Assembly (NCBI GenBank): GCA_964648765.1
Contig: CAZYLF010000001.1
Coordinates: forward strand, 79,042-143,041
Direction of reading: 5' to 3'
From: an uncultured Candidatus Saccharibacteria bacterium
GTDB taxonomy: Bacteria; Patescibacteriota; Minisyncoccia; Phycocordibacterales; JACOZG01
DNA length: 64,000 bases
Shown here: positions 1 through 64,000 of the stretch, in pieces
Layout of the letters: each line of letters opens with the position of its first letter
Position numbering within the stretch: position 1 is the first letter of the stretch
Position numbers and translations under genes: made by a program
The notes under the pieces: model-generated
Told to the model about the DNA's origin: nothing
The model's database searches: none
The model's input: only the letters and a program-made list of their open reading frames with translations

Positions 1-299
1 TTTACTTGCTCTTTTTCCCTTTCTTCTAGGGTCTGAATATATGGGTGGATATCTAATCGTCGTGACTGAATAAAAAATTGCACGTGAAAATCTAGTGAAT
101 TTAAGAAATTTTGGTATTGAGCAAAGATCGCCTGTTGTTCTGGAGCAGATTTGAGGGCAAAATTTAAGGATGAAACCATTAGTATCATCCGCATGCCACC
201 GTCACGCAAAATCACAACCCCATCACGAATTTCATCGATAATTAAAAAATCCTGTGAGGCGCTAGCGCTATTTTGATTTGGTGTACTCGTTGTGGCCAT
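1..299 (-). CDS. N-terminal fragment (gene continues beyond window edge) of a putative VirB4/PrgJ-like conjugative T4SS ATPase
   Basis: ATG at 299-297 (minus) one nt after the PrgI-like stop codon. My reverse-complement translation begins MATTSTPNQNSASASQDFLIIDEIRDGVVILRDGGMRMILMVSSLNFALKSAPEQQ. This resembles, from memory, the N-terminal region of Gram-positive/CPR VirB4-type ATPases. The gene order PrgI-like then ATPase is typical. The CDS is partial. Confidence 0.4.
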   Translation of the reverse strand, partial: MATTSTPNQNSASASQDFLIIDEIRDGVVILRDGGMRMILMVSSLNFALKSAPEQQAIFAQYQNFLNSLDFHVQFFIQSRRLDIHPYIQTLEEREKEQV

Positions 300-300
300 T

Positions 301-705
301 TTATTTTAGATTTTCTTTAATATCCAAGCTCCATGAAAGGTCTCTGAGTTTACTCCCTGATACTTTTGGTAAACTAACACTCGCTTGCTTGGTAGCCTCG
401 ATTAAACTTTGCTCCGAAATTTTCTTTTGCCTCCTTTTCCAAATATAAAGTTTTTTTGTAAAGGCAAAGCGGAATGCCGATTCTGCCATATTTATAAATG
501 GTCGGTTGTTAATTTTATAAAAAGCCAACGCTAGACCAAAACCTACTATCGCAACCATGGGGAAAATTGCAATAATAAACGGAAAGTAAGAGTAAAACAA
601 AAAAGCCGTGCCGAGTGAACCCGCAACATACACAAACTGTTTGAACGTTAAGGGCCCAAATATTTTATCCTCAACTTCAATGAACTGTGGCACCTGAAAA
701 TTCAT
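301..705 (-). CDS. PrgI/VirB3-like small membrane protein (putative T4SS component)
   Basis: 134 aa with two hydrophobic helices (AFLFYSYFPFIIAIFPMVAIVGFGLALAFY). Sits directly upstream of the VirB4-like gene. ATG start verified. Confidence 0.45.
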   Translation of the reverse strand: MNFQVPQFIEVEDKIFGPLTFKQFVYVAGSLGTAFLFYSYFPFIIAIFPMVAIVGFGLALAFYKINNRPFINMAESAFRFAFTKKLYIWKRRQKKISEQSLIEATKQASVSLPKVSGSKLRDLSWSLDIKENLK

Positions 706-785
706 GGCCTAATTTTAGCACATTGTAAAAATTATTTTCCCCAATTAACCCCACCCCACCCTCCCCAAGGGAGAGGGTTCTCAAT

Positions 786-1253
786 TTAAACTTGTTCCAA
801 ATATGGGTCTGGGCCACGCTTTTTGCCATCCAAGTCTACCTCCTCACGTGGAATACGGAAAAGTTGCCCCATCTTTTGTTCAAAGAGGTTTTTACTAGCT
901 TCTCCACTCTCCGGCTTTGGTTCATAAGCCTTTATGTTTGTGGCGGCTTGTTGGATAAGATCTCGGATTTTAATAAAAATTGCCAAATTTACATCGTCGG
1001 CAACAGCGCTAGCCTTCTCCCTCTCTACTCCTAACTCCTTCTCTATTTCTGCTACGTAGTCCTTCATGGCGAGTAAACCAAGCATCACCAAACCAGTGAT
1101 ACTAGCCAACTTGCCTGTTTGCTCAATAGTTAAGCCATTTTTCTTTTCAATCTTCATCATCTCATCGGCAGTTTCTACCGAAAAGATGGCTTCCTGAAGG
1201 GCTTCAGGTAAGGTGTTAAATTTCTCTCTTAATTGTTCTCTTGTGTAATTCAT
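786..1253 (-). CDS. hypothetical protein in the T4SS-like locus
   Basis: 155-aa ORF with ATG start, same strand and tight spacing with neighbours. No recognised motif. Confidence 0.5.
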   Translation of the reverse strand: MNYTREQLREKFNTLPEALQEAIFSVETADEMMKIEKKNGLTIEQTGKLASITGLVMLGLLAMKDYVAEIEKELGVEREKASAVADDVNLAIFIKIRDLIQQAATNIKAYEPKPESGEASKNLFEQKMGQLFRIPREEVDLDGKKRGPDPYLEQV

Positions 1254-1263
1254 ATTTTTTTAT

Positions 1264-3912
1264 TTAGATTCCTGTTCCTCCCGCGGGTACATCAATGCCC
1301 GAAACCGTGTCGGGTGGGGTGCCGGTTGCTCCACCAGCAGTTGCGCTCCCACCCCCACCACCTGGACCTGATGGAATATCTCGCCCTGTTGAGCGCATTA
1401 CATAACCGTAAGCGTCATGACTTTCTCCAACTTGGATAACTCGTTCTTTTACCAATCGTTCTGTTTCCCCAGACAAATTCCCATGCTCAAGAAGTTCTCT
1501 AACCATCTGAGCAGACATGGCCCTAACGACTGCGGGGCTGGTTATTTGTTCGGTCGGCAGTCTCTTTAGAACTTTTGGTTCGTAACCATTTACAACTTTA
1601 TTAATTTCATTTTGATACATTGCTTTAAAGTTGTCTTTATCAACTTGCGGTGCGTCGTCTTTTGGCTCTGCAGAGACGAAACCTGCGAGCTTGCTTCCAA
1701 AGGCTGTCTTAATTTTCTCAAACTCCCCTGATTCCATATCGTTTTCTAAGGCATCGAGGTAGCTGGAATTAAGAAGGTGGGCAATTTTTTCCAGCTTCTT
1801 TTTGTCCAATTTTGTGATTTGTTCTTTCGTAATTGTCTTAAGGAAATCCTTTACCTTTTTTAATTTTTCTTCATCCTCTAGATTATCTAAATCAAGAGCC
1901 TTAAAGTCAGATATCTTCTTATTTAATTTATCCTCTCTCTCGGCGTCTTTGGCATCCTTCTCTTTCTTTTTCTTCTCTGCTAGCTCATCCTTGGTTGGAC
2001 CTAGTACGCCAGACTTAAACCCAAACGGAAGTTCTGCGGTGAGTGTGGCGATATGTTCAGACCCAGTAGAAAGGGGTTTTTTCAGGAACTCACCCACCTC
2101 TTTACCTAAAGGCACATTCTTTTCTCCAAATTTGGCTGTTCTGACTCCCGCCTTCCATGCGGCACCAGCCAATCCTCCCTCACCCTTCTTGTCTTTATTC
2201 CAATTTTCTCCAACTTTCTTTTTCCAATCTTTTAGCGTGCCACTAATTCTTGCCCCACTCTCCCTATTTCGGTCTCTTCCTTCTTTGCTTAGTACGTTTG
2301 CGGCCGTACGAATACCACCTTTACCTAGTTTGGTTAATGTCCCAAAGGCAGTCCTATTCATCTTCCCCGCCCAGCCCACAGCTTTTTGGGCCCCGAAGGC
2401 ACCCATTTGGGAAGCGATGATAAGTGAAGCAATTAGGAAGCCGATCACCACAAAAAATTGAAGCCACACATTCATGGCTGTGTTAGTGCCTTGTGAAAAA
2501 TCAATTCCGCTGATTAATTTTGATGAAACAAAAAGGAAGATGAGGTAAGCGGGCGCAAAGAAGCATTGACTCACTAAGCTCGAGAACCATTTATCAAACT
2601 GACCACTCATTTTCCCTGGCATGGCGAGGGCAAAAAAGGCAAGTGGCGAGAGAATAATTAGAAATACCAAAGTCACAATCCTGATTAGGAGCATTATTGT
2701 GCCCGCTAAGATCACAAAGGTTGAGACCACAATTACAAATATTGCTCCAAGTAACGACGAAATAATTTGAACAAAAGTGCCTTTTACTACCGGGGTGGTG
2801 CTGCCATCTGGGTTGGTTTTTATACCCGTAAACTGCTTTTCAAGGCTTAATCCACTCATTAGCGCTCCAGCCACACCTTTTATACTTTTTGTGCCACCAA
2901 AAATCTTGTATTCTTTGCTGCTAGCATCTATACCATTATAAAATTGATAGGCTAAGAGATTAGAAGCGTCTATTACAACCCTAGTGAAGAAGGCACTGAA
3001 GTTAATAAGTAGAGCAATAACGATTACTCTAACGATGATTTTTTTGGCGTCGATATCCTTTAAGCGGAGAGTCATTCCAATAGCCGCATAAAGGAGGATA
3101 AAGATAAAGAAGATATTGGCCAGATCACGGATAATCGCCCAAGTGCTCTGCATTGAACCAAGGCCGCCAATAGTGTCGGCAAATGAGGTAACAGAGAAGA
3201 ATATCGCCTTGTCAAAAAGAAAAGCTGCACCAACCAAAATGCTACCGAACAGTGGAATGATTATTCCTGTGCTTACATAAATAATCATTGCTTTGGCACA
3301 AGAGATAACATCAAAGTTCAAGTCGAAGGAACACTTTATTTCATCTCTAGTAATGTTGGCGACATTAACAGCTACACTTTTTGTATCTGAGCTTGCTATA
3401 TCGTGAACTGCACCCTGATCTTCATCTGGTGAGGTGTACTGTTCGTCAATTTCTTCTTGGCTCAATCCATTTAATGCGGCGCGCTGTCTTTGAAACCTAT
3501 TTATCTCAGCGTCATATTCAACCATTCTGTTGTTTAATAAGTTTGCCTCCTCAATATTTACATCTCTTCCTCCTGGATTGAGCGTAAGAGCCTGGAACCA
3601 TAGTGGGGTAAATACCTCGCCTGGTATCACTCTTGCTAACTCACCTTGTATCCCCAACATTTTACTTATGCCATTATCTAGCGCTGTTATACTTCTTTGC
3701 TTGTCTGCGTCGTTTGTTGGATTTTGTATCACCTGTGATCGTGTTTCATCAATTGCCGCACGGAAGCGTTCATCTATCTCTGTTACTCGTCTTTGAAAGT
3801 CACCTGATACCTCTGCTTCGGCGGCCCTGAATACAGAAAAAAAAGAAATTAGAACAAAAATTAAACTCAGGAGAAGTTTTTTATTTCCAAATAATTTCTT
3901 TAAAAAGTTCAT
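1264..3912 (-). CDS. VirB6/TrbL-like polytopic membrane protein with signal peptide, coiled-coil and Gly-rich C-terminal tail
   Basis: 882 aa. N-terminal signal/TM, a central block of at least 6 hydrophobic helices, a K/E-rich coiled coil, then a poly-Gly tail (SGPGGGGGSATAGGATG). Sits in a T4SS-like context. AT-rich (about 40% GC). Confidence 0.45.
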   Translation of the reverse strand: MNFLKKLFGNKKLLLSLIFVLISFFSVFRAAEAEVSGDFQRRVTEIDERFRAAIDETRSQVIQNPTNDADKQRSITALDNGISKMLGIQGELARVIPGEVFTPLWFQALTLNPGGRDVNIEEANLLNNRMVEYDAEINRFQRQRAALNGLSQEEIDEQYTSPDEDQGAVHDIASSDTKSVAVNVANITRDEIKCSFDLNFDVISCAKAMIIYVSTGIIIPLFGSILVGAAFLFDKAIFFSVTSFADTIGGLGSMQSTWAIIRDLANIFFIFILLYAAIGMTLRLKDIDAKKIIVRVIVIALLINFSAFFTRVVIDASNLLAYQFYNGIDASSKEYKIFGGTKSIKGVAGALMSGLSLEKQFTGIKTNPDGSTTPVVKGTFVQIISSLLGAIFVIVVSTFVILAGTIMLLIRIVTLVFLIILSPLAFFALAMPGKMSGQFDKWFSSLVSQCFFAPAYLIFLFVSSKLISGIDFSQGTNTAMNVWLQFFVVIGFLIASLIIASQMGAFGAQKAVGWAGKMNRTAFGTLTKLGKGGIRTAANVLSKEGRDRNRESGARISGTLKDWKKKVGENWNKDKKGEGGLAGAAWKAGVRTAKFGEKNVPLGKEVGEFLKKPLSTGSEHIATLTAELPFGFKSGVLGPTKDELAEKKKKEKDAKDAEREDKLNKKISDFKALDLDNLEDEEKLKKVKDFLKTITKEQITKLDKKKLEKIAHLLNSSYLDALENDMESGEFEKIKTAFGSKLAGFVSAEPKDDAPQVDKDNFKAMYQNEINKVVNGYEPKVLKRLPTEQITSPAVVRAMSAQMVRELLEHGNLSGETERLVKERVIQVGESHDAYGYVMRSTGRDIPSGPGGGGGSATAGGATGTPPDTVSGIDVPAGGTGI

Positions 3913-3915
3913 GTT

Positions 3916-6900
3916 TTAATTTGAAAAGGCCGACTCATCAAGTGGCGGGCAGGCGCCTGGCGATGGGCAGTTGTAAGCTGGTGGCTCTGGCGCCAATGTA
4001 CCCTCTGGGTCAGCTAAAAAGTTCTCATTTATTTTACTTTGAACTGGTAAATCACCTTTATTTACATCAAGTCCAAATTTTTGAACGTTCTCCATTTGTC
4101 TAATGATGCTTGTTGTGAGGGCTTCGATCTCGGCTCTTTGGATACTTGGCGGGGTAACACCTTCCACACCCTCAAAGCCCTGACCCCAACCAAGTTTGGT
4201 CATAACATTATTTACCATCTCACTTCTCAATCTCTCTAGTTTTGCTTTCTCCGCTACATATGAACCCACGGCATAATTATTAGGATTACTCGTCATTCTT
4301 CCAAAAAGTTCAAGATCTAATTCGTTTGGAGTTGTTGAAGTTTCTTCTGCACCATCTTCAACTTGGCCAAGTAATCTCTGCCAAAAACTCGGACGTTTCT
4401 TTGCTGTAGCAAAAGCGCTATTGCTCGATTCGGTTTGAGGAATTAAACCAAGCCTGGCGCGCTCTTCAGTTGTTAGGGTGGGTTCATCCGCGTTATCAGC
4501 TTCACTCTCTAGTGCTGAGGCGGTATCTTCAGCAAAAGGCCCGCCCTTTTCTCTTAAGATTTCCAGCATAACATCGGTGGCTTTTTGAATCTCCTCTATT
4601 TTACGAGCAGTGATGTTGTTTGGTGTAAATGAACCCATCTCGCCGTCTTTTATTTCTCTCCCCTCTCTAATAAATTTTAGTTTTTCTTCATAATAATTTC
4701 TTATTGCCGTGGCCGCTGCCTCGCGAGCTTTGCGATCGCCATAAAGCTCCCTCTCTTCCATTGCCAACTGCACGCGTTGGATGACCTTAAGATGGGTACA
4801 AGATTCCACTTGGAGCTGGAGGATCTTACCCGTCATGTCTTTAATGGCATTGTTAGAGGCAAGTATTTCCCCGGTGTTGGCGGCCGTTAAGCCGCTTGAT
4901 ATGAGCACTCCGCCTACTTCGGTGACGGGCACAGATACGGCTGCGGTGGTCACTCCAGCCGCTGAGGCACCGGCGTTTATTGCTTCACCGAAGATTGCTT
5001 CTGAGGCGGCGGTGAAGGCATATTTGACTACCTGTCCGCTAATTAAATCAACAATTGGGTTACCGGTTTTAAGCATGTCGGCTACAACGGTTGAGGCAGC
5101 GCCAGTTGCACTATTAATGATACTTTTTGTGGCCGGTGATAGTGTGGGGGAAGTTTGTTTGCTGATTGCGCCAGTAACTGCTCGTTCAGAGTTTGCGGTA
5201 ACCTGTCCACTCACTGCCCCTGCAGTGTCGGTGGTGACATTGTCCAAAGGCATTACAGAAGGACTGGCAGCGGGATCGCCCAAATTATTTCCACCCGTGG
5301 CGAAGAGGTTCTCGGTGTAATTATTTAAGGTGACTTGTGGTGGCGCGCCAGCGGCTGGTGGTGTGGCCCCGCTCACTGTGCCGTTTGGCATGATTTCTAC
5401 AACACCGCCGGCCGCTAGGGCTTGATTGTAATCACCCTCATACATTTGGCCGGCGGCGAGCGGGGTTGTTCCCCTCAGACTTTCTGGAATTATTTCCACC
5501 GACATTGGTGGATAAAAGAAGTCTTGCACGTTGTTTCCCACTCCTCTGATTCCACCAGCCACCCACTCACCTGCTCCTCCGGCGCCACCAGTAATGTTAA
5601 GAGCTAGTGGATAAAGTCGCCCACCAATTTCCCTATCGATGAGTGTGGTGATCTCTCCGCTCACGTGATCAATAATTGTGTCGGTGGTAGCGTTTACGGC
5701 CCCAACGGCTGCATTAATTTGGAAATCAACTTCGTTGATAATTGGATTTAAAAAGGCTTCGTCCATGTTATCGATTGCTTCTTCCACTGCGGCGATTGGG
5801 CCGGTGAGCGAAGCGGTAATATCTTTCAGACCATCTTGAAGTGAAGCGTTGAGTGGCCCTTCCATGGCGTCAATAATTTGATCACCGAGGCGATTGATGT
5901 TGGCAGGCGCGGTAATTGATTGCTCAAGCTCGAAGGCCAAGTTGGTAATCATGTCCTCTTTGAGTTGATTAATGTCTAGTTGGGCAATCCACTCGATCAT
6001 CTCTTTGGTGATGGTGATTTGATTGCCAATTTCCTCAATCATTAAAGCAAGTTGTTGGAATTCTGGTGGCCCAGTCACGTTACTTCCGTTGAACAACTGA
6101 AGAATGGCGGTAACTCCGTCCAAGGCACAGGAAATTGGATTACTAAAACATTTCTGAATATAGCTTTGTACTGCAGTTAAAGCATCCTTGGTTGATTCAA
6201 GAGTGCCTTGGATTTCTTTAAACCGTTGGTCAAGCATTTGAGGAATTGCCTGTACCATCCCCTCAATCTGGATTCCATATTGCGCCTCCACGATTGGTCG
6301 GGCCAAATCTCTAAAGCTCACGGTTAAGGCGTCGCCAACTGTGCCTTGTAAGCCGTTTCTCACCGCAGTAGAAATACTACGATTGAAGATATCGTCATTG
6401 AAAACTTCGGGTAAGGTGTCGCGAATCGATTCATTAATAAGATTCCGGAAGCGGCCTTGGCCCTCGGGGTCTTCAAAACTACCGTTAAAACCAGAGGCTC
6501 TTAGTGCTTGGATTTTTTGAGCTAGGGTAATTGGGAACTTATCTTTTAGGGCGGTGGTAATGTTTTGGGTAAAGGCGCTACGGAACTCACGTTGAATTGC
6601 CCCGTTGGCATTCACAAATGTCTGCTCCAAAGCATCGGGTGTGCCTTTGAGTGTAACGGCGTCTCTTACTACATCCTCAAATGGTTGTAGAAGTTGTCTA
6701 GAGCTAAAGGCTCCTCCACTTCCCCCTCCACCTCTCCCCTGACTTTCTTCCAAGCACTGGCGTGAGTCGTCGGCTCTTACTTGGCTTAAGGCTTGGTTGG
6801 CATTTTGTTGTTGATATGGTCGAGGAACACCAGGAGCAAAAAAGTTTGGTTGAGCAGGTGGGGTGGCTGGAGTGGTGGGGGTTCCCGGATTAGCTCGAGT

Positions 6901-7068
6901 TACTGGCACGGTGATTGTGCCGCTGGGTCTTGGTGTGCCAAAAGGGGTGCCACCCATGCCGAAACTTCTCTGGGCTTCAGCTTGACTCGGAATTAAAACT
7001 AAAGCTGTTGGCAGGAGCAAGCCAGTTAAGAGTAATCCGGAAGTTAATTTTTTAAATAAATTTTTCAC
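3916..7068 (-). CDS. large secreted Gly/Ala/Thr-rich surface protein (function unknown; possibly a T4SS- or pilus-associated surface factor)
   Basis: 1050 aa. GTG start overlapping the upstream stop (GTGA). Clear signal peptide (LLLTGLLLPTALVLIPSQAEA), then a long low-complexity extracellular region. Confidence 0.55.
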   Translation of the reverse strand: MKNLFKKLTSGLLLTGLLLPTALVLIPSQAEAQRSFGMGGTPFGTPRPSGTITVPVTRANPGTPTTPATPPAQPNFFAPGVPRPYQQQNANQALSQVRADDSRQCLEESQGRGGGGSGGAFSSRQLLQPFEDVVRDAVTLKGTPDALEQTFVNANGAIQREFRSAFTQNITTALKDKFPITLAQKIQALRASGFNGSFEDPEGQGRFRNLINESIRDTLPEVFNDDIFNRSISTAVRNGLQGTVGDALTVSFRDLARPIVEAQYGIQIEGMVQAIPQMLDQRFKEIQGTLESTKDALTAVQSYIQKCFSNPISCALDGVTAILQLFNGSNVTGPPEFQQLALMIEEIGNQITITKEMIEWIAQLDINQLKEDMITNLAFELEQSITAPANINRLGDQIIDAMEGPLNASLQDGLKDITASLTGPIAAVEEAIDNMDEAFLNPIINEVDFQINAAVGAVNATTDTIIDHVSGEITTLIDREIGGRLYPLALNITGGAGGAGEWVAGGIRGVGNNVQDFFYPPMSVEIIPESLRGTTPLAAGQMYEGDYNQALAAGGVVEIMPNGTVSGATPPAAGAPPQVTLNNYTENLFATGGNNLGDPAASPSVMPLDNVTTDTAGAVSGQVTANSERAVTGAISKQTSPTLSPATKSIINSATGAASTVVADMLKTGNPIVDLISGQVVKYAFTAASEAIFGEAINAGASAAGVTTAAVSVPVTEVGGVLISSGLTAANTGEILASNNAIKDMTGKILQLQVESCTHLKVIQRVQLAMEERELYGDRKAREAAATAIRNYYEEKLKFIREGREIKDGEMGSFTPNNITARKIEEIQKATDVMLEILREKGGPFAEDTASALESEADNADEPTLTTEERARLGLIPQTESSNSAFATAKKRPSFWQRLLGQVEDGAEETSTTPNELDLELFGRMTSNPNNYAVGSYVAEKAKLERLRSEMVNNVMTKLGWGQGFEGVEGVTPPSIQRAEIEALTTSIIRQMENVQKFGLDVNKGDLPVQSKINENFLADPEGTLAPEPPAYNCPSPGACPPLDESAFSN

Positions 7069-7928
7069 AATCCAAATGTAAGGTTTAGTTTTTTATCTTT
7101 ATTGAAAGCAAAACCTTGACCTGTAAAATATAAGTTCAAAATATTTATCGAGGAAAGAAAGTTTTGGAGATTGTCCCCGTATTTATTTACTGCGCCCAAT
7201 GCCAAGGCTGGCTCCTTCTCTACTAGCGACATCATAAAACTAGCTTCTCCTAGTTTTATTAAAGCGTTTAATAAATTAAGGTGAATTTTTTCTGCTCCTC
7301 TCGGTACCTCAAGTTTGATAAGCGAGGCAATTACTTGATTGTGGGCATTATTAATTTCCTCAATTTTCTCCACGTTTTCTTTTTTGCCTTGATCGATAAT
7401 TTCGAGAGTCAGCTTTGCTTCATTGATACCCTTTAACTCGTCGTATGTTCTCATTGCTGTTTGGATTTGCTCCCCGTACAACAAGATAAATTCTCTGGTT
7501 GGAGATTCTTTAATTTTAAGATCAGACTCAACTATGATTGGCGCAATTCTTGCCGCAGAACCCCCCGAAATTAAGGGGGAATTTTTGGAGTCACTAGCCG
7601 TGCGTGCCATGGCTAACAAGCGCTCAGTGGGATTACTTACCTTATCGTTTGGCCCGGCCACAATTGGACTTCTCCCCACCAACACTTCTGCTCCGTCATC
7701 TGCTCCGTCGCCATCCGTATCTTTATTTAGAGGATTGCTTCCCCAAAATTCTTCTTCCCAATCGGCTAAGTTGTCGGCGTCACGATCAACGGCGTCTTTT
7801 TTTATTAACTCCCCTTGTTTGTTATTTGCCGCTGCTTGATAATTTACTGGTTCTTGTCCGCCGAGAAAATAAATAAAGCCAACAAAAATTATCACCATCA
7901 GCAACAAAACGATGAATGCCTTTTTCAT
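7065..7928 (-). CDS. N-terminally membrane-anchored protein with one TSP3-like Ca-binding motif
   Basis: ATG at 7928 follows a GTG. TM segment AFIVLLLMVIIFVGFIYFL. Contains the motif DTDGDGADDGAE. First gene of the minus-strand locus. Confidence 0.5.
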   Translation of the reverse strand: MKKAFIVLLLMVIIFVGFIYFLGGQEPVNYQAAANNKQGELIKKDAVDRDADNLADWEEEFWGSNPLNKDTDGDGADDGAEVLVGRSPIVAGPNDKVSNPTERLLAMARTASDSKNSPLISGGSAARIAPIIVESDLKIKESPTREFILLYGEQIQTAMRTYDELKGINEAKLTLEIIDQGKKENVEKIEEINNAHNQVIASLIKLEVPRGAEKIHLNLLNALIKLGEASFMMSLVEKEPALALGAVNKYGDNLQNFLSSINILNLYFTGQGFAFNKDKKLNLTFGL

Positions 7929-7952
7929 CACTACTTATTATAGTATAATTAA

Positions 7953-8621
7953 ATGCATATGACGAAGTGGATTACTCTAACTATCATTATCTCTATTTTT
8001 TTATTTTCTAATTTTGCATTTGCTCAAAATTCTGACCCTTTTATTTCTCAAGTAAGTTCTCTTTTGCAAACTATTCGTAACTTGGCCAGCCAAATTGGTG
8101 CCTTAGAAAATGCGCCCGTCTTACCTCAAAATCCTTTACCGGCGCCACTTACCCCCGCCCCCATTTCATCGCCAGTTACCCCCTTAACCACCGGCTCATA
8201 CTTTCGAAGATCAGAAACTTCATATTTTGACCAAGTTAGGGCCAACCAAGCACAAAAAATGTCTGTTTACGCAAGCACCACTCAATTAACTACCTCACTT
8301 TTACCCACAATTTCACTAGTTAGTCCTGATTCCGGAAAAATCGGCACAAGAATCACCCTAAAAGGCCAAAATTTTACCAAAACTGGCAACATCGTCTACA
8401 CTGGGTTTGGTTATTTGAGCTTAGGCTCTGTGGACGGTCAGACTTTATCCTTCACAATCACTCGCCCCCCATCATTGCCGGCTGGATTTGAGGCTCAGGC
8501 ACAAGGTTTTTGGAACGAAAATTACGAGGGGGTGGTGCGGCCAGGCTTACCACTTGGCTTTTATGTTAAAAACCCTAACGGCCAGACGGCTAAGCCTGGT
8601 CTATTCTTCCTTAACTTCTAG
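7953..8621 (+). CDS. secreted protein with an IPT/TIG-like beta-sandwich segment
   Basis: Signal peptide (ITLTIIISIFLFSNFAFA). Segment SLVSPDSGKIGTRITLKGQNFTKTGNIVYTG resembles IPT/TIG. Confidence 0.45.
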   Translation: MHMTKWITLTIIISIFLFSNFAFAQNSDPFISQVSSLLQTIRNLASQIGALENAPVLPQNPLPAPLTPAPISSPVTPLTTGSYFRRSETSYFDQVRANQAQKMSVYASTTQLTTSLLPTISLVSPDSGKIGTRITLKGQNFTKTGNIVYTGFGYLSLGSVDGQTLSFTITRPPSLPAGFEAQAQGFWNENYEGVVRPGLPLGFYVKNPNGQTAKPGLFFLNF

Positions 8622-8625
8622 TTTT

Positions 8626-8997
8626 ATGGCCATTTTTAAATTAAAAATTAATTATTTGGCAGTTTTAATGGCTATAACGCTTATTTTAGGCGCTTTGGGT
8701 TTAAAAAGCGAAAAGACTCAAGCCCAGGCGGTATTGCCAATTGGTGGCCCCATTGTGGCTGTTTATTATTGTTGCAATGGGGTAATGCTTACCTTGGGCG
8801 CTCCAACTCCGGGTACATATATGTATTATTGGGGTACACCACTCTTTGCTCATTATAATGTCTGGGAACCTGGGCCTTATGTGCTTGGCCGTGGTGGCAC
8901 TCCTGGTGTTTGCAGTATCCCAACCGCCTTCCCCCCGTGTGCTTATGTTACTGCTACCACCGGCTTCTTTACCATGGTTGGTACGTCGGGCCTCTAG
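8626..8997 (+). CDS. small secreted/membrane Cys-rich protein
   Basis: In-frame ATG at 8626 inside the track ORF 8488..8997. Gives a 123-aa protein with a signal/TM segment and 7 Cys. The upstream part of the track ORF overlaps the preceding gene. Confidence 0.4.
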   Translation: MAIFKLKINYLAVLMAITLILGALGLKSEKTQAQAVLPIGGPIVAVYYCCNGVMLTLGAPTPGTYMYYWGTPLFAHYNVWEPGPYVLGRGGTPGVCSIPTAFPPCAYVTATTGFFTMVGTSGL

Positions 8998-9434
8998 TGA
9001 AACTTTAAAACGTCACCGACAGAGATATTTTGACGGGTGGTGTAACCAGCGTTTACTTCAAGTACATAAGACACAGGCGCGGGCGCCATGAAGATTTTAG
9101 GATAAGTTTCTGGCCCCACACTCTTTTCAATCCCTAACACTTTATAATTTTCATCAAGCCAAATAATGTCGAGCGCGAAGTTCATGTCCTTCATCCAGAA
9201 GCCGGTAAGTTCTGGCGGAGAAAAGATGAAAAGCATTCCTTCATCTTTACCTAAACTCTCTCTGCCACTTAAACCTAGATTTTGTTCTGCTTGCGTTCTT
9301 ACTTCTTCAATTTTTAAATTTAAAATTTTTTCGCTTACGTTGATAACTTTCACCTCACTTTTTTTATAAAGAAAAAACAAAGAGAAAATAATTACCACGA
9401 CCAATATAATAATTAAATATTTTCTGCGAGACAT
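8994..9434 (-). CDS. DUF192 family protein (COG1430)
   Basis: Signal/TM, then LFIFSPPELTGFWMKDMNFALDIIWLDENYKVLGIE, typical of DUF192. Track start is TTG; ATG at 9434. Confidence 0.7.
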   Translation of the reverse strand: MSRRKYLIIILVVVIIFSLFFLYKKSEVKVINVSEKILNLKIEEVRTQAEQNLGLSGRESLGKDEGMLFIFSPPELTGFWMKDMNFALDIIWLDENYKVLGIEKSVGPETYPKIFMAPAPVSYVLEVNAGYTTRQNISVGDVLKFH

Positions 9435-10159
9435 AACCAATCATTTAATGATAACTCTTCTGCTCTCTTTTTTAAATCTAAATCGGTGTGTGAAGGATCG
9501 ATAGTTAACAAATTATTTTTAAGTTGTTTACGCTTGTGAGCAAAACCTTGATGAATAATTTCAAAAAACTTTTTCTCATGCTCTTTGCTCTTAAAATTAT
9601 TTCTATTTATATTCTTGATAGAAATTACCGCAGAATCAACTTTAGGCGCGGGATTAAATGATCCGGCCTTCACGATAAATTCCTTTTTCGGTTCACCGTA
9701 AACTTTTACACTTAAAGAAAGTAAACTTTCTTTTTTATCGTGTGCCACAATTCTATCCACTACTTCCTTTTGTAAAAGTAAGGTCATGGACTGCGGCTGA
9801 TTTTCACCCGATAAAAATTTTCGTAAAATTTCTCCAGAAATATAATACGGAATATTGGCTACAATCTTAAAATTTTTCTCCGAAAAATTAAGATCCAATA
9901 TGTCTCCCTCAATTATTTTTAATTTCTTGTTTGAAATTTCTTTTGCAAACTTTTCTTCAAGCGGCGCAATTAAACGATTGTCTTTTTCTACCGCAATAAC
10001 ATTCGCGCCGGTGGCGAGAATTACTTCCGTGAGCGTGCCGAGACCGGGGCCGATTTCTAAAACTATGTCCCCTGCTTTTACTTCCGACACAGTCACAATC
10101 TTTTTTAAGATCGCCGGATCAGAGAGAAAGTTTTGGCCTAAAGATTTTTTAGCTAACAT
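9413..10159 (-). CDS. rsmA: 16S rRNA (adenine1518/1519-N6)-dimethyltransferase
   Basis: SLGQNFLSDPAILKKIV ... LEIGPGLGTLT SAM motif. Canonical KsgA/RsmA. Confidence 0.9.
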   Translation of the reverse strand: MLAKKSLGQNFLSDPAILKKIVTVSEVKAGDIVLEIGPGLGTLTEVILATGANVIAVEKDNRLIAPLEEKFAKEISNKKLKIIEGDILDLNFSEKNFKIVANIPYYISGEILRKFLSGENQPQSMTLLLQKEVVDRIVAHDKKESLLSLSVKVYGEPKKEFIVKAGSFNPAPKVDSAVISIKNINRNNFKSKEHEKKFFEIIHQGFAHKRKQLKNNLLTIDPSHTDLDLKKRAEELSLNDWLCLAENI

Positions 10160-10162
10160 AAA

Positions 10163-12100
10163 TTAAAAGTCGATTAACCAACCTGATTGTTTTTTATCTA
10201 ACTCTGCTTCATTTAAATCTGCTAAAAATTCTGACGGTAAACGTGGCTGAAGGCTACCAAATATTGTCCTGGCTTCAGCGTAGCATAAATATAATTTTTT
10301 CCTCGCGCGCGTGATCGCCACATAAAATAATCTGCGCTCCTCCTCATTATCCCTTTCAGATTCCTCGCCCATTCTTGGTGCCGATGGAAATAAATCTTGC
10401 TCCAAGCCCATCACAAAAACGTAATCAAATTCTAAACCTTTGGCCGCGTGCACGGTCATAAGGCGCACGCCACCGCCATCTTTAATTGTGTCTTGATCAG
10501 CAATTAATGCGGTGTCGGTGAGCATTTGTTCTAGTCCCTCGCCGAGAGGGAAGATGTCATAACGCTTGGCGAGAGTTACTAATTCCTTAATGTTTTCCAA
10601 CCGCTCTTTATCTTGCTCATCTTTAGATTCAGCTAATTGATCCCCTAACCCAGATCGTTTCACGATGAGTTTAATAAGCTCTGAGGGCAACTCTTTTTCT
10701 CCCGCGTTTTTAATCTCTGTTTGTAATTTACGAAAGTTCTCAACTTTAATTTGCGTAGCTTTTGGCAAAGTGCTGGCAAGTCCAGAAAATATTTTAGCAA
10801 TTGTGGCTTTACCAATTCCGCGCGGTGGCACATTGATCACACGCTTGGTACTCTCAATATCTTCCGGATTTAGCGAACATTTAAGTAAACTTAAAACATC
10901 TTTAATTTCTTGTCGGTCGAAAAATCTTGTGCCCACCACTTGATACGGCGTGCGATTATTTATCAACGCTTCTTCAATTGCTCGCGATTGATAATTGGCG
11001 CGATAAAGTACACCAATATTTTTCGCTTGCGCTTGTTCGCTCTGAATTAACTTTTCAATTGCTTCAGCCACGAGCCCGGCCTCCTCATTTTCATCCATAC
11101 CTACGATCAGCGCAATTTCTTCCCCACCTTTTTTACGAGTAAATAAATTTTTCTCTTTCCGTTTTTTATTTTTAGCGATTACGGAATTGGCGAAGTCGAG
11201 GATTACCTGCGTGCTCCGATAATTTTCTTCAAGTGTTACCACTTTGGCTTCCGGATAATCTTCTTCAAATCTTAAAATATTTGTGAAGTCGGCACCGCGC
11301 CAACTGTAAATAGATTGATCCACGTCACCAACCACACAAATATTTCTGCGCTCGCCAGCGAGCAATTTAGAGAGTGCATATTGCACAGCGTTTGTGTCTT
11401 GGTATTCATCAATGTGGATGTACTGCCAACGCTCTTGATAAATTTTTAAACGCTCCGGATTATCGCGCAAGAGTAAAGTAGCTTTTAATAATAAATCGTC
11501 GAAGTCGAGAGAGTGGCTCGCCTTCTTTAAACTTTCATATTTCTTCCACGCCTCAACCACGAGATTAATGAAGAACTCATTGGAACCTTGCGCGTAGGTT
11601 AAATATTCGTCGGGGCCGCGCATTAAGTTTTTCTGTTTCGAAATAGTGCTAGAAATTTTTTGCGGCAAACCGTTATCAATTGGCGCGCCGCCTTCCTTGA
11701 GCGCTTGTTTAATTAACTTCACCGATTCGTCCTTATCAATAATTTGGAAGAATTTCGGTAAATTAAAATATGCCAGATTTTCTTTAATCAATCTCACGCC
11801 GAGCGCATGAAACGTACTAACCCAGGGCCTCCCGCCAGAGGCGGGTAAATTTGCCCACATACTGTTTCCGCTTTCTTCCATTAAGCCCCTGAGACGCTCC
11901 CCCATTTCCTTGGCTGCTTTGTTGGTAAAAGTGATGGCCATAATACTCTCCGGTGCCACCCCATTTTTAATTAAATGAAAAATCCGATGAGTGATCGTTT
12001 TGGTTTTGCCTGCGCCCGCACCCGCCACAATCAAAAGCGGTCCTCGCTCGTGCAAGACCGCTTCCTTTTGCGCCTCATTGAGACCCGCCAAATAATCCAT
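10163..12100 (-). CDS. uvrD: UvrD/PcrA-family ATP-dependent DNA helicase
   Basis: Walker A GAGAGKTKTITHRI, plus UvrD motifs (VVGDVDQSIYSWRGAD, TVHAAKGLEFDYVFV). Confidence 0.9.
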   Translation of the reverse strand: MDYLAGLNEAQKEAVLHERGPLLIVAGAGAGKTKTITHRIFHLIKNGVAPESIMAITFTNKAAKEMGERLRGLMEESGNSMWANLPASGGRPWVSTFHALGVRLIKENLAYFNLPKFFQIIDKDESVKLIKQALKEGGAPIDNGLPQKISSTISKQKNLMRGPDEYLTYAQGSNEFFINLVVEAWKKYESLKKASHSLDFDDLLLKATLLLRDNPERLKIYQERWQYIHIDEYQDTNAVQYALSKLLAGERRNICVVGDVDQSIYSWRGADFTNILRFEEDYPEAKVVTLEENYRSTQVILDFANSVIAKNKKRKEKNLFTRKKGGEEIALIVGMDENEEAGLVAEAIEKLIQSEQAQAKNIGVLYRANYQSRAIEEALINNRTPYQVVGTRFFDRQEIKDVLSLLKCSLNPEDIESTKRVINVPPRGIGKATIAKIFSGLASTLPKATQIKVENFRKLQTEIKNAGEKELPSELIKLIVKRSGLGDQLAESKDEQDKERLENIKELVTLAKRYDIFPLGEGLEQMLTDTALIADQDTIKDGGGVRLMTVHAAKGLEFDYVFVMGLEQDLFPSAPRMGEESERDNEEERRLFYVAITRARKKLYLCYAEARTIFGSLQPRLPSEFLADLNEAELDKKQSGWLIDF

Positions 12101-12385
12101 TAACTATTTATAACATTTTTATACTACTTGCCGAAATAATTTGCCAAAAAACTTATCCCCATGTGTAGTTTGTAACAGTTCGCGAGAAGGGTGTTTTTTT
12201 GCTATAGTAACCCTTATCCAGATTTGACTGATTTGCTGTAATGTCACCGCCTCGCCGACTCGCTATACAATAGGCTTATTTTATCCAAAACCTCTAAAAT
12301 AGTCATATTTACCAAGCTTTTTTACAAAAAGCCTATTTTTGTTTTACTTATTACGACTATTATTTTTAGTCCAATCTTAATCGTT

Positions 12386-13291
12386 TTGCCCTTGGCTCGG
12401 GCCAACACCACTCCACTCTCTAGTACTGGGGTGGTTTTAAATTCACAAAATGTTCCGCTTGTTGGAACTTCCGGCACTAGCAACCAGCTCCCTTTCCGCG
12501 GTGGCGGTGACATTACAATTTTGGACGACAGCGCCTTGATGCCAGAGTCACCACTCTCTTTACTTGCCTCAGAGGCCTCGGAAGTGGCAGCTGGCAAAGG
12601 CGACATTAGTATTTATGTGGTACGCGAAGGAGATTCGCTCTCGGGGATTGCTCAAATGTTTGATGTTTCCGTTAACACAATTGTGTGGGCCAACGACATT
12701 CCTCGTGCCACCGCTATTTACGAGGGTCAGGTGCTGGTGATTTTGCCAGTTTCTGGGCTTAAGTATGAGGTGAAGAAGGGCGACACTCTTGCCTCCCTCG
12801 CTAAGCGTTACCATGGCGATTTGGAGGAAATTGCCCAGTTTAATGATCTTGACCCAAATGGCGCGCTCGCTGTGGGTACCGAGATTATTATCCCTGACGG
12901 TGAGATGGTGGCTGTGGAAGGAAGTAGTGGTCCGGCCCCGGTTTTTGTGGACTTCTTTATGAGGCCAATTAAGGTGGGTAAAAAGACCCAAGGAATCCAT
13001 GGTTACAACGGTGTGGATATTGGCGCTCCAACTGGCACACCAGTCCTCGCCTCCGCGGCTGGCACGGTGATGGTGAGCCGAAGTGGTGGTTGGAACGGCG
13101 GTTACGGCAACTTTATTGTGATCAAACATAGCAATGGCACCCAGACTTTGTATGCGCACAATAGTGAGAATTTGGTAAAAGTGGGTGCCAAGGTGGTGCA
13201 GGGTCAGGTGATTGGTTATGTGGGTTCAACTGGTAAATCCACAGGGCCTCACCTCCACTTTGAGGTTCGTGGAGCAAAGAACCCGTTTTAA
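12386..13291 (+). CDS. LysM-domain M23 family metallopeptidase
   Basis: Two LysM-like repeats (YVVREGDSLSGIAQMF, YEVKKGDTLASLAKRY). M23 motifs GVDIGAPTGTPVLAS ... HLHFEVR. Track start is TTG; first in-frame ATG is at 12539, so start is uncertain. Confidence 0.8.
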   Translation: MPLARANTTPLSSTGVVLNSQNVPLVGTSGTSNQLPFRGGGDITILDDSALMPESPLSLLASEASEVAAGKGDISIYVVREGDSLSGIAQMFDVSVNTIVWANDIPRATAIYEGQVLVILPVSGLKYEVKKGDTLASLAKRYHGDLEEIAQFNDLDPNGALAVGTEIIIPDGEMVAVEGSSGPAPVFVDFFMRPIKVGKKTQGIHGYNGVDIGAPTGTPVLASAAGTVMVSRSGGWNGGYGNFIVIKHSNGTQTLYAHNSENLVKVGAKVVQGQVIGYVGSTGKSTGPHLHFEVRGAKNPF

Positions 13292-13325
13292 ATAAGATCT
13301 AGATAATACCTTAAGCAAAAAAATA

Positions 13326-13347
13326 CCCCGCAAGGGGCTATTTTTTT
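13326..13347. terminator. short GC hairpin with flanking A and T runs between convergent genes
   Basis: ccccgcaagggg followed by ttttttt; an A-run precedes on the plus strand. Confidence 0.35.
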
Positions 13348-14888
13348 GGCCTGTATTGAAGTGCCTCGAGGAGATGTTCTTCTTTAATATCGGGTGCAGA
13401 GGCGAGGTCGGCGATGGTGCGGGCAAGTTTGATGATGCGGTGATAGGCGCGCGCGGAGAGTTCAAGTTGTTTGGCAGATGAATTTAAAAGTTTTACACAC
13501 GAGTCAGAAAGTGGGGCCAACTTCTCAATTTCTTTGGCGCTGATTTGGCTATTTAACTTTTCGCTCACGTTTAATTTTTGCGAGCGCGCTTTCTGCCTTT
13601 CGCGCGCGGCCATTACTCGCTCTTTAATTTTCAGTGATGTCTCACCTCCTCCACCTTTTTGTGAAAGTTTTTCATATTCCACTACGGGCACGTCGAGCCA
13701 CAGGTCGATGCGGTCGATGATGGGGCCAGAGATTTTACGTTCATATTTCATTAATGCTCCAGCCGAGCACACACATTCTTTTCCTCGCACGCCTTTGTGT
13801 CCGCAGGGGCAAGGATTCATGGTAGCGATTAGAATGAAGCTTGCCGGGAAGGTCATAGACCCCCGCGCTCTCGCGATCTGGATCACGCGGTCCTCAAGTG
13901 GTTGGCGCAGAGATTCAATTACCCTGCGATCAAATTCTGGGAATTCATCGAGGAATAAAACGCCGTGATGGGCTAAAGTAATCTCGCCCGGTTTGGGCCA
14001 AGCACCACCACCCACGAGTGAGATGTAGGACGCGGTGTGATGTGGCGCGCGCAGTGGGGGCCGAGTTACGAGCAAGTTACCAAGCACGCCAGCGGCGGAG
14101 TGGATGCCCGTGGCCTCCATCATTTGATTAAAATTTAAGTTGGGGAGAATACTAGTGAAGGCTTTAGCGAGCATTGATTTACCCGTGCCTGGCGGGCCCG
14201 ACATCGCTAAGTTGTGACCACCAGCCGCGGCAATCTCAAGTCCGCGCTTGGCGGAGAATTGCCCCTTCACATCACTCATATCAAATAAGTGATCCAGAAT
14301 AATTTCTGACTCATCCACCTCTGTCGGCGGTTCAGGATTGAGGATCACAATCACCCTTTCTTCTGGCTCCTCTTTTGGTGATAAATGATTGGTGAGTTCG
14401 GCGAGATTTTTAATTCCAAAGACTTTTAAATTTTTTATTAATGCTGCTTCTTTAGCATTTTCTTTCGGTAAATAAAGTTCGATGAAGCCGGCTTTGGCTA
14501 ACTTCTCGGCGATCATTAGCGCGCCTTTAATCCCCCGCACTTCACCGTTGAGCGCAAGCTCTCCGAGAAAGGCTACCTTTTTTGGTTCAAATTTAATTTC
14601 TTTAGCGGCCAGCAGAAAGCCCACCGCGATTGCAAGATCAAAAACTGGCCCCTCCTTCTTTACATCCGCTGGGGCTAAACTCACAATCACTTTTTTGTTC
14701 CCCTTCTGTGGAGATTTAAATCCCGAATTTTTTATAGCGGCACTAATGCGATCTTCAGCTTCTTGAATTGCTTTGTCGGGCAAACCCACAATCGAGAACG
14801 AGTGGAGACCTTTTGAAATATCCACTTCCACACTTACCAGATCAACTTTAAGTCCCACCACTTGAGCGCTATGAACTTTTGCGAGCAT
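13338..14888 (-). CDS. comM: YifB/ComM family Mg-chelatase-like AAA ATPase
   Basis: Lon-like N-domain (LAKVHSAQVVGLKVDLVSVEVD), Walker A GPPGTGKSMLA, MCM-like C-terminus. Confidence 0.9.
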   Translation of the reverse strand: MLAKVHSAQVVGLKVDLVSVEVDISKGLHSFSIVGLPDKAIQEAEDRISAAIKNSGFKSPQKGNKKVIVSLAPADVKKEGPVFDLAIAVGFLLAAKEIKFEPKKVAFLGELALNGEVRGIKGALMIAEKLAKAGFIELYLPKENAKEAALIKNLKVFGIKNLAELTNHLSPKEEPEERVIVILNPEPPTEVDESEIILDHLFDMSDVKGQFSAKRGLEIAAAGGHNLAMSGPPGTGKSMLAKAFTSILPNLNFNQMMEATGIHSAAGVLGNLLVTRPPLRAPHHTASYISLVGGGAWPKPGEITLAHHGVLFLDEFPEFDRRVIESLRQPLEDRVIQIARARGSMTFPASFILIATMNPCPCGHKGVRGKECVCSAGALMKYERKISGPIIDRIDLWLDVPVVEYEKLSQKGGGGETSLKIKERVMAARERQKARSQKLNVSEKLNSQISAKEIEKLAPLSDSCVKLLNSSAKQLELSARAYHRIIKLARTIADLASAPDIKEEHLLEALQYRPKK

Positions 14889-14905
14889 TGCTCAATTATA
14901 GCAAA

Positions 14906-14937
14906 ATAAAAAACCCGCAAAGTTTTTAACTTGCGGG
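14906..14937 (-). terminator. putative intrinsic terminator (minus strand)
   Basis: Minus strand reads cccgcaagttaaaaacttgcggg followed by ttttttatttt. Confidence 0.45.
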
Positions 14938-14947
14938 CGTATAGGCA

Positions 14948-15139
14948 TTAACGACGCTGAAGCTTTACCAGTTGTTCAATCCTCGATGAATAAATTTCTC
15001 CTTTTGGGGCCCAAAGCAGTCTCGCTAATTCCTCGTGTTGTCGCCAGATATTAGTCCCTTGTTTACATTCTCCCACAACTATTTTGAAGATAGAAATCGG
15101 GTTGAGGAAAAACAAAATTTTTCTTATGTAGTGCATCAT
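14948..15139 (-). CDS. small hypothetical ORF (63 aa), questionable
   Basis: Lies between the dksA-like gene and a minus-strand terminator. No motif. May be 3' UTR. Confidence 0.2.
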   Translation of the reverse strand: MMHYIRKILFFLNPISIFKIVVGECKQGTNIWRQHEELARLLWAPKGEIYSSRIEQLVKLQRR

Positions 15140-15196
15140 CTACCTCCTTTAAAAAGGTTTGTTTGAAGAACAACTAACTACTCACAACCTACCACT

Positions 15197-15556
15197 TTAC
15201 AGATGCGCTTTGCAAGTGAGAGCTGCAGGGTTGGCGTCGAGACGTTCCTCCTCAATTGATTGTCCGCAAACATTGCAAATTCCGTAAGTCCCCTCACTCA
15301 TTCTGGCTAAAGCCGATTTTACTTCATGCAAACGGCTTTCAAGTGGCAAAGTTTCCGCCTCGCGATCATCGAGTTCTTCCAAACGTTCGGCTACATCCTC
15401 ACGGAATTCAATTTCTGATAGATCGTCAGATTTGGCTTGCCAGTTTTCTGGATTTTTTGGATCTTTGGTAGCGATACCGCTTAACTCCTCTTCGAGCACT
15501 GCTCGCTCATCCTCGAGTTTGGCTTTTAATTCAGCTTTTTTAGCATCATTTAACAT
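15197..15556 (-). CDS. DksA/TraR family C4-type zinc-finger protein
   Basis: Coiled-coil N-terminus. C-terminal CNVCGQSIEEERLDANPAALTCKAH zinc finger. Confidence 0.75.
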   Translation of the reverse strand: MLNDAKKAELKAKLEDERAVLEEELSGIATKDPKNPENWQAKSDDLSEIEFREDVAERLEELDDREAETLPLESRLHEVKSALARMSEGTYGICNVCGQSIEEERLDANPAALTCKAHL

Positions 15557-15584
15557 ATAAGCAATATATCAAACGGTCTAATTT

Positions 15585-16820
15585 TTACAATAGCGACAAG
15601 CGGCTAATTAGGTATTCTAGAGATTTGTCGTTGGTGGTTATCACCAAATAACGATTACCTACAATGGTGTAAATCATTTGACTGGCACCAAAAGCGTCGG
15701 GGAGCACGCGCACTTCAAGATTTTGAAAGAGTCGAGAATTAAATACTGCCGTGGCATTTTTGCTTCCGATTAAGGTTGTTAATCTTGAGGCCAGATTTGG
15801 CTCCCACTCCATAATATTTTCGTTTGTGGCGCCACTTACCTCAGCAATCAAGAAGCCGTTTTTAGTTTCATTAATATTTAAAATTCCGTACAAAAATTTT
15901 GATCCAAATTTTGAAATTAAGGTTGCCGGTGCACCAAGTGCCAGCTTACTTTGGAAGCGGGCAAAATCAATTTGCTTTTCGCCTTCCACAAATGCGAGGC
16001 CCGTGAGCGCCTTGTCTTCTTTGGCGTTAGTGAAAACTTGATCAATTTGCGAGCGTAAACCTTCAGCGTCGAGTTTGCTTACTTCTACTTCAACCTCTTC
16101 ATCCGCGGGGATTAAATAAGTAGGTTTAAAGGTTGGAGTATTTGTGGTGACGGTTTCACCGTTTATTAAATTCTTAACTTTTTCAGTGATTTGGGTGGCC
16201 GTGTTGGGGAAGAAGATAAGTAACACCGCGCTCCCACTGGCGGCAAGGAGTAAGATTATTAAAAAAATTAGCAAACCAATCTTCCCTCCCCTTTTAGGTT
16301 TTTCGGTTGTCATTCCGCCTGGCATTGATAAACCCATCCTTGCGCGATCCTTTTCTTGGATAACCATTTTGGTCATACTCATTTCCTCGTCGCGAATGGT
16401 GCGAGCCATGTCACTTTTTAGTGTATGAATGGAGCTGAGTGTACTTACTGGAGCTTGTCTAACTGTGTTTATCTTTAATTCTGATTGTTTAATTTTGCGG
16501 AGACGGTCGTCGTATTGCTCCTTCTCCTTTTTGCCTTCTGAAGCTAGTTTTTGTTTTAAAGCTTCGGCTTTTGCGTTTTCTTCTTGTCGACGCTTTTCCA
16601 TATCTTGTGCTAAGCGCTCTTTAGCAATGGCGCGTGAACGTTCAGTCTGCTCAGCATTGATTCGAACACGTTTTTGTTCCTCGCTTTCCATGGCGGCACG
16701 AGCATCAGATCTACGTTTGGTTAGCACCGCAGTTTCAGCCTCCCGGCGTTTTGCCACCTCCTCACCTTCCATAGCTTTACGCGCCTCCTCTCGGCGAGCT
16801 TGGAGATCGTCAGGACCCAT
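15585..16820 (-). CDS. coiled-coil protein with one TM helix and a C-terminal globular domain
   Basis: K/E/R-rich N-terminal half, TM segment IGLLIFLIILLLAASGSAVLLIFF, ATG verified. Confidence 0.5.
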   Translation of the reverse strand: MGPDDLQARREEARKAMEGEEVAKRREAETAVLTKRRSDARAAMESEEQKRVRINAEQTERSRAIAKERLAQDMEKRRQEENAKAEALKQKLASEGKKEKEQYDDRLRKIKQSELKINTVRQAPVSTLSSIHTLKSDMARTIRDEEMSMTKMVIQEKDRARMGLSMPGGMTTEKPKRGGKIGLLIFLIILLLAASGSAVLLIFFPNTATQITEKVKNLINGETVTTNTPTFKPTYLIPADEEVEVEVSKLDAEGLRSQIDQVFTNAKEDKALTGLAFVEGEKQIDFARFQSKLALGAPATLISKFGSKFLYGILNINETKNGFLIAEVSGATNENIMEWEPNLASRLTTLIGSKNATAVFNSRLFQNLEVRVLPDAFGASQMIYTIVGNRYLVITTNDKSLEYLISRLSLL

Positions 16821-16822
16821 AC

Positions 16823-17413
16823 TTATTTTATTCCTCCAGTTACCTTCAGTTCTTGTAACCGATTTTTGAGTCTGTCTTCCTCGGCTAAAATTTCTCGATA
16901 CTCTTTAGTGTTAGTTTCAATCACGCTTTCAATCTCCCACAGATTTTGCTGGAGATCCCATTTTTCCTTTTCAGCTTTTCGGCGAGCGTCATCAGCCTCC
17001 CAGCGCTTTTTCTCTACTTCAATTTTTTGTTGAGGCAAGGTGGCCTTAGCCTCTTCAAGTTCAAGTGTGGCCTCGGCATCCTCGGCTAACTTCTCTGCTT
17101 CCAAAATTGGCTTAAGGGCGTTATTAATAATTTTACGTTTGTCGTCTTGCTTAACCCACTCAAGTTCGTAATGCTCTTTATTTTTTTCAAGCTTGGCGAG
17201 CTTGGCCTCAATCTCGGCGATTTCTTTGCCGGCTGTTTGACTCCTCTCCTCTTCCAAACGCTTTTCGGTGTGCTCTAAACCTTCCATCGCCATTTTGGCT
17301 TCGGATAATTTTTTCTCTAATGATTTTTGTAAATCTACTTCCGGGTTTACTACTGGAGCTGCATTTACTGGCGTCGGGTTTGTTGCTGGTTGGGTGTTGT
17401 TAGGTTCATCCAT
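16823..17413 (-). CDS. coiled-coil protein
   Basis: 196 aa, E/K-rich heptad-like sequence. Stop is 2 nt from the downstream gene start. Confidence 0.45.
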   Translation of the reverse strand: MDEPNNTQPATNPTPVNAAPVVNPEVDLQKSLEKKLSEAKMAMEGLEHTEKRLEEERSQTAGKEIAEIEAKLAKLEKNKEHYELEWVKQDDKRKIINNALKPILEAEKLAEDAEATLELEEAKATLPQQKIEVEKKRWEADDARRKAEKEKWDLQQNLWEIESVIETNTKEYREILAEEDRLKNRLQELKVTGGIK

Positions 17414-17439
17414 AAAATAATTATAGACGAAAATGTTTT

Positions 17440-18054
17440 TTATTCCAGAGTAGTTGTGATTTGTTCAGGAGATTCCGCTATTGCGGGAGTTTCTTTAACG
17501 GTTGTTTGGCGGCGATTTGTACTGCGGTTGTTGTTAGTCCCGTTACCTCCACCTAAAAGATATTTGCGAGGATTGTTGCACAAATCAATAAAGTCGTCAG
17601 CGGCTTCTTTAAGTTTGCCTGATGTGCTTTTACCAAAGGCAATCGCTTCCACTTGGTTACCGCTATGAATTTTTAAATACTCAACGAGAGGCACAAAGTC
17701 TCCGTCACCCGAGACGATTACTACGGCGTCGAGACGTGGTGCGAGCTTAATTGCGTCTACCGCTAAGCCCACATCCCAGTCTGCCTTTTTAGAACCACCG
17801 GCAAAAATTTGTAAATCTTTAGTTTTAATTTCGATGCCCATTTTGGCCATCGCCTCAAAAAAGTTCTTTTCTTCTCCACTTTCAGTAGTTACCACGTAGG
17901 CTACGGCTCGGATTAATGTGCGTCCAGCCACTGCTTCTTTTAAAATTGCTCCGAAATTTACCCGTGCTCCGTATAGATTTTTGGCACAGTGATAGAGATT
18001 TTGGGTATCGATGAATACACCGACCCTTTGTCCCTTATGTTTGATTATTGGCAT
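17440..18054 (-). CDS. NYN/LabA-like domain protein (COG1432)
   Basis: VGVFIDTQNLYHCAKNLYGARVNFGAILKEA ... VVIVSGDGDF, typical NYN. Confidence 0.75.
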   Translation of the reverse strand: MPIIKHKGQRVGVFIDTQNLYHCAKNLYGARVNFGAILKEAVAGRTLIRAVAYVVTTESGEEKNFFEAMAKMGIEIKTKDLQIFAGGSKKADWDVGLAVDAIKLAPRLDAVVIVSGDGDFVPLVEYLKIHSGNQVEAIAFGKSTSGKLKEAADDFIDLCNNPRKYLLGGGNGTNNNRSTNRRQTTVKETPAIAESPEQITTTLE

Positions 18055-18064
18055 AAAAATGCGT

Positions 18065-18289
18065 TTACTTGCTTCGGCGTGCTAAAAACTTTTCATGAGC
18101 GCGGCGTTTAGAAACTAGTTTTAAAAGCCCACGTCGTGAATGCTCATCCTTTTTATTTTTCTTTAAATGTTTGGTGAGCTCGTCAATTCTTTCTGAAATC
18201 ATAGCCACTTGCACAGCCGAAGAGCCGGTATCCTTTTCGTGGATCTGGCTTTTCTTAATAATTGTCTGTTTTTTCTTGGTTGACAGCAT
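18065..18289 (-). CDS. rpsO: 30S ribosomal protein S15
   Basis: [44 protein letters not shown] matches the S15 consensus. Confidence 0.9.
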
Positions 18290-18333
18290 GGGGCTATCGT
18301 ATCACAGTCTTTTTAAAAATGCAAGTTTGGTAT

Positions 18334-18366
18334 TAAAAAAAGAAAACCCGAGCTCCAGACGGGTTT
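18334..18366 (-). terminator. intrinsic terminator after the purA-like gene (minus strand)
   Basis: Minus strand reads aacccgtctggagctcgggtt followed by ttctttttttaat. Confidence 0.6.
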
Positions 18367-18394
18367 TCCGTTAGAGTTCGGGTTGAATCATTTT

Positions 18395-19750
18395 CTACAC
18401 GACATTTTTATCTTCCGAAGTCGGGCCATACGACCGGTAACCGACCGGACTCTCGCAGACACTGGCGACATATTCTTCAAGTTCTTGTGCACTATTTATG
18501 AATCCTGTTCCGCCACCACTTGCTCTCATTAAGAGAGCAGTCATATCTGACTGATGTTTAAGTGTCGGATCAAACTTGATTGGTAGTTCTCCAATCACTT
18601 GACCTGAAATCGGATCAGTATAGTGGTCACAGAACTCTAATCGAGTTAGCCGCCCAAAGACATCCTCATGGGTGACTGCAATTTTTGTAAGTGGTGTCAC
18701 CTTTTTAACGCAGGCGGCCGCGTACCTAAGTAACACTCCATCCAAGTGACCGAAACGAAATTTTCCTTGCCACTCTCCTTTGGTGTTATGTTCCTGAGGT
18801 GAGAGGTACTTTTCTTGGCCCTCTGTTTCAGTGGGGAAGGGGCCGGCTCCATGGCGGGTGCCATAAGCTCTGGTGATCCCTATTGTTTCTACTCCGCCCG
18901 CGAAACCATTTTCCTCAAGAATTATCAGGGCGTTTGCGGGTGTGGTTGTGCTCCAGGTAGTGTGCGGGTGAAAACCGAACCACTCATCGAGGAGTACACC
19001 TTGCGCTCCTTCAAACACAACAGGACCTGAATTAAACATCATTTTCACCACTGCTTCCCCGATGATGTTTAAGTGCTTTGATAGTTCGAAATAAGTCTGA
19101 GCTATCAACGTAGGGTGCCCTGGCCCCATCAAGAGATCAGTTTCAGCCATTAAATCAGTGGTGTTCATCTGCTCTGGAGAGAAGCCCATTAATAGCAGCT
19201 CCGCCCTTTTTCTTTCTTGAATGGCGGTGAGGATCTTGGTTACGTGTTTTTTGTTTGATAGATCACCAGCATAGATGACTTCATCTGGGCGATTTACTAA
19301 ATCGGTTGCCGTTTCACCAATCCCCTTACCGCAAGAGCCATGTCTTCCGTTACCCCTCACCCATTCCCGTATACGATTACTGGCCACATGAATGGGAGTG
19401 ATCACCGGAGCTCGATAGTCAATAAAATGCCTACCCATCACGGAGCCTCCGATTTTTCTCGATAGAACATTTGCTTCGTCGGCCAGTGCAACTGGATCCC
19501 ACAACATGAAACGGGAGATTAATGTTTGAACCCCATCAATAAAGGTGCCACTGCCAAATTGTGCGAAGGTGTGGTGTTTGCCACTCCCCGAGACGACATT
19601 ATGAGCTGCCTGGGAGCCACCGTTATAACGAACAACTAGTTTAGCCCCATGGTGACGGCATAAAAAATCCGTCATCGTCCCTTTTCCCTCATCTCCAAAG
19701 CCTAAGCCAACTATGATGTGGGCGGCATATTTTGCCTTACATTTGCTCAT
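18395..19750 (-). CDS. adenylosuccinate synthetase family protein (divergent PurA-like)
   Basis: GDEGKGT P-loop variant, VVRYNGGSQAAHNVV, FEGAQGVLLD, TRAYGTRHGAGPFPTE. All align by eye with PurA blocks. Several key positions differ (see findings). Confidence 0.8.
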   Translation of the reverse strand: MSKCKAKYAAHIIVGLGFGDEGKGTMTDFLCRHHGAKLVVRYNGGSQAAHNVVSGSGKHHTFAQFGSGTFIDGVQTLISRFMLWDPVALADEANVLSRKIGGSVMGRHFIDYRAPVITPIHVASNRIREWVRGNGRHGSCGKGIGETATDLVNRPDEVIYAGDLSNKKHVTKILTAIQERKRAELLLMGFSPEQMNTTDLMAETDLLMGPGHPTLIAQTYFELSKHLNIIGEAVVKMMFNSGPVVFEGAQGVLLDEWFGFHPHTTWSTTTPANALIILEENGFAGGVETIGITRAYGTRHGAGPFPTETEGQEKYLSPQEHNTKGEWQGKFRFGHLDGVLLRYAAACVKKVTPLTKIAVTHEDVFGRLTRLEFCDHYTDPISGQVIGELPIKFDPTLKHQSDMTALLMRASGGGTGFINSAQELEEYVASVCESPVGYRSYGPTSEDKNVV

Positions 19751-19769
19751 TTTTATACCCTTTCCACAA

Positions 19770-19807
19770 ATAAAAAAGAACTTAACCAGATTCCTCTGGT
19801 TAAGTTC
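19770..19807 (-). terminator. intrinsic terminator between the vWA gene and the purA-like gene (possibly also a leader terminator)
   Basis: Minus strand reads gaacttaaccagaggaatctggttaagttc followed by ttttttatttg. Only about 20 nt separate it from the purA-like SD/ATG. Confidence 0.55.
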
Positions 19808-19848
19808 TATACTACTTACTTTAATTTGTCAAGTGCAAAGCTAAACTT

Positions 19849-20895
19849 CTAGCGTTTGCGACCTTGGGAACCACCATTTCTGGTAGTTACCACTGCGGAG
19901 GAACTGGCGGCCGTTGCTAGGGCTCCACCACCCACTGGCATGATTGCCTTGGTGGCTGCTGCAGCCGATTGGGCACCGGGCGCCCCCTTCTGCTTCAAGA
20001 TCTCCTCGATCTCGTCGCCATCGACGCCCTGTGTCCGAGCGATGGTCATCACCATGGTGGCAATGATCGCTTCAGTCTCCGGGATTTCGAGGATGCGCTC
20101 AGGATCCTCTCCTGCTGCGCGGAAGAGGTCCTGCCACATCTTGGTGATTGATCGGTCCTTGCCATGTAGAGTGTGGCCTGGTCGGATCACAAACACGTGG
20201 TAGCGGGTGGCCGCTTCTTTGAGCGATTCAAGCATCGTCACTGTCTTCTCGAGATGGTCACCAAAAACTGCCTTGGCGACTTCAGGTGAAGTGCCGTTGA
20301 CCTTGGGGTCACCGGCTCCATAGAAGGGCTCCTCATCACCAATGATGAAGAGGAAGCCCTTCGTGCCATCGCGCTCGAAGCACTCCAGTCGAGTGTGTCG
20401 AGCGGCGGCGTAGAGCGGCAGGTGATAAGCCTCACCCCTGTTGCCTCCCCCTTGATGGGGAATGACCATCTCATTCAAAGCGGTGATGAGCTCTTCTGCC
20501 CCTGTTTCGAACTGGCTCATCTGAAACGCGGCATCTGGTGGTACGGCGTGCTCATCATCATGTTGCATGAACATGATGTTAGGATGGTCGCTGATACCTT
20601 GTTCAGTCAGCATCGTCATCAATGTTGGTAGCGACTTTTGCAAGTCATAGGGCACATCTTCCATCGACCCGGTACCGTCCATGCTCACCACCACAGGTGT
20701 GGCATCATTAAAGCCCGGGGCAAAGCACGACTCCCGCACCCCATTTTTGAGTTGCTTGGGGTCGAGAATGTTTGCCAAGTTAGAGTAAACACCAGTTGCT
20801 CGGGCTTGAGTGGCCCTCGCGAACGTCTGGCCGGTATCTTGCAGCTTACTGACGGCGGCCTTGTACTTAAGTGACTCAAAATTACTACCTCCCAT
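19849..20895 (-). CDS. von Willebrand factor A domain protein (TerY-like)
   Basis: MIDAS-like VVVSMDGTGSM ... FLFIIGDEEP. Track start is GTG at 20940; SD plus ATG at 20895. GC-rich. Confidence 0.6.
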   Translation of the reverse strand: MGGSNFESLKYKAAVSKLQDTGQTFARATQARATGVYSNLANILDPKQLKNGVRESCFAPGFNDATPVVVSMDGTGSMEDVPYDLQKSLPTLMTMLTEQGISDHPNIMFMQHDDEHAVPPDAAFQMSQFETGAEELITALNEMVIPHQGGGNRGEAYHLPLYAAARHTRLECFERDGTKGFLFIIGDEEPFYGAGDPKVNGTSPEVAKAVFGDHLEKTVTMLESLKEAATRYHVFVIRPGHTLHGKDRSITKMWQDLFRAAGEDPERILEIPETEAIIATMVMTIARTQGVDGDEIEEILKQKGAPGAQSAAAATKAIMPVGGGALATAASSSAVVTTRNGGSQGRKR

Positions 20896-20953
20896 GCTCC
20901 ACATCCTTTCATGATTGTGGGTGAGTGGTCTAATCGCCACACCGTGTGGCTAT

Positions 20954-22126
20954 TTAGACCGGACTCATTTCCAGATTTACGAACTTCCTCGAACCAAACA
21001 CTCGTTTGGCAATGCCTCTGAACTCCTCATAAGCCACTGCTGCGTTCTTTGGCCGAAGCCTAATTTTGGGTTGCAAACAACGGTTTAAAAAGTCTTTGAT
21101 CGGTTCCTCTACTGTGCTTGGCAAGTCACCAGATCCTGGTTCTCCGCCAAGTAGATAAACCATGCACCAAGCTGACATATAAATATCAGCTGATGGTGTT
21201 GGTGACCCTCTCCCACCTAAAATCTCAGCGGGAAAAAAGTTTTTGAAGCGTTCGTCCACGTAGGGCAGAGATTGATTTTTTCCGGATAGGCACGAGGCCG
21301 TCCAGTCAATGATCTTGCCACTGTGACTCTCGGTGTGGATCAATATGTGGTTCGGGGTTATTGCGGCGTGTACCACCCCCGACAAGTGAGCCAAGGTTAG
21401 TCCCTCAAGGGTACGATTCCAGATAAAGCACATTTGTCGGGTGTTTATCCCCGTCGGATGTTTGGCCCGGATTTCCTCTAGGTTGAACCAGCCAGCATTT
21501 AAGCCAGATGGTTCAGTGAAGAGGTTTACTACTCGGTGCCCTTGCCCCCCATTATCTTTCAGTTTGACCGACTCAGTGAGGCTTGGGATTCGCGCTAAAA
21601 ATTTGCGCGCACTCTCCGTGCCTTCCGGATCGGTTGCTAACTTTTTAACTTTGGCTTGCATGGCTTTGATCGCCTGAACCTCGCGCTCCATTAGATCGTT
21701 ATCTTTTGGACTGTGAGGGACTCGGGCAATTATCGGTATGGTTTGATTCTCCTTATTTTGCATTATGGCGGAGAAAATACCGCAGGTGCCCCCTTCTCTG
21801 ATTAGTTCCACCAATACGTAAGTACCTTTTTTGGTTTTAAACATTGGCGGACCAATTGGATCAGCTTGTGGTTTAACCGCTAGATTGCCGTAAATGCCTT
21901 GGGCGAATTTGAGTTTGGCTAGTCCCCACAGCTCATTAAGCCGTTTGGAAGCAGTTTCCCCCAGCTCCTTTCCCTCGTCGGTTTGCTGTCGGTCTGGGTG
22001 GACCAACTTACTTAACTTTAGGTAGGTCTTTTCCGCCTCTTCCTGGCTACTTTTTAAGCCAAAAATCTCTTCGGGTTGTTTTGCCCGCTTCAGCTTATTA
22101 AGGACCGATATAAACTCCTTTTCCAT
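20954..22126 (-). CDS. J-domain (HPD) protein fused to a protein-kinase-like (possibly pseudokinase) domain
   Basis: N-terminal YLKLSKLVHPDR, a J-domain-like HPD motif. Kinase-like glycine loop EGGTCGIFSA. HAAITPNHILI sits where HRD is expected, DWT where DFG is expected. C-lobe motif SADIYMSAWCMVYLL. Confidence 0.5.
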   Translation of the reverse strand: MEKEFISVLNKLKRAKQPEEIFGLKSSQEEAEKTYLKLSKLVHPDRQQTDEGKELGETASKRLNELWGLAKLKFAQGIYGNLAVKPQADPIGPPMFKTKKGTYVLVELIREGGTCGIFSAIMQNKENQTIPIIARVPHSPKDNDLMEREVQAIKAMQAKVKKLATDPEGTESARKFLARIPSLTESVKLKDNGGQGHRVVNLFTEPSGLNAGWFNLEEIRAKHPTGINTRQMCFIWNRTLEGLTLAHLSGVVHAAITPNHILIHTESHSGKIIDWTASCLSGKNQSLPYVDERFKNFFPAEILGGRGSPTPSADIYMSAWCMVYLLGGEPGSGDLPSTVEEPIKDFLNRCLQPKIRLRPKNAAVAYEEFRGIAKRVFGSRKFVNLEMSPV

Positions 22127-22220
22127 TGTTTAGTTCCTCCATTTGTAAAAGAACCTGATATCCTTTGCCAGTCTACATTTTTATAACTTTTTGTCAAGTA
22201 TAGTGTATAATGTTTAAAGT

Positions 22221-23102
22221 ATGAGTTTATCTAAACTAAAAAATGAGTTTTTGGAGTATTTGGAGATTGAGAAGGGGCGGAGTTTGAAAACGGTGGCTAA
22301 TTATGACCGTTATCTGCTGCGCTTTTTTGAATTTAGCCAAGTTAAGGAGCCAAAATCGCTCGATGATGAGATGTTGCGCAAATATCGCCTGTGGCTCAAT
22401 CGCCTGCCAGCACCCGAAGGCAACCTTAAAAAAAATACCCAAAATTATCACTTAATTGCCTTGCGGTCCTTCTTAAAATACTTAACCAAACGTGGTGTAA
22501 CCACGGCGCTCTCCTCTACTGACATTGAGCTAGCTAAAACTGGTGAGCGAGAACTTGATTTAATTGAGCCAGACGAGCTCGATCGCCTGCTGGCCGCGCC
22601 TAAAAGTAAGGATGTATGGGCTTTGCGCGATAAAGCGTTGCTCGAGCTCCTCTTCTCTACTGGTTTGCGCGTGTCTGAACTTGTGGCTTTAAATCGCGAC
22701 AGTATAGATATGAAGCGTGATGATTTCTCTATTAGAGGTAAGGGCGGCAAGGTGCGCGTGGTCTTCCTCTCCCCCCTCGCAAAAGATACAATCCAACAAT
22801 ATTTAAATAAACGCGATGATCCTGAAGAACCGCTTTTTGTGAGTCAAAAACTAACCAGATTAACCGCGCGGAGCATTGAGCGCTTGATAAAACAGTATGC
22901 GATCAAGGCTGGGATAACGCGCAAGGTCACGCCGCACGTGATTCGTCACAGTTTTGCCACAGATTTGCTCCGTAATGGTGCTGATTTACGTTCGGTGCAA
23001 ATGATGCTTGGGCACGCCAATATCTCAACCACTCAAGTGTACACTCACGTTACCGATCGCGAACTCAAACGCATCCACGACAAATTCCATAGGAGGAAAT
23101 AA
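22221..23102 (+). CDS. xerC: tyrosine site-specific recombinase, XerC/XerD family
   Basis: GLRVSELVALNRDSID ... HVIRHSFATDLLRNGADLRSVQMMLGHANISTTQVYTHV, including the R-H-R-Y catalytic residues. Confidence 0.85.
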   Translation: MSLSKLKNEFLEYLEIEKGRSLKTVANYDRYLLRFFEFSQVKEPKSLDDEMLRKYRLWLNRLPAPEGNLKKNTQNYHLIALRSFLKYLTKRGVTTALSSTDIELAKTGERELDLIEPDELDRLLAAPKSKDVWALRDKALLELLFSTGLRVSELVALNRDSIDMKRDDFSIRGKGGKVRVVFLSPLAKDTIQQYLNKRDDPEEPLFVSQKLTRLTARSIERLIKQYAIKAGITRKVTPHVIRHSFATDLLRNGADLRSVQMMLGHANISTTQVYTHVTDRELKRIHDKFHRRK

Positions 23103-23146
23103 AAAAAGCGTCTCCTGTGGGGAGACGCCGGTGTTGTTCGACAAAC

Positions 23147-23959
23147 TTAAAGGACAATAGGTTTTACTTCAAGCGACCTCATCGTTTCTGGCGGTAAGCC
23201 CAAATCATCCGGTGTTTGGATCACCATCTCTGGTATTTCATAAACTTCCGCAACCCCATCGCCAATTTTGGCGCCTTTTGTTTGCTGATTAATAAGTTCA
23301 AGGAGTTGCAGCTCGTAGCTTTCATAACATGTGCTAGTCAGGTTAAGCTCAAGAAAGACACTGTGTCTTAACTTGAATTCAGCCAATCGATTTTTCAGTG
23401 CAGTGTAAGTTTCAGGCGAATAACCAATTTGCGCTATTTCCTTAATCTGCTTGTCGAGGAATTCGCGAACTCGATTCTCTAGTTCTTTGGGAGAAAGAAA
23501 TTGCAACTCCTCTTCCCCGATCAGCTTTCGTTTGTTATCAAGCCACAACCGGCCGACCACAGCATCTAGTGTGTCCACAAAGGATTTAACTTTTCTACCT
23601 ACTCTAACTTCGGCAATTCCTTCTGCCACACAGCCAATGATAATGGTAAAAAATCCAGTCACTAGTACTAGCAGAAATGGAAAAAGAATAAACCCAAAAA
23701 GAACATTGAGAAATTCCCCAAAATTTTTTGTGGGTAGATTGGAGAACCACAAGGTAATAGCAATCCCATAGAAAAGACCTCCAAAAATAAAAGCAAATTG
23801 ATCGACCTTTTCTGTGGCGTCCCGCATCCTTTTGAGAGGTTTTTCTCCTGAGTGTTTTCCTGCCCATAAATCATCCCAGCAATCGTTGATTTTTTTCGTT
23901 TTGACCAATTCATACAGGCGCTTGTTGCAAGCCTTTGCCTCGTCTCTTGATATTTTCAC
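23147..23959 (-). CDS. membrane protein, hypothetical
   Basis: Track start TTG at 23974; AAGGAG plus GTG at 23959. Two or three TM helices (FIFGGLFYGIAITLWF, FGFILFPFLLVLVTGFFTIIIGCV). Confidence 0.5.
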   Translation of the reverse strand: MKISRDEAKACNKRLYELVKTKKINDCWDDLWAGKHSGEKPLKRMRDATEKVDQFAFIFGGLFYGIAITLWFSNLPTKNFGEFLNVLFGFILFPFLLVLVTGFFTIIIGCVAEGIAEVRVGRKVKSFVDTLDAVVGRLWLDNKRKLIGEEELQFLSPKELENRVREFLDKQIKEIAQIGYSPETYTALKNRLAEFKLRHSVFLELNLTSTCYESYELQLLELINQQTKGAKIGDGVAEVYEIPEMVIQTPDDLGLPPETMRSLEVKPIVL

Positions 23960-24062
23960 GATTTTCTCCTTCAAAAAGTGTTACTTTAACAAAGTCCAAA
24001 CCAGCCTTATAACTACCATTTCATGGTAAAAAGTCAACTTAAATATTTAGGGAAATAAAAAT

Positions 24063-24093
24063 AAAAAAACGCGGAACGTGTACACGTTCCGCG
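24063..24093 (-). terminator. intrinsic terminator (minus strand)
   Basis: Minus strand reads cgcggaacgtgtacacgttccgcg followed by ttttttt. Confidence 0.6.
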
Positions 24094-24112
24094 CGAGTGA
24101 TTCGAGCTTGAT

Positions 24113-24634
24113 TTAGTCAACGATGAACGATCCCGGGCAATCTCCCGGGCTATGGCCACGGGGTTGTCTGCGCATTGGACGAGGGTCTACAGATTCATCT
24201 GGTAGAGGGATCTTTGTGACATCAACCTTGGGCACGTTCTTGCGCTTGGTTGGTCGTCGTCGGCCAACTTCTTTTAGTGCCATCGCACTTGGTGGTAGTG
24301 CACCCCCACGAGCATTGTCCATCCAATCTTCGGCCGGGATCCCTTGCAAAAAATCTTGCAAGGTGGGGATGAACAGCATGTCGAAGTCTTCATTCACATG
24401 TTGTTCTGCAACATCACGTGTCGAGTAAGTACCTCCTGCCGAGTTAGTCCTCTCTTCGCCAAAGACCCTCGGAATTACCGTGTAAATGAACCAAGAGTTG
24501 TGAGTGGCCGCCCTGTGGCGCAGATCTTGAAATACACTTTTGCTCGAGTCCATAAAATCATGGATATCCAAGTAGTCTTCCGCCTTGCCGCCAAATTTTT
24601 TGGCGCTATTTTTGGCGTGTTCATAAGGTTTCAT
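24113..24634 (-). CDS. hypothetical protein
   Basis: GGAGGA SD plus ATG at 24634. The longer track ORF would run through an upstream terminator hairpin. Confidence 0.45.
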   Translation of the reverse strand: MKPYEHAKNSAKKFGGKAEDYLDIHDFMDSSKSVFQDLRHRAATHNSWFIYTVIPRVFGEERTNSAGGTYSTRDVAEQHVNEDFDMLFIPTLQDFLQGIPAEDWMDNARGGALPPSAMALKEVGRRRPTKRKNVPKVDVTKIPLPDESVDPRPMRRQPRGHSPGDCPGSFIVD

Positions 24635-24719
24635 TACCAAATCCTCCACAAAAATGAAATTGAACTGGTTGCCAATGAACCATCTGTGAGCAAATTTAGC
24701 ACAAGGTGAAATTTTATAC

Positions 24720-24748
24720 AAAAAAGGCGTCTCTCGCAGAGAGACGCC
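24720..24748 (-). terminator. intrinsic terminator (minus strand)
   Basis: Minus strand reads ggcgtctctctgcgagagacgcc followed by tttttt. Confidence 0.55.
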
Positions 24749-24763
24749 TGGTAAAACTCCTTT

Positions 24764-24964
24764 TCAATCAAACACACCAACCCACTGCACTTCCTCTTCT
24801 GCATCAACCTTAATTGGTCCATCAAAGAAGATGGGTTTGCCGTGCAAATCGATCCCTCTTATTTCCCTGGCATTTTCTCCGTTACTCTTTGATAACACCT
24901 TCGACTTTTGGCTTGGTTGAATCCTGACAAACAAACTCCCCGACGCCAATTCTCCAAACTTCAT
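24764..24964 (-). CDS. small hypothetical protein (66 aa)
   Basis: AAGGAG SD 9 nt upstream of the ATG. Followed by a terminator. Confidence 0.35.
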   Translation of the reverse strand: MKFGELASGSLFVRIQPSQKSKVLSKSNGENAREIRGIDLHGKPIFFDGPIKVDAEEEVQWVGVFD

Positions 24965-24975
24965 ATCAGTTCTCC

Positions 24976-25515
24976 TTATAGTTCAAGATTATTTAGAATT
25001 TGTTCGGCTACATCTTCTGGGTTTGTGATGCCAGTATCTATCACAAGATCAAACTTATTCGGTTCCCAGTTAGAACCTGGATAGAGCGCTTCATACCTTG
25101 CCCTGTCAACACGGTCTCGCTCTTGGATCAACTTGGTTACCTCCTCAAGTTTGGATCCTTGGAGATCTTTATGTCGCCGCTTGGCTCTGACTTCTAAACT
25201 GCATACAAGCAGGACGTGGAGCGCGTTTGGGACAAAGATGTGCGGAAGACGACCTTCAGCCACGACGCAGGAATTTCTGCCTAGCTCAGCAATTCTTTGA
25301 TCCACCTTTTCATCCCATTTTTCTTCAGGATGATTTTTGGCGTGAGTTACAAATTCCTCGATTGTTTTTCCTTTCTCTTTTGCAAAAGCTCGCATGATCA
25401 AACCAGCACTTACAAATTGCCGAGTTCCCAAACCTTCCAGTTTACGTTTCAGGATTTCTAACGTGGTGGTACCACCAACCCCTGCATCACTTGTGATGGT
25501 GATTGATTTTGGCAT
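24976..25515 (-). CDS. cytidylate kinase-like protein (archaeal-type Cmk fold) with degenerate P-loop
   Basis: VSAGLIMRAFAKEKG, EGRL and FDLVIDT align with archaeal-type (d)CMP kinase. The P-loop reads DAGVGGTTT, not GxxGxGKT. AAGGAG plus ATG at 25515. Confidence 0.65.
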   Translation of the reverse strand: MPKSITITSDAGVGGTTTLEILKRKLEGLGTRQFVSAGLIMRAFAKEKGKTIEEFVTHAKNHPEEKWDEKVDQRIAELGRNSCVVAEGRLPHIFVPNALHVLLVCSLEVRAKRRHKDLQGSKLEEVTKLIQERDRVDRARYEALYPGSNWEPNKFDLVIDTGITNPEDVAEQILNNLEL

Positions 25516-25584
25516 CTCACACTCCTTCAAAAAGTTACAACGAACTAATCTGTGTTTATAACTACCATTTATTTAAAATTTATA

Positions 25585-25614
25585 CAAAAAAAGCGGATCC
25601 ATTATGGACCCGCT
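25585..25614 (-). terminator. intrinsic terminator (minus strand)
   Basis: Minus strand reads agcgggtccataatggatccgct followed by ttttttt. Confidence 0.5.
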
Positions 25615-25618
25615 GGTT

Positions 25619-25990
25619 TCAAACTAAATTCCTATTTCTTACTCTCTGACAGTAAACCTCGAAAGAATGTGAGGTTGTTCTGATGTGTCCGTTGGCAAGA
25701 TTTTCAGGTAAGGCCAATTGATCACGTAGTTTGCAGTATTCAAGAGACAGAGGTCCAATAACCTCAGGTTCGATTAGTTGGAGCGGTCTACTGATCCGTT
25801 TGTGCAATCTTCTTGCGGTCTCCACTGCTCCGTTCACCCAATTCTCGTCGTCAGTATCAACATACATTTCATACAGTCGATTCTCCCCACCATCTGGGCC
25901 AAACATTCGAAGAAGTTCAAACATCCCAACTTCATCCAGAATTGTGTTTTTTGTGATTCTTACCACCCGCTCTTGAATCTCAAATGACAT
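25619..25990 (-). CDS. hypothetical protein
   Basis: AGGAGGAG SD plus ATG at 25990, just downstream of the preceding stop. Confidence 0.45.
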   Translation of the reverse strand: MSFEIQERVVRITKNTILDEVGMFELLRMFGPDGGENRLYEMYVDTDDENWVNGAVETARRLHKRISRPLQLIEPEVIGPLSLEYCKLRDQLALPENLANGHIRTTSHSFEVYCQRVRNRNLV

Positions 25991-25992
25991 CG

Positions 25993-26364
25993 TTATTCTC
26001 CTCCTAAAATGTCGGAAAAGCATCTTGCCAAGTTTGCTTCTTCACTAAAGCCATGAGATTTGGCCAGTTGGCAGAGTTCGTTAAATGTGACCTGCAATTG
26101 GTCGTCGCCACCCTTTTCCATCCTCGTATCTAAATTTTTCTTAACTTCATTTAGTCGATTCAGGATGGTAGGGGCGAGCTCTTTTTTCTCCGGCCCACTC
26201 TTTGGGTATTGAACACCAAAAAGTAATGAAAATCTATCTTGCTCTTTGGTCAGTTTCCCCTGTTCATTCCAAATGAGGGCGGGGATAACTAAGCAGATGA
26301 TAGCCAATCCTGATGCGGTGTAAAACAAGCGATCCTCCCACCACACCCTCTTGTGTGTTTGCAT
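25993..26364 (-). CDS. N-terminally membrane-anchored hypothetical protein
   Basis: ATG with AAAGGAA SD. TM segment LFYTASGLAIICLVIPALIW. Confidence 0.45.
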   Translation of the reverse strand: MQTHKRVWWEDRLFYTASGLAIICLVIPALIWNEQGKLTKEQDRFSLLFGVQYPKSGPEKKELAPTILNRLNEVKKNLDTRMEKGGDDQLQVTFNELCQLAKSHGFSEEANLARCFSDILGGE

Positions 26365-26427
26365 TTTCTGTTCCTTTCAAAAAACAATATCTACCTGCTC
26401 CCAAACTAGCATTTTAAAATCATAAAG

Positions 26428-26465
26428 TAAAAAAAGAGCCCCGAACGCACATGTGCGTTCGGGGC
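26428..26465 (-). terminator. intrinsic terminator closing the 7-gene AAA operon (minus strand)
   Basis: Minus strand reads gccccgaacgcacatgtgcgttcggggc followed by tcttttttt. Confidence 0.65.
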
Positions 26466-26487
26466 CTTGCGCGCTACTTTTCAATAA

Positions 26488-27075
26488 CTAGTCAGGGGTT
26501 TTAAATGTGAAGGGTGGGAGAGGGCCAAAACATAATCGCCAGTACGTAATCACAACCAGAATCCCACAATAAATCGTGGCGCTGGCCGGGTAGAACACTT
26601 CTTCAATCGACCAATCTTTACCTCCCAAGGTGGAAAGTAAGTTGGCAAAGAAGTACCCCACAAAGATCAGAATCGGTGTCTCCCAAGGTTTCCGGTAACT
26701 CGCTACGGTTTGGGGTATGCCAGCAATAACCATTGCCAGTGTACTCGCAATCGTCGCGTTCCTCGGCCCAGAGTGATACCAAATCACCAGGCAGACAATC
26801 ACCAAGAAGGTTACAAAGCTCTCAAATCGAGTCCAGTTAAAGTTCCTGGATTTTAAAATGCACAATGCTGTTATGCTACCACCAACCGTGTAGGCTGCTG
26901 CTAGCAAATAATTTCCGTCTTGCAGAAAAATGGTGACGGCAGCAATTGCATCAAGCGCCGACCAAAGTAACCATGTAGCCAAGTTCTGCACCACCTTGCC
27001 GGTCAAGAGTTGGTAGCAAAGTGGAAAGTAGAGTGAAATGGCCAACAGTGTGCTAATCACTACGAGCAGGTTCAT
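26488..27075 (-). CDS. polytopic membrane protein (about 6 TM)
   Basis: 195 aa, hydrophobic throughout. AAAGGAGG plus ATG. Overlaps the upstream gene by 23 nt. Confidence 0.55.
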   Translation of the reverse strand: MNLLVVISTLLAISLYFPLCYQLLTGKVVQNLATWLLWSALDAIAAVTIFLQDGNYLLAAAYTVGGSITALCILKSRNFNWTRFESFVTFLVIVCLVIWYHSGPRNATIASTLAMVIAGIPQTVASYRKPWETPILIFVGYFFANLLSTLGGKDWSIEEVFYPASATIYCGILVVITYWRLCFGPLPPFTFKTPD

Positions 27076-27505
27076 TCACGCCTCCTTTCTTGGGCGAGAG
27101 GTCTCGGCAAAGGGCCGAATCTTTGTTGGCAATACCAGCATTTTTCCGGATCAAGACAGCCATGGAAATGAGGAAATTCTTTTCTATGGTTGTGAGATCG
27201 GTGTATTGCTTGCGGGTGCTTGTCTTTAGTACGCCGCTTTCTCGATAGCCATCTGGGTCGATATGTGAAATATAGTAGTACTCAAATCGGTTGTTTGGCC
27301 AGATTTGTTTGACTTCTAATATTTCACCCATTTTTCCCATAGCGAGGGTGTAAGAAACACTTAGACCGTCTTTGCCAATCCAATCTAAACAAATCCGACC
27401 AATGCGAGGATTATCTTGAGTGGCTTCTTGCTTTCTGATTAATTTCTGCGCGCGTGATAAGGTTTTGCTGACTCTTGGCCCGAAAAAGAAATTCCATAAA
27501 CCCAT
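27053..27505 (-). CDS. hypothetical protein
   Basis: Track start is TTG; AAAGGAGG plus ATG at 27505 (MGLWNFFFGP...). Confidence 0.45.
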   Translation of the reverse strand: MGLWNFFFGPRVSKTLSRAQKLIRKQEATQDNPRIGRICLDWIGKDGLSVSYTLAMGKMGEILEVKQIWPNNRFEYYYISHIDPDGYRESGVLKTSTRKQYTDLTTIEKNFLISMAVLIRKNAGIANKDSALCRDLSPKKGGVNEPARSD

Positions 27506-27658
27506 TATTCGCCTCCTTTTTTTGAAGTTGTTTAAGATCAATCTAACAACCCCTATTATAACCTTTTATAAAATTTTGTCAATGAATAAAAAAGAGCGCT
27601 TCGAAGTTAATCGAAGCGCTCTGTGCTGCACTGCAAACTGCAAAGAACAAATGAGCTT

Positions 27659-29254
27659 TTATCCTCCTTCATCAATTGCTGAAGCTAGCTCTTGCTTCAG
27701 ATTATTGAACCACTCCTTCCGAGGAAGGTTGGTGTTAATCCATACCACCTTTTTGGTTGCCGCATCAGTGATTGTTACTTCAGGATTTGAACCTGCAACG
27801 AAGTCACTACGCGTTTTATCTGTATAAGTGACGATGGTGGTTAACCACATAAAACGCACCACCCCGTCAATTAACTTAATGAAAGGTCGGTGTTCGGCTG
27901 GGTAATTTTGATCCCAGTCGTTAAAAGCCCGACTTCCCATTACGCTGGCACCAATAGTGCTTACCCCCGGCAGCGCCTCGTTGCGCTTGGCGTGAGAGTA
28001 AGTAAAGATTGGACCAATACCATCCGCAGGGTAGAAGACAGAGGCGTTATGCCCCTGATTCGCCTTTGTGTATGGTTCAAGTGAGAAATAATGATACAAC
28101 TTATTTTCACCCCCGCCTTCTTTCAAAAAACGAAAGTAGATGGTGAAGGGCTGTTCGTTATAATCACCTTCTAAGTCAGGGATTCGCACATCGCCTTGGT
28201 GTGAACCAGGGAAGGGTGCAAAAAATCCTGACTGAAAACGGAAACTCTCAGCTGCGTACCGGCTCACATCGTATGGTATGAGTGGCTGGCCGCGCAGGTA
28301 GGAGTGGTTGGCCACCTCTTCTGGTGGAATCCACTCCCCATCACCAATCATCATGAGTTTGAGCCAATGCAACAGCCCGCCCTCACTTTGACGTATCACT
28401 TGCACACCGCCGAATTCCGGTCGAGGGAAAAGTATTCCCTTCCAGCGTACTAGTGACACAACTTCTACCCACTCACCCTTATCATCCTTGATGTATTTAA
28501 CATCACTCGGACTGTATGACAGGAACCGAAACGGATTTAAGAATGAGCGGATAGTGCTAATTTTTACGTTCTTCCCAAGGAGTAGATTCTCACCAACGGC
28601 AAATGATACCGGTGTGCGATTCTTACTTGAGAAGTCTGGTGATGCCGCTTCGCCGGGGAGACTGAGCACTCCTTTCACGTTCTCTATGAGTCGTGGAAAG
28701 AAGTACGAAGGTTCTATCCCCATTGTAAACCGATAGCTATCACCAACCCTAACGTAATAGGGTTCTGAAACTTGATGCACATCCTGCATCCCACCCCTCA
28801 GGGATTGAACCCTAATGGAGTGTAGAGGCTGGATTCGATCATGCTCTGTCACCGGTAGCTCCTCTAGCTCCCGGAGGTCAAGTGTTTTGTAACGCCAGTA
28901 CAAGGTTAAGTACTTGTGAGGTGAAGCGCCAATGTAGCGATAATTAACCGCCATCAGCACCAACACTCCCAAAATTATTAACCACTTTTTCCGACTGATT
29001 CTGTGGTGGTAGTGATAGATCAAAGCAATGGAAGTAACCGCAACGATCACTTCAAAGCTATAGATCCTTACCGCTAGAAACAGTGGCTGTACCCACGCTC
29101 TGGCAAGCAGAGCAAGGAAGAGTGCAACTCCCAATAAAAGGAGGAAGCGTCCTCGATGCTCTTGCCAAAGATTTTTTGCCCAAAGTAGGAAGTTTCTGAA
29201 AATCCAGTACAACCTGCCATGAGCAACCTTTATTTCTGCTTCTGAAGAGGTCAC
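27659..29254 (-). CDS. membrane protein with 3 N-terminal TM helices and about 400-aa extracytoplasmic domain
   Basis: GTG start with GAGGAGG SD, abutting the upstream stop. No recognised family. Confidence 0.5.
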   Translation of the reverse strand: MTSSEAEIKVAHGRLYWIFRNFLLWAKNLWQEHRGRFLLLLGVALFLALLARAWVQPLFLAVRIYSFEVIVAVTSIALIYHYHHRISRKKWLIILGVLVLMAVNYRYIGASPHKYLTLYWRYKTLDLRELEELPVTEHDRIQPLHSIRVQSLRGGMQDVHQVSEPYYVRVGDSYRFTMGIEPSYFFPRLIENVKGVLSLPGEAASPDFSSKNRTPVSFAVGENLLLGKNVKISTIRSFLNPFRFLSYSPSDVKYIKDDKGEWVEVVSLVRWKGILFPRPEFGGVQVIRQSEGGLLHWLKLMMIGDGEWIPPEEVANHSYLRGQPLIPYDVSRYAAESFRFQSGFFAPFPGSHQGDVRIPDLEGDYNEQPFTIYFRFLKEGGGENKLYHYFSLEPYTKANQGHNASVFYPADGIGPIFTYSHAKRNEALPGVSTIGASVMGSRAFNDWDQNYPAEHRPFIKLIDGVVRFMWLTTIVTYTDKTRSDFVAGSNPEVTITDAATKKVVWINTNLPRKEWFNNLKQELASAIDEGG

Positions 29255-29896
29255 TTAGGCCTCCTCTCGTTTGTTCCTTGTGCCAAGAAAGTCCGCCATC
29301 AAGTCTTCCGGCGAGGCGTTCTCGGTGACCACTGGTGGAGCCGGCGCTTCTTGGGGATTTTCTTTTTGAACATTACTACTCGTGCCTTCCACGCGGAGTG
29401 AATGCTCATACTCAAATATCCAAGTGATAAAGCGGTTCCACTGGTTCTTAACCCACGAGCTGCTGCGCTCGTATTGCCTTTGACCCGACTTTACGAGGTC
29501 GTAATCGCCAGCATTGAAACGCTTCTCATAATCTCCAATGACCTCAAACACATTTACTCGTCTCCCCCACAAACGGAGGAAGATTGGCCCAGTGAGAAAC
29601 CCGAAGGCAATCACCAGGATTCCAAAGAGCCAAATGAAGAAGCCGTTAAGCATCCCCACCTCAGAGAAGATCGAAATAAGAAGAATGAATTTTGTCGAGA
29701 GGATAGTGGCCGTCATAAAACGAAAACTCACCGGCCTCTGACAAATAAACCCTTTCTCACTCGTCTTCGCTAGACCCTCAGTGCTGATTCCGCACCACCA
29801 GTTGTACCACTTTACGCCCCTCTTTCGATCCAGAGCGTAAAGGGTCCAAGCCACGCCAAGATATATAATCATCCAGACTATCAATGCACCGTTCAT
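29255..29896 (-). CDS. polytopic membrane protein
   Basis: ATG at 29896 overlaps the upstream TGA (ATGA coupling). Four or five hydrophobic helices. Confidence 0.5.
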   Translation of the reverse strand: MNGALIVWMIIYLGVAWTLYALDRKRGVKWYNWWCGISTEGLAKTSEKGFICQRPVSFRFMTATILSTKFILLISIFSEVGMLNGFFIWLFGILVIAFGFLTGPIFLRLWGRRVNVFEVIGDYEKRFNAGDYDLVKSGQRQYERSSSWVKNQWNRFITWIFEYEHSLRVEGTSSNVQKENPQEAPAPPVVTENASPEDLMADFLGTRNKREEA

Positions 29897-31149
29897 ACAT
29901 GTCTCCTTGGCTTTAAGCCACCGGTCAGGAGCTTCCTGACCGTCCATGTTTTTTGCGCGTCTGGCCACACGCCATAACTTGCAAAAAACGTTTCCTTATC
30001 GTACGCGTGCCAGTTGGTCACCAACGTTGGTGCCACTCGGCAGATGAGCTTCCACACTACCTCAGCCTGAGTTACTGCGAGTGAGCTTTTGGGTCGCCCT
30101 AGTAACCAACGCATCCGTAGCGATAGTCGCTCGAGGTTGATCTCCTCACCGTTCGCCAACTTCTTCTCCAGTCTTTCCAAGGTGGAGTATTCTGGGGGGA
30201 GATGATGGCGAAATTCCATGACCAAACCTTTTTGCTGAGCTCCGTTTAATTTGCTGAAGTCAATCTCGGCATTTTGGCCACTGTATAAAGTAGCAACCAA
30301 AATTGCTTCACGCATTTCTTCAAGAACCCACAGGTTTTGTCGATACCAATCCAGTGGAATTTCCACCAAACCAAGATCGACCATTTGGGCAAAAAGTGTT
30401 TTGTCGTTTCGACTTAACACCTTGCCGCCCGCCACTTTTCGCTTTTTTTCAGCCTCGTTTGTTACTAGGAGCATATTTTGGCTTCCATGGCGGAAGACAA
30501 ATACTCCACCGAACGCCACCGTGTAATAAGCGGCAAGCTCGGTAAACTCTCGAGACACTTCAAGCTTAGGGTTGAAGCGGAGATCACCAAATTTTTTCCC
30601 ACTCTCAAGCAATTGTTGTCTGAGATTAGGGTTTGACCAATCGCCGGCTTCTCCCACAAAGCGTTTCACTAGTGCTCGTTGAGCGCTAGCTTCCTCGATC
30701 ATCCCAAGTGTGTCCGAGAGATTTACTCTCACCGACTTAACCGTGGCTAAGTCGGCAAGCTTCTTCAGTTCAGATACACCTGGATCAATTTGGATAATCA
30801 TCCCAGCGTCACGAGTGACGCGGGTGATTGCTCCCTCACTGCCAGTTAGGACGTTGGCCAGCACCGCCCGCTCAAATGAATAAGTCGGGTTGAAAACTGG
30901 TTTTCCGCCTTGCTCCGGAGTGAGCACGATGGCAAATTGCACTGCGCCATCGTGTGAGAGGTAGTTGGGGTCCTCTTTTTCTTCTGCAATTTGAGGGCTC
31001 CAACCGCGCCCGTCAATCTGAAATCCGGTGAGATTTGTTTTGGTTAACCCAAGTTCGGCGAGGCATTTATTATACCTCTCCACCAAAACTTGGTTGTTAA
31101 CGTCTACCAAGCCTCCACCGTAAAATCCATGTTCTCGAAGACTATCCAT
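29893..31149 (-). CDS. hypothetical soluble protein (418 aa)
   Basis: ATG overlaps the AAA gene stop (TAATG). No recognised motif. Confidence 0.5.
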   Translation of the reverse strand: MDSLREHGFYGGGLVDVNNQVLVERYNKCLAELGLTKTNLTGFQIDGRGWSPQIAEEKEDPNYLSHDGAVQFAIVLTPEQGGKPVFNPTYSFERAVLANVLTGSEGAITRVTRDAGMIIQIDPGVSELKKLADLATVKSVRVNLSDTLGMIEEASAQRALVKRFVGEAGDWSNPNLRQQLLESGKKFGDLRFNPKLEVSREFTELAAYYTVAFGGVFVFRHGSQNMLLVTNEAEKKRKVAGGKVLSRNDKTLFAQMVDLGLVEIPLDWYRQNLWVLEEMREAILVATLYSGQNAEIDFSKLNGAQQKGLVMEFRHHLPPEYSTLERLEKKLANGEEINLERLSLRMRWLLGRPKSSLAVTQAEVVWKLICRVAPTLVTNWHAYDKETFFASYGVWPDAQKTWTVRKLLTGGLKPRRHV

Positions 31150-33140
31150 TAGGCTTCTCCTTTCGCCGTAAGTCTCCTCCTTACTTCTTCTTGAACACCA
31201 AAGGCTTCAATTTGTGCATCAATCGTGCGTTCACGACCGACGTTGGCAATTTCTGCCATGGCATTTAAGTAGCGAACCGTCTCTCGCAAACGAATGTCAG
31301 CGAAAGATAGCCCCTTCATATTGCCCCGCATTAAGTCCTTCAGCATCTCCACCTTAACTTGGTAGTCTTGATGAAAAAATACTTCCGGCTGGTTAAACCA
31401 GTTTTCCGGTAGGTCGAAGTCCATAACACGAGTTTGCACTGCTTGTTGGATGTTACGCACATCCCGTGAAGTGAAGAACGGATACAACTGGTGAATCTCC
31501 GTGAAAAGAGTGGCAAAAAAGCCATGGCTGTTTAAGTCATATCTTTCTCGCATCTTACGGTAAATCACCCGAATCCGTTCATCATTTGGTTCTCCTAGTT
31601 CACCTTCGCGCACCAGAAGATTTTTTACTTCCTTCTGATCATCCAAGTAATTGTAACCTGGGATGTCTGTCATGTTGACGAACTTGGGATCAACTTTTTG
31701 GAGCTTGCGCCACCATAGGTGATCCTGATCGCCAAAGTCATGCACTGTTGTCGCTCCGTTAATTGGGAAGCGATCTTGAATTCGCGAGAGCACTGCCTTG
31801 TCGATTTGCTCGGGCAAGTTGGTGAAAATAATAATCACCGTGTTCCCGCGGATCAATGCGTAAGCGCCTTCAGTATACCGAAGGAAGACGCCGATCACTT
31901 CTCTCACACCGGCACTGACGCCGTTCCGGGTTCGCTCTTCAAGATTATTTTCCCCATCGTCGATGGGAGCAAAGATAACTTTGTCTGGATCTTGAAGACG
32001 CTTCATCCAGTCGAGCATCCGTTCGGCTGACCCACCTTGAAATGTGGAAACCACATTGTCGGGTAGAGGCCAGAAGAGAAATGGGATTTCAATCTTTTCA
32101 CACAGGTCATGAAGTAACGTGGCCGTAGCCGAGATCTGCATCGTTTTACCTGTGCCAGGCTTCCCATAGCCCATTTGCACCATGGGGAAGCCGCCGAGAT
32201 CAAGAAAGGGGTTTCGTTGTTGTTTGAGATCATAACAAGCCAACCGGCTAGCAAGTCGCCTCGCTGCATGCTTGGCCGCTTGATTACCCACAATGTCACC
32301 GAAACCTACTCGATTGAACTCTACACTAACGCCCGCCGTGTGCTTTTTTACCTCGAAACCTTCTACAGTGAAGTCAGTTTCAGCTAACTGATAACTGACA
32401 TTTGTAAAAGCATCGACATACTTAAGCGAGGGCAAGCGCAACTTGATCTCGTTCATCATGGCTTCGCTAAAGCGAATACCCATGCGCACCATAGCAAGGT
32501 CACTTTTGACCAAGCCAGTGCGTTCCGGATCAAGATAAGCCGCCAAGTAAAAGGTGAAGCACTTAAGTGCTCCCGGGATGGTTTGGAGGTCTACCTCAGG
32601 GATCCCATGGAATTCCATGTTGATCATTGAGACTTTGTCCTCTTTGTAACCACTGAGTTTCCAATTGATATAAGCCGCGGCGCTAAAGACTGCAACAGCA
32701 CTTGCGGTGATACCTTTGGCTTGGAGCTCATCCTTTTGGTCTTGGGTTAACTGTCCGGCACCTGCCAATTTGCGTAGTTCTGTTGATCCAACCGCTTTGA
32801 GATACTGCTCGGCTAAGTAAAAGCCGACACTCAAACCAGTTTGGATTGTGATCAACACAAAGTTGGCGTCTTCACTCAATAAACTTTGCCCACCACTTAA
32901 GGTTTGGGCAGTTTTCATGAGTGAAAGCTTTTCGATTTTTGGTGAGCCACTCGCCATTGCGGGGCGCCAAGCGGGAGCATTGCCATTTGGGCCTGCACCT
33001 TTTTGCGCCGCGTTATGTTGAGTATCCCACTCCGTTTTTGGAGCCCACTCCACCGAGGTTAGAAGTCCAAAGGCAATTTGCTTTTGGGTAACTAAATCCT
33101 TGGGATGAATGGGGAAGTGAGAACCGCTAGGAGACTGCAT
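31149..33140 (-). CDS. classical-clade AAA ATPase with large unrecognised N-terminal domain
   Basis: FGDIVGNQAAKHAARRL ... GYGKPGTGKT (Walker A), VIFAPIDDGE (Walker B-like, DD not DE), IIIFTNLPEQIDKAVLSRIQDRF (sensor 1 and Arg fingers). GGAGG plus ATG at 33140. Confidence 0.8.
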   Translation of the reverse strand: MQSPSGSHFPIHPKDLVTQKQIAFGLLTSVEWAPKTEWDTQHNAAQKGAGPNGNAPAWRPAMASGSPKIEKLSLMKTAQTLSGGQSLLSEDANFVLITIQTGLSVGFYLAEQYLKAVGSTELRKLAGAGQLTQDQKDELQAKGITASAVAVFSAAAYINWKLSGYKEDKVSMINMEFHGIPEVDLQTIPGALKCFTFYLAAYLDPERTGLVKSDLAMVRMGIRFSEAMMNEIKLRLPSLKYVDAFTNVSYQLAETDFTVEGFEVKKHTAGVSVEFNRVGFGDIVGNQAAKHAARRLASRLACYDLKQQRNPFLDLGGFPMVQMGYGKPGTGKTMQISATATLLHDLCEKIEIPFLFWPLPDNVVSTFQGGSAERMLDWMKRLQDPDKVIFAPIDDGENNLEERTRNGVSAGVREVIGVFLRYTEGAYALIRGNTVIIIFTNLPEQIDKAVLSRIQDRFPINGATTVHDFGDQDHLWWRKLQKVDPKFVNMTDIPGYNYLDDQKEVKNLLVREGELGEPNDERIRVIYRKMRERYDLNSHGFFATLFTEIHQLYPFFTSRDVRNIQQAVQTRVMDFDLPENWFNQPEVFFHQDYQVKVEMLKDLMRGNMKGLSFADIRLRETVRYLNAMAEIANVGRERTIDAQIEAFGVQEEVRRRLTAKGEA

Positions 33141-34254
33141 AGATTCCTCCTTCCGAGGTGTAAGTGACGTGTTGATAAGTCTTGTAAGACTCACGGAACT
33201 CGTCGTGATGACCAATTTGCTGCAACAAATGATGCGGCAAAATGATCACCGACTGAACCTGGCTGGAGTAGCGGCCAGTGGAAATCTCCATACTGGGGGA
33301 AATGGCAAAAATCTGCTTTACCAATTTCCGGCCGTTGATGAGGTCTAACCAACTCCAAGGCTCTTTTGACTCGCCTTTGGAGTAAATCATCTCTGCATCA
33401 AGTTTTAGTACAAAATCATCCACTTTGCCGAACTCGCTAAGCCATTTACCGATTGGACTTTGATTATCACCCGAGCAAAAGCGCGGACAAATAATTGGTC
33501 CAATCTGTACTCGTTTGATGATCTTAGGGAAAACATGCGGATGTTCATCGTCAATGGAAGTGCCAAGCACCGCCAGAGACGTAGTTCCGCGGTTGCCGTA
33601 CTTACGAACAACCTCGAATATTTCCCCGTAATCATTTTTGAGTTCGAGATGCGTACCATGATAGTCAAACGCCATAATGTACACAAAAGGCACATTGAGG
33701 GTTCGGTCATAACACGCCCAAGAGATAAGACAGCCCAACTTACCACGTGCCTCGCCTACCACGGCAATTTCACCGGGTGAGAAAGGGAGTAACATTGAGT
33801 TCTCATGTAAGCTCTCCAAAAATTGCCGTTTGGCCATTTGTGGTAAGAGCTCAACCGGATCGCGCCCGCGGACTAAAAGTTCTTCAAGCGCCATCTCCTC
33901 GTAAACCCGCCGGCTTGGCAAGTCTACGAGTCGCTCCTCCTTAAGATCAAAATCACTTTCTAACTCGGCAACGCCGAGGTAGTGTGGCAAACCGGAATCG
34001 TTAAGATCCAGTACCAAGTGATCCGATTGATTGAAGAGATGTTTCCACCGGAGCACGCCGACCGTATAAAGCAGTCGGTCTAAATATCCGGCTACGATTT
34101 TTGCCTCCACATCGCCACCGGTAGCCAACTTCTGGTACCAAGTGCGAAGGAATGCAAAAACGCGATTTAAGTGAGCGAAGTATTTGGCATAATCCTCACT
34201 GCTAGTGAGTCGGCAACAATCGCTGACTCCCCGTAACTCGTCGAGTGTCTGCAT
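33127..34254 (-). CDS. hypothetical protein (His-rich motifs; possible but unproven metallo-hydrolase)
   Basis: AAGGAG plus ATG at 34254. Motifs AFDYHG, DDEHPH, ILPHH, GHHDEF. No firm family assignment. Confidence 0.45.
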   Translation of the reverse strand: MQTLDELRGVSDCCRLTSSEDYAKYFAHLNRVFAFLRTWYQKLATGGDVEAKIVAGYLDRLLYTVGVLRWKHLFNQSDHLVLDLNDSGLPHYLGVAELESDFDLKEERLVDLPSRRVYEEMALEELLVRGRDPVELLPQMAKRQFLESLHENSMLLPFSPGEIAVVGEARGKLGCLISWACYDRTLNVPFVYIMAFDYHGTHLELKNDYGEIFEVVRKYGNRGTTSLAVLGTSIDDEHPHVFPKIIKRVQIGPIICPRFCSGDNQSPIGKWLSEFGKVDDFVLKLDAEMIYSKGESKEPWSWLDLINGRKLVKQIFAISPSMEISTGRYSSQVQSVIILPHHLLQQIGHHDEFRESYKTYQHVTYTSEGGIYAVS

Positions 34255-34286
34255 CGATATTCTCCTTTTTTGTTTGGGTAGTAAGA

Positions 34287-34321
34287 CAAAAAAAGGGAGG
34301 GGAGCATAACACACCCCTCCC
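34287..34321 (-). terminator. intrinsic terminator between the coiled-coil gene and the AAA operon
   Basis: Minus strand reads gggaggggtgtgttatgctcccctccc followed by ttttttt. It is immediately followed by the SD/ATG of the next gene. Confidence 0.6.
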
Positions 34322-34351
34322 CGTAAGTTTTACTTCCCGCCAACTAGACCG

Positions 34352-35656
34352 CTAGTTGGTGTTTTGGTAGCTGAAGATCGAGCTCGCGCTCGCCTTCACT
34401 CCATAGTGCTTGCTGAAAGCCTCAAAGGCTTTGGCTTCACGCTCACGCATGAGAGCCGCAGCCTCTGCTTGCCCCGCCGCTGCGTTAGCGATACGAGCCA
34501 AACGTTCGGGATGGTCCTCCACCATTTGCTGGCGGACCTCATCAGAGGCGGCTCCAAATCGAGCCATAGCTTCAGCATTACGCGCATCAATTTCTGTCCC
34601 GATTTTGTCGAGACCTCGCGCCACTTGCTGATCAGCCACACCCTTCATACCCTCTAAGCGGCTGGTATAAGTTACCAATCGCTCTTGAGTGTCAGACTTC
34701 AAAACCATCATCCAGGCTCGCTGGTTGTCGCGCAGTTTGCGCTGTGCCAGTTCGTGGATGGCTAGTTCTGCCGCGAAACGTTCTTTGGACTGATACAGAA
34801 CAAAGACGACATTTCGCTGTCCGCGGAGTTCCTCCATCTCGTTTCGGAGTTTGGTGACCTCTGTTTCCTTGGCCACATAGGCCGCGGTTCCATTGGTGAG
34901 CCCCGCCATCTCCATTTCAGCAAGTTTGACCTTGCTTTCTGTGTCCGAGAGAGCTTTGTCCAACATCTCGAGCTTCTTCGCTGCCTCTTCCTTCACTCCC
35001 AACGCTTCGATCAAGCGGTGAGCCACCTTGACTCGTTCGCTTTCAATCGTGACCGAGCGCGCTTCCATAATCTTGAGCGCTCTGAGCACTTGGGTGGTGA
35101 ATGTCTGAAGTGACTTCTCCATGTTTGACGACATCAGACGCTTGCGATACAAACGCGCTGATTCCGCTTTGGCATGCTGGAGGCCTGACTCGCAGGTTGC
35201 GAGATAGTTTTGGGCAGCAGCAATTCGCTTGCTTTTGAACCAAAAACCGCTCTCGGCCTTTGACAGAGCTTCCTTTGCTTTTTGCAAAGCAAACTCAGCT
35301 CTGGTGACCATCCCCCTTTCTTCGGGTGAGGCTTCAGCCAGGCCCGTCCACTCAAAGCCCATTTTGTTCATGAGTTCGCGGAGTCCGAGAACCGCTTGCG
35401 CTAAGTCCCCCTCCTCCTTCTCCATGTCGGCGCGTAGTGCTTCCACGTTCGCCTTCACAGTCTTGACTCTCATTTCACGAGCGTTGGCCTCCTTCACTTT
35501 CATTGCTTCCTCAAGATCAGTCTCCATTTTGTCGAGACGATCCGTGATGTTCACATCTGGAGTTTTGTGCTCCAGATTAGTAAGCAAGCCGAAGGTGTCA
35601 GTCTGAAGCTCCTTTAGCAGATCCTCTGCTGTCCGCGCCTTTACTGCAGTTTCCAT
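34352..35656 (-). CDS. long alpha-helical coiled-coil protein (TelA/PspA-like architecture, unverified)
   Basis: Track start GTG at 35701; AAGGAG plus ATG at 35656. 434 aa, helical and charged. No TM. Confidence 0.5.
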   Translation of the reverse strand: METAVKARTAEDLLKELQTDTFGLLTNLEHKTPDVNITDRLDKMETDLEEAMKVKEANAREMRVKTVKANVEALRADMEKEEGDLAQAVLGLRELMNKMGFEWTGLAEASPEERGMVTRAEFALQKAKEALSKAESGFWFKSKRIAAAQNYLATCESGLQHAKAESARLYRKRLMSSNMEKSLQTFTTQVLRALKIMEARSVTIESERVKVAHRLIEALGVKEEAAKKLEMLDKALSDTESKVKLAEMEMAGLTNGTAAYVAKETEVTKLRNEMEELRGQRNVVFVLYQSKERFAAELAIHELAQRKLRDNQRAWMMVLKSDTQERLVTYTSRLEGMKGVADQQVARGLDKIGTEIDARNAEAMARFGAASDEVRQQMVEDHPERLARIANAAAGQAEAAALMREREAKAFEAFSKHYGVKASASSIFSYQNTN

Positions 35657-36084
35657 ACAGGTTTTCTCCTTTTCTTCCAAAAATCCTATATTTTGACCCA
35701 CCTACAAGGTGGGCCTATTCGATTGTCAAAAAACAATCACTACTGTCTATATACCTAGCACAATCCGTTTGATTTGTCAACCCATGCTCCATGTTGTATT
35801 TTTATCAATATATCTCGAAAATAATTAAAAAATTTTTGTAAAAATTTTTTCTAATAAATAAATAATAATGACCTGTGGATAACTTACTTGTCCTTTACAA
35901 TGTCTTTTATTAAACTATAGGACAGGTACGATTTGATCTTTGAAAAGGCTGACGAATCCGGAGGCCGGCTATGTCCTTTTAAATCATTTTTGTTTGCCCC
36001 ACTACAATGGTAAACAAAAGGCTAGTCTCCCCTGATATCGGGCCATCCAACCCCAAATAGGGTTGATAAATATAAATAATCCGC

Positions 36085-36125
36085 CCAAAAACACTCCACG
36101 TTTCGGGCGGATTTTTTGTTCCTAA
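36085..36125 (-). terminator. intrinsic terminator after cca (hairpin usable on both strands)
   Basis: atccgccc...gggcggat hairpin with T-rich flanks. Confidence 0.55.
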
Positions 36126-36141
36126 AAGTTTCCCGTGTAAC

Positions 36142-37623
36142 CTATTTTACCCAGTGTTTATCGCGGATTTTCTTGATTTCCTCGCTCTCAATCTCCTCTT
36201 TCTTCTCTTTGCCTTTCTCTCCTAATTCTTTTAATTTAATATCTTCTAGTTTGCTTAACTCTTTCGCTTTGTTAGTTAAATATTCCTGATTGTTTAATTC
36301 TGGGTTATCTAAAGTTTCTTCAAGTAATGCGTGCAGAATGTAACCAATCTTCGGACTTGGATTTAAACCTGTTTCACGTATAACATCCTCCCCTTTTATC
36401 TTAAGCATCGCCACGGAAGTTGGCGCTCGCAAAGCCTCATCAATCATTGATTCATACTTCCTTAAGCGGTAAGGACTCTCTTTTGGTCGGCCCATGCCGA
36501 TACGATCGCAGTTGCGCACCTTCATTAAGTCCCAGATCTCCTCTCTACCCACATTCCTAATTATCCTTCTGACTGCCGAAAGGGTAATTTTATCAATATC
36601 AGTGAAGAACATGTGGTTCCTCACCAATTTTGTTACCAATTCCGTCGTTTCACGTGAAAACTTAAGTCGCTTAAGTATATTTTCAGCCATTTTTGCACCA
36701 ACTACGTCGTGACCGTAGAAGGTATAGTCATTCTTCTCCTTACTAAACTCTCTGGTGCGGGGCTTACCAATGTCATGGAACAAAGCGGCAAGTCTCACGT
36801 GAAACGCAAAGTCCTTGTCGGCCGAATGCTGGGCTACTCGCAAGGTATGCTCCCAAACATCATAGATATGGTCACCGTTTTGCTTCATTCCGATCCCCTC
36901 CTCAAGCTCAGGCATAAACTCCTTTAACGCTCCAGCTTTGTGGAGTAAAATGATCCCGATCATTAGGTTTTTTGACATCAAAAGCTTTGAAAATTCGTCA
37001 TTAACCCGCTCAACTGCAATCTTTTTTAGAAGTGGGGAGGTTTTTATCATTGCCTCAAAAGTCTCACTGTTTAACGTGAAACCGAGCTCCGCCGCCAGCC
37101 TTATACCCCTCATAATTCTAAGTGGATCCTCCTCAAATCGGTCCTCCGCTTTACCCACTGCTCTTAAGGTCATGTCTTTTAAATCTTGAGCGCCGCCGTA
37201 TGGGTCAATTATTTGACCTATAAGAGGCGTAAAGGCCATGGCATTGATCGTAAAGTCCCGACGTCCTAGATCATCCTCAATCTTGTCACTAAACGTCACA
37301 GAGTCAGGATGGCGCTTGTCTGAGTACTTAGCCTCTAATCTAAAAGGCGTGATCTCAATATGCTTTTCAGTTTCATCCCCTGCTTGCTCGTCTACCACAG
37401 TAACGGTGCCGTAGGAATTCTCGTAAAATGTTTTAGGAAAGAGTGAAGCAATCTCTTCTGGCTTTGCGTTGGTGGTGATGTCCCAATCTTTTGGCTTCAC
37501 GTGTAACATTAGGTCGCGCACGCAACCACCAACTAAATAGGCCTTAAAATTGGCTTTTTCAAGGGTGTTTAGGGTCTCAGCGACCCCTTTAGGTATTAAA
37601 AATTGTGTTTTTGACTCCCCCAT
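36142..37623 (-). CDS. cca: CCA-adding tRNA nucleotidyltransferase with HD domain and K/E-rich C-terminal tail
   Basis: GGCVRDLMLHVKPKDWDITT head domain. HD motif LAALFHDIGKP. C-terminal about 55 aa is lysine/glutamate-rich. Confidence 0.85.
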   Translation of the reverse strand: MGESKTQFLIPKGVAETLNTLEKANFKAYLVGGCVRDLMLHVKPKDWDITTNAKPEEIASLFPKTFYENSYGTVTVVDEQAGDETEKHIEITPFRLEAKYSDKRHPDSVTFSDKIEDDLGRRDFTINAMAFTPLIGQIIDPYGGAQDLKDMTLRAVGKAEDRFEEDPLRIMRGIRLAAELGFTLNSETFEAMIKTSPLLKKIAVERVNDEFSKLLMSKNLMIGIILLHKAGALKEFMPELEEGIGMKQNGDHIYDVWEHTLRVAQHSADKDFAFHVRLAALFHDIGKPRTREFSKEKNDYTFYGHDVVGAKMAENILKRLKFSRETTELVTKLVRNHMFFTDIDKITLSAVRRIIRNVGREEIWDLMKVRNCDRIGMGRPKESPYRLRKYESMIDEALRAPTSVAMLKIKGEDVIRETGLNPSPKIGYILHALLEETLDNPELNNQEYLTNKAKELSKLEDIKLKELGEKGKEKKEEIESEEIKKIRDKHWVK

Positions 37624-37703
37624 TTAAATTATTCTAGCCTAGATTTTGCCGTGTTGCTAATTATCTGTTATATTAGCGAGGCACCGGACAGATTCGCTCC
37701 CGT

Positions 37704-37775
37704 GGTGAAATGGATATCACAACGGTCTTCGGAACCGTTATTGGGGGTTCGAATCCCTCCGGGAGCACAGCGACG
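37704..37775 (+). tRNA. tRNA-Arg (anticodon TCG)
   Basis: Manually folded: 7-bp acceptor GCTCCCG/CGGGAGC, D-stem GTGA/TCAC, anticodon stem ACGGT/ACCGT, loop CTTCGGA, T-loop TTCGAAT. Confidence 0.8.
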
Positions 37776-37806
37776 AAGGGATTCGAGAATCCCCGAGGTA
37801 GCGAAT

Positions 37807-37877
37807 GCGGATATCGTTTAGTGGTAGGACACGTCCTTGCCAAGGATGAGGTGGGAGTTCGATTCTCCCTATCCGCA
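37807..37877 (+). tRNA. tRNA-Gly (anticodon GCC)
   Basis: Acceptor GCGGATA/TATCCGC, anticodon loop TTGCCAA, T-loop TTCGATT. Confidence 0.8.
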
Positions 37878-38003
37878 CACAATATGTACCTTGTCTCATT
37901 ATTTCCATCAGACAGTCCGTTATAAACCCTTAAAACTGTGGATAACTCTGGGGACAATGGGGATAAAAGACAGTAAAAGTCGTCTTATATGGCTTAAAAT
38001 CGT

Positions 38004-38387
38004 ATGTCCAAGACAGAAAAGCAGCTGACAGGTGATGTTGGGGAAAACCTAGCAGCTATGTTTCTTATGAAACATAATTTCACCATTATTGGCCGTAATT
38101 ACCGTAAAAAGTGGGGTGAGATTGATGTCATTGCTAAGAAGGGGAATGAGATTAGATTTGTGGAAGTGAAGACTGTGATCCGAGATTTTATTAAAGAAGG
38201 GGATTATGAGGCGTCAGATAATGTGCATCCGTGGAAGCTTAAGAGACTTTCACGAGCGATTCAGACATATTTGTTAGAAAATAAAATTAATGAAGATGAA
38301 ATTGATTGGCAGCTTGATGTAATCTCTGTATATTTAAACGGGCGAGGGGAGACTTTAAAAATTGATTGGTTAGAGGATGTGTTTTAA
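38004..38387 (+). CDS. YraN/UPF0102 family endonuclease-like protein
   Basis: GENLAAMFLMKHNFTIIGRNYRKKWGEIDVIAKKGNEIRFVEVKT matches the UPF0102 pattern. Confidence 0.7.
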   Translation: MSKTEKQLTGDVGENLAAMFLMKHNFTIIGRNYRKKWGEIDVIAKKGNEIRFVEVKTVIRDFIKEGDYEASDNVHPWKLKRLSRAIQTYLLENKINEDEIDWQLDVISVYLNGRGETLKIDWLEDVF

Positions 38388-38468
38388 GCTTGACTTTTGT
38401 GTTGTTTCTGCTTTAATGTGAAAAGCGAATTTTGTTGTTTGAAATGGTAAATTTGAAAGGAGAAAATC

Positions 38469-39425
38469 GTGGCCGAAAGTCGGAAAGAACGCCTCAAAGA
38501 TCTAGTTTTGTTGCCATTCTGGGTGCTCTTATTCTTGCTTATTCTAATTATTTATCCATTTTGGCTTTTGTTTACCAGAGTGGTGAACTGGGTGGGATTA
38601 AGCAATTTACGCACAATGAAAGGTGATGTGCAGACTCCGGTGGTTTATTTTCTGAATCAAAACACCAAACGGATGGTGATTCTGGTAGGGGTGGTGCACC
38701 TCGGCGAGAAGTCGTATTACGCGCAAATCCGGGAACTTCTGGCCTCACTCGACGGCTTCACTGTTCTTTATGAATGGATTAAAGCCTTAAGTGATGAGGA
38801 AAAGTCGAAATTAACTGAGAAGTCCGAAAAAATCGTAAAGGAGTTTGAGAGCTATGGTAAATCCTCACGGATGATTTGTGAGATTCTGGGCCTACAGCCG
38901 CAGAAAGAGGGTTTGCCAATTGAAGCAAAGTGGATCAACACTGACGTAAGAGCCTTTGAATTGATCAATTACTTTGTGAATCACAATCTCAATTTCATGA
39001 AAGATATCGGCAAAATTGAGAAACTTCTAGGTGCGGAATCTGACCAAGTGCTTGATAAGTGGCTACTGAATGGGACCTTCAAGCGAATCATTGTTGTTAT
39101 GGTGTTTGCGGGGTTTTATAGTAAACTCACCAGAAAGCGCCGTTTGAAGCATGATTTTTTGATTAACCAGCGGAATGTTGTTGCAGTTGAAGGTATCCGC
39201 GAGCATTTGGCCAAAGGCAATGTGGTGGCAATATGGGGAGCAGGGCATTTGCCGGGGATTGCCAAAATGCTTAAGCAAGATGGCTTCAGTGTGGTGGGCA
39301 AAGAATGGTACACGGCGTATAAAGCAAAAGATTGCTCGTTTTGGGATGTTTTTGCCGATCGTAGTGTGGTGGCGGTGGAGCGTTTGGCGGCAATTTCTGA
39401 TCAGATAACGAGAATAAAAAAGTAA
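38469..39425 (+). CDS. TraB/GumN family protein
   Basis: GTG start with GGAG SD. N-terminal TM. Motifs LVGVVHLGEKS and GAGHLPGIAKMLKQDGFSV are typical of TraB/GumN. Confidence 0.6.
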   Translation: MAESRKERLKDLVLLPFWVLLFLLILIIYPFWLLFTRVVNWVGLSNLRTMKGDVQTPVVYFLNQNTKRMVILVGVVHLGEKSYYAQIRELLASLDGFTVLYEWIKALSDEEKSKLTEKSEKIVKEFESYGKSSRMICEILGLQPQKEGLPIEAKWINTDVRAFELINYFVNHNLNFMKDIGKIEKLLGAESDQVLDKWLLNGTFKRIIVVMVFAGFYSKLTRKRRLKHDFLINQRNVVAVEGIREHLAKGNVVAIWGAGHLPGIAKMLKQDGFSVVGKEWYTAYKAKDCSFWDVFADRSVVAVERLAAISDQITRIKK

Positions 39426-39449
39426 CACAGTTTGCTTAGGCAAACACCG

Positions 39450-39483
39450 ACCCCCTCCGTAAAAAAGAGGGGGTTTGATTTTA
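39450..39483 (+). terminator. putative intrinsic terminator
   Basis: accccctc-cgtaaaaaa-gagggggt followed by ttgatttt. Confidence 0.45.
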
Positions 39484-39484
39484 A

Positions 39485-39556
39485 TCGGAGCGCCGGGATT
39501 TGAACCCGGAGTCACACGAACCCGAATCGTGCATGTTACCGTTACACTACGCTCCG
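39485..39556 (-). tRNA. tRNA-Pro (anticodon CGG)
   Basis: Minus-strand fold: acceptor CGGAGCG/CGCTCCG, anticodon stem CACGA/TCGTG with loop TTCGGGT, T-loop TTCAAAT. Confidence 0.8.
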
Positions 39557-39677
39557 TAACTCTTGGGTAATTTAACATAATTAAAATTAATTTGTAGTAA
39601 TCCACCTCATTTGCTAGGGTTAAAATTGGAAAATAACAAGCTCGAAGGCTTGTTTGTGGAAATTAAGGAGGACTGTA

Positions 39678-40292
39678 ATGGCGAAGAAAAAGGTTAGATC
39701 GGGAATTCAGAGGCGGGTCAAAGCATCTGCAAGCAGAAATTTGGTTGATGAAATCAACTCTAAGCTTGAAAGTGTAAGACGTCAGCTTGTGATGGAGATT
39801 ATCCCCGACACCTCTGGGAACGAACACACACTCTTAAATTTGGGGGTAATAGGGGATGGGTGTGTTCAGAATATAAATAAAGGGCACTTCTTTTTTCCAT
39901 TTTTAGGAAATAGATATGTAGCCGCGATGTGCTTTTACGGGAAGGCATCTGCGTATGACGTAAGGGCATATAATTTTAACAACCCCTTTTCCCCTAACCC
40001 TCTTAACGATCTTTTGTCTGGCAATTGGTCTATGCGAGTCGGCGCTCAGCACTTTCTTTCTGAAAATTTTGGATCAAATGGGCGTATGTTTTTGGGAAAC
40101 AAGGCTGTTTTGGATTGGTTCTTTGAGAGAGCGCTTTTACACCCCATGGCTAAGCCATATGAGGTTCTTAAGTTTGCAACTAATGTCTTTAGTGCAGAAA
40201 AGATAGTCGTTTCAGGTTATCAACACTACCTGAGAGAAGTAATCCAACAAAGGCTCGATGGTGTGGGCCAAATAGTAGAGCTTTTGGGTTAG
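39678..40292 (+). CDS. hypothetical protein (MAKK family A, paralog 1)
   Basis: AAGGAGG plus ATG. C-terminal GNKAVLDWFFERALLHPMAKPYEVLKFA resembles the 40416 gene. Own terminator. Confidence 0.5.
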   Translation: MAKKKVRSGIQRRVKASASRNLVDEINSKLESVRRQLVMEIIPDTSGNEHTLLNLGVIGDGCVQNINKGHFFFPFLGNRYVAAMCFYGKASAYDVRAYNFNNPFSPNPLNDLLSGNWSMRVGAQHFLSENFGSNGRMFLGNKAVLDWFFERALLHPMAKPYEVLKFATNVFSAEKIVVSGYQHYLREVIQQRLDGVGQIVELLG

Positions 40293-40314
40293 GTTGATTT
40301 CTAGAAGCTGATCT

Positions 40315-40345
40315 GGCCCCGTCGCTTGTGACGGGGCCTTTTTCT
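40315..40345 (+). terminator. intrinsic terminator
   Basis: ggccccgtcgcttgtgacggggcc followed by tttttc. Confidence 0.65.
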
Positions 40346-40415
40346 TGCTAGTTTGAGGTTTGAAAACTCGAGCCAAGGTGGCTTGTTAGGATCTTTGATT
40401 TGAAGGGAGAAAACG

Positions 40416-41180
40416 ATGGCAAAGAAGGTTATGAAGGTGGAGCAGAAGAAAAGCGGCGGTTTGGTTCAGCGTATTAACGAGGTGCTGAAGGATCACAATG
40501 GCCAATTGGCGATGGTGATCAAGCATGAAACTGCTTCGCCCCAGAAAAGTGGCGGGGTAAGAAGAAATTGTGAAGAACCGACCATGGATCTCGATATCGA
40601 GCCGAGGATCAAAACGACGCTTCGTGTTGGGAGGGTATGCAAGGGGTTGCCAGTAGAAAAGCTTAGGGAAGATGGAATTTTTTCCATGCCGGCTTTTGGC
40701 GGTATCGTGGTATGTAAACGTGCTAGCGAAAAAGATCAATTTTCCGTTGAGTTTTTAAAGGGGGAAGGATATTTTTTTATCCCCGCGCAATCGGTAATAC
40801 CGCTTAAGAAGAAGGCCCCTGAGGATGTGTCTGGCGAAGAAATCTTGGATATTCTCAAAAGCCGCGAGCATGGAATGGGTTTGATTGGAGATAAGGCAGT
40901 TATTGAATGGCTCCTTGGTGATTATCTGGATAATCCAGAGTCAAACGCACCTGAGGTACTTGCGCAGGCCATCAAGCACCTTAAGATTGATAAAGAAATT
41001 GGTCTGCCGAATTTTTTTGTGGGACGACACGAAGCGGCAGAAGCAAGGTTTCAACAGGTGGAGGAGGCAATTTACCAGTTGGTGCCGCAAAAGCTTCGCG
41101 AGCTAAGAAGTTCGATCGAGCATGAAAAGAAGCAGTTAGAAACCTTAATCGAATTGTCTACTGAAAGGAGGGGAGGATGA
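40416..41180 (+). CDS. hypothetical protein (MAKK family A, paralog 2)
   Basis: GGAG SD plus ATG. GDKAVIEWLLGDYLDNPESNAPEVLAQA resembles the 39678 gene. Confidence 0.5.
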   Translation: MAKKVMKVEQKKSGGLVQRINEVLKDHNGQLAMVIKHETASPQKSGGVRRNCEEPTMDLDIEPRIKTTLRVGRVCKGLPVEKLREDGIFSMPAFGGIVVCKRASEKDQFSVEFLKGEGYFFIPAQSVIPLKKKAPEDVSGEEILDILKSREHGMGLIGDKAVIEWLLGDYLDNPESNAPEVLAQAIKHLKIDKEIGLPNFFVGRHEAAEARFQQVEEAIYQLVPQKLRELRSSIEHEKKQLETLIELSTERRGG

Positions 41181-41842
41181 ATCTGAAACCGTGGAAAAAG
41201 AAGGAACCGGAGAATCTTTCTCCGGAAGAGGCGAGGTTTAAGAGGGGATTTGATCGGTTGTTTGGCTTTGGTCTGCCAGAGTATGTGCAGAAATCTCTCG
41301 AGCGCCAAAAATCTTTGGTGATCGCCCATGCTTTGAAGTTGCAGACCACCGACTTTTATTCAGTAGTACCGCTTAGTGACGTAAATTTGCCAACGCAGCT
41401 TAGTTGGCTGGCTGGTAAAAAGGCACCGAGTTTACCTCATTATCGTCGTTGGCCAAAATGTCGATTCGGCAGTTTGCCAGACTTGCCGTGGTTTATTTTT
41501 GGTGTGAAGGTCACTAATTGTTTGGATCACAGCGTGGAGGACGTGGCGCGACACTTAGTAGGCGAAGGGGAGGAGATCCTGACTTTGCCAGAGGTGATTG
41601 CCTTTTTGCTTGAGGTGAAAAAGACGCAAGCCGAAGCCCCAAGTGAGCCTCACCCCATAAAATTGGCGCTCTCCACATTTCATCTTGTTGGTAATATGGA
41701 TGGCAACAATTGGCCACTCATCACTTGTGATAGTGCGGGAGTGGCGCTGGTGTCGAGACAAGATTCTGCGCTTATCTCAACAACCAGACCCAACAATTAT
41801 CTCCTTTCAACTCAAGTCAGAAAGTGTTTTGTTTTGGAATAG
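41177..41842 (+). CDS. hypothetical protein
   Basis: ATGA overlap with the upstream gene. 221 aa. Followed by a terminator. Confidence 0.5.
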   Translation: MNLKPWKKKEPENLSPEEARFKRGFDRLFGFGLPEYVQKSLERQKSLVIAHALKLQTTDFYSVVPLSDVNLPTQLSWLAGKKAPSLPHYRRWPKCRFGSLPDLPWFIFGVKVTNCLDHSVEDVARHLVGEGEEILTLPEVIAFLLEVKKTQAEAPSEPHPIKLALSTFHLVGNMDGNNWPLITCDSAGVALVSRQDSALISTTRPNNYLLSTQVRKCFVLE

Positions 41843-41849
41843 TTCACTC

Positions 41850-41884
41850 GCCCCGCGCCGTAAATGGTGCGGGGCTTTTTTTTA
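41850..41884 (+). terminator. intrinsic terminator
   Basis: gccccgcgccgtaaatggtgcggggc followed by ttttttttt. Confidence 0.7.
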
Positions 41885-41906
41885 TGCTAGATTAACTGGG
41901 CAATAA

Positions 41907-41977
41907 CGGAGCGTAGTATAGCGGTAGTATGCATGCTTTGGGAGCATGTGGCCCGGGTTCGATTCCCGGCGCTCCGA
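41907..41977 (+). tRNA. tRNA-Pro (anticodon TGG)
   Basis: Acceptor CGGAGCG/CGCTCCG, anticodon stem CATGC/GCATG with loop TTTGGGA, T-loop TTCGATT. Confidence 0.8.
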
Positions 41978-42074
41978 AGATTAGGTTTTCAAATTTGCGT
42001 GAGTTTATTTTTTGGCGTACCATATATCCCAACGTGTTCTTTGGAGGTTGGAGTCAGTTTTTTATGGAGGATTT

Positions 42075-42374
42075 ATGAAAACGGCCCCATGTTTGGCTAG
42101 TGATCTCTCGGTGTATCCAGAGTCGTCGTTGCGCGAGATTGGCCACTGGTTGGACCAATCTATTGGAGCGATGGAAAGTTTAAGTAAATTAAGGAGCACC
42201 ATCCCGTCTTTTTTTGGTTCTGATCGGCGCCTGACGAGCGCTTCCAACGCTTTTGTTTCTAGTGTTGGCGCGTTACTCCTAACTCTTCACGAAATGAAGG
42301 ACCTGCGCTCCAAAATTACTGATGAAATCAGGAAAAAGCGCGAAGTGCGTGAGCCTTCTCTCATTTCTGCATGA
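42075..42374 (+). CDS. small hypothetical protein
   Basis: GGAGG plus ATG at 42075 inside the track ORF. 99 aa. Terminator downstream. Confidence 0.4.
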   Translation: MKTAPCLASDLSVYPESSLREIGHWLDQSIGAMESLSKLRSTIPSFFGSDRRLTSASNAFVSSVGALLLTLHEMKDLRSKITDEIRKKREVREPSLISA

Positions 42375-42398
42375 AGAAAAAGCTGGAAAAAACAACTA

Positions 42399-42439
42399 GC
42401 GCCAGTCCCGCACCGTTGCGGGACTGGCGCACTTTTTTG
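42399..42439 (+). terminator. intrinsic terminator
   Basis: gcgccagtcccgcaccgttgcgggactggcgc followed by acttttttg. Confidence 0.7.
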
Positions 42440-42510
42440 TCTGTGCTAAAATCAAATCAGTCTGATCTTTGTGAGACAGGCTATTTTATACCAAATAAGG
42501 AGGATGATCG

Positions 42511-42876
42511 ATGGGTCGATCCCGGCGTCGGCGTGGATATGGTGGCAATAACAATGGTCAATCTAATGGGGGAAAGGCAAATAAACCCCAAGCAGCGCCT
42601 ATCCAAACAAGCAACGAACAATCAAAGCAGCCCCCGTCAATTTATTGTGGTATTTGCGGAAAAGCCCACGATAACGGCTTTCCAATTTGGGAGTTGCCAT
42701 GTGGTCGTCGATTTAACATCAGGGTAGAAATTCCAGCCTGCGACTTTTGCTTAGACTCAAAGCATTTCAAAGACTTTCTTGGTCTTCGTGATGCAAATGG
42801 TCCTAAGACTACGTCGGATTACCTCACTCTCCTTGCTCGTTACATAGAATTGTATCAAAAAAGACGTACATCCTAA
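42511..42876 (+). CDS. small Cys-rich (zinc-ribbon-like) protein with Arg/Gly-rich N-terminus
   Basis: AAGGAGG plus ATG. CGICGK ... CGRRF ... CDFC. Preferred over the overlapping track ORF 42371..42727. Confidence 0.45.
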   Translation: MGRSRRRRGYGGNNNGQSNGGKANKPQAAPIQTSNEQSKQPPSIYCGICGKAHDNGFPIWELPCGRRFNIRVEIPACDFCLDSKHFKDFLGLRDANGPKTTSDYLTLLARYIELYQKRRTS

Positions 42877-42898
42877 GTTTCAAAAAAAGTAATTAAAC

Positions 42899-42940
42899 TT
42901 GCCCTGACCATCATACGGTTGGGGCAACTTTTTATTTTAA
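42899..42940 (+). terminator. putative intrinsic terminator (imperfect stem)
   Basis: ttgccc ... gggcaa followed by ctttttatttt. Confidence 0.4.
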
Positions 42941-42944
42941 ATTT

Positions 42945-43015
42945 TCGGGCTGCCGAGAATTGAACTCGGTCTACATGCACCCCATGCATGCGTACTGCCG
43001 GTATACTACAGCCCG
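42945..43015 (-). tRNA. tRNA-Pro (anticodon GGG)
   Basis: Minus-strand fold: acceptor CGGGCTG/CAGCCCG, anticodon stem CATGC/GCATG with loop ATGGGGT, T-loop TTCAATT. Confidence 0.8.
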
Positions 43016-43127
43016 TAGCAACAACCATGTATCATACTTCTGATAACGAGGTTTGCAACTTTTTGTGCTTTAGAGTAGTTTTCATTATTAGTGAGGACAA
43101 ATAAGCTTTTTGAAAGGAGGCAAGCGG

Positions 43128-43640
43128 ATGAGCGGAGCACAGGTTGAAAGCCGTTTCAAAGTATTTGAAGAAATTGAAAACGCTTTGGCTGGCAAAATCG
43201 GTGAGCGAGTGCTGGTGGTGAAGAGGGGAATCCATCATCAAAAACGCGCAAGCGATAACACGGTGGTGCACTCGTGGCATGTTGAGGAATGGTTTATAGG
43301 CAGATTGAATGCGAACATTTTACTTACCGAGCCGGACTGTGGAATTATCTTTGTGCCGGTGGAGAAGCACGTGCGGGCAAAATTTCCGTACGGCAATCAG
43401 AAGGTAGTGTGTGATGTTACCACCTCACCTATTCGTCTTAATGTGTTTGATGACGATGGAGCGATTGAAACGGTGATTCCGCCGCGAGAAGCTTTTGATC
43501 TCAGTGTGCGTAATGCGCCGCCACGCTCTGTGCAAGTGGTGATCTCAGACGATCCGATCAGAAGTTTTGTGGCAAACAAGGGTAAAATGGCTGCACACAT
43601 GTATTTTTGTCTCAATGCACAACTTCATCGTAGTGGGTAA
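43128..43640 (+). CDS. hypothetical protein
   Basis: AAAGGAGG plus ATG at 43128. 170 aa. Own terminator. Confidence 0.5.
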   Translation: MSGAQVESRFKVFEEIENALAGKIGERVLVVKRGIHHQKRASDNTVVHSWHVEEWFIGRLNANILLTEPDCGIIFVPVEKHVRAKFPYGNQKVVCDVTTSPIRLNVFDDDGAIETVIPPREAFDLSVRNAPPRSVQVVISDDPIRSFVANKGKMAAHMYFCLNAQLHRSG

Positions 43641-43654
43641 GATATCAGTTTTTC

Positions 43655-43683
43655 TGCCGGGCGCTTCGCGCCCGGCTTTTTTC
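43655..43683 (+). terminator. intrinsic terminator
   Basis: gccgggcgcttcgcgcccggc followed by ttttttc. Confidence 0.7.
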
Positions 43684-43700
43684 TTGCTACAATTATATGA

Positions 43701-44123
43701 ATGGTATTTTTTCTCCAAATCTTGATTGCGTTGGTGGCGCTTTGTGGCTTATCAATCGCTCTTTATATTTCTCATAAAAAAGTTCATGGTGGCAAAATGG
43801 TTTGCATGCTTAATTCAGATTGCGAAGTGGTGGTCACAAGTAATTATTCTAAGTTTTTAGGAATCCCCGTTGAGCGTTTAGGTATTGCTTATTACTCTAT
43901 TGTGGCGGCAAGTTATTTGGTTTTTGCTTTCGCACCTCAACTCTCACATAACTTTTATTCAGTAATTTTGCTTTGGGCCACGGTGCTCGCTTTTTTATTT
44001 TCGATTTATCTTACCTACATTCAGATGGCTAAGATTAAACAGTGGTGCACTTGGTGTCTCACCTCAGCAATCATTTGCACCGTAATCTTCCTTGCAGTTC
44101 TTAAATTAATCAGTATATTTTAG
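43701..44123 (+). CDS. vitamin K epoxide reductase (VKOR) family membrane protein
   Basis: Four hydrophobic helices. Loop cysteines (CMLNSDC). CTWC redox motif in the last helix region. VKOR-like arrangement. Confidence 0.65.
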   Translation: MVFFLQILIALVALCGLSIALYISHKKVHGGKMVCMLNSDCEVVVTSNYSKFLGIPVERLGIAYYSIVAASYLVFAFAPQLSHNFYSVILLWATVLAFLFSIYLTYIQMAKIKQWCTWCLTSAIICTVIFLAVLKLISIF

Positions 44124-44161
44124 CTACAGCGGGCTTGCCCGCCGTAGCGTTAGCAAAAGCG

Positions 44162-44235
44162 GGATTAGTTTATCGGTAAAATAACAGTTTTCCAAACTGT
44201 GGTGACCGGTTCGACTCCGGTATCCCGCACCAAAA
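44162..44235 (+). tRNA. tRNA-Gly (anticodon TCC), CCA encoded
   Basis: Acceptor GCGGGAT/ATCCCGC, anticodon stem ACAGT/ACTGT with loop TTTCCAA, T-loop TTCGACT, 3' ACCA. Confidence 0.8.
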
Positions 44236-44311
44236 ATAAGGATTGCTCAAAATGTAACTTGTGGTAGTTTGTTGTCTGGATTAGAACCTTGTTAATTTAA
44301 GGAGAAAGGCA

Positions 44312-45241
44312 ATGATAACGCTGTCGAATCGTTACACTTTTGATTATCTGATCTCAAGTGGCGCTTGGGGCGATGTGGGTAGGGGTTGGTGGTATGACCA
44401 ACCGTGGTTTGCATTAGGACTTATGAAGCGCAGGCCGTTTGCTGTTGTCACCAAATCAGTTAGCCGTTTCCCCATGAAAGGGAATCGTTCTTTCAAAGAC
44501 TGGTTTGGTGTTGGTTGTGTGCGTTTTATTCCTGATGGTGTGGTTAATGCCGTTGGTCTCACCAATGATGGCTTTCATGTTTGGTTTGATAAGGTGAAGC
44601 GATATGTGAGACCTAATGACTGGCGACTAATTCCATCTTTGTACGGCTCTACTGAGGATTTGGTTTATATGATTGATCGACTCAATCAGTCCGGACTTCC
44701 GTTTGTGGCTCTCCAAATCAATATGTCTTGCCCCAACACTGGCCCAGGTCTTTTGGGTACCGAGGATGCCTTAATCAGGCTCCGTGTACTTAAAGGAACA
44801 AGTTCCTACCCAATTATCGCCAAACTTTCAGTCGCACAAGATTGTGTAGCGATTGTGAAGGGGGGTAAACCGGAAGCGGTGGAACTTAACAGTGTGCCGT
44901 GGAAAATAATGTTCCCTAATGACCGAAGTCCGCTGGAACATATCCCCAACAGTAATGGTGGGGGCGTATCGGGCAAGGTGGCACAAAAATTTACCTGGCC
45001 ACTCATCGAGAGATTGGCGAAGGAGTGTCCGGAAGTGCCGGTGATCGGCGGGAACATCTGGGAGTATTTAGACATCGCTCGCGTGCGATTGATCGGCGCT
45101 AAAGCTGTGAGTTTTGGTTCGGTGCACATTCCTAACCCACGTAAGATTTCAACGTGGTTAAACCCCACAAAACCCACGCGGTGGGTTTTGCAAGATATCC
45201 AAGACATGAATGAATGGGAGGAAGATCTAGATGAAGAGTAG
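44312..45241 (+). CDS. pyrD: dihydroorotate dehydrogenase-like (class 1) flavoprotein
   Basis: LQINMSCPNTGP active-site Cys motif. C-terminal GGVSGK ... VPVIGGNIWEYLDIARVRLIGAKAVSFGS. GGAG SD plus ATG. Confidence 0.7.
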   Translation: MITLSNRYTFDYLISSGAWGDVGRGWWYDQPWFALGLMKRRPFAVVTKSVSRFPMKGNRSFKDWFGVGCVRFIPDGVVNAVGLTNDGFHVWFDKVKRYVRPNDWRLIPSLYGSTEDLVYMIDRLNQSGLPFVALQINMSCPNTGPGLLGTEDALIRLRVLKGTSSYPIIAKLSVAQDCVAIVKGGKPEAVELNSVPWKIMFPNDRSPLEHIPNSNGGGVSGKVAQKFTWPLIERLAKECPEVPVIGGNIWEYLDIARVRLIGAKAVSFGSVHIPNPRKISTWLNPTKPTRWVLQDIQDMNEWEEDLDEE

Positions 45242-46304
45242 AGGTAGTGAAGTGTCGCAGGTGAAGGTGCAAGCCATTGCCGACACGCATTTGCATTTGC
45301 GTGAAGGTGCTAAGTTGGTAAAGGATTTGATCGCTGCATCCGCTCAAGGTGGCGCTGACTTTGCTATTTTTATGCCCAACACACAAGCTGGGTTGAAAAA
45401 TGGAGTGGAAGCAGAGAGGTATTATAAGGTTGCTCGGAATGCTGATCGAGAAGGTAAACTTGATCTTCGAGCAACTTTTGTGATTACACCAGACACAACC
45501 TTTGAAACATTAAAGAATTGTGTTCAGTGTGGAGTACGTGATGCCAAAGTTTATCCGAGAGGAAGAACCACCAACTCCAGTTATGGGGTGAGTGATTATG
45601 GCGCACTTCTTCCGATCATCAAACGTTGTGGAGAAATGGGGATACGCGTGCACTTCCATCCGGAACATCCGATTGGCCTCGTGCCTAATCGCGATGCGGA
45701 GTATCTTTTTATCCCGATTATGGACATGTTTCTTCGGGAGACTAAAGCTACTCTCATTTGGGAGCATGGCACTGATGGTCGGTGTGTACCATTTTGGGAA
45801 GAGTGGGGTGAGAAAGAAAAAGGTCGTTTTGCCGTGACTCTCACGGCGCACCATTTGCTCACCACTGAAGATGTTGTGTTTGGTGATGTGCGTGGTGTGT
45901 GCAAGCCGCCAATAAAAACAGAAGCAGACCGTTTCCGTCTCATCGATTTGGTGGCAGCTGGTTACTCTTGGGTAATGGCAGGGTCTGATAGTGCGCCGCA
46001 CCCAGTGCATAAGAAAAATGTGCAGCAAGGTCGATGTGCGTGTGGGGCCTTCACTGCTCCCTTTCTCCATTCACTTTATGCTCAGGCGCTTGGTGATATT
46101 CTCTTTGATACTGAAACTGGTATCAATCTCTACAACGCGTTTGTAAGTGAGAACGCGCGCAAGTTCTATGATTGGCCGGCGAGTTCTCGGGAGATCGTCC
46201 TGATAAACGAGCCGTTTACGATCCCCAATTCTTACTTGCTGGGTGGTGAAGAGTACGAACTCTTCATGGCTGGCGAGATGCTTAGGTGGAGTATTGCTAA
46301 GTAG
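45231..46304 (+). CDS. pyrC: dihydroorotase, type II (E. coli-like)
   Basis: ADTHLHLREG, DAKVYPRGRTTNSSYGV, GSDSAPHPVHKK, FMAGEMLRWS. All align with E. coli PyrC blocks. Confidence 0.85.
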   Translation: MKSRGSEVSQVKVQAIADTHLHLREGAKLVKDLIAASAQGGADFAIFMPNTQAGLKNGVEAERYYKVARNADREGKLDLRATFVITPDTTFETLKNCVQCGVRDAKVYPRGRTTNSSYGVSDYGALLPIIKRCGEMGIRVHFHPEHPIGLVPNRDAEYLFIPIMDMFLRETKATLIWEHGTDGRCVPFWEEWGEKEKGRFAVTLTAHHLLTTEDVVFGDVRGVCKPPIKTEADRFRLIDLVAAGYSWVMAGSDSAPHPVHKKNVQQGRCACGAFTAPFLHSLYAQALGDILFDTETGINLYNAFVSENARKFYDWPASSREIVLINEPFTIPNSYLLGGEEYELFMAGEMLRWSIAK

Positions 46305-46318
46305 TAAAATTTATTAAG

Positions 46319-46357
46319 CGTGGTAGCTTGTTAACGCAAGCTACCACGTTTTCTTTA
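46319..46357 (+). terminator. intrinsic terminator after pyrC
   Basis: cgtggtagcttgttaacgcaagctaccacg followed by ttttcttt. Confidence 0.7.
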
Positions 46358-46453
46358 TTAATTTGTTTTGCTTGCAAGTTTGGCGTTTACGTATTAAATT
46401 TAATGGCAGAGGTTCTGTGATTAGTACAGTTTTTTTTGGTAAAGGAGCAACGC

Positions 46454-46600
46454 ATGATTTGCCTTCAGAGTGTCTTCGATCTTCCGTGGCTTAATGAGAT
46501 CAATTTTGATCTCGAGATTGACTGGCAGTATGTCTTCAAGGTCATCTTGATTTTGAAAGTCGTCTTCTTGCTCGCGCTCTTTGTCGTCACATTTTTGTGA
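46454..46600 (+). CDS. unannotated small ORF (48 aa) with hydrophobic C-terminus
   Basis: AAAGGAG 7 nt upstream of the ATG. Encodes MICLQSVFDLPWLNEINFDLEIDWQYVFKVILILKVVFLLALFVVTFL. Followed by its own terminator. Below the ORF-track cutoff. Confidence 0.35.
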   Translation: MICLQSVFDLPWLNEINFDLEIDWQYVFKVILILKVVFLLALFVVTFL

Positions 46601-46616
46601 CGAGCGCCGTTCCTAA

Positions 46617-46650
46617 ACCGTGGAGTTTTCACACTCCACGGTTTTTGTTT
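46617..46650 (+). terminator. intrinsic terminator
   Basis: accgtggagttttcacactccacggt followed by ttttgttt. Confidence 0.65.
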
Positions 46651-46753
46651 ACGCTATTTACTTTTTTAATATAATGTGCTAGTAATTTAAGTAGAAATTG
46701 TCGCCTCATTTGAGGCTTTGAAAATCAAAACACTTAATGAAAGGCGGTGGCGT

Positions 46754-47503
46754 ATGATATCAATAGACACGATTCAAAATCTGAGTTGGGGGCGTGGGGA
46801 TTTCAGGGCGAAGTTGGAGTTATTTAGGCGGGCCAGAAAAGAGTTCCGAGACAAAGAATTTGAAATCAAGATGTTTCCAAAGGGCAATACAGAACATCGG
46901 CTCTCGTGGGAATATTCAGCATTGTCGAGTACTTACTATAGCATCTTCACTACGGCCATTGCTCAGCTTTTTTCAATTAAGTCTGATGGGTGGTTGGCGC
47001 CACTTCGCCTTATCCCTTGGCTCCTCACCTGGGGTTGGTTGGGCTTTTGGTGTTGGTGGCGGATGTTACCACTTTCCAATAAAGCCTTAAGGTTAGCTGG
47101 AGGGTACGGTTGCATGGACGCTGATATGTGTGATGTTCGTCAAAGCATTCTTCGGGCTCGTTTGAAATGGGAGAAGGCGCTCAATTGTTGCGGTTATGGT
47201 TTACGGGATGAACAAATTTCCCCTCATACTAAAGCGCTACTTTTGGTGGCGCGGGCAGAAGGGTATTGGAGGTTTAATAAGACCCGAGATGTCGAACATG
47301 ACATTGAGTCGGCACTGAGGCTTGCAGTTGAACTTGAAGAGAGTGAACCCAATCAGATGTCGCGTGTGTATCGTCGGTGTGCTGTATTAGTTGAAAAACT
47401 TAACTTTGATAAGTATGACTGGCAAGCACTTTTGGCTAAGGCTAAAGAGCTAGCCGAGAGAGCGGGCGCTGGTGATCAGACTCTCAAGTGCGCAGTAGTT
47501 TGA
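46754..47503 (+). CDS. membrane hypothetical protein (Trp/Cys-rich)
   Basis: ATG at 46754 inside the track ORF. TM segments (PWLLTWGWLGFWCWW). Own terminator. Confidence 0.45.
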   Translation: MISIDTIQNLSWGRGDFRAKLELFRRARKEFRDKEFEIKMFPKGNTEHRLSWEYSALSSTYYSIFTTAIAQLFSIKSDGWLAPLRLIPWLLTWGWLGFWCWWRMLPLSNKALRLAGGYGCMDADMCDVRQSILRARLKWEKALNCCGYGLRDEQISPHTKALLLVARAEGYWRFNKTRDVEHDIESALRLAVELEESEPNQMSRVYRRCAVLVEKLNFDKYDWQALLAKAKELAERAGAGDQTLKCAVV

Positions 47504-47523
47504 TTGATAATGGATTCTTTACT

Positions 47524-47558
47524 CCGCGGAGGCTTTTACGCTTCCGCGGTTTTTTTGT
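47524..47558 (+). terminator. intrinsic terminator
   Basis: ccgcggaggcttttacgcttccgcgg followed by tttttttg. Confidence 0.7.
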
Positions 47559-47661
47559 TTCACTAACTTGTTTTATTGGGCTATTTAAGATAGTTTGAAA
47601 GTTGGTTAGGTATTTTGAAAAAAGAACATTTTCTCCCGAAGGGAGAGAGGGGTGGTAAAAG

Positions 47662-48435
47662 ATGGAAAAAGGAAGTAAGCAGTTATTGGATGAATTAGAT
47701 AGTTTAGAAAATCTGCACACAAACCTGGCAATTCTGAAGAGCCAGGTAGAAATTGGTGCCAGTAAGTGCCGGGAAAAATCTTCAGAAATTCATAGACTAA
47801 TCTCTTCTGGTCACACCACAGGTGATCCGTTTCGGGATTTTGTGATTTATTGGGCTGAACGTTATAAATGGGATCCGATCAGGTCAAATTTATCAAGTCT
47901 CCAGCGATTGATCGCACACAAGAAGGGGCAATTGGTGTTGGCCATTTTCCGTCGTGAGATTGAGAAGCCTCGCGCTTGTCTTGATTTGGGTTTAGATGGC
48001 TGTTTACCAGCCAGTTATGATCAAGCCGTCGACATGTGCTTGGGGCGGTTAACAGACAGTTGTTTAATTATTGATGTAAAACAGTATTTGATTCAACTGC
48101 CAACGGGGAGTTATGTGAGATGGTCGGAAAAGGGTATTTTGGAGGCTGCAAAACCCGGGCCAATTGGGAGTTCGCCATCTGGTAAACACTTTTTGGGTTT
48201 GTTTGAGCCGGTGGGAAGATGGGAGGGAAGAGGGGAGGATCTACCCGCCGTTTGTGATCTTGAGCATGCGCCGACAGACACCAGAGACCACATTACTTCC
48301 AGTTGCTTCTTTCATTATCTTGGTGAAAATAAGCGACGAGCGGAAGTGTGGGTTGGTGATAAAGAGGTTGAAGCTTTTTTCCCAGGTTGTATGAAGGAGA
48401 GAATTTTTTCCAAAATGCTTCACCTGCTTGGTTAA
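47662..48435 (+). CDS. hypothetical protein, family B paralog 1
   Basis: Shares LQRLIAHKKGQLVLAIFRRE, FGRLT and VGDxxxxAFFPG blocks with the 48597 gene. Conserved 5' leader. Confidence 0.55.
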   Translation: MEKGSKQLLDELDSLENLHTNLAILKSQVEIGASKCREKSSEIHRLISSGHTTGDPFRDFVIYWAERYKWDPIRSNLSSLQRLIAHKKGQLVLAIFRREIEKPRACLDLGLDGCLPASYDQAVDMCLGRLTDSCLIIDVKQYLIQLPTGSYVRWSEKGILEAAKPGPIGSSPSGKHFLGLFEPVGRWEGRGEDLPAVCDLEHAPTDTRDHITSSCFFHYLGENKRRAEVWVGDKEVEAFFPGCMKERIFSKMLHLLG

Positions 48436-48457
48436 GTAGTTCGAGTAAGTAAATCAG

Positions 48458-48490
48458 CTCCTCACTCATAAATGAGTGGGGAGTTTTTTG
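48458..48490 (+). terminator. intrinsic terminator
   Basis: ctcctcactcataaatgagtggggag followed by ttttttg. Confidence 0.6.
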
Positions 48491-48596
48491 TTTCATATTG
48501 TTTGCAATTCTTCCAATTTGCGGGTAGTTTAATGACTGGATTTGGTATTTTGAAAAATAAACGTTATTTCCCGTAAGGGAGAAGGGTTGGTGAAAA

Positions 48597-49379
48597 ATGT
48601 CGCCAGTAAATGACGTGGGAGTGTCAAAAAAGTTGGGTAATTTGGATCAAGAGTATGTTGAGCTTGCAAATGAGAAGGAGGTGGTGAAGCGGAGAGTTAT
48701 CCGCATCAACACTCTGGTTGATGAAATCCGTGTCGATATTTTAGCAGGTCGCTCCACAGGCAATGCGGTCGACGATTTCGTCGTATGTAAGTTTGATTAC
48801 CCAGACTGGGGAAAGAAGAAATCAAACCTCGACGCTTTGCAGGATTTGATTAAGGGGAAGAAGGGTGAACTTGTGCTCGTGATTCACCGATATGTGGATC
48901 GACCGTTCGGTGACTGTGGTGGACCAGTTCACTTGGCGTGCATTGCGCCACCTGAGTCGGAGAAAGGGTGGCCAACATACACTCTCTATTTCGGTAGGCT
49001 GACTGGAGAAAATTTAATTGTAGGCTTGGAGCCTGAAACTATAGGTTTGCCTACTTCTTATCATGTTATTTATCCCAAAAGTAACAAAATGGAGAAAGTG
49101 GTTGGTCCAATAGCGAAGTATGGTTATCCAAACAATTTCGACTTGGCAAACTTTGAGCCACAGGATGCAAGCAAAGAAAATTCCCGTGTGTGGCCTCCAC
49201 ATGAAGCGATCGTGGAGAAGGACCATCTTATTGCTAGCATGCTCGACTCTTTACTTTGTGAGGGTGATGAAAAAATTCAAGTAATTGTCGGTGATGACAA
49301 CATTTCCGCTTTCTTTCCTGGAGCGACTCGTAAAATTTTTACCGAGATGACTCGGGTGATGGCTGAAGGAGTTGTTTGA
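48597..49379 (+). CDS. hypothetical protein, family B paralog 2
   Basis: LQDLIKGKKGELVLVIHRYVD, FGRLTGENLIVGLEP, VIVGDDNISAFFPGATRKIFTEM. Confidence 0.55.
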   Translation: MSPVNDVGVSKKLGNLDQEYVELANEKEVVKRRVIRINTLVDEIRVDILAGRSTGNAVDDFVVCKFDYPDWGKKKSNLDALQDLIKGKKGELVLVIHRYVDRPFGDCGGPVHLACIAPPESEKGWPTYTLYFGRLTGENLIVGLEPETIGLPTSYHVIYPKSNKMEKVVGPIAKYGYPNNFDLANFEPQDASKENSRVWPPHEAIVEKDHLIASMLDSLLCEGDEKIQVIVGDDNISAFFPGATRKIFTEMTRVMAEGVV

Positions 49380-49396
49380 GGTCTGAGTTTCACACT

Positions 49397-49431
49397 CGCC
49401 CTGTACTATTATGGTACAGGGCGGTTTTTTT
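49397..49431 (+). terminator. intrinsic terminator
   Basis: cgccctgtactattatggtacagggcg followed by gtttttttg. Confidence 0.7.
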
Positions 49432-49531
49432 GTTTCATTGTTGATTTTTATTAAATTTAAGGTAGTTTAGGAAAAGTGTTGAACGTTGTTAAAATGAACT
49501 TTTAGCCAAGAGCTAGAGAGGTTGGTGAAAA

Positions 49532-50146
49532 ATGTCGGAAGCACCCCACAGTGACACATATTCACATCGAGATCATTTGCTTGCTGCTGTTCAGTTTCAG
49601 GAGGATTGCTTGAGGGAGATAGAAACCTCTCTGTCTGCGCAGAAGAAAAATGTGGTTTCAGCAGTCAATGAATTTCGAGCGTTCCTGAGAGAAGATAAGG
49701 AGCACAAAGACCCAATTGCGGATCTAATTATCCTTCGCTTTCCGCGTGAGGAATGGAATTGGCGGATACAATTATTTCACGAGTTGGAGAAACAGCTTGC
49801 TGGCCTTGTTGGTAAAACAGTATGTGTGAAGGAGAGGGAACGTGTTGCCACAGGTGATAGCGAGTTAATCTACCAAACTAATTTTTGCGTTGGCGTGTTA
49901 AAACAAGATAAACTCGTTTTTACTTGGGGAGAAGATAATTGCGTCTACTTACCTACTGAAAAGCATGTTTACTTCACCAAGAGGGGGACCAGCATTTACC
50001 ATGATCCACCCCCCTCGCTTATACAGGGCAATGTCAAACTAAGTTTGGGTCAAATTGAAATTCGTGATGTGGGTAACGACAATGAATATCTGAGAGTTTT
50101 GTACCAGGAGGAAATGACAAGAGCGCTTGAGCTGCTTGATCAATAA
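49532..50146 (+). CDS. hypothetical protein, probable divergent family B paralog 3
   Basis: Same leader (ttggtgaaaaATG) and weak similarity (LEKQLAGLVGKTVCV). 204 aa. Confidence 0.45.
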   Translation: MSEAPHSDTYSHRDHLLAAVQFQEDCLREIETSLSAQKKNVVSAVNEFRAFLREDKEHKDPIADLIILRFPREEWNWRIQLFHELEKQLAGLVGKTVCVKERERVATGDSELIYQTNFCVGVLKQDKLVFTWGEDNCVYLPTEKHVYFTKRGTSIYHDPPPSLIQGNVKLSLGQIEIRDVGNDNEYLRVLYQEEMTRALELLDQ

Positions 50147-50160
50147 GCTTCACAAACCCG

Positions 50161-50189
50161 TCCCGCGCCTTACAGCGCGGGATTTTTTT
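50161..50189 (+). terminator. intrinsic terminator
   Basis: tcccgcgccttacagcgcggga followed by ttttttt. Confidence 0.7.
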
Positions 50190-50222
50190 GCATCACAAGT
50201 CAAAATCCGCTAGCATGGTGGA

Positions 50223-51350
50223 ATGAGTATGAGCAAAATTGAGACAAGCAAATTACGCACCTGGATCACGATTGATAAAAGTGCGATTAAAAATAATTAC
50301 CAAGTTTTCCGTAAATTAATTGGACCAAAAGTTAAATTAATGAGTGTGGTGAAGTCGAACGCTTATGGTCACGGCTTGGTAAATTTTGCTAAAGAAGTTG
50401 CAAGTCTGGGTGCAGACTATGTTGCCGTGGACTCAATTGTGGAAGCCGAGCGCTTGCGCAAGGAGGGGATCACCACACCAATTTTTGTGCTTGGTTACAC
50501 CCGACCAATTAATTACCCTCGCGCGGTGGAACTTAATATTGAACTGGCAATTTCTAGTCTCGACTCAATTAAGCAATTAATCCCGGGACTTAAAATTCAT
50601 TTGAAGGTAGACACGGGTATGCATCGACAAGGTTTTCTTTTGTCTGAATTTTCTGATGCGCTTGGTGAGTTAAAAAAGTTTGAGAGTGATGTGCAAGTGG
50701 TAGGCGTGTTTAGTCACTTTGCCTCAGCAAGTGACGTTGAGTTTAAAGAAGATTCACAAAAACAAATTGTCGAATATAAAAATTTCTTAAAAATTTTGGA
50801 AGAAAAAAGTTTTGATACTAAAAAAATAATCAAACACATGAGCGCATCTGGCGCGACGTTTAATTATCCTGAGGCACACTTTGATATGGTGCGCGTGGGT
50901 TTGAGTATGTATGGCTTGTGGCCATCGCGTGAGCTTGAGGAACGTTTTGCTGGCGAGCATCCACTCAAGCGCGTGATGACTTGGCAAACAATAATTGGCG
51001 AAGTAAAAATTCTAACTGAAGACGGACACATTGGTTACGATTTTACTGAAGAGGTGAAAAAGGGGATGAGGATCGCGGTTTGCCCGATTGGTTATTGGCA
51101 TGGTTATCCACGCCACCTTTCTTCAATCGGCCACGTGTTGGTGCGTGGAGAGCGAGCTAAAATTTTAGGTCGTGTGTCGATGGATATGATTGCGATTGAT
51201 GTTTCAAACATACCTGAAGTGAAGGCCGAAGATGTGGTGACAGTACTTGGTGAGGGGATGACCGCGCGCCACTTTGCGGATCAGATAGGCACTTCGCAAT
51301 ACGAATTTATCACAACGGTTAATCCGCTGATTAAAAAGTTTTATATTTAA
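50223..51350 (+). CDS. alr: alanine racemase
   Basis: PLP lysine motif VVKSNAYGHGL plus overall Alr architecture. Confidence 0.9.
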   Translation: MSMSKIETSKLRTWITIDKSAIKNNYQVFRKLIGPKVKLMSVVKSNAYGHGLVNFAKEVASLGADYVAVDSIVEAERLRKEGITTPIFVLGYTRPINYPRAVELNIELAISSLDSIKQLIPGLKIHLKVDTGMHRQGFLLSEFSDALGELKKFESDVQVVGVFSHFASASDVEFKEDSQKQIVEYKNFLKILEEKSFDTKKIIKHMSASGATFNYPEAHFDMVRVGLSMYGLWPSRELEERFAGEHPLKRVMTWQTIIGEVKILTEDGHIGYDFTEEVKKGMRIAVCPIGYWHGYPRHLSSIGHVLVRGERAKILGRVSMDMIAIDVSNIPEVKAEDVVTVLGEGMTARHFADQIGTSQYEFITTVNPLIKKFYI

Positions 51351-51418
51351 ACATAATAAAACTCCGGAGAGCCTAAACGCTTCCCGGAGTCTTATTTTTA
51401 AAACGAACTAGAGTCGAC

Positions 51419-51697
51419 TTATTTAACTGCGTCCTTCAAGCCCTTAGCGGCGCGGAACTTAGGCACGCGCATGGCGGCGACTTGAATAGATTCCCCAGTG
51501 CGAGGATTGCGGGCGGTGCGAGCAGCACGATTTTTTGTGCTGAAGATCCCAAGGCCGGCAATCGAGACCTCCCCTCCCTTTTTGAGAGTGTCGATGATGG
51601 CGTCTAACATTGTGTCTACAGCCTGCTCGGCCATAGTTTTGGTGCCACCAATCTTCTCGGAGACCATATCAACAATACCTTGTTTGTTTAGATTCAT
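51419..51697 (-). CDS. hup: HU family DNA-binding protein
   Basis: GLGIFSTKNRAARTARNPRTGESIQVAAMRVPKFRAAKGLKDAV is the HU arm consensus. Confidence 0.9.
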   Translation of the reverse strand: MNLNKQGIVDMVSEKIGGTKTMAEQAVDTMLDAIIDTLKKGGEVSIAGLGIFSTKNRAARTARNPRTGESIQVAAMRVPKFRAAKGLKDAVK

Positions 51698-51874
51698 TTT
51701 TTCTTAAATTAATTTTTAAAAAAATTAAAGTCGACCAAGCCCCAACTACGCGGACAATTATAGCTTTTAGCCATATTCTCTGCAACTTATTTTGAGGTTG
51801 ACTTTTTTACAATAAAAATGTAGAAATAAAGTTGGGAAGTTTGTTATTTTGGTCAAAACGGAAAGGAATGAAGC

Positions 51875-52234
51875 ATGGAAACCTACACTCTGGTAGTGAG
51901 ACAGCTTGAAGAGGGGCGTTTGTTGGACAATATTCTCGGCAAAACTGCCCCGCACATCCAAGTGCTAATGTCTGAGGCGTCGGCGCCGTTTATCAAGCAT
52001 GTGCTTGGGGTTATCCCCGCACCAAAATTTGGGGAGCATTGCCCAACTCATTTCCGAAGCAGGGTGATCCATTTTGAGGGCGATCCTAAACGTGTGTTTT
52101 TGAAAGGTCATTTTGTTAAGAACTCTAAAGGAGATGAAATTTCTCCTGAAGCCACCGCGCGTGAGTTTTTTGGGTTCTATGATCTGATAAATCACACTGG
52201 GGAATTGCAAGAGATGGCCATAAAGTTGAAGTAA
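51875..52234 (+). CDS. hypothetical protein
   Basis: 119-aa ORF with ATG. Convergent with rny. Shares a bidirectional terminator with it. Confidence 0.4.
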   Translation: METYTLVVRQLEEGRLLDNILGKTAPHIQVLMSEASAPFIKHVLGVIPAPKFGEHCPTHFRSRVIHFEGDPKRVFLKGHFVKNSKGDEISPEATAREFFGFYDLINHTGELQEMAIKLK

Positions 52235-52242
52235 CTCATAGC

Positions 52243-52272
52243 AAAAAGGCTCTCCACGGAGAGCCTTTTCTT
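52243..52272. terminator. bidirectional intrinsic terminator between convergent genes
   Basis: aaaaaggctctccacggagagccttttc. A/T runs on both sides. Confidence 0.65.
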
Positions 52273-53800
52273 ATCTCGCGTATTCGATAACTCTCGCTTC
52301 GCGGATCACGACGACTTTAATTTCTCCAGGATATTTAAGGTCTTGCTCGATGCGTAAGGCAATGTCGCGGCCGAGCTTTTTAGCTTCAATGTCCGTAATT
52401 TCTTCTGGCTTCACAAACACGCGGAGTTCCCGCCCGGCTTGAATGGCGTAACTCTTCTCAATACCAGGGAAGGCGTTAGCAATATCTTCTAAATCTTTTA
52501 ATCTGCGTAAATAATTTTCTAAACTGTCGCGCCGGGCTCCTGGGCGACCACCAGAGATGGCATCAGCGGTTTGCACAATAATTGATTCAATCGTTTCATA
52601 TGGATACTCTTCATGATGCGCTTGCATAGCTTTAATCACCGCTTCGCCGGCACCAAACTTTTCTAAAATTCTCCGGCCGATTTCTACATGCGTGCCTTGC
52701 ACCTCGTGATCCACGGCTTTGCCGATGTCGTGTAAGAGCGCCCCAGCGCGCGCCACTTGTGGGTCAGCGCTTAATTCTTCAGCGAGCATTCCGGCCAAAT
52801 GCGCCATTTCCACGGAGTGCTGCAACACGTTTTGCCCGTAACTCGTACGGAAGTGTAAGCGCCCTAAGATCAAAATAATTCTTGGGTCAAGATTAAACAC
52901 ATTGGCCTCATAAGCTGCTTCCTCACCCTTCTCTTTTATAATTTTGGCGATACTCTCTTTGGCTTTTTCTGTTAACTCTTCAATTTTGGCTGGATGAATT
53001 CTCCCGTCCACAATTAAGTTTTCAAGCGCCACTTTAGCAATTTGCCTGCGCACTGGGTCGAAGGACGACAGCACAATTGTTCCTGGTGTGTCATCAATAA
53101 TTACTTCCACGCCTGTGGCCTTTTCAAACGCTCTAATATTGCGCCCTTCTTTACCAATAATTTTACCCTTCACATCGTCGGACGGAATTTCCACAATCGT
53201 CGACATCACTTCTGGCACTGTGGAATTTGCCAGACGTTGAATTGTGGTGGCCAAGATATTCTTAGCTTTGTATTCAAGTGCCTCGTTGTTGGCACTCTCA
53301 AGTTTGCGTGTGCGTACCATCAAATCTTCCTCATAATTTTTTGTGATGGTGTTTAGGAGTTCTTCTTTAGCATCCTTTTCACTAAGTTTTGCCACGCGTT
53401 CAAGTTCCAACTTTTTCTCAGTGGTTAATCGTGCTACTTCAGCCCGAGTTTTATTTATTTCGGCTTCATGTTTTTTTAATTCCTCACCTTCTTTGTCGAT
53501 ATCTTGCTGGCGTCGATCTAAAAGCTCATCTTTTTTAATTAAACGATCTTCCTTTTTTCTTAATTCGCTCTCAGTCTCTTTTTCTTTCTTTTTGGATTCT
53601 TTTAAAATTTCGTCTGAATCACTTTCAGCTTTGTCGACAATTTTTTGGGCTTGATCTTTAGCTTCAAGAATAATCTGTTTCACAGTTAATTCCATTGAGC
53701 CTTTTTTGCCCAAGGTAATTAACCAACGTAAAAAGTAGCCGAAGATAGCCCCTCCCACGAGTGCGGTGCCGGAGATAAAAAAGACGGTAAACAGATTCAC
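52271..53800 (-). CDS. rny: ribonuclease Y
   Basis: N-terminal TM, coiled coil, KH (GKIIGKEGRNIRAFE), HD (LLHDIGK). Confidence 0.9.
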   Translation of the reverse strand: MNLFTVFFISGTALVGGAIFGYFLRWLITLGKKGSMELTVKQIILEAKDQAQKIVDKAESDSDEILKESKKKEKETESELRKKEDRLIKKDELLDRRQQDIDKEGEELKKHEAEINKTRAEVARLTTEKKLELERVAKLSEKDAKEELLNTITKNYEEDLMVRTRKLESANNEALEYKAKNILATTIQRLANSTVPEVMSTIVEIPSDDVKGKIIGKEGRNIRAFEKATGVEVIIDDTPGTIVLSSFDPVRRQIAKVALENLIVDGRIHPAKIEELTEKAKESIAKIIKEKGEEAAYEANVFNLDPRIILILGRLHFRTSYGQNVLQHSVEMAHLAGMLAEELSADPQVARAGALLHDIGKAVDHEVQGTHVEIGRRILEKFGAGEAVIKAMQAHHEEYPYETIESIIVQTADAISGGRPGARRDSLENYLRRLKDLEDIANAFPGIEKSYAIQAGRELRVFVKPEEITDIEAKKLGRDIALRIEQDLKYPGEIKVVVIREARVIEYAR

Positions 53801-53808
53801 GTTACTTA

Positions 53809-54393
53809 TTAGTGTTTAGCTTTAGTGATAATGTCGTCCACAATGCCGTAGGTTTTTGCTTCTTCTGCCGACATAAAGTAGTCGCGGTCAGAATCTTTTT
53901 CAATTTGTTCAAGTTTTTGACCGGTGTGCCGAGCCAACATTTTATTGAGGTTGTCTTTGGTTTTTAAAATATGTTTGGCGCTAATCGCAATATCTGAAGC
54001 TTGACCCTCAGTGCCGCCAAGCGGTTGATGGATCATCACCTCAGCATTAGGGAGCACATAACGTTTACCTTTTTTACCTGCTGAGAGGAGCAGGGCGCCA
54101 CCAGAGGCAGCAATACCCACACAGACCGTAGACACGTCCGGGCGGATGTAGTTCATGGTGTCGATAATCGCTAATGTGGCAGTTACTGCGCCCCCTGGAG
54201 AATTGATGTATAAAGTAATGTCCTTTTTAGGATCCTCAGACTCAAGGAAGAGCAATTGGGCAATAATAATATTGGCTACATTGTCATCAATCGGCCCGCC
54301 TAAAAACACGATCCGCTCGCGTAAAAGCCTTGAGTAAATATCATAGGCTCGTTCACCGAATGGCGACTTTTCAATAACGGTTGGTATTAACAT
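53809..54393 (-). CDS. clpP: ATP-dependent Clp protease proteolytic subunit
   Basis: [42 protein letters not shown] ... MIHQPLGG. Confidence 0.9.
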
Positions 54394-54405
54394 AATTTTT
54401 TACAA

Positions 54406-55359
54406 TTAAACCAGACTTTCTAAAAATTGCAAGGTTTTCTCACTGGCGATGGCGTTTTCAAGATATACTCGCAAACGTAAAGGGTCAGCATCTTTGTGCT
54501 CCATTTGTAAGGTTTCAAGATGTGGCTCGATCTCTTCCTCAGTGGCTTTGATATTTTCTTTGATTCCTACTTCAGTTAGGACGAGCGACGAGATGATCCG
54601 TTTCTTTGCACCCTCCTGCCAATCCTTCTTTAAATCTTCCTCGGACTTTTTTAGGTGCTTTAGATAATCCTCAAACTTAAGTCCCATTGAGGCAATATCG
54701 TTTTTCATCTCATGAATCATTTTTTCTAACTCGTTTTCAATTAAAATTGGTGGGATTTCTACTTTTGAGGCCTCTACTAGAGCATCAATTAATGAGAGGC
54801 GACGTTTTTCATGAGCTTTGCGGGTTTTTTCACTTACTAAATATTTCCTTATCTCCTCTTCGGTCGGGATTTTGGCGTCTTTGCTTCCTTCTTGGCTTTT
54901 GGTGACGTTTTCAAGAACTTTTTTTACTTCATCGTCGGTTACTTCTGGCTCTTTTTCGTCTTTATTCTTTTTATTGGATTCTTTTGCAACGTTTTTGTAG
55001 TCAGGCAAAGCTAATTTGGGCGCCAAAGCGGTTTTAATTTTAAAACCAAGTGGATTACCTTTGGCGATTTTAGTAATTGTGATTTCCGGCCGGCCAATCA
55101 CGTCCAGAGACTTCTCCTTAACTATTTTGGGGTACCATTCTGAAAGGGCTAGTTCAGCCATCTCAAGTAAAACGCGCTCGGTGCCAAGTTTGCTCTCAAG
55201 CACAGCTTCAGGCACGTGGCCATCGCGGAAGCCATCAATTTTAACTTCCGCTTGCAGGCGCTTTAAGGCGGCATCTCGTTTGGCTTCAAAATCAGCCAAA
55301 GCAATTTCACCCTCCAGCTCGATCTCCGAGTTGGTTAAATTTGTGAGTTTTACCTCCAT
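54406..55359 (-). CDS. tig: trigger factor (short form, apparently lacking the PPIase domain)
   Basis: N-terminal ribosome-binding-like domain (EVKIDGFRDGHVP) and C-terminal arm. Only 317 aa. Confidence 0.7.
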   Translation of the reverse strand: MEVKLTNLTNSEIELEGEIALADFEAKRDAALKRLQAEVKIDGFRDGHVPEAVLESKLGTERVLLEMAELALSEWYPKIVKEKSLDVIGRPEITITKIAKGNPLGFKIKTALAPKLALPDYKNVAKESNKKNKDEKEPEVTDDEVKKVLENVTKSQEGSKDAKIPTEEEIRKYLVSEKTRKAHEKRRLSLIDALVEASKVEIPPILIENELEKMIHEMKNDIASMGLKFEDYLKHLKKSEEDLKKDWQEGAKKRIISSLVLTEVGIKENIKATEEEIEPHLETLQMEHKDADPLRLRVYLENAIASEKTLQFLESLV

Positions 55360-55367
55360 AAAATTTT

Positions 55368-55679
55368 TTATTGTAGTTCGACTTCTAGTGAATTAACGTC
55401 TTCGTCCAAAAAGTCAGGACTTTCTGTGCTTAAATCTGCTTCAAGATCACTTACGTCTGTGGGGTCTGGACTGGTGGTTAAGCTGTTTTCTCCAGTACCG
55501 GTGCCATTTTGAACACCAGCTCCCTCCATATTGTCTCCTGCTGGGACCTCGGGTTTACTAAGTAAAAGGTAAGCTCCGCCGAGAATTAAAATAATAACGA
55601 TGATTACGGCGCTAATGGTTGGCCCTTTGGACTGTTTCTCAGGCCCACCTACGATCTCACTTTGGTTAATTTGATCCAT
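55368..55679 (-). CDS. small membrane-anchored hypothetical protein
   Basis: TM segment ISAVIIVIILILGGAYLLL. Acidic tail. Confidence 0.4.
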   Translation of the reverse strand: MDQINQSEIVGGPEKQSKGPTISAVIIVIILILGGAYLLLSKPEVPAGDNMEGAGVQNGTGTGENSLTTSPDPTDVSDLEADLSTESPDFLDEDVNSLEVELQ

Positions 55680-55702
55680 GTTTCAAGGTTTCTTGTTGAT
55701 AA

Positions 55703-56263
55703 TTAATTGGCTGTGGTGGAAGCAGTCGCGTTATCCTTGGCCTCCATCCTAGCGTCTTTTAAAGCTTTTACGGCTTCACGGACCTTCTCGTGGGCCATCT
55801 TTATCTTTTCTACCAGATTTTTGATTGAATTGCGAACTTCTTCAATGATTGCTAGTGGTTTTACTTGATCTCCAGTTAGTTGGGTACCAGCTGTCTCAAT
55901 TTTGGTTTTTAAGGTTTCGTAAAGGGTTTTGGCTTCAGTAATCAAAGTTTTGGCTTCAGCAATTTTCGCTTTAGCAACTACTGTGCTGATGTTTCGGGCA
56001 TCAAACTCGTTAATTCTGGCTTCAATCTTAGCCACTAAACGCTCGTTTCGCTCAAAAGCAGCAGGGAAACGTTCGCGGATTCGATTGAGTTCGGCTTTCA
56101 CTCTCTCCCGCTTATCTGTTTTCCATTCCTTGATCCTTTCAATCAATGGGCGCTCATCCTTCTTCATCGCGTTGGTTCCAGTAGCTGATTGAGCCATTAC
56201 CTGGTTGCCGAGGCCCAACCCGACCGCTCCCAAAAGCAGTAATATTAATGTGTTTTTAAGCAT
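55703..56263 (-). CDS. secreted coiled-coil protein
   Basis: Signal peptide (ILLLLGAVGLGLGNQVMA), then K/E-rich helices. Confidence 0.45.
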   Translation of the reverse strand: MLKNTLILLLLGAVGLGLGNQVMAQSATGTNAMKKDERPLIERIKEWKTDKRERVKAELNRIRERFPAAFERNERLVAKIEARINEFDARNISTVVAKAKIAEAKTLITEAKTLYETLKTKIETAGTQLTGDQVKPLAIIEEVRNSIKNLVEKIKMAHEKVREAVKALKDARMEAKDNATASTTAN

Positions 56264-56320
56264 GTAAAATAATTATCAAACTAATAAATAAGTTCAATAC
56301 TATTTTACTACTTTTTTGCT

Positions 56321-56845
56321 CTATTTACCAAACTTTGCTTGATAGAGTTCTTGCCCGCGGACAAAAGCATTTTCAGCCTCGTTTTTACCGGCAAAACCTT
56401 TAACTTCTACCTTTTTGCCTTGCAATTGCTTGTAGGTGCTATAAAAGTGTTCAATTTCCTTAATTTGATGAGGATTTAGGTCAGCCAAATCTTTAATATC
56501 TTTAAAGCGTGGGTCATCCACCGGCACTGAGATGAGTTTGTCGTCAGCTTCACCGCTATCAATCATATTCATAATGGCCACCGGGCGCACGCGCACCAAA
56601 ACTCCCGAGGGGAGCGGGTTGGTGGTTAAAATTATCACATCAAGAGCGTCGCCGTCGTCCCAAAGGGTTTTTGGCACAAAACCATAGTCAAAGGGGAAGG
56701 TTTGAGCGCTGTGCAAAACGCGATCAAGGGCGATCATGCCCGTTTCCTTATCAATTTCGTACTTATTATTTGAGCCTTTAGGAATTTCAACAATTACGTT
56801 GATGCTTTCCTTGGTGCCTGGTTCCACATCGTGCCAAAGATTCAT
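56321..56845 (-). CDS. ppa: inorganic pyrophosphatase (family I)
   Basis: VIVEIPKGSNNKYEIDKETGMIALDRVL ... DGDALDVIILT. Confidence 0.9.
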   Translation of the reverse strand: MNLWHDVEPGTKESINVIVEIPKGSNNKYEIDKETGMIALDRVLHSAQTFPFDYGFVPKTLWDDGDALDVIILTTNPLPSGVLVRVRPVAIMNMIDSGEADDKLISVPVDDPRFKDIKDLADLNPHQIKEIEHFYSTYKQLQGKKVEVKGFAGKNEAENAFVRGQELYQAKFGK

Positions 56846-56847
56846 AA

Positions 56848-58041
56848 TTATTCTGATTTAGTTTCGCTAATAATTGGTTCTGAGGGAGTTTCTGTTGGGG
56901 CAACGGGAGTTGGTGTAGTGGAATTAATGTCGATTTTCCAGCCGGTTAATTTGGCAGCAAGGCGCACATTTTGTCCGCCTTTACCTACCGCGAGTGAAAA
57001 TTGTTCGGGTTCTACCATAATTTTGGCCTCGCGAGTTTCCTCAGTTAATTTTACCTCTTTAATTTTAGCAGGTGAGAGAGCGTTTTCAATAAATTCTTTA
57101 GGATTTTCAGACCATTCAATAATATCAATCTTTTCACCTCCTAATTCAGCAATTACTGTGTTTACTCGCACGCCACGCTGGCCTACGCAAGAGCCTACTG
57201 GGTCAATATTTGATTCTTTTGAAGAAACGGCCACCTTAGTGCGTCCGCCAGCTTCACGAGCCACCGCTTTAAACTCCACAATACCATTGGCAATTTCTGG
57301 AGCTTCAAGTTCAAAAAGTTTCTCCACAAATTTAGGGTGAGAACGGGAGAGGCGGAGATTAATACCGCGTGGCGTGTCTTCCACGCGCACCAAATAAGCG
57401 CGGATGCGCTCACCTTGGCGATAATGCTCGCCGGGTACTTGCTCGTCGTAAGGCAAAGTGGCGGTGGTGCGGCCGAGATCCACTAGTACGTTGCCACGCT
57501 CCACTTTTTGCACTTTACCGTTCAAAATAGAGCCTTGGCGGTCAGAATATTCCTCCATAACGGAAGTTTTTTCAGCTTCGCGAATTCTTTGAATAATCAC
57601 CTGTTTGGCGGTTTGAGCGGCAATACGGCCGTAATCATCTTTTGTTTCAAGTGGGAAGATCAACTCCTCATTTAAAGCCACGTTTTGTTTGATCTTTTTG
57701 GCGTCATCAATCCACATATGATGCTCCTCGTTAAAGCGAGGGAGGGGTTCTGCAGCCACTTCACCTTCAGCCAATGGAGCCTTAACCTCAACTACTTCCT
57801 CCTCGCCCTCTACTGCGGCTGGGCGCACCACGCTTTCATCCACCGCTACTTTAACTTGATAAAACTCAGTTTTTCCGGTTTCTAAATCAAGTTTGGCACG
57901 GATAATCTGACCTTTTTTGCCGTAATCTTTTTTATACGCGGCAACTAAAGCGTCCTCAATGGCGCCGATAATCTTTTCGCGCGGAATCCCGCGCTCTTCC
58001 TCTAATTGCTCCAATGCTGATTTTAAGCTTTTTAAATCCAT
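56848..58041 (-). CDS. nusA: transcription termination/antitermination factor NusA
   Basis: N-terminal NusA domain, S1, and two KH domains (GSCVGQRGVRVNTVIAELGGEKIDII). Confidence 0.9.
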   Translation of the reverse strand: MDLKSLKSALEQLEEERGIPREKIIGAIEDALVAAYKKDYGKKGQIIRAKLDLETGKTEFYQVKVAVDESVVRPAAVEGEEEVVEVKAPLAEGEVAAEPLPRFNEEHHMWIDDAKKIKQNVALNEELIFPLETKDDYGRIAAQTAKQVIIQRIREAEKTSVMEEYSDRQGSILNGKVQKVERGNVLVDLGRTTATLPYDEQVPGEHYRQGERIRAYLVRVEDTPRGINLRLSRSHPKFVEKLFELEAPEIANGIVEFKAVAREAGGRTKVAVSSKESNIDPVGSCVGQRGVRVNTVIAELGGEKIDIIEWSENPKEFIENALSPAKIKEVKLTEETREAKIMVEPEQFSLAVGKGGQNVRLAAKLTGWKIDINSTTPTPVAPTETPSEPIISETKSE

Positions 58042-58146
58042 GTAATTATTTTTTTATAAAAAAATCCGTAGCTTGCGCCCGGACAATCGTAAATCGAACC
58101 TGTCCCCATGAGCTTATCATAACCAAGGGTGGTTGTCAAAATCAAG

Positions 58147-58905
58147 TTAATGAGATTTAGAGGCTCCCCAGAGGCCATCAAACCAAGCCTGCATGGTCTG
58201 GTGATGTTCTTTAGACGTAATAATTACCGCATAACTATTTTTGATAGATGAAACATAGAGTGTTTTGTTGTCATAGAGGAAAACCGTAGTTTCAAATTTA
58301 CCTTGCATTGCGGCGGGTAATATTTTTATTTGTGACAGTTCTGTATAGTATTGCTTGATTAGCTCCTGGTTTATTGGCTCTTCCCAAAGATTTTTTGTTT
58401 TGATATTTCTCCGTACGCGTTCTTCCACAAATGTTTCCACAAAATCTTTACCAACCTGCCAAAAGAAATTTGCTTTTGGAACAACAGAGTAAATTTGCTT
58501 ATTTTTGCAATAAAGCATATCCATCACCACATTTTTTACCGCTTCAACTCCCTCGAAAAAAGCAACACTCGGTTTTTGTTCAGGTAAAATTTTAGTTTCA
58601 AGTGAAGGAATAATCGAAATAATTCGGTCTCTTAATTTGTTGGCCTCCAGAGCTTTTTCTTCAGCGAGCATTATTAATCTCTTTGAGGATTCAATTGTAA
58701 ATTTTTTGTCGCCCTCCAGTCCCGTTTTGCTAATCAGTCCGCGTTTTTCTAAACAACCGAGAGCGTAATAGACGGTTGGGCGCTTTAATCTCGTGGCTTT
58801 AAGTAGGTCTCGGGCCGTTTGTGCTCCAGAAGTCATTGCTAAATATACAGTAATCTCTGAGTCACTCAATCCTAGCTGTGAAAGGTACTTTCTTGGTTCT
58901 TGCAT
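58147..58905 (-). CDS. TrmB-like HTH transcriptional regulator
   Basis: N-terminal LGLSDSEITVYLAMTSGAQTARDLLKATRLKRPTVYYALGCLEKRGLIS winged helix. Confidence 0.6.
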   Translation of the reverse strand: MQEPRKYLSQLGLSDSEITVYLAMTSGAQTARDLLKATRLKRPTVYYALGCLEKRGLISKTGLEGDKKFTIESSKRLIMLAEEKALEANKLRDRIISIIPSLETKILPEQKPSVAFFEGVEAVKNVVMDMLYCKNKQIYSVVPKANFFWQVGKDFVETFVEERVRRNIKTKNLWEEPINQELIKQYYTELSQIKILPAAMQGKFETTVFLYDNKTLYVSSIKNSYAVIITSKEHHQTMQAWFDGLWGASKSH

Positions 58906-59005
58906 GGTAAAAATTTATATTTGTATAGTGGTTATTATACATGATTGACGCTTTTTAGCAATCTGATAAGGTGTGGAAAGTCAGTTCTTTAAAAAGGAGA
59001 GTGTT

Positions 59006-59605
59006 ATGGATCCATTTGGGCTTACTGGCAATATCGGCTGTGGTAAAAGCACGGTTTCTCGGCTACTTTTGTCGCATGGTGACGTACTGGTTCTAGATAG
59101 CGATAGATTGGCTAAAGAGGTTATTTCCTCAAATATGAACCATGGGCAAATAAATGAAATTCTGGGGAGTGAGGTTTATGCTGGCGTCCCAGATTACAAA
59201 CTCATTGCTCAAATAATTTTTTCAGCACCCGATAGAAGAAGGATGCTGGAAGAATTTATTCATCCAAAGGTTTGGGAGGAAATTCAAAGAAGAATGCATC
59301 AAAAGCCTTTCAGGCCAATATGTGTAGTAGAATCGGCGCTAATCTTTGAGCTAGGTTGGGAGAGAAAGTTTTTTGCAACAATTGTTGCAACTTGTGGCGA
59401 GGAAGAACAAATTCGACGTCTTAAGGAGAATCGAGGGATGAGTATGGAAGAAATTATGGCTAGGAAAAGGTTGCAGCTTGATCCTGATGTTGTAAAAAGA
59501 CGAGCAGACTATGTTGTGGACACAGAATGTCCACTCCAGGAGTTGCAAAAACGGGTAGATTGTTTGCATCGGTCACTTATGTGGAGAATGGCAGGGACAC
59601 TATGA
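59006..59605 (+). CDS. coaE: dephospho-CoA kinase
   Basis: AAGGAG plus ATG at 59006. LTGNIGCGKST P-loop. Confidence 0.85.
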   Translation: MDPFGLTGNIGCGKSTVSRLLLSHGDVLVLDSDRLAKEVISSNMNHGQINEILGSEVYAGVPDYKLIAQIIFSAPDRRRMLEEFIHPKVWEEIQRRMHQKPFRPICVVESALIFELGWERKFFATIVATCGEEEQIRRLKENRGMSMEEIMARKRLQLDPDVVKRRADYVVDTECPLQELQKRVDCLHRSLMWRMAGTL

Positions 59606-60096
59606 AAAGAAAAGCTGTGTATGCGGGAACATTTGATCCTCCAACTCTCGGTCATCTTTGGATGGTTGAGCAGGCCTCTGGGTTGTTTGATGAAGTGGTG
59701 ATGGCAATTGGCCAAAATCCAGATAAGAAATCAAGATTTTCTCTCGAAGAGCGTCTTGAGATGCTTGAAAAAATCACTGCTCATTTGCCGAATGTTCGAG
59801 TCACTTCATACTGGAATCAATACCTCGCTTCGTATGCTGGCTCACTTGGAGCGCGGTATATTATCCGGGGTGTTCGTAATAGTGAGGATTATGAGTATGA
59901 AAGGGCAATGCGAAACATTAATGGCGATTTGGGGGCCGCAATTACCACTATTTTCCTGATACCGCCTCGTGAAATTGCTGAAGTGAGCTCGAGTGTGGTA
60001 AAAGGTTTAGTGGGGCCAGTAGGCTGGGAAGATGTTGTTTCAAAGTATGTCCCAGTTCCAGTACTTGAAAAATTGAAGGAGGTGAGGGAAAAATGA
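59602..60096 (+). CDS. coaD: phosphopantetheine adenylyltransferase
   Basis: ATGA overlap with coaE. AVYAGTFDPPTLGHL (T/HxGH motif). Confidence 0.9.
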   Translation: MKRKAVYAGTFDPPTLGHLWMVEQASGLFDEVVMAIGQNPDKKSRFSLEERLEMLEKITAHLPNVRVTSYWNQYLASYAGSLGARYIIRGVRNSEDYEYERAMRNINGDLGAAITTIFLIPPREIAEVSSSVVKGLVGPVGWEDVVSKYVPVPVLEKLKEVREK

Positions 60097-60494
60097 TCGC
60101 AGAACTGTTTGTTTATGCTTTGTTGGGTCACCTGATTGGAGATTTTTTGCTTCAGCCTAAAGAAATGGCTTTGCGTAAGTCCCAATCGGGGAGTAAGGGC
60201 TTGGTGATTTGCACAATGCACGTGTTGGTGTACACCGTCGCTGTTTGCGTGATGATGGGCACATTTAGCCTCCCAATTTTCCTCGGAGTATATGCGCCAC
60301 ATTGGGTAATTGATCGTTGGTCGCTTGCGGATAAGTGGAGTAGGTTGATCCGCGGGCGAACATTTGAAGCTGCTCATGCTTCAAAAGATCAATATCGTGA
60401 ATTCGATATCGCTTTCACTTGTACTGTGTATACGGTGATTGATAGCACTTTCCATCTACTTTGTTTGTTTGCGCTAATTAAGTATGCGGCGTAA
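60093..60494 (+). CDS. membrane protein (DUF3307-like)
   Basis: ATGA overlap with coaD. GHLIGDFLLQP, then 3 TM helices. Confidence 0.5.
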   Translation: MIAELFVYALLGHLIGDFLLQPKEMALRKSQSGSKGLVICTMHVLVYTVAVCVMMGTFSLPIFLGVYAPHWVIDRWSLADKWSRLIRGRTFEAAHASKDQYREFDIAFTCTVYTVIDSTFHLLCLFALIKYAA

Positions 60495-60499
60495 GAAGC

Positions 60500-60536
60500 A
60501 GACCCATGATAATTCAATTATCATGGGTCTTTTTAA
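60500..60536 (+). terminator. intrinsic terminator
   Basis: agacccatgataattcaattatcatgggtct followed by ttttt. Confidence 0.7.
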
Positions 60537-60618
60537 AATCTAAATTCGTGAAGTTATCAACATTTAATTGATTAAAATTCTTTGAGTGCACTCGACTTCT
60601 TGTTATGATGTTAGTCAA

Positions 60619-60918
60619 ATGGATGAACAAAATCAAAAGCATCATTATGGAGTAATCGCGGTGGTAGTGGTGGCAGTGATTCTCGCATTAGTTTTTATCG
60701 GCCAAAAATATTTAGGTGAAAAAGAGGGAGTACAATTAAGTGGAGAGTTGAGTGAGGAGGATAGGGAGGCGGTTTTAAATTCACTCTCGGCTAGCACCCC
60801 GTCTCCTCTAACCGCTGAGGAAAAAATAAAAGTGCTGGAGAGTCTAAGTTCCAAAGAGCCAAATCCGATGTCACCCGAAGAACAAGAAGCAGTTTTTAAT
60901 TCATTAATTTCTAATTAG
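60619..60918 (+). CDS. membrane-anchored protein with three EE..EAV.NSLS repeats
   Basis: TM segment VIAVVVVAVILALVFIG. Repeats EEDREAVLNSLSAS / EEKIKVLESLSSK / EEQEAVFNSLISN. Start uncertain (60586 or 60619). Confidence 0.4.
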   Translation: MDEQNQKHHYGVIAVVVVAVILALVFIGQKYLGEKEGVQLSGELSEEDREAVLNSLSASTPSPLTAEEKIKVLESLSSKEPNPMSPEEQEAVFNSLISN

Positions 60919-60920
60919 TT

Positions 60921-62195
60921 ATGAAATATTTTTTATTTTCAATCTTAATTCTCGCTTTGTTTGTGATCCCCACCCACGCCGCCTATAACCCCCCACCAGG
61001 CAGTGGCCAAGCCCCACTGTGCCCAGATGGCTACCCAGGCTGTAATCCACCTATCGACTCATCAGCTACTCCCCAAATCAAAGATGGTGGCTTAAGCATC
61101 CTCGGCCTCTTCCGCGCTCTCACTGGCATGGTAGTAGGTGGTGCTGCCAACGAAACCCCCAGCCCTAACCTTCTCTTAGATGTTGAGGGTAAAGTTGGTG
61201 CCACTGATTACTGTGATAAGGATGGTAATAATTGTACGAAGGCGGGTAATTTGGGGGGGTTCAAGAACATTTGGTACGCCGACACTAACAGTGTCTTTCT
61301 CCCTAACAACAAACTCACAGCTTCTTCTAATGGCACCTTAACCTTGAGAGGCAACGGCATTACCTTTGCTCATAATGCTGTGGACGCAGATGGTGATGGT
61401 GTTTCTGAGCCAGGGCTTATCCTCAGTGTTACTGGCGGTGGCGTGCAAGGCCCACAAGGACCCCAGGGACCAGTGGGGCCACAAGGGCCACCGGGACAAG
61501 ATGGTAATGGGGCTGGCACAGTCACAAAAGTTAAAGCATCAAAGGGTCTGAAGGCTTGGACTATTGGCGGAAGCCCATTATCTAATGACGAAATCACCTC
61601 ATCTGGTCAAATCGGTTTACAAAATTGCTCAACAGATGGTCAGGTTTTGAAATATGACGCGACAAGTAAGTCATGGAATTGCGCTAGTGATATTGGTGGT
61701 GGAGCTAGTGATAATTTAGGGAATCATGTTGCTGGGCAAGCATTAAAAATGGGAACCCAAAATATTGAGTTTCATAACGGCGGCACTGGCGCTCAGTATA
61801 ACTGGATAACCCAAGACACGACGGCCGCAGACGCTCTGATCATCCAAAGTCCTAAGCTTAGACTTAAGGTTGGTGGCGCTACGGGCGCGATTGGAGCTAG
61901 TGGTCAGGTGTTGACGGTTTCAGGTGGCAACGGCGATGCGGTTTGGAGTGACCCCTTTGCTTCAATGAGAATCTCTGGTCCTTATTCTGCAGATGATGCA
62001 AACAATGACGGCCTGCCTGGCACCCTATCTGCATCTTTAAGCAAGAAATTTTGTTTCCTTACAAGAGTAAACGCTCACGTGACAGACAAAAATCCACAGT
62101 GTTTGATTGGTAAGGGTGGGGCAGGAACCGTGCCACCGTTCGATTGGACTCTCTCTGCTTACTATGCCGATTGTCAGATGTACTGCTTTGATTAG
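60921..62195 (+). CDS. secreted protein with collagen-like GPQ triplets, tandem paralog 1
   Basis: Signal peptide. GGVQGPQGPQGPVGPQGPPGQDG. Conserved Cys-containing N-terminal block shared with the next two genes. Confidence 0.6.
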   Translation: MKYFLFSILILALFVIPTHAAYNPPPGSGQAPLCPDGYPGCNPPIDSSATPQIKDGGLSILGLFRALTGMVVGGAANETPSPNLLLDVEGKVGATDYCDKDGNNCTKAGNLGGFKNIWYADTNSVFLPNNKLTASSNGTLTLRGNGITFAHNAVDADGDGVSEPGLILSVTGGGVQGPQGPQGPVGPQGPPGQDGNGAGTVTKVKASKGLKAWTIGGSPLSNDEITSSGQIGLQNCSTDGQVLKYDATSKSWNCASDIGGGASDNLGNHVAGQALKMGTQNIEFHNGGTGAQYNWITQDTTAADALIIQSPKLRLKVGGATGAIGASGQVLTVSGGNGDAVWSDPFASMRISGPYSADDANNDGLPGTLSASLSKKFCFLTRVNAHVTDKNPQCLIGKGGAGTVPPFDWTLSAYYADCQMYCFD

Positions 62196-62203
62196 TTAGT
62201 TGT

Positions 62204-63742
62204 ATGAGCAATAACAAAAGTCAAAATTTTTTCACTACATTTTTTTTCTTCGTAGTAGTAACTTTTTTTCTACCTTTTTTCACTTTCGCCGCTTGGACAG
62301 TGCCAAGCTCGGCACCTACCCCACCAGGGGTAACTTGCCCAGCATCTGATCCGATGTGCAATATGCCGATTAATGTTTCCGGTGAAGATCAAACCAAAGC
62401 TGGTTCACTGGGAGTCTCGGGTACAACGGTTATTTATAATAATCTCGTGAGTCGCAAGGTGGGAGCTGGCCCCCATTTCCCAGCTCCAGCCGGTGTGGTT
62501 GATCTCGTGGTTGAAAATCAAATTTCAATTAGAGAGAATTGCGACGACTTTATGGTGGACGATGATTGTACAAACTTGATTTTAACTTCTGATGCAAACG
62601 GATTGGCTAGTTGGCTGCCAAGTGGATGGACTTTAAGTGGGACCGATCTTTATGCCAATAATTCAATGTTTCCAGACAATGGCAGTGTGTTGATTGGCAC
62701 AACCATACCAGTTGCAAATGCTAAGTTAACTGTGGCTGGAGCAATTGCCAGGAAGGGCACCACCCTTTATGGTTCAAATTCTTCCACTCACATAAATTTA
62801 GGCAACTCAAGTATTACCGGCACCGCTGCTCAAAATTATTCTGGTGCAACAGTTGGTGGGGGAAATTCTAACAATGCCAGAAATAATTACTCTACTGTGG
62901 CTGGTGGTCAATCAAACACCGCTGGCCAATCGGGTGTCCCGTCTAGCACCCATTCTTTTGTCGGTGGTGGTCAAAACAATGTTGCAAGCGGAGCTTATTC
63001 CGTTGTCCCTGGAGGTTTAAATAATATTGCTGCTGGTAGCCATTCTTTTGCTGCTGGTAGAGGAGCGCAGTTATCTAGTTTAGCCACTAGTACTTTTATT
63101 TTTGATAATAACACTGTTGGTAATCCTCCAGACATCGCCACGGCGAATGCTTTTTTAGTGTTTCCAACTCTTGGTCCAAACTCTGGTTTTACTGGTATTG
63201 GTACGTCTTCCCCAACAGCTAAGTTAGATGTGGTCGGAAAGGTTAGGGCGACTTCGCTTGATGTAAATGGCCTCGTTAAATTGGTCCCTAATTCTTCCAC
63301 TGCTGGTCAAGTATTAACCTCTGACGCATCAGGTAATGCCACCTGGGGTACAGTGACCATCCCCGGGTCTTCTTATCCAGGCAATTCAATTGTCAGAATT
63401 TCTTGTCGCTACAATGCCACCGGTTGTTCTACTGCCGCTGCTGGTGGGGCAAACGTTGTTAGCCCCCCACCTTGTTCTAGTTTGGTAGGTGGTGGGTGGA
63501 TGGAAGTGAGTTCAACCACTGAAGCTGTGGGTTCGGCAATTAACACTGTACGTACTTGTATACGCACCACAGGGATAACTCAAGTTTTATATTTGAAATC
63601 AGGCAGCGGCCCTGTCGCTTGTCCAGGCTCACCATGGAATGCTTTTCCAACGGGCGCTCCAGCCACATCTTTTTATTTTAATGAATGGGTCGGTGGTGGT
63701 GTGTTCGATAGAATATTAATTTGTTATCGTAACCATAGCTAA
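62204..63742 (+). CDS. secreted protein with YadA-head/tail-fibre-like beta-roll repeats, tandem paralog 2
   Basis: Signal peptide. Repeats NYSTVAGGQSNTAGQSG, SFVGGGQNNVASGAYSVVPGGLNNIAAGSHSFAAGRG. N-terminal block AWTVPSSAPTPPGVTCPASDPMCNMPINVS. Confidence 0.6.
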   Translation: MSNNKSQNFFTTFFFFVVVTFFLPFFTFAAWTVPSSAPTPPGVTCPASDPMCNMPINVSGEDQTKAGSLGVSGTTVIYNNLVSRKVGAGPHFPAPAGVVDLVVENQISIRENCDDFMVDDDCTNLILTSDANGLASWLPSGWTLSGTDLYANNSMFPDNGSVLIGTTIPVANAKLTVAGAIARKGTTLYGSNSSTHINLGNSSITGTAAQNYSGATVGGGNSNNARNNYSTVAGGQSNTAGQSGVPSSTHSFVGGGQNNVASGAYSVVPGGLNNIAAGSHSFAAGRGAQLSSLATSTFIFDNNTVGNPPDIATANAFLVFPTLGPNSGFTGIGTSSPTAKLDVVGKVRATSLDVNGLVKLVPNSSTAGQVLTSDASGNATWGTVTIPGSSYPGNSIVRISCRYNATGCSTAAAGGANVVSPPPCSSLVGGGWMEVSSTTEAVGSAINTVRTCIRTTGITQVLYLKSGSGPVACPGSPWNAFPTGAPATSFYFNEWVGGGVFDRILICYRNHS

Positions 63743-63743
63743 A

Positions 63744-64000
63744 ATGATTATTAAGTTAACAAAAATTTTACTCTTGTCTGCCTGTTTGGTGTTTGTTTTT
63801 TCAACTAATGTGGGTGCTGTATGGACTGTCCCAAATTTACCAGCCAATCCATCCCCAATTTGTACTACGAGTTCATCCTGCAAGACACCAGTTAATGTTT
63901 CTCAATCATCCCAAGTTAAACCTGGCTTACTAAATCTTTTAAACCCAAGTGGGACATTGCCCACTTTTGTTGGCTTCTCCTCACTTTTTAGTACAACCAC
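63744..64000 (+). CDS. N-terminal fragment (gene continues beyond window edge) of tandem paralog 3
   Basis: Begins MIIKLTKILLLSACLVFVFSTNVGAVWTVPNLPANPSPICTTSSSCKTPVNVS, the same N-terminal block. Truncated at the window end. Confidence 0.45.
   Translation, partial: MIIKLTKILLLSACLVFVFSTNVGAVWTVPNLPANPSPICTTSSSCKTPVNVSQSSQVKPGLLNLLNPSGTLPTFVGFSSLFSTT

Follow-up and report, generated by a model that had tools for sequence, protein, structure and literature searches.

The locus described here represents one instance of an uncharacterised gene module that is widespread in bacteria: its six genes recur in one fixed order in hundreds of species, which represent at least seven phyla. It lies in a window of 64,000 nt (the whole stretch of DNA that was analysed: Candidatus Saccharibacteria, GCA_964648765.1, contig CAZYLF010000001.1, 79,042-143,041, forward strand), where the module of genes A to F is built on an AAA ATPase of unusual type, together with a long coiled-coil protein and a pair of membrane proteins. 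In our main reading, to which we give a probability of roughly 0.4, the module would be an AAA machine, tethered to the membrane, that remodels assemblies of the coiled-coil protein A. Five of the six proteins are without a characterised relative, and one of the six, F, is judged from its structural model to be a confident new fold. Apart from PF00004 and DUF6638, no module protein has been matched in Pfam, NCBIfam, PADLOC, PHROGs or PDB sequences, and a literature search (DUF6638, DUF2333, bacterial Vps4-like operons, candidate S. meliloti locus tags) has brought up no description of the module. Whichever of the hypotheses considered below is true, a new AAA-driven cellular process in bacteria would be gained. 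The features of the locus are as follows:

35657..36094, minus strand: AT-rich 5' intergenic region upstream of gene A, probable module promoter region (position, promoter-like site)
34352..35656, minus strand: gene A, 434-aa soluble all-helical coiled-coil protein (ATG at 35656, AAGGAG ribosome-binding site)
34287..34321, minus strand: G+C-rich hairpin with T7 between A and B, terminator-like (9-bp G+C stem, fold z -3.6)
33127..34254, minus strand: gene B, 375-aa soluble protein (65/66 loci)
31149..33140, minus strand: gene C, 663-aa classical-clade AAA ATPase (PF00004)
29893..31149, minus strand: gene D, 418-aa soluble DUF6638 protein (PF20343, E 7e-39)
29255..29896, minus strand: gene E, 213-aa 3-TM membrane protein (60/66 loci by tblastn and profile)
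27659..29254, minus strand: gene F, 531 aa, with three TM helices at the N-terminus and a beta-rich domain of ~410 aa that is predicted to lie outside the cytoplasm
27593..27622, minus strand: intrinsic terminator ending the module (12-bp stem with 7 G-C pairs, T5, fold z -3.7)
26466-26437, minus strand: terminator after the last two genes (13-bp stem and T7, fold z -5.3)

Conservation and distribution

Collinearity has been counted over 66 loci with enough flank, which come from Patescibacteria, Bacteroidota, Verrucomicrobiota, Deinococcota, Desulfobacterota, Bdellovibrionota and Gammaproteobacteria; exact-protein look-ups have added two further phylum-level examples. Gene A, which the earlier note on this DNA had left out, belongs to the unit, as it lies upstream of the AAA gene at all 66 loci and is its most constant partner. 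The genes of the coiled-coil protein, the 375-aa protein, the AAA ATPase and the DUF6638 protein are collinear on the same strand in 65/66 loci, and all six genes in 59/66. The constant core is formed by four cytoplasmic proteins in fixed order, A (~440 aa), B (~370 aa), C (~655 aa) and the DUF6638 protein D (65/66 loci), to which most lineages, that of the window included, add E with its three TM helices and F with three TM helices and a large exo-domain. A distant variant in Vibrio and Rhizobiaceae, with an AAA identity of 27-28%, keeps A, B, the AAA protein and DUF6638, the partners having been matched at hhalign probabilities of 97.7%, 99.8% (B against its Vibrio homologue) and 100% (D against its Rhizobiaceae homologue).

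The core four occur alone, without E and F, in Trueperaceae, Desulfonema and Vibrio, which places the core activity in the cytoplasm. In Rhizobiaceae, F is replaced by DUF2333, an unrelated 2-TM exo-domain protein, so that the membrane anchor appears recurrent but interchangeable; homology between F and DUF2333 has been considered and rejected. The recurrence of the gene order across phyla, which had been named earlier as a test of the proposal, has thus been observed, and an AAA-centred multi-gene module with membrane partners is supported. The description of these genes as "orphan genes" does not hold, the AAA protein having at least 1700 relatives. Carriage on phages or plasmids has been rejected, since the "plasmid" matches proved to be chromosome-sized replicons and no family member was found in 50,697 phage genomes and 2.9 million viral contigs. 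The module is intact in minimal-genome Patescibacteria and also occurs in the cultured, tractable Tenacibaculum, Winogradskyella, Gelidibacter, Pelagicoccus, Desulfonema magnum, Sinorhizobium meliloti and Vibrio, which makes its function directly testable by genetics.

The AAA ATPase

Within the classical AAA clade, to which Cdc48, Vps4, katanin and NSF belong and of which, to our knowledge, few bacterial members are understood beyond FtsH and the proteasomal ATPases, protein C represents an unusual and deep-lying branch. At E<=0.1 it matches PF00004 only (41.6 bits against a cut-off of 21.2, residues 325-459), and it is laid out as a family-specific N-region (about 1-270), the AAA domain and a C-terminal extension (about 470-663). 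The N-domain had been called unrecognised, and indeed the first ~320 residues have no match in Pfam or PDB. Among its relatives, the best 120 listed are mostly full-length and 45-58% identical. The nearest PDB sequences are Cdc48 D1, VAT, FIGL1 and Vps4/CdvC, with a similarity so low that a search of PDB sequences with the AAA family profile comes up empty at E<=1e-4.

The AAA motifs that had been read from the sequence earlier (Walker A, sensor-1 TN, the two arginines and IDDGE) have all been recovered and are invariant in 15 homologues: G326, P328, G329, T330, G331 and K332 in the Walker A GKPGTGKT, D394, D395 and E397 in the Walker B IDDGEN, T440 and N441 in the putative sensor-1, and R453 and R457, the SRH arginine fingers, within VLSRxxxRF. 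In the alignment to Cdc48 D1, STFQGGSAE of C would correspond to the pore loop SKMAGESE, with an aromatic residue in the same position, and TNLPEQIDKAV to TNRPNSIDPAL. IDDGEN aligns to IDEIDS of Cdc48, so that the catalytic Glu appears to be replaced by Asp, and a Walker B of the form hhhhDE with the catalytic glutamate has not been found in C. The distant variant of Vibrio and Rhizobiaceae keeps the same change, as TIDD(I/V)DQ. Such an invariant Asp at the catalytic position points to ATP hydrolysis that is slow or gated. If hydrolysis is poor, the protein may serve as a switch rather than a motor, which would count against the main reading; work on the module could explain how an AAA ATPase operates with Asp at this position.

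With Cdc48/VAT D1, Vps4/CdvC, FIGL1, spastin and Rpt/PAN, the classical-clade ATPases that are its best and only PDB sequence matches, C shares a Walker A of the form GxPGTGK(S/T) in a single AAA domain, the pore-loop aromatic, the sensor-1 Asn, a second region of homology with two arginines, and a helical lid carrying an SRDVRNIQ-type motif. Unlike these ATPases, it has an invariant Asp for the Walker B Glu, preceded by an insertion of two residues (IF-AP-IDDGEN), its ~270-aa N-region and ~190-aa C-terminal extension are without detectable relatives, and MIT, CDC48_N, protease and second AAA domains are missing.

Soluble partners

The product of gene A, identical to database protein P0121, carries a conserved C-terminal motif, YGIDPxxxSFFxY. 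Its AF2 model is all-helical and of moderate confidence (pLDDT 68, pTM 0.37), with a confident long hairpin at ~180-330, and the structural neighbours of the model are elongated helical hairpins, some of them polymer-forming or membrane-binding, the fold match being non-specific. A weak similarity links the protein to ClyA-type pore formers and to BAR domains. Searches with gene A have given no match in Pfam or PDB sequences and none to PspA, and none of the 16 members of its family matches Snf7 or PspA_IM30 in Pfam at E<=0.1. Membership of the PspA family has been rejected on the missing Pfam match and on an hhalign probability of 1.2% between the A profile and E. coli PspA. When every member of families A, B and F was scanned against Pfam, only low-complexity or TM noise came back, and profiles of the AAA family and of A, B, D and F have drawn coiled-coil noise or nothing from PDB sequences.

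Protein B shows the invariant residues D83, S87, P90, D235, P243, G252, P253, S292, H341 and Q345, and its family (23 members) has no Pfam or PDB match. Protein D is a member of DUF6638 (PF20343, 134.3 bits against a cut-off of 27, residues 12-403 of 418), in which much better scores are reached by proteobacterial homologues (E 7e-79) and the Vibrio homologue bears the RefSeq name "DUF6638 family protein". DUF6638 is a catalogued family without known function, of which the literature search found no mention in the searchable library. D carries the invariant block FxIDGxGWSPxIAxE and a GDLR motif. An enzymatic role may be considered for B or D, which would count against the main reading.

Proposed mechanism and alternative readings

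In the main reading, C would form a ring ATPase that engages a protein substrate via the aromatic pore loop, with B and D, translationally coupled to C, as possible cofactors or adaptors. Protein A would be the likely client, as we infer from co-occurrence and from the analogy with other classical AAA proteins, and would build elongated helical assemblies on the inner membrane face; an attenuator hairpin after its gene would allow A to be made in excess over the other proteins. The ATPase would remodel or dismantle these assemblies, while E and F would tether the machine to the membrane and could, through the outer domain of F, link its action to envelope state. C-terminal peptide motifs like those of A and E are often recognised by AAA N-domains. 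We regard it as unlikely that the module is a new membrane-remodelling or repair machine analogous to ESCRT-III/Vps4 or NSF/SNARE, in which A would polymerise on the cytoplasmic membrane and be recycled by C and its two novel cofactors, under the control of F as a new-fold sensor of the envelope; if this membrane-remodelling reading were true, the "missing" disassembly ATPase of a bacterial polymer-based membrane system would be supplied.

An anti-phage or other conflict system, in which infection would be sensed or answered by the AAA protein, with the coiled-coil or the membrane proteins as effector, is likewise doubtful. In its favour is the patchy, phylum-crossing distribution, which does not follow taxonomy (AAA identity to the window protein of 46-47% in Saccharibacteria, 43% in Paceibacterota and 50% in Trueperaceae), as is also typical of accessory or conflict systems. 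The Vibrio module sits on a 0.9-Mb replicon amid hypothetical genes, small variable genes such as DUF1963 and RDD are inserted in Flavobacteriaceae loci, and Foldseek gives weak matches of A to AhlC, MakA and YaxA, all of which would fit such a role. Faint matches of the AAA protein to IetA in PADLOC (E 0.004, 14.6 bits) and to IteA in NCBIfam (E 0.05) point in the same direction, but they are limited to the generic AAA core, and no protein has reached a meaningful score against the 5027 models of PADLOC-DB 2.0, where the other faint match is to Cas8 (E 0.077). Moreover, nuclease, protease, TIR, sirtuin and other usual effector domains are absent, the family is missing from the phage and viral collections given above, and in the window, Pelagicoccus and Sinorhizobium the module is flanked by housekeeping genes (CCA-adding enzyme, cytidylate kinase, IspH, thymidine kinase).

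ESCRT-III proteins carry MIM motifs at their C-terminus, and the conserved C-terminal peptide of A is reminiscent of these. As in ESCRT-III/Vps4 (CdvB-CdvC) and PspA/Vipp1, a helical-hairpin protein with such a peptide, maybe made in excess, stands beside an AAA ATPase and membrane proteins, and the nearest solved relatives of C include Vps4/CdvC and FIGL1. A review has stated that no Vps4-like partner is known for bacterial ESCRT-III proteins (PMC7619361), which also speaks for a strict ESCRT-III/Vps4-like or NSF/SNARE-like machine, with A as a true ESCRT-III-fold polymer recycled via its C-terminal motif. Such a machine is nevertheless improbable. A is without sequence or profile similarity to Snf7, PspA and Vipp1 (see the Pfam and hhalign results above), it is twice as long as an ESCRT-III protein, and no ESCRT-III protein appears in its Foldseek top 50. 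Protein C, for its part, has no Pfam match to MIT or Vps4_C at E<=0.1, reaches 18 bits with the CdvC NCBIfam model against a cut-off of 650, and is not a PspF-type sigma-54 activator; Sigma54_activat, PspB and PspC, searched as marks of the Psp system, match none of the eight proteins encoded at the locus. The two soluble proteins B and DUF6638 have no counterpart in ESCRT-III/Vps4 or PspA/Vipp1, and the AAA contexts in a comparative-genomics paper on PSP differ from the present module (PMC11237479).

Quite improbable, finally, is ATP-driven export, membrane-protein extraction or envelope assembly, a reading in line with the earlier note, in which the ATPase would power transport or extraction, with E and F as the membrane part that does the work. 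Both proteins are present in about 90% of loci, and the large exo-domain of F is highly conserved with many invariant polar residues. E, for which five TM helices had been claimed and three are predicted, has a conserved cytosolic loop, a C-terminal DPxxxIxx(F/Y)T motif and a long disordered, acidic and Pro-rich cytosolic tail, a possible handle for a threading ATPase; its 173-aa homologue in Flavobacteriaceae is matched at an hhalign probability of 92.6%. The four membrane proteins of the earlier note come down to two, and E and F together provide six TM helices only, without channel-forming, secretin, ABC or FtsK-type components. The proposal of a membrane-embedded export assembly is further weakened by the lineages that keep only the four cytoplasmic genes; together with the exchange of F in Rhizobiaceae, these indicate that E and F are accessory and not core. 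No conserved cargo-like gene has been found in the module neighbourhoods, in which a NUDIX gene recurs. The earlier impression that no known machine is matched has been sustained for FtsK/EccC, proteases, secretins, Bcs1 and CbbX in Pfam, NCBIfam and PADLOC, with type VII secretion (ESX; EccC, WXG100), the Bcs1 N-domain and the CbbX equivalog unmatched in Pfam/NCBIfam at E<=0.1. Among extracytoplasmic modules, the PepSY/cystatin-like ones (YpeB, YpmB, YycI, and PepSY_TM proteins such as FoxB) have been compared with F as the closest systems, and neither a PepSY Pfam match nor a clear structural match of the exo-domain was found.

Boundaries of the transcription unit

The region 35657..36094 extends from the terminator of the CCA-adding-enzyme gene (36111-36095) to the ATG of gene A. 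Within it lie a TTGACA, near 35780, and, at 35749-35722, a promoter-like site (9/12); from its position and these sites, it is probably the promoter region of the module. It has no Rfam match, and an Rfam scan of 26000-38500 has found two tRNAs only. The seven minus-strand ORFs reported earlier have been recovered at the same coordinates, and both hairpins taken as the bounds of a seven-gene unit are real (fold z -3.6 and -5.3). The upstream one, 34321-34287, is less likely to be a boundary: the start of B follows after about 33 nt without a promoter-like site, and the hairpin is probably a partial terminator (attenuator). Downstream, between the 531-aa gene F and the 150-aa gene G, the terminator 27622-27593, on par in strength with the other two, is directly followed by a perfect sigma-70 promoter (TTGACA-16-TATAAT, 12/12 consensus, 27582-27555), and G and H (195 aa, 6-TM) are a separate transcription unit, found beside the AAA gene in 0/66 other loci. 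A single seven-gene operon between 26428 and 34321, which the shared strand, the tight packing and the terminator-like hairpins on either end had suggested, is hardly credible given this internal terminator and promoter, the absence of G and H from all other loci and the position of the invariably present gene A outside that range, and it has been rejected on comparative grounds.

A hairpin with a T-run after gene A has also been observed at loci L005, L016, L019-L021, L061 and L080; it is missing from many others, which speaks against the step of excess A. All five junctions agree with their earlier description (B/AAA 14-nt overlap, AAA/D TAATG, D/E ATGA, E/F abutting TAA-GTG, G/H 23-nt overlap). 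An AGGAG-type ribosome-binding site precedes every gene, and B to F are coupled in the window by overlapping or abutting junctions, each with a strong site. The modestly raised G+C content noted before has been confirmed, with 49.0% in the module and 44.7% in the window.

Gene Organization and Boundaries of the Unit

Eight genes, all encoded on the minus strand and each preceded by an AGGAG-type ribosome-binding site, occupy 26.4-35.7 kb of the window:

Gene A, 34352-35656, minus strand, coiled-coil protein, 434 aa
Gene B, 33127-34254, minus strand, protein of 375 aa
Gene C, 31149-33140, minus strand, AAA ATPase, 663 aa
Gene D, 29893-31149, minus strand, DUF6638 member, 418 aa
Gene E, 29255-29896, minus strand, small 3-TM protein, 213 aa
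Gene F, 27659-29254, minus strand, 3-TM protein with large exo-domain, 531 aa
Gene G, 27053-27505, minus strand, basic protein, 150 aa
Gene H, 26488-27075, minus strand, protein with 5-6 TM helices, 195 aa

The earlier note had proposed a terminator-bounded seven-gene operon comprising B to H. Its genes and its two terminators (each with hairpin and T-run) are real, and its junctions (14-nt overlap, TAATG, ATGA, abutting TAA-GTG, 23-nt overlap between G and H) are exactly as described, but the boundaries have been corrected to 27593-36094, which includes A to F and leaves out G and H. A third terminator, overlooked before, is located at 27622-27593 (12-bp stem, T5, fold z -3.7) and is followed by a 12/12 consensus promoter (TTGACA-16-TATAAT, 27582-27555), so that F is set apart from G. 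The hairpin at 34321-34287 lies ∼33 nt ahead of the B start, the stretch between is free of promoter-like sites, and we take it for a partial terminator of A rather than for a unit boundary; several other lineages have a comparable hairpin behind gene A, others lack it. The intergenic region before gene A (35657-36094, ∼440 nt) is unusually long and AT-rich with several A/T runs, has no match in Rfam, and may contain regulatory elements for the module.

Conservation and Distribution

The eight proteins have been compared by tblastn, complemented by a profile for E, with the loci surrounding AAA relatives, and 66 of these have enough flank to be counted. A is present in all 66, B and D in 65 each, F in 63 and E in 60, while neither G nor H occurs in any (0/66), their tblastn matches being restricted to two contigs of the same organism; A-B-C-D are collinear at 65 loci and all six genes at 59. 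Based on these counts, the conserved unit is A-F (27659-35656), a six-gene module with a cytoplasmic four-gene core and a divergent classical-clade AAA ATPase at its centre. The AAA-centred module envisaged earlier has thus been retained, its extension over G-H has not. In Flavobacteriaceae, E is too diverged for tblastn and has been recognised with the E profile (hhalign probability 92.6%). The sole full-flank locus breaking the four-gene core is L015 (uncultured bacterium KTt_bin-0975), in which AAA, E and F lie at ∼8500-15500 with a weak A-like match directly before the AAA gene, and B and D have not been found by tblastn.

Relatives of the AAA protein number at least 1700; the 120 best among those listed are mostly full-length, with 45-58% identity that extends over the N-region. 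When one genome per species was scanned, relatives occurred in at least 499 species, the best match among those listed being a Patescibacteria MAG (57%). Carriers are found in Patescibacteria (Saccharibacteria, Moraniibacteriota, Paceibacterota), Trueperaceae, Opitutaceae, Verrucomicrobiales, Desulfuromonadales, Desulfobacterales (Desulfonema magnum among them), one gammaproteobacterium and many Bacteroidota (Flavobacteriaceae, Saprospiraceae, Chitinophagales); Pelagicoccus and a Bdellovibrionota MAG have been added by exact look-up. Identity to the window protein does not track taxonomy (loci L005, L006, L011, L016, L017, L069): AAA proteins of other Patescibacteria classes, namely Saccharibacteria (46-47%), Moraniibacteriota (46%) and Paceibacterota (43%), are no nearer than those of Trueperaceae (50%) and Opitutaceae (49%), which suggests that the module was long ago transferred horizontally as a whole.

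Core, Variants, and Inserted Genes

A-B-C-D occur alone in Trueperaceae, Desulfonema and Vibrio, where downstream genes are unrelated or on the opposite strand. A distant variant, detected by tblastn in PLSDB on chromosome-sized replicons of Vibrio vulnificus, V. parahaemolyticus, Sinorhizobium and Shinella (AAA identity 27-28%, starting at residue 65), carries beside its AAA gene homologues of A, B and D (hhalign probabilities 97.7, 99.8 and 100%, the last annotated DUF6638). In Rhizobiaceae, the fifth gene encodes, in place of F, a DUF2333 protein (L086:13169-14392, L087:10048-11199), which combines two TM helices at its N-terminus with an outside domain. Homology between it and F has been rejected; a membrane-anchored exo-domain partner therefore recurs, the identity of the protein varying.

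A same-strand NUDIX hydrolase gene (∼195 aa) lies between the AAA and DUF6638 genes at 36-37 Flavobacteriaceae loci (L019-L084; e.g., L073:12670-13257), and further small genes inserted at module junctions in this family encode four-helix proteins of the 23S-rRNA-IVS type (20 loci), RDD family proteins and DUF1963. Because of these insertions, the Flavobacteriaceae loci lack translational coupling of the window type. In Pseudomonas fluorescens, duf2333 is reported to lie beside NUDIX hydrolase and muramoyl-alanine amidase genes (PMC5256989). NUDIX thus adjoins module components in two unrelated contexts, which may reflect a nucleotide-sugar or cell-wall-precursor link, or coincidence.

Features of the Proteins

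C passes the Pfam AAA model and belongs to this known superfamily as a divergent classical-clade member, its nearest solved sequences being Cdc48 D1, VAT, fidgetin-like 1, Vps4/CdvC, i-AAA, Rpt4/PAN and spastin, all with weak E-values. Alignment to Cdc48 locates an aromatic pore loop (STFQGGSAE), sensor-1 TN and the arginines R453 and R457. The Walker B reads IF-AP-IDDGEN versus IFIDEIDS, with Asp at the position of the catalytic Glu; 15 diverse homologues share this Asp, and so does the distant variant, which reads TIDD(I/V)DQ. The N-region (∼1-270) and C-terminal extension have no match in Pfam, NCBIfam or PDB sequences.

For A, B, E and F, nothing above noise has been obtained in Pfam, NCBIfam, PADLOC, PHROGs or PDB sequences. 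The model of A is all-helical with a confident hairpin of ∼70+70 residues (pLDDT 68); Foldseek gives no match at E≤1e-3, the top weak ones being ClyA-type toxins, F-BAR domains, chemoreceptors and SMC coiled coils. F, from a small, isolated family (165 representatives among 1.84 billion), yields an excellent model (pLDDT 93.8, pTM 0.91), in which three TM helices lead into about four helix-plus-sheet modules. E has three TM helices and a conserved loop on the cytosolic side; its disordered acidic/Pro-rich linker leads to the C-terminal motif DPxxxIxx(F/Y)T, which is conserved, as is YGIDPxxxSFFxY at the end of A. Both terminal peptides (A, 34352-34400; E, 29255-29300) start with Asp-Pro and could be docking motifs for one common partner; the distant Vibrio A homologue has F..RFG at the equivalent place.

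Possible Function

AAA proteins of the classical clade that have an aromatic pore loop act on protein substrates by threading them or taking them apart, as established for Cdc48, Vps4, katanin/spastin and NSF. C would act likewise, and its client would most plausibly be A, which is always adjacent. Their translational coupling to C makes B and D candidate cofactors, and E and F (or DUF2333) would anchor the machine to the membrane or regulate it there. The Asp in the catalytic position suggests that hydrolysis is slow or gated. We regard this mechanism as a whole as tentative, with a probability of roughly 0.4.

A role in conflict or defence is improbable; no known defence model has been matched in PADLOC, and phage collections contain no copy of the module. 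A true ESCRT-III-like system appears slightly less probable still; in its favour, Vps4/CdvC are among the nearest solved relatives of C, and against it, the profile of A gives no match to E. coli PspA (hhalign probability 1.2%). An export or extraction machine, with E and F in the membrane, is the least probable of the three. No characterised system of A-F composition has been found, the searchable literature included; already known are the superfamily of its motor and one component catalogued as a DUF.

Neighbouring Genes

G-H are a separate two-gene minus-strand unit (26437-27582) unrelated to the module; it has a perfect consensus promoter of its own (27582-27555) and is closed by a strong terminator (26466-26437). 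Both proteins are without match in Pfam, NCBIfam, PADLOC and PHROGs. Upstream of the module, two plus-strand tRNA genes (37696-37767 and 37807-37877; Rfam RF00005, 66 and 65 bits) lie just past a CCA-adding-enzyme gene (36142-37623).

Follow-up and report, generated by a model that had tools for sequence, protein, structure and literature searches.

A stretch of 64,000 nucleotides (the window) from a Patescibacteria (Paceibacterota) bacterium carries six tRNA genes within 6.5 kb, with small protein genes between them. Are these tRNA genes targets at which DNA has been inserted repeatedly, as proposed in an earlier note on this DNA, or do they form a fixed framework around which other genes change? 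ARAGORN and Rfam RF00005 agree on the six tRNAs at the positions first noted (RF00005 scores of 51.7-66.1 bits), only tRNA-Gly(TCC) has an encoded CCA end, and no further tRNA was found in the 64-kb window. If 45 tRNAs per genome of 0.55-1 Mb are assumed (the source contig has at least 553 kb), six or more tRNAs would fall within 6.5 kb with a probability of 7e-7 to 2e-5. These tRNA genes and the conserved genes that accompany them (the scaffold) are as follows; all tRNA assignments are from ARAGORN and Rfam RF00005.

36142..37623, minus strand: CCA-adding enzyme gene cca (Pfam PolyA_pol, RNA-binding domain, HD); conserved scaffold gene
37696..37768, plus strand: tRNA-Arg(TCG); scaffold
37807..37878, plus strand: tRNA-Gly(GCC); scaffold
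38004..38387, plus strand: UPF0102 (YraN-like) gene (PF02021, 1.4e-18); conserved scaffold gene
39485..39556, minus strand: tRNA-Pro(CGG); left edge of hyper-divergent cassette
41907..41977, plus strand: tRNA-Pro(TGG); scaffold and right edge of hyper-divergent cassette
42945..43015, minus strand: tRNA-Pro(GGG); part of the scaffold in some relatives
43701..44123, plus strand: VKOR-family gene (PF07884, 2.7e-25); conserved scaffold gene
44159..44232, plus strand: tRNA-Gly(TCC), with encoded CCA; scaffold

The recurrent order in 33 relatives is cca, tRNA-Arg, tRNA-Gly(GCC), UPF0102, the tRNA-Pro genes, VKOR, and tRNA-Gly(TCC), and it is mostly the same from one to another. Among the 33 informative relatives (those with at least 3 kb of flank), tRNA-Arg adjoins cca in every case, and tRNA-Gly(GCC) is found in 31, tRNA-Pro(TGG) in 28, tRNA-Gly(TCC) in 17, and tRNA-Pro(GGG) in 10. 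The cca product is 55-95% identical across relatives at the amino acid level, and the UPF0102 cluster has 36 members. VKOR homologues (46-76%) occupy the same position in L006, L007, L010, L013, and L029, and in L032 the homologue is found across cca. The span between cca and tRNA-Gly(TCC) varies from 411 to 7,214 nt; in L013, the six tRNAs, UPF0102, and VKOR all fit within about 1.7 kb. The same inter-tRNA intervals hold non-homologous ORFs in different lineages. The tRNAs keep their order whereas the gaps hold different genes, so the tRNAs belong to the core and the genes between them are variable, which upholds the earlier description of a variable region. Two other points of that description need correction. 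The identity of cca beside the tRNAs is confirmed by Pfam, but the gene is on the opposite strand and therefore divergent from the tRNAs, not upstream of them in tandem. The complete proline set is present, but three tRNA-Pro genes are also found in at least L006, L013, L034, and L044, so the set characterises the clade and is not peculiar to this genome.

The variable zone is much larger than the stretch flagged at first, which appears to be the middle of a plastic zone of about 27 kb (23.1-50.2 kb). When the window was compared with up to 21 kb per relative, the blocks at 12.5-23.1 kb and 50.2-55.4 kb were conserved and 23.1-50.2 kb was not; the conserved anchors around the zone are at 17.5-23.1 kb and 50.2-55.4 kb. 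On the right, relatives retain alr (at 50223) and the genes for HU, RNase Y, and ClpP. The left part contains the following.

22221..23102, plus strand: Xer-type tyrosine recombinase, cluster C1 (Pfam Phage_integrase, 3.8e-46); left conserved anchor of the plastic zone
23147..35701, minus strand: lineage-specific 13-kb block from the recombinase to cca (DUF6915, cytidylate-kinase-like, AAA ATPase and DUF6638, coiled-coil; Pfam)

C1 is the sole recombinase near the tRNA stretch. It scores above the cut-off of an XerA-type NCBIfam model (253.7 bits against 220) and below those of the XerC/XerD equivalogs. It is found in 52 of the cca-anchored loci, mostly adjoining cca or standing within a few genes of it. 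The genes of the 13-kb block, as seen in the overlapping locus L001, are singletons among 67 related loci, and seven strong minus-strand terminators lie at 23.1-27.6 kb. Since the neighbourhood is variable on both sides of cca, the tRNAs may mark the plastic zone without causing it.

Between and beyond the tRNAs, the zone is filled by these cassette genes.

38469..39425, plus strand: TraB/PrgY-like gene (PF01963, 4.2e-09, partial); variable cassette at the 3' end of tRNA-Pro(CGG)
39678..40338, plus strand: o39678 (204 aa) and its terminator (40315-40338); paralogue of o40416, in tandem and diverged
40416..41180, plus strand: o40416 (254 aa); fast-evolving, its stop overlapping the start of o41177 by 4 nt
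41177..41875, plus strand: o41177 (221 aa) with terminator (41850-41875); small lineage-restricted family
42075..42430, plus strand: o42075 (99 aa) with bidirectional terminator (42399-42430); 64% homologue at the same position in L074
42511..42927, plus strand: o42511 (121 aa) with terminator (42899-42927); basic N-terminus, Cys-rich
43016..43684, plus strand: 670-nt indel with o43128 (170 aa) and terminator (43656-43676); 24 nt in L006
44233..46656, plus strand: 2.4-kb indel with diverged PyrD-like and PyrC-like genes and two terminators; 11 nt in L006
46718..50183, plus strand: four single-gene units (o46718, o47662, o48597, o49532), each with a terminator (47524, 48456, 49396, 50160); reach conserved alr (50223)

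The gene starts noted earlier coincide with genes called on other, independent assemblies of this organism (204, 254, 221, 99, 121, 170, and 140 aa), the last being the VKOR homolog, whose identity Pfam confirms. UPF0102 and the TraB/PrgY-like gene are two more inter-tRNA genes with Pfam matches. The strong terminators at 40315, 41850, 42399, 42899, and 43656 are all present and have G+C-rich stems of 9-14 bp followed by T runs. Strong terminators are concentrated in the zone, with 18 of 24 at 23.1-27.6 kb and 40.3-50.2 kb. Besides its own terminator, a unit has promoter-like TGCTAnnnT boxes and is likely to have a promoter of its own.

o40416 returned only itself in a search of 5.8 billion clusters, and the family of o41177 has six representatives at E<=0.001 among 1.84 billion proteins. 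No family match was obtained for o42511 in family searches; a 56% homologue is at the same position in L006. The PyrC-like gene matches NCBIfam pyrC_dimer (2.3e-56) below its cut-off, and the PyrD matches are weak. The genes of the four-unit block gave only self-hits in the large database, and paralogy was detected among them. The label of orphan is too strong for several cassette genes: these have either diverged from local paralogues or been inherited vertically under purifying selection. o39678 matches o40416 with an hhalign probability of 95% (E 3.7e-8). o43128 matches the profile of o47662, o48597, and o49532 (91.6%, E 8e-7) and is a distant member of the gene family at 47.6-50.1 kb.

How the fill changes can be seen in the closest relatives (L006, L073, and L074). 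Such relatives number only three or four and two are short contigs, so that gains and losses are not always separable. Compared with them, the window shows clean insertions, deletions, and replacements ending at tRNAs or terminators. Against L006, there are 670 nt versus 24 nt at o43128, 2.4 kb versus 11 nt beginning directly after the 3' end of tRNA-Gly(TCC), and three replacements. An unrelated 112-aa ORF stands in place of o42075 in L006, an unrelated 417-aa gene is found instead of the TraB-like gene in both L006 and L073, and L006 has a MazF-like toxin cassette that is not in the window. L074 lacks o39678 and the TraB-like gene, and its UPF0102 is 12 nt from tRNA-Pro(CGG). tRNA-Pro(TGG) is 96-99% identical in L006, L073, and L074 (96% in L006), yet inverted in all three.

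The divergence of the retained genes is discordant. Between the window and L074, cca is 94.9% identical (amino acids; pS 0.44) and UPF0102 89.8% (pS 0.34), but o41177 is only 31%, o40416 25%, and o42075 64% identical, all with pS of 0.75-0.82 (o42075, at 0.82, is saturated). Against the closest relatives, synonymous divergence passes from modest to saturated at tRNA-Pro(CGG). o41177 is 77% identical in L006 with dN/dS of 0.09, although L006 is more distant than L074; its family is under purifying selection. Positional homologues of o40416 are 34% identical in L073, 26% in L006, and 30% in the C-terminal part in L074. A second pair behaves in the same way: nucleotide identity between L073 and L006 is 93% as far as tRNA-Pro(CGG), their cassettes cannot be aligned, and identity returns (86%) at the terminator and tRNA-Pro(TGG). 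In both pairs (L073/L006 and L074/window), the identity breakpoint is at or just past tRNA-Pro(CGG).

In relatives, tRNA genes of this array are demonstrably integration targets. A structured element of about 100-150 nt, ending in a copy of the tRNA's 3' end, is inserted at tRNAs. It lies immediately 3' of the tRNA and consists of a hairpin with the apex AACUGCUU, an antisense T-arm segment, and the terminal copy of the host tRNA 3' end. The hairpin is conserved and covarying, and the element's sequences correspond to those of the individual host tRNA, for 31 anticodon species. Relatives have 18 exact, direct, downstream copies of the last 17-21 nt of the tRNA and none upstream; in metagenomes, the displaced tRNA fragment is seen in 43 of 87 cases. 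Tandem elements occur in L033, L043, L103, L109, and L131. Insertion breakpoints are also found in the anticodon loop, and L006, L030, L036, and L028 have tRNA-in-tRNA insertions (<200 nt) with a complete replacement tRNA between inverted repeats. One ORF-bearing cassette array is known, after tRNA-Gly(GCC) in L061; each of its ORF units ends in an imperfect palindromic site that joins an antisense T-arm segment to the tRNA-end repeat, and units that lack an ORF and amount to hardly more than this site are common. The mini-element is not in Rfam, none was found in the viral contigs searched, and no cognate autonomous element or integrase was found. The window has one trace of it.

37769..37806, plus strand: 38-nt relic of a T-loop-targeted mini-element (alignment to intact copies at the same site)

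The intact copies at this site, after tRNA-Arg, have 102 nt in L074 and about 140 nt in L006. The relic retains both ends, CAGCGAC on the left and CGAGAATCCCCGAGGTAGC on the right, with about 80-105 nt of the interior deleted, and holds a decayed 8-10-nt remnant of the displaced tRNA fragment. A covariance model of the mini-element detected nothing in the window at E<=1.

Could the cassettes be classic tRNA-targeted genomic islands, each brought by an integrase to a tRNA 3' end and stacked by repeated events, as proposed at first? The relatives show this chemistry on the same tRNAs (the downstream tRNA-end copies, the anticodon-loop breakpoints, and the L061 array), the window has the relic after tRNA-Arg, and three of its indels or replacements (TraB-like, o42075, and the pyrD/pyrC-like pair) immediately follow the 3' end of a tRNA. 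The window itself, however, speaks against it. No integrase or recombinase domain was found by Pfam or NCBIfam in any gene at 23147-50146. The att-like repeats of tRNA 3' ends expected to flank the cassettes are absent, as no displaced copy of at least 14 nt occurs in the window. Base composition does not shift (GC 0.459 versus 0.449, p 0.43; GC3 p 0.61), and only the TraB-like gene has a PHROG match, a marginal one. The o39678-o41177 block and o43128 are on the 5' side of their tRNAs, and o39678 and o43128 are paralogues of resident genes. Tandem islands are therefore an unlikely account of this window, and the earlier interpretation is partly supported: tRNA-targeted insertion holds for tRNA genes of this array in relatives but is not supported for the window itself.

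It is more doubtful still that the region is ordinary conserved core, in which small genes are inherited vertically without exchange and merely evolve too fast for homology searches. CPR genomes are generally rich in hypothetical genes, and the composition of the cassettes equals that of core genes. L006 shares the order of o41177, o42511, VKOR, and o46718; the first and third of these have dN/dS of 0.08-0.09, and the second and fourth have saturated dS. ORFan-like o40416 has its positional homologues (26-34%). The indels and the abrupt change in divergence largely refute such inheritance: presence and absence are clean (0.67, 1.1, and 2.4 kb versus 24, 12, and 11 nt), and pS goes from 0.34-0.44 to saturation within 1.5 kb in one genome pair. 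Furthermore, cassette relationships contradict flank relationships (window/L074/L006 and L006/L073), and genes are missing altogether from compact relatives. Chimeric joins between strains or species, caused by tRNA repeats during assembly or binning, are very improbable. Two independent assemblies, L002 and L003, do stop where tRNA-Arg ends (its 3' end, 143 nt past the cca start), and L005 begins inside the TraB-like gene, hinting at strain heterogeneity at those points. But the full arrangement is present on an 84-kb contig of another run and a 553-kb NCBI contig (three sequencing runs in all besides the latter), and dozens of independent MAGs, produced by different studies, share the scaffold order.

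The explanation we favour, and consider reasonably probable, is a plastic zone on an ancestral clade-wide scaffold with lineage-specific fill, turned over by three processes. The scaffold (cca, the six tRNA genes, UPF0102, and VKOR) would stay put, and its gaps would hold single-gene units, each with a terminator and a likely promoter; since the units are self-contained, their gain or loss would leave neighbouring tRNAs undisturbed. In the first process, homologous recombination anchored on the conserved scaffold would swap whole cassettes for very divergent alleles and leave clean indels behind. Both the discordance in divergence and the position of breakpoints at tRNAs are observed; recombination as the mechanism and DNA uptake as the source are what we infer from them. 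Deep divergence in situ under diversifying selection could mimic allele replacement, but the saturated synonymous sites argue against it. In the second, local duplication would be followed by rapid divergence of lineage-specific families, as the profile matches show in two cases, o39678 with o40416 and o43128 with the 47.6-50.1 kb genes. The third would be insertion at specific sites within tRNAs (the T-loop or the anticodon loop), which is evident in relatives; because only the 38-nt relic is left in the window, it may be a historical contributor here at most. That the window's cassettes have no flanking att scars counts against this scaffold-and-fill explanation.

Several known systems resemble the locus in part. 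Islander islands are defined as genomic islands or prophages in tRNA/tmRNA genes with tyrosine integrases (PMC4383910), and the attB of mycobacteriophage Ms6 is in a tRNA T-loop (PMC1762012). Like them, the locus has tRNA genes beside DNA variably present among related genomes, and in relatives a regenerated tRNA and a displaced 3' fragment bound the inserts, with breakpoints at known sublocations (T-loop or anticodon loop). Unlike them, the window lacks integrase, displaced fragment, and compositional shift, most inserts in relatives measure 100-150 nt and are protein-less, and six tRNAs are interleaved with single genes instead of one tRNA adjoining one large island. In Caldiarchaeum, an archaeal tRNA gene is disrupted by a 1.8 kb recombinase-encoding mobile element (PMC3293823); the tRNA is split and a displaced fragment left, as in the tRNA-in-tRNA cases, but the bacterial inserts are much shorter and carry a replacement tRNA. 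In comparison with bacterial tRNA gene arrays and operons (PMC8421152), there is local enrichment, and compact relatives (L013 and L070) resemble a small array, but the six tRNAs are on both strands, apparently individually transcribed, with terminated protein genes between.

Small single-gene units in series near a tyrosine-recombinase gene recall integrons. Integrons have intI, attI, and attC, and attC-only cassettes occur; the unit-end palindromic sites and ORF-less units of L061 resemble the latter. The window units are not promoterless, co-oriented, attC-ended cassettes: they have their own terminators and probably promoters, genes and tRNAs are on both strands, and neither an attC/attI consensus nor a shared palindromic end site was found among them. 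The nearby Xer-type gene is far below the integron-integrase cut-off (TIGR02249, 131.5 bits, cut-off 265), and its bond to the elements is conjectural. CIMEs and MITE-like elements are non-autonomous and mobilised in trans, CIMEs being flanked by att sites. The mini-elements are likewise short and protein-less with att-like repeats, sometimes in tandem as in accretion at an att site, but differ in the conserved covarying hairpin and host-tRNA-matched sequences.

In gene-flux hotspots, intervals between the same core genes carry different accessory genes in each lineage, with tRNAs nearby, and recombination at the conserved flanks is the proposed route. The locus agrees with this, having the same conserved flanks and differing gene content across genomes, except that the flanking core genes are tRNA genes of 70 nt. 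Spaced 0.1-2.5 kb apart, these tRNA scaffold genes would form micro-hotspots in a row within a very small CPR genome.

The flagged stretch (window positions 37704-44240) contains the six tRNA genes that had been folded by hand in the earlier note, and the same six are called by ARAGORN and Rfam:

37696-37768, plus strand: tRNA-Arg(TCG)
37807-37878, plus strand: tRNA-Gly(GCC)
39485-39556, minus strand: tRNA-Pro(CGG)
41907-41977, plus strand: tRNA-Pro(TGG)
42945-43015, minus strand: tRNA-Pro(GGG)
44159-44232, plus strand: tRNA-Gly(TCC)

Neither tool finds a further tRNA in the 64-kb window, and only tRNA-Gly(TCC) has an encoded CCA end. Under the assumption of 45 tRNAs in a genome of 0.55-1 Mb, a size based on the 553-kb source contig, the probability of six tRNAs within 6.5 kb is 7e-7 to 2e-5. 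tRNA-Arg and tRNA-Gly(GCC) had been described as following cca. The cca gene is present (Pfam), but it lies on the minus strand and is divergent from the tRNAs. The other Pfam matches in the stretch are UPF0102, a partial TraB/PrgY-like gene, and VKOR.

The gene starts of the earlier note agree with the gene calls of independent assemblies, and its five named terminators are found, with G+C-rich stems of 9-14 bp and T tails. Of 24 strong terminators in the window, 18 fall in 23.1-27.6 kb and 40.3-50.2 kb; the conserved blocks are almost free of them. Five plus-strand TGCTAnnnT boxes are located directly after terminators and before gene starts at 39.6-43.7 kb. They resemble extended -10 elements. 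Since the motif is not enriched across the window (29 found vs 28 expected), their predicted promoter function is suggested by position only. At VKOR (43685-43703), an extended -10-like TGCTACAAT ends 8 nt ahead of the start codon, which has no visible Shine-Dalgarno sequence; the arrangement suggests that the mRNA is leaderless.

Four TTCACGTGAA palindromes (at most one mismatch) are found inside the 1.5-kb coding region of cca, at 36649, 36794, 37071, and 37496. The whole window has seven matches vs 2.6 expected, and the palindrome is also repeated upstream of UPF0102 in L061, a locus of a related genome. At the divergent cca/tRNA junction (~37700) the GC skew switches sign and the cumulative skew is minimal. 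Two perfect and one near-perfect DnaA-box 9-mers lie near this junction (35874, 37937, and 37958); similar 9-mers are enriched across the window (31 found vs 13.9 expected), with a triple cluster at 12153-12289. A replication origin at this position was not adopted: the skew tracks gene strand, with further sign changes at 52 and 59 kb.

The locus is found as identical sequence in assemblies of SRR14271331, SRR14271332, and SRR14271335 and in one 553-kb NCBI contig. A CCA-enzyme scan of one genome per GTDB species gave 67 related loci with 53-87% CCA identity, nearly all from Patescibacteria of the Paceibacterota/Parcubacteria group. Closer relatives, L074 (CCA 94.9% aa), L073, and L197, were obtained through homologues of o41177 (window ORFs are named by their start). 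The tRNAs and window proteins were mapped on all loci, and all ORFs were clustered. A clade-wide backbone emerges. To the left of the array it consists of an NYN protein, S15, an Xer-type recombinase, (exonuclease III), and cca; the array itself of tRNA-Arg, tRNA-Gly(GCC), UPF0102, tRNA-Pro genes, (VKOR), and tRNA-Gly(TCC); and the right side of alanine racemase, HU, RNase Y, and ClpP. Exonuclease III, NYN, S15, and PNPase are the ORF clusters C5, C2, C3, and C8, as read from their sequences.

Among informative relatives, tRNA-Arg is present in 33/33, Gly(GCC) in 31/33, Pro(TGG) in 28/33, Gly(TCC) in 17/33, Pro(GGG) in 10/33, and Pro(CGG) in 6/33. The complete tRNA-Pro trio also exists in L006, L013, L034, and L044. 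Relatives have between 411 nt and 7.2 kb of DNA separating cca from tRNA-Gly(TCC), and L013 has all six tRNAs, UPF0102, and VKOR within ~1.7 kb. Equivalent intervals are filled by unrelated ORFs in different lineages. The proposal of a variable region is thus borne out: the scaffold mostly keeps its order in relatives while the genes in the same gaps are unrelated. Conserved anchors occupy 17.5-23.1 kb and 50.2-55.4 kb of the window. The zone between them, 23.1-50.2 kb with the flagged stretch at its centre, is therefore plastic: conservation there is limited to cca, the tRNAs, UPF0102, and VKOR (~3 kb).

A lineage-specific 13-kb block (23147-35701) lies between the Xer-type recombinase and cca. 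It also carries DUF6915, a cytidylate-kinase-like gene, and a 449-aa coiled-coil protein, and PADLOC gives no match on it except a marginal IetA for the AAA protein. Two of its members are:

29893-31149: DUF6638
31149-33215: AAA ATPase

Comparison with close relatives indicates how the gaps change. The window and L006 are collinear at 68-80% nucleotide identity over shared blocks, which are cca with tRNA-Arg, tRNA-Gly(GCC) with UPF0102, o41177, o42511 with tRNA-Pro(GGG), VKOR, tRNA-Gly(TCC), o46718, and alr. Between these blocks, the window has 670 nt with o43128 where L006 has 24 nt, and 2.4 kb with PyrD-like and PyrC-like genes directly 3' of tRNA-Gly(TCC) where L006 has 11 nt. L006 holds other ORFs in place of the TraB-like gene, o39678 with o40416, and o42075. 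A MazF/PemK-like toxin cassette with a tiny upstream ORF exists only in L006, between VKOR and tRNA-Gly(TCC):

L006 3971-4303 (reverse-complement coordinates 6998-7330): MazF/PemK-like toxin gene, assigned by reading the sequence motif

The PyrD-like (dihydroorotate dehydrogenase) and PyrC-like (dihydroorotase) genes of the window (44233-46656) are diverged, both below curated cut-offs. For a CPR bacterium, it would be unusual to acquire genes of pyrimidine synthesis.

L074 lacks o39678 and the TraB-like gene, and its UPF0102 ends 12 nt from tRNA-Pro(CGG). Between the window and L074, cca shares 94.9% aa (pS 0.44) and UPF0102 89.8% aa (pS 0.34), while o41177 (31%), o40416 (25%), and o42075 (64%) have saturated pS of 0.75-0.82. 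With the more distant L006, o41177 shares 77% identity at a dN/dS of 0.09. L073 and L006 are 93% identical as far as the anticodon region of tRNA-Pro(CGG), are unalignable over the o40416/o41177 cassette (26-36% aa), and resume 86% identity at the terminator and tRNA-Pro(TGG). From this discordant divergence and these breaks of identity, we infer that cassette alleles have probably been replaced through recombination in conserved flanks. Of the changes at this locus, allele replacements and indels whose borders are conserved scaffold sequences are the best documented.

Single tRNA genes are also flipped in place, with their array position kept, in the cca-anchored loci: Arg in 10/33, Gly(GCC) in 5/31, Pro(TGG) in 3/28, Pro(GGG) in 3/10, and Gly(TCC) in 2/17. 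tRNA-Pro(TGG) of the window (41907-41977) is inverted relative to its three closest relatives, L006, L073, and L074; in L006 it is 96% identical yet inverted. Within the window population, the L002 and L003 assemblies end at the tRNA-Arg 3' end (window ~37766) and the L005 assembly starts inside the TraB-like gene (window ~38733). These breaks hint at strain-level heterogeneity at both places.

The small genes between the tRNAs had been called orphans. All six lack a Pfam family, but o39678 and o43128 are paralogues of local genes and o40416 has positional homologues. o40416 gives only its self-hit in a word-indexed search of 5.8 billion clusters; pairwise comparison finds positional homologues at 26-34%. 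o39678 is its diverged tandem paralogue (hhalign 95%, E 3.7e-8), and o43128 is a distant member (hhalign 91.6%, E 8e-7) of a three-copy family at 47.6-50.1 kb, which itself has only self-hits in the large database. The o41177 family has just 6 representatives at E<=0.001 among 1.84 billion proteins. It occupies the same position in L074 and L073, and in L197 the o41177 and o40416 families exist in reversed order with two o40416-like copies. The orphans have no match in PHROGs, NCBIfam, or PADLOC and no PDB sequence relatives, and AlphaFold models are poor (pLDDT 46 for o41177 and 49 for o42511). GC and GC3 are the same in variable and core genes. Given these positional homologues, this paralogy, and the core-like composition, the orphans are real, resident, fast-evolving lineage-specific genes and not recent foreign imports.

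Repeated insertion at tRNA genes had been offered as the origin of the cassettes. Within 23.1-50.2 kb no integrase is found. Nearby, the conserved Xer-type gene (22221-23102) is the sole recombinase, and nothing found here ties it to the elements described below; cluster C11, a candidate recombinase, proved by sequence to be a TrmB-type HTH regulator. A repeat search, a blast of all tRNAs against all loci, and a search for exact end-copies of at least 14 nt reveal no att-like repeats in the window, including the predicted direct repeats of tRNA 3' ends flanking the cassettes. For the window's own cassettes, repeated insertion is not supported: integration scars are absent, and several of these cassettes are local paralogues or vertically inherited. 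In this clade, tRNA genes of the array do, on the other hand, serve as integration targets, and the earlier interpretation is half right. The 38-nt spacer between tRNA-Arg and tRNA-Gly(GCC) (37769-37806) is what an internal deletion has left of a T-loop element; L074 and L006 carry this element intact at the corresponding position.

In relatives, the last 17-21 nt of a tRNA, from the T-loop interior to the discriminator base, recur downstream of that tRNA as an exact direct copy in 18 cases, mostly 78-310 nt away. An exact search finds none upstream. The geometry is the same as in tDNA islands, where a regenerated target accompanies a displaced fragment (PMC4383910), and the crossover lies in the T-loop as in phage Ms6 (PMC1762012). 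The inserts are mutually homologous. Each is a protein-less element of ~100-150 nt immediately 3' of a tRNA gene. It has a 9-bp hairpin of invariant AA-CUGC-UU apex (AACUGCUU), in which 7 pairs show compensatory changes, and a second hairpin. At its end, the last 17-21 nt of the tRNA are repeated, and this repeat pairs with a segment of the element that is antisense to the T-arm of the host tRNA. A covariance model identifies 41 copies in relatives, 31 of which begin at most 40 nt from a same-strand tRNA, and none in the window. Some copies, as in L019 and L041, stand behind a terminator, which favours a function at the level of DNA. Examples of the element are:

L074 1993-2111
L031 3429-3562
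L043 9614-9746
L032 716-837 and 1104-1207
L028 2449-2597 and 2781-2926
L033 209-536

In metagenomes, at least 120 stretches match the element core. Among 125 core matches, 87 lie behind a tRNA (31 anticodon species), and 43 of these 87 close with the 3' end of that tRNA, copied exactly over at least 14 nt. Inserts have a median length of 144 nt. No cargo-bearing copy encoding a possible integrase was found. A phage origin was not retained; the core has no match in viral contigs. In L185 (~1100-1340), the core lies behind the tRNA-like 3' end of an apparent tmRNA gene downstream of smpB, both assignments being read from sequence; the target range would then extend to tmRNA. A type III hammerhead ribozyme match in L015 (9490-9544; RF00008, 49.6 bits, just over the gathering score) is unrelated to the tRNA elements.

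Some units carry ORFs. L061 has three successive ones behind tRNA-Gly(GCC):

L061 7415 down to about 4500, minus strand: cassette array

The products are a 106-aa membrane protein, a 117-aa protein, and a 213-aa protein. The units share similar ~230-nt leaders with repeated GGTTCTAAC motifs, which are not enriched in the window. All end in an antisense T-arm segment, followed by a tRNA-end copy in units 1-2 that is decayed in unit 3. In a second type of insert, a complete tRNA with 13-35-nt inverted repeats on either side lies inside the anticodon loop of the same resident tRNA. These inserts involve tRNA-Pro; the 5' and 3' halves of the older copy persist on both sides, and three loci have an additional GGAAGTCC...GGACTTCC hairpin. 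They are located at:

L006 7734-7919 (reverse-complement coordinates 3378-3567)
L030 8346-8603
L036 4492-4614 plus downstream
L028 around 1492-1682

Neither type of insert has an Rfam family (for the first, at gathering thresholds) or was found in the searchable literature.

It is conceivable, though in our judgement improbable, that all these parts together reflect a tRNA-anchored, integron-like cassette system carried by Patescibacteria. Structured protein-less sites of ~100-150 nt, made of the AACUGCUU-apex hairpin and a palindrome of antisense T-arm and tRNA 3'-end copy, would, through recombination in trans, enter practically any tRNA or tmRNA gene at its T-loop. At times they would bring ORFs with them, as L061 with its three cassettes would illustrate, and the stacking of inserts would have given rise to tRNA scaffolds filled with gene cassettes, such as that of the window. 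A tyrosine recombinase of the host could catalyse the reaction; the Xer-type gene, found next to the array in 52 loci, is one candidate. In a related process, a sister element would replace tRNA genes by placing a complete tRNA, between inverted repeats, into the anticodon loop of the resident copy, and this could also lie behind the in-place flips of single tRNA genes.

Patescibacteria (CPR) have tiny genomes with few recognisable mobile elements, and their gene gain and exchange are poorly understood. The locus is a variant of the known theme of tRNA-linked hotspots, and the small tRNA-targeted elements of relatives are the newest by-product of its analysis. It provides a concrete architecture of gene flux in a tiny CPR genome: a fixed string of tRNAs whose gaps hold self-contained single-gene units that are rapidly replaced, with the tRNAs as borders of the probable allele swaps. 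It also exposes two kinds of very small tRNA-targeted inserts that are common in related genomes and metagenomes. If mobilised in trans, these inserts would give CPR bacteria a route, open to testing, by which genes are inserted at specific sites, and would be a source of tRNA-gene fragments that confuse annotation.

What the first reader, a model, noticed from the sequence alone, without database searches (positions are those of the whole stretch)
47580..50200. Three tandem monocistronic paralogs (family B) with conserved 5' leaders including a CTCCCGAAGGGAG hairpin
The 47662, 48597 and (more divergently) 49532 genes are paralogs (LQ.LI..KKG.LVL.I.R, FGRLT, VGD....AFFPG blocks). Each has its own promoter-like upstream region (GGTAGTTTA ... 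TTGGTATTTTGAAAAA) and its own terminator.

Two leaders contain a small hairpin directly before the SD (ctcccgaagggag at 47624-47636, cccgtaaggg at 48572-48581). All three use the identical SD-start context TTGGTGAAAAATG.

Tandem, independently expressed and diversifying copies of an unknown intracellular protein (no signal peptide) are typical of immunity-protein or effector-associated families. That reading is speculative.
Basis: partly seen in the sequence, partly recalled or inferred. Interest (0 to 1): 0.5.

Follow-up and report, generated by a model that had tools for sequence, protein, structure and literature searches.

The report
Tandem paralogs of uncharacterised CPR/DPANN protein
Three neighbouring genes encode old, very diverged copies of a protein family of unknown function that turned up only in ultra-small bacteria (CPR) and ultra-small archaea (DPANN), and each copy keeps its own promoter, leader and terminator, with the control DNA better conserved than the proteins.

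Summary
ORFs 47662-48435, 48597-49379 and 49532-50146 are paralogs. c1/c2 share 29% identity (E=3e-24). An HMM built only from foreign sequences hits c1, c2, c3 and a fourth copy, 43110-43640. Each gene ends in a strong intrinsic terminator.

The ~112-nt upstream cassettes are 62-74% identical, against 49±4% for control upstream regions, while synonymous sites are saturated. A model built from the three leaders finds the DNA upstream of the family gene in two related genomes and nothing else in 566 kb.

The family has 172 cluster representatives at E≤1e-3 and no Pfam, NCBIfam, PADLOC, PHROG or PDB sequence match. All taxonomically informative loci are CPR bacteria or DPANN archaea. About 37 other non-redundant loci carry one copy, among housekeeping genes.

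A close relative (alr 90% identical) has one copy where this genome has a 6-kb variable slot.

No toxin or defence gene lies nearby, so the immunity reading is not supported. Function remains unknown; a non-enzymatic binding protein, possibly RNA-binding, is my best guess. Moderately interesting.

The parts
47662..48435 (+). c1, family member, 257 aa (motif GHTTGDPFRDFVI retained)
   Evidence: ORF list; 29% identity to c2, E=3e-24; foreign-only HMM E=3e-41
48597..49379 (+). c2, family member, 260 aa (motif degenerate: GRSTGNAVDDFVV)
   Evidence: E=8e-41. AlphaFold2 model pLDDT 81.9, pTM 0.76. Groups with P0004 of relative L054 in the NJ tree
49532..50146 (+). c3, family member, 204 aa, older paralog lineage (GETTGD motif lost: DKEHKDPIADLII)
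   Evidence: Foreign-only HMM E=4e-22. Best BLAST hits are P0043 (2e-12) and P0011 (1e-10) from other genomes, not c1/c2
43110..43640 (+). Fourth family member (176 aa), lacks the N-terminal helical region
   Evidence: Foreign-only HMM E=2.5e-11; BLASTP E=5e-5 to c3; 77% identical homolog in L054
39654..41180 (+). 'Family A' genes (39654-40292 and 40416-41180), remote relatives sharing the beta-barrel core
   Evidence: hhalign A10 vs A4: probability 91%, E=1e-6 over 73 columns
47568..47596 (+). c1 promoter-like element TTGTTT-N17-TAGTTT
   Evidence: Conserved columns in alignments A7 and A11; pattern enrichment. TSS not measured
48502..48530 (+). c2 promoter-like element TTGCAA-N17-TAGTTT
49441..49468 (+). 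c3 promoter-like element TTGATT-N16-TAGTTT
47609..47622 (+). Conserved leader box GGTATTTTGAAAAA of c1. Identical in c2 at 48544-48557; degenerate in c3 at 49482-49495
   Evidence: the only exact matches in the window are these two. Also conserved upstream of P0043 and P0004
47629..47649 (+). c1 leader hairpin (9 bp, loop GAA), pyrimidine arm pairing with the purine tract just 5' of the SD
   Evidence: RNAfold -11.5 kcal/mol, z=-3.0
48567..48582 (+). c2 leader hairpin core (UUUCCC/GGGAGA, loop GUAA)
   Evidence: RNAfold, z=-2.4 to -3.7
49503..49515 (+). c3 weaker hairpin (UAGC/GCUA) at the homologous position
   Evidence: RNAalifold consensus of 7 pairs, 3 with compensatory change; z=-1.7
48585..48599 (+). 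SD-start context GGTTGGTGAAAAATG of c2. Identical in c3 at 49520-49534; c1 at 47650-47664 has 3 mismatches
48456..48485 (+). Intrinsic terminator of c1 (13 bp stem plus T-run)
49396..49424 (+). Intrinsic terminator of c2
50160..50183 (+). Intrinsic terminator of c3
47524..47549 (+). Terminator of the upstream gene 46718-47503; isolates c1 from read-through
44230..50201 (+). Variable chromosomal slot between tRNA-Gly(tcc) and alr. Holds a pyrD-like gene, a pyrC-like gene, 46718-47503, c1, c2 and c3. Relative L054 has 775 bp with a single family gene here
   Evidence: blastn window vs L054: flanks 81-86% identical, homology stops at 44229 and resumes at 50202

Best explanation
The three genes are anciently diverged paralogs of one uncharacterised protein family with no signal-like N-terminus. 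The window holds at least four members of the family. It holds six if the remote 'family A' is counted. In my searches, every taxonomically informative locus carrying the family was a CPR bacterium or a DPANN archaeon.

They sit in a variable chromosomal slot between tRNA-Gly/VKOR and alr. Relatives keep one copy of one or another lineage there; this genome keeps three in tandem.

Each copy is its own transcription unit:
- a promoter read as TTGnnn-N16/17-TAGTTT (inferred);
- a ~58-nt leader with the box GGUAUUUUGAAAA, a pyrimidine/purine hairpin abutting the SD, and a purine-rich SD;
- the ORF;
- a strong intrinsic terminator.

The control cassette is under purifying selection. It is far better conserved than the coding DNA and is recognisable in other genomes. 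The copies are therefore probably expressed under common control (inferred).

The protein has a long N-terminal helix. A loop follows that carries the family hallmark GE[ST]TGDxIxDF, then two more helices. Next come a small beta-barrel with a variable insertion and a C-terminal hhhGDxxVxxWF alpha/beta element. The nearly invariant residues are Gly and Asp only, with no obvious catalytic set.

I therefore infer a non-enzymatic binding or adaptor protein. In that reading the helices mediate assembly, the barrel binds a ligand, and the paralogs differ in specificity. RNA is the most likely ligand, but weakly so.

The anatomy, paralogy, distribution and cassette conservation are shown. The promoter assignment, co-regulation and binding function are inferred.
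For: - Paralogy.
- Family size and absence from curated libraries: 172 representatives at E<=1e-3; no Pfam, NCBIfam, PADLOC, PHROG or PDB sequence hits.
- Distribution: Saccharibacteria, Giovannonibacteria, Paceibacterota, Patescibacteria, and Pace-, Woese- and Nanoarchaeota MAGs. The archaeal context is confirmed by an adjacent PolD DP2 gene.
- Copy number: single copy elsewhere.
- Syntenic slot: L054 (alr 90%, HU 99%, VKOR 96% identical) has one copy. L051 has a c3-type copy, and L057 has a c3-type copy directly upstream of alr.
- Age: 4-fold sites match in 7-38% of cases between family genes, against 58-63% in flanking orthologs. The NJ tree gives (c1,(c2,P0004)) and (c3,P0043,P0011).
- Cassette: 62-74% identity vs 49±4% for controls; CDS nucleotide identity only 37-46%. 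The leave-out nhmmer model finds only the family upstream regions in L054 (4e-8) and L051 (3e-5) within 566 kb.
- Promoter pattern: 8 hits vs 1.9 expected, 6 of them upstream of island genes.
- Terminators. Hairpins.
Against: - There is no experimental or transcript evidence for the promoter, TSS or co-regulation, and the sigma-70 consensus scan missed these sites.
- The hairpin is robust only in c1 and c2. It is weak in c3, L051 and L057 and absent in L054.
- The taxonomic restriction rests on a motif-seeded scan that returned 17 genome loci and on unlabelled metagenome proteins. Only 64 kb of this genome was seen.
- Leader similarity within the array could partly reflect gene conversion.
Confidence: 0.6

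Rival explanations
1. RNA-decay or RNA-binding accessory. The family would be an Sm-like RNA-binding protein that works with RNase Y and mRNA turnover, and perhaps autoregulates by binding its own conserved leader.
For: - RNase Y lies within a few kb in 5 non-redundant loci. It is immediately downstream on the same strand in L005 and L042, one gene away in L011, and 2 kb away in the window. Their RNase Y proteins are only 40-62% identical.
- The conserved leader with a hairpin could serve as an operator.
Against: - The canonical model did not reproduce the Sm hits.
- DPANN archaea carry the family; no RNase Y homolog clustered among the neighbours in the archaeal loci, though only some were scanned against Pfam.
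- The RNase Y linkage may be inherited synteny (recA-x-FAM-rny) rather than a functional link.
- Most loci show other neighbours.
Confidence: 0.15
2. Immunity, antitoxin or effector-associated array. The diversifying tandem copies would each neutralise a cognate polymorphic toxin.
For: - The locus is a variable slot whose content differs between close relatives.
- A PemK toxin gene occupies the same slot in L051.
- Ancient allele-like lineages are differentially retained.
- The copies have independent promoters.
Against: - No toxin or effector domain within about 10 kb and no PADLOC hit.
- The family is single-copy next to housekeeping genes in about 37 other non-redundant loci.
- It has a conserved hallmark motif and a 200-350 aa multi-domain architecture, which from my own knowledge is unlike typical small immunity proteins.
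- It is present in archaea next to PolD and absent from viral contigs.
Confidence: 0.08
3. Recent local triplication followed by very fast (positive) in-situ divergence, rather than old paralogs retained.
For: - Equal ATG-to-ATG spacing of 935 and 935 nt.
- Highly similar leaders.
- Flanking genes are 90-99% identical to L054, while the family gene is only 37% identical.
Against: - Synonymous 4-fold sites are at random-like identity between copies and between c2 and P0004. Flanks are at 58-63%, and NG86 dS is >=2 or undefined.
- c3 is closer to P0043 and P0011 from other genomes than to c1 or c2.
- The leader cassette is also conserved across genomes, so its similarity needs no recent origin.
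Confidence: 0.08
4. The leader similarity is a by-product of gene conversion among tandem units and carries no regulatory function. The hairpins are incidental pairing between a U/C tract and the purine-rich SD region.
For: - c2 and c3 share an exact 15-mer even though their proteins are about 20% identical.
- Hairpin strength varies, and L054 has none.
Against: The same cassette is found upstream of single-copy family genes in L051 and L054, where no local donor exists within the fetched flanks. The block structure and spacing are conserved.
Confidence: 0.09

Closest known systems
Sm/LSm/Hfq-type small beta-barrel proteins
Arrays of polymorphic-toxin immunity genes
   Same: Tandem, diverged, separately expressed paralogs in a slot that varies between close relatives.
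   Different: No adjacent toxin. No match to any Pfam model, including immunity domains. The usual state is single-copy in housekeeping neighbourhoods. The family occurs across two domains of life.
5' stabiliser or operator stem-loops in bacterial mRNA leaders (e.g. ompA, aprE, STAB-SD type; from my own knowledge)
   Same: A short stable hairpin in a ~58-nt leader, immediately 5' of a strong purine-rich SD, in monocistronic mRNAs.
   Different: No Rfam family matches. The position relative to the 5' end is unknown because the TSS is inferred. The hairpin is not conserved in all orthologous leaders.
Lineage-specific expansions of hypothetical protein families in CPR genomes
   Same: An uncharacterised family with no curated domain, small genome, fast-evolving proteins.
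   Different: Here the family is also in DPANN archaea, its cis-regulatory cassette is conserved beyond the coding sequence, and the paralogs are old rather than recent.

Membership tests
Sm/LSm fold family | N-terminal helix plus five-stranded bent beta-sheet superposable on Sm proteins | tested here: inconclusive
Sm/LSm fold family | Sm1/Sm2 sequence motifs, i.e. a match to the Pfam LSM models | tested here: not met
   No Pfam hit for the window copies or for any of 61 members.
Sm/LSm fold family | Hexameric or heptameric ring assembly and RNA binding | not testable with these tools
   No multimer prediction or biochemistry available.
Polymorphic toxin immunity / antitoxin | Adjacent cognate toxin or effector gene | tested here: not met
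   The Pfam scans of ORFs between 38 and 52 kb found only UPF0102, TraB/GumN, VKOR, DHO_dh and Alr; the pyrC-like ORF matched dihydroorotase models only in NCBIfam, below cut-off. The sampled neighbours elsewhere are housekeeping genes. PemK occurs only in the L051 slot, two genes away.
Polymorphic toxin immunity / antitoxin | Match to a known immunity or antitoxin domain | tested here: not met
   No hit to any model in Pfam, NCBIfam or PADLOC, so none to an immunity or antitoxin domain.
Anti-phage defence systems (PADLOC) | Match to a defence protein model | tested here: not met
   No hits for c1-c3, 43110, family A or the canonical member P0051.
Known cis-regulatory RNA (Rfam) | Covariance-model match in the leaders | tested here: not met
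   The gathering-threshold scan found only tRNAs. The E-value scan of 46300-50300 gave only sub-threshold chance hits on terminators.
Intrinsic (Rho-independent) terminator | GC-rich stem-loop followed by a T-run directly after the stop codon | tested here: met
   48456-48485, 49396-49424 and 50160-50183 have 9-13 bp stems with T7-type tails. The stems differ in sequence while the hairpin and the tail TTTTTTTGTTTCA are kept.
Sigma-70-type promoter | -35 TTGnnn and -10 TAnnnT hexamers spaced 16-18 nt, upstream of the gene | tested here: inconclusive
   TTGnnn-N16/17-TAGTTT is present in c1, c2, c3, L051 and L054, and at three other island genes (8 hits vs 1.9 expected). The hexamers are too weak for the consensus scan, and no TSS data exist.

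The most novel reading that the evidence does not exclude
The family would be a signature component of ultra-small episymbiotic cells, shared by CPR bacteria and DPANN archaea and absent elsewhere. It would be an Sm-like, coiled-coil RNA- or partner-binding adaptor kept as ancient, exchangeable cassettes under one conserved promoter/leader module. Copy number and cassette choice in the tRNA-Gly-alr slot would tune a host- or RNA-related function, possibly through RNase Y-linked mRNA turnover with autoregulation at the conserved leader.
Probability: 0.12. Interest if true: 0.7.

Novelty: new variant of a known kind. Interest (0 to 1): 0.42.

Why it matters
CPR bacteria and DPANN archaea are full of proteins of unknown function, and very little is known about how they control gene expression.

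This locus offers three concrete things:
- A defined, uncurated protein family with a sharp hallmark motif (GE[ST]TGDxIxDF) and a confident predicted structure (pLDDT 93). It appears confined to these two groups of ultra-small cells, which makes it a candidate marker of their shared biology or of gene exchange between them.
- A rare case in which a CPR promoter/5'-UTR module can be delineated purely by comparison, because it is conserved while coding and synonymous sites are scrambled. It could be tested directly in metatranscriptomes or in the genetically tractable Saccharibacteria.
- A small variable slot next to a tRNA gene in which old paralog lineages are differentially retained. This is a useful model for how reduced genomes keep diversity.

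None of this yet shows a new mechanism.

Tried and rejected
- Curated protein libraries. Pfam, NCBIfam, PADLOC and PHROGs gave nothing for the copies or for 61 members.
- Homolog searches. The word-indexed search with c2 found only itself. The search with the canonical alignment found unnamed proteins, one 'hypothetical' label and one evidently spurious 'seryl-tRNA synthetase' label. Cluster look-up gave no names.
- PDB by sequence. Only coiled-coil noise.
- Other collections. The viral contig scan found no relatives. Rfam gave no family in the leaders.
- dN/dS between copies. dS is saturated or undefined, so omega is meaningless. I used 4-fold-site identity instead.
- Island integration. No att-like repeat of the tRNA-Gly 3' end in the slot and no GC anomaly, so I rejected a recently acquired foreign island.
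- c3 C-terminus. By eye it may keep the VGxDN motif, but BLASTP on the short segments found nothing, so this stays unverified.
- Literature. Three searches (a fourth attempt was rejected for a malformed term) found nothing on this family or on CPR promoter motifs.
- Alignment-seeded locus search. The 61-sequence alignment was too diverse to seed the scan, so I repeated it with a 14-sequence sub-alignment.
Full report
**1. What is there**

On the + strand lie three ORFs: c1 47662-48435 (257 aa), c2 48597-49379 (260 aa) and c3 49532-50146 (204 aa).

- c1 and c2 align end to end at 29% identity, E=3e-24.
- c3 is only weakly similar pairwise, E=5e-4 to 2e-3, though collinear.
- An HMM built exclusively from sequences of other genomes scores c1 3e-41, c2 8e-41 and c3 4e-22.
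- The same HMM also scores a fourth ORF, 43110-43640 (176 aa), at 2.5e-11. That ORF lacks the N-terminal helices.
It shares the barrel core: hhalign probability 91%, E=1e-6.

Each of c1-c3 is followed by a strong intrinsic terminator, at 48456-48485, 49396-49424 and 50160-50183. The gene upstream of c1 has its own terminator at 47524-47549.

**2. The upstream cassettes**

The ~112 nt between each terminator and the next ATG are 62-74% identical pairwise. For 700 control pairs of upstream regions in the same window the figure is 49±4%, with a maximum of 61%.

The coding DNA is only 37-46% identical, and third positions only 27-36%. The conserved words are not general features of this genome.

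Reading the alignment, the cassette consists of:
- the terminator tail TTTTTTTGTTTCA;
- TTGnnn-N16/17-TAGTTT, at 47568-47596, 48502-48530 and 49441-49468;
- the box GGTATTTTGAAAAA;
- a pyrimidine-arm/purine-arm hairpin;
- a purine-rich SD with GGTTGGTGAAAAATG.

The TTG-N19/20-TAGTTT pattern occurs 8 times in the window, against 1.9 expected, and always on the + strand. Six of the eight lie in front of island genes: c1, c2, c3, 40416, 43110 and the pyrD-like gene at 44312. I read it as a weak sigma-70-type promoter. This is inference only. The consensus scan did not call it, and there are no transcript data.

The hairpins are solid in c1 (47629-47649, 9 bp, z=-3.0) and c2 (core 48567-48582, z=-2.4 to -3.7). 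The c3 hairpin (49503-49515) is weaker. RNAalifold gives a 7-pair consensus with 3 compensatory pairs.

The 'identical SD context in all three' holds only for c2 and c3. No Rfam family matches.

**3. The family**

Curated libraries are silent: Pfam, NCBIfam, PADLOC and PHROGs. The word-indexed search found only the query itself.

An exhaustive profile search of 1.84 billion cluster representatives found 172 proteins at E<=1e-3. Their alignment (A4, A8) shows:
- a long N-terminal helix;
- the hallmark loop GE[ST]TGDxIxDF[VI]I;
- LExxhxGKKGExVLV;
- LGxLxxxxLxxxxxxCxLPTxx[YH]V;
- hhhGDxxVxxWF.

The nearly invariant residues are Gly and Asp only.

The window copies show graded loss of the hallmark loop:
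- c1 GHTTGD;
- c2 GRSTGN;
- c3 DKEHKD;
- in 43110 the whole region is missing.

A motif-seeded scan of one genome per species returned 17 loci:
- Saccharibacteria, Giovannonibacteria, Paceibacterota and Patescibacteria;
- one 'Gammaproteobacteria' MAG, whose contig carries RNase Y and is therefore probably mislabelled (my inference);
- four DPANN archaeal MAGs.

One archaeal locus has the DP2 subunit of PolD next door. The archaeal context is therefore genuine.

No relatives were found on viral contigs. Across about 37 non-redundant other loci the gene is single-copy within ±8 kb. The sampled recurring neighbours are housekeeping genes: EF-G, RecA, RNase Y, DnaK, a PBP, iPGM, ClpP and an M50 protease.

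**4. Structure**

AlphaFold2 gave pLDDT 81.9 and pTM 0.76 for c2, and pLDDT 93.4 and pTM 0.85 for the canonical member P0051.

The fold is a helical N-terminal part (H1 about 43 residues, the hallmark loop, then two helices), a small beta-barrel with a variable insertion, and a short alpha/beta C-terminal element. Canonical members add C-terminal long helices.

- Foldseek finds nothing.

The whole architecture therefore has no solved relative. 'Sm-like' is a lead, not a membership.

**5. The locus in relatives**

The window's RNase Y and ClpP are 62% and 71% identical to those of a Saccharibacteria MAG. The source is probably a saccharibacterium or a close relative (inference).

- **L054 (close relative).** alr is 90% identical, HU 99% and VKOR 96%; flanking DNA is 81-86% identical. 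It has a single family gene (P0004, 178 aa, 37% identical to c2) between tRNA-Gly and alr. Homology to the window stops at 44229 and resumes at 50202. So 775 bp there correspond to 5,973 bp here, which hold the pyrD-like and pyrC-like genes, 46718-47503, c1, c2 and c3.
- **L051 (more distant; rny 91% identical).** The slot holds VKOR, PemK, a homolog of 46718, P0043 (c3-type), PaaX_M, two small ORFs and alr.
- **L057.** It has a c3-type gene directly upstream of alr.

**6. Age of the copies**

Four-fold sites inside identical codons match in only 7-38% of cases between family genes, including c2 vs P0004. In the flanking alr and VKOR orthologs they match in 58-63%. NG86 dS is >=2 or undefined. 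The numbers of 4-fold sites per comparison are small (13-26).

A crude NJ tree gives (c1,(c2,P0004)) and (c3,P0043,P0011), with the archaeal members as one clade.

The copies are thus old lineages, differentially retained or exchanged. They are not a recent triplication evolving fast.

**7. Conservation of the cassette across genomes**

An nhmmer model made from the three window leaders alone finds exactly the DNA upstream of P0004 (E=4e-8) and of P0043 (E=3e-5). It finds nothing else in 566 kb of held sequence.

With neutral sites scrambled, this shows purifying selection on the promoter/leader module. It argues for common regulation of all family lineages in this clade.

**8. Interpretation**

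The immunity/effector idea is not supported. There is no toxin, no match to any domain model including immunity domains, and no defence model. The usual context is housekeeping and single-copy, and the family spans two domains of life.

The only features pointing that way are the variability of the slot and the PemK gene in one relative.

My best reading is a non-enzymatic binding or adaptor protein family typical of CPR and DPANN cells, present here as three co-regulated monocistronic paralogs.

An RNA-related role is the most specific hypothesis I can offer, at roughly 15%. Two observations support it: the Sm-like barrel and the recurrent proximity to RNase Y in five loci. Three observations count against it: the family is found in DPANN archaea (no RNase Y homolog clustered among the archaeal-locus neighbours), the fold score is weak, and the linkage may be plain synteny.

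**9. Verdict**

This is a real and well-delimited feature. It is an uncharacterised but not obviously exotic gene family expansion with an unusually well conserved control module. It is moderately interesting, and its function is unresolved.

Noticed in passing
window 39654-41180: The two 'family A' genes (212 and 254 aa) are remote relatives of family B: hhalign probability 91%, E=1e-6 over the barrel core. 40416 carries the same TTGnnn-N17-TAGTTT element (40326-40354) and overlaps the next gene, 41177-41842, by 4 nt, which suggests an operon.
   Followed up: partly
window 47662 / 48597 / 49532: ATG-to-ATG spacing is exactly 935 nt twice, although c1 and c2 are 29% identical with many indels. 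This may be coincidence or a constraint on unit length.
   Followed up: no
window 44243-44270, upstream of the pyrD-like gene at 44312: The pyrD-like/pyrC-like pair is absent from close relative L054. It is preceded by a copy of the family promoter module up to about +20 (TAGTTTGTTGTCTGGATTAG, compared with c1 TAGTTTGAAAGTTGGTTAGG). The inserted operon looks as if it captured or duplicated a family promoter.
   Followed up: partly
window 46718-47503 and leader 46645-46717: A 261-aa protein with two hydrophobic, Trp-rich segments and no domain hit sits directly upstream of the family gene both here and in L051 (48% identical). Its own leader has a conserved hairpin: GCCTCATTTGAGGC at 46702-46715 here, GCCTCGTGTGAGGC in L051. 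It may be a partner of the family.
   Followed up: partly
window 37696-44232: Six tRNA genes (Arg, Gly, three Pro isoacceptors, Gly) are interspersed with small unannotated monocistronic genes, each with a strong terminator. The variable slot begins exactly at the 3' end of tRNA-Gly(tcc), but no att-like repeat or integrase was found.
   Followed up: partly
L005 6156-8853; L042 5133-7240; L011 6292-11380: In three divergent CPR contigs the family gene lies between recA or clpP and rny. RNase Y is immediately downstream on the same strand in L005 and L042. The order recA-x-FAM-(x)-rny seems conserved.
   Followed up: partly
L051 4526-4858: A PemK/MazF-type toxin gene sits in the same VKOR-alr slot of a relative. 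No obvious upstream antitoxin ORF was called.
   Followed up: no
L016 3721-8201: In a Pacearchaeota MAG the family gene is convergent with the PolD large subunit (DP2) gene. The archaeal family genes have AT-rich TATA-like upstream boxes and essentially no leader, so the bacterial leader module is not shared.
   Followed up: partly
window 44312-46304: The pyrD-like ORF hits DHO_dh only weakly (1e-11). The pyrC-like ORF scores far below the dihydroorotase equivalog cut-off (191 vs 293 bits). Both are divergent versions of pyrimidine-synthesis enzymes in what looks like a reduced CPR genome.
   Followed up: no
protein P0162: One source labels a family member 'seryl-tRNA synthetase'. This is almost certainly an artefact of the long coiled-coil helices.
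   Followed up: no
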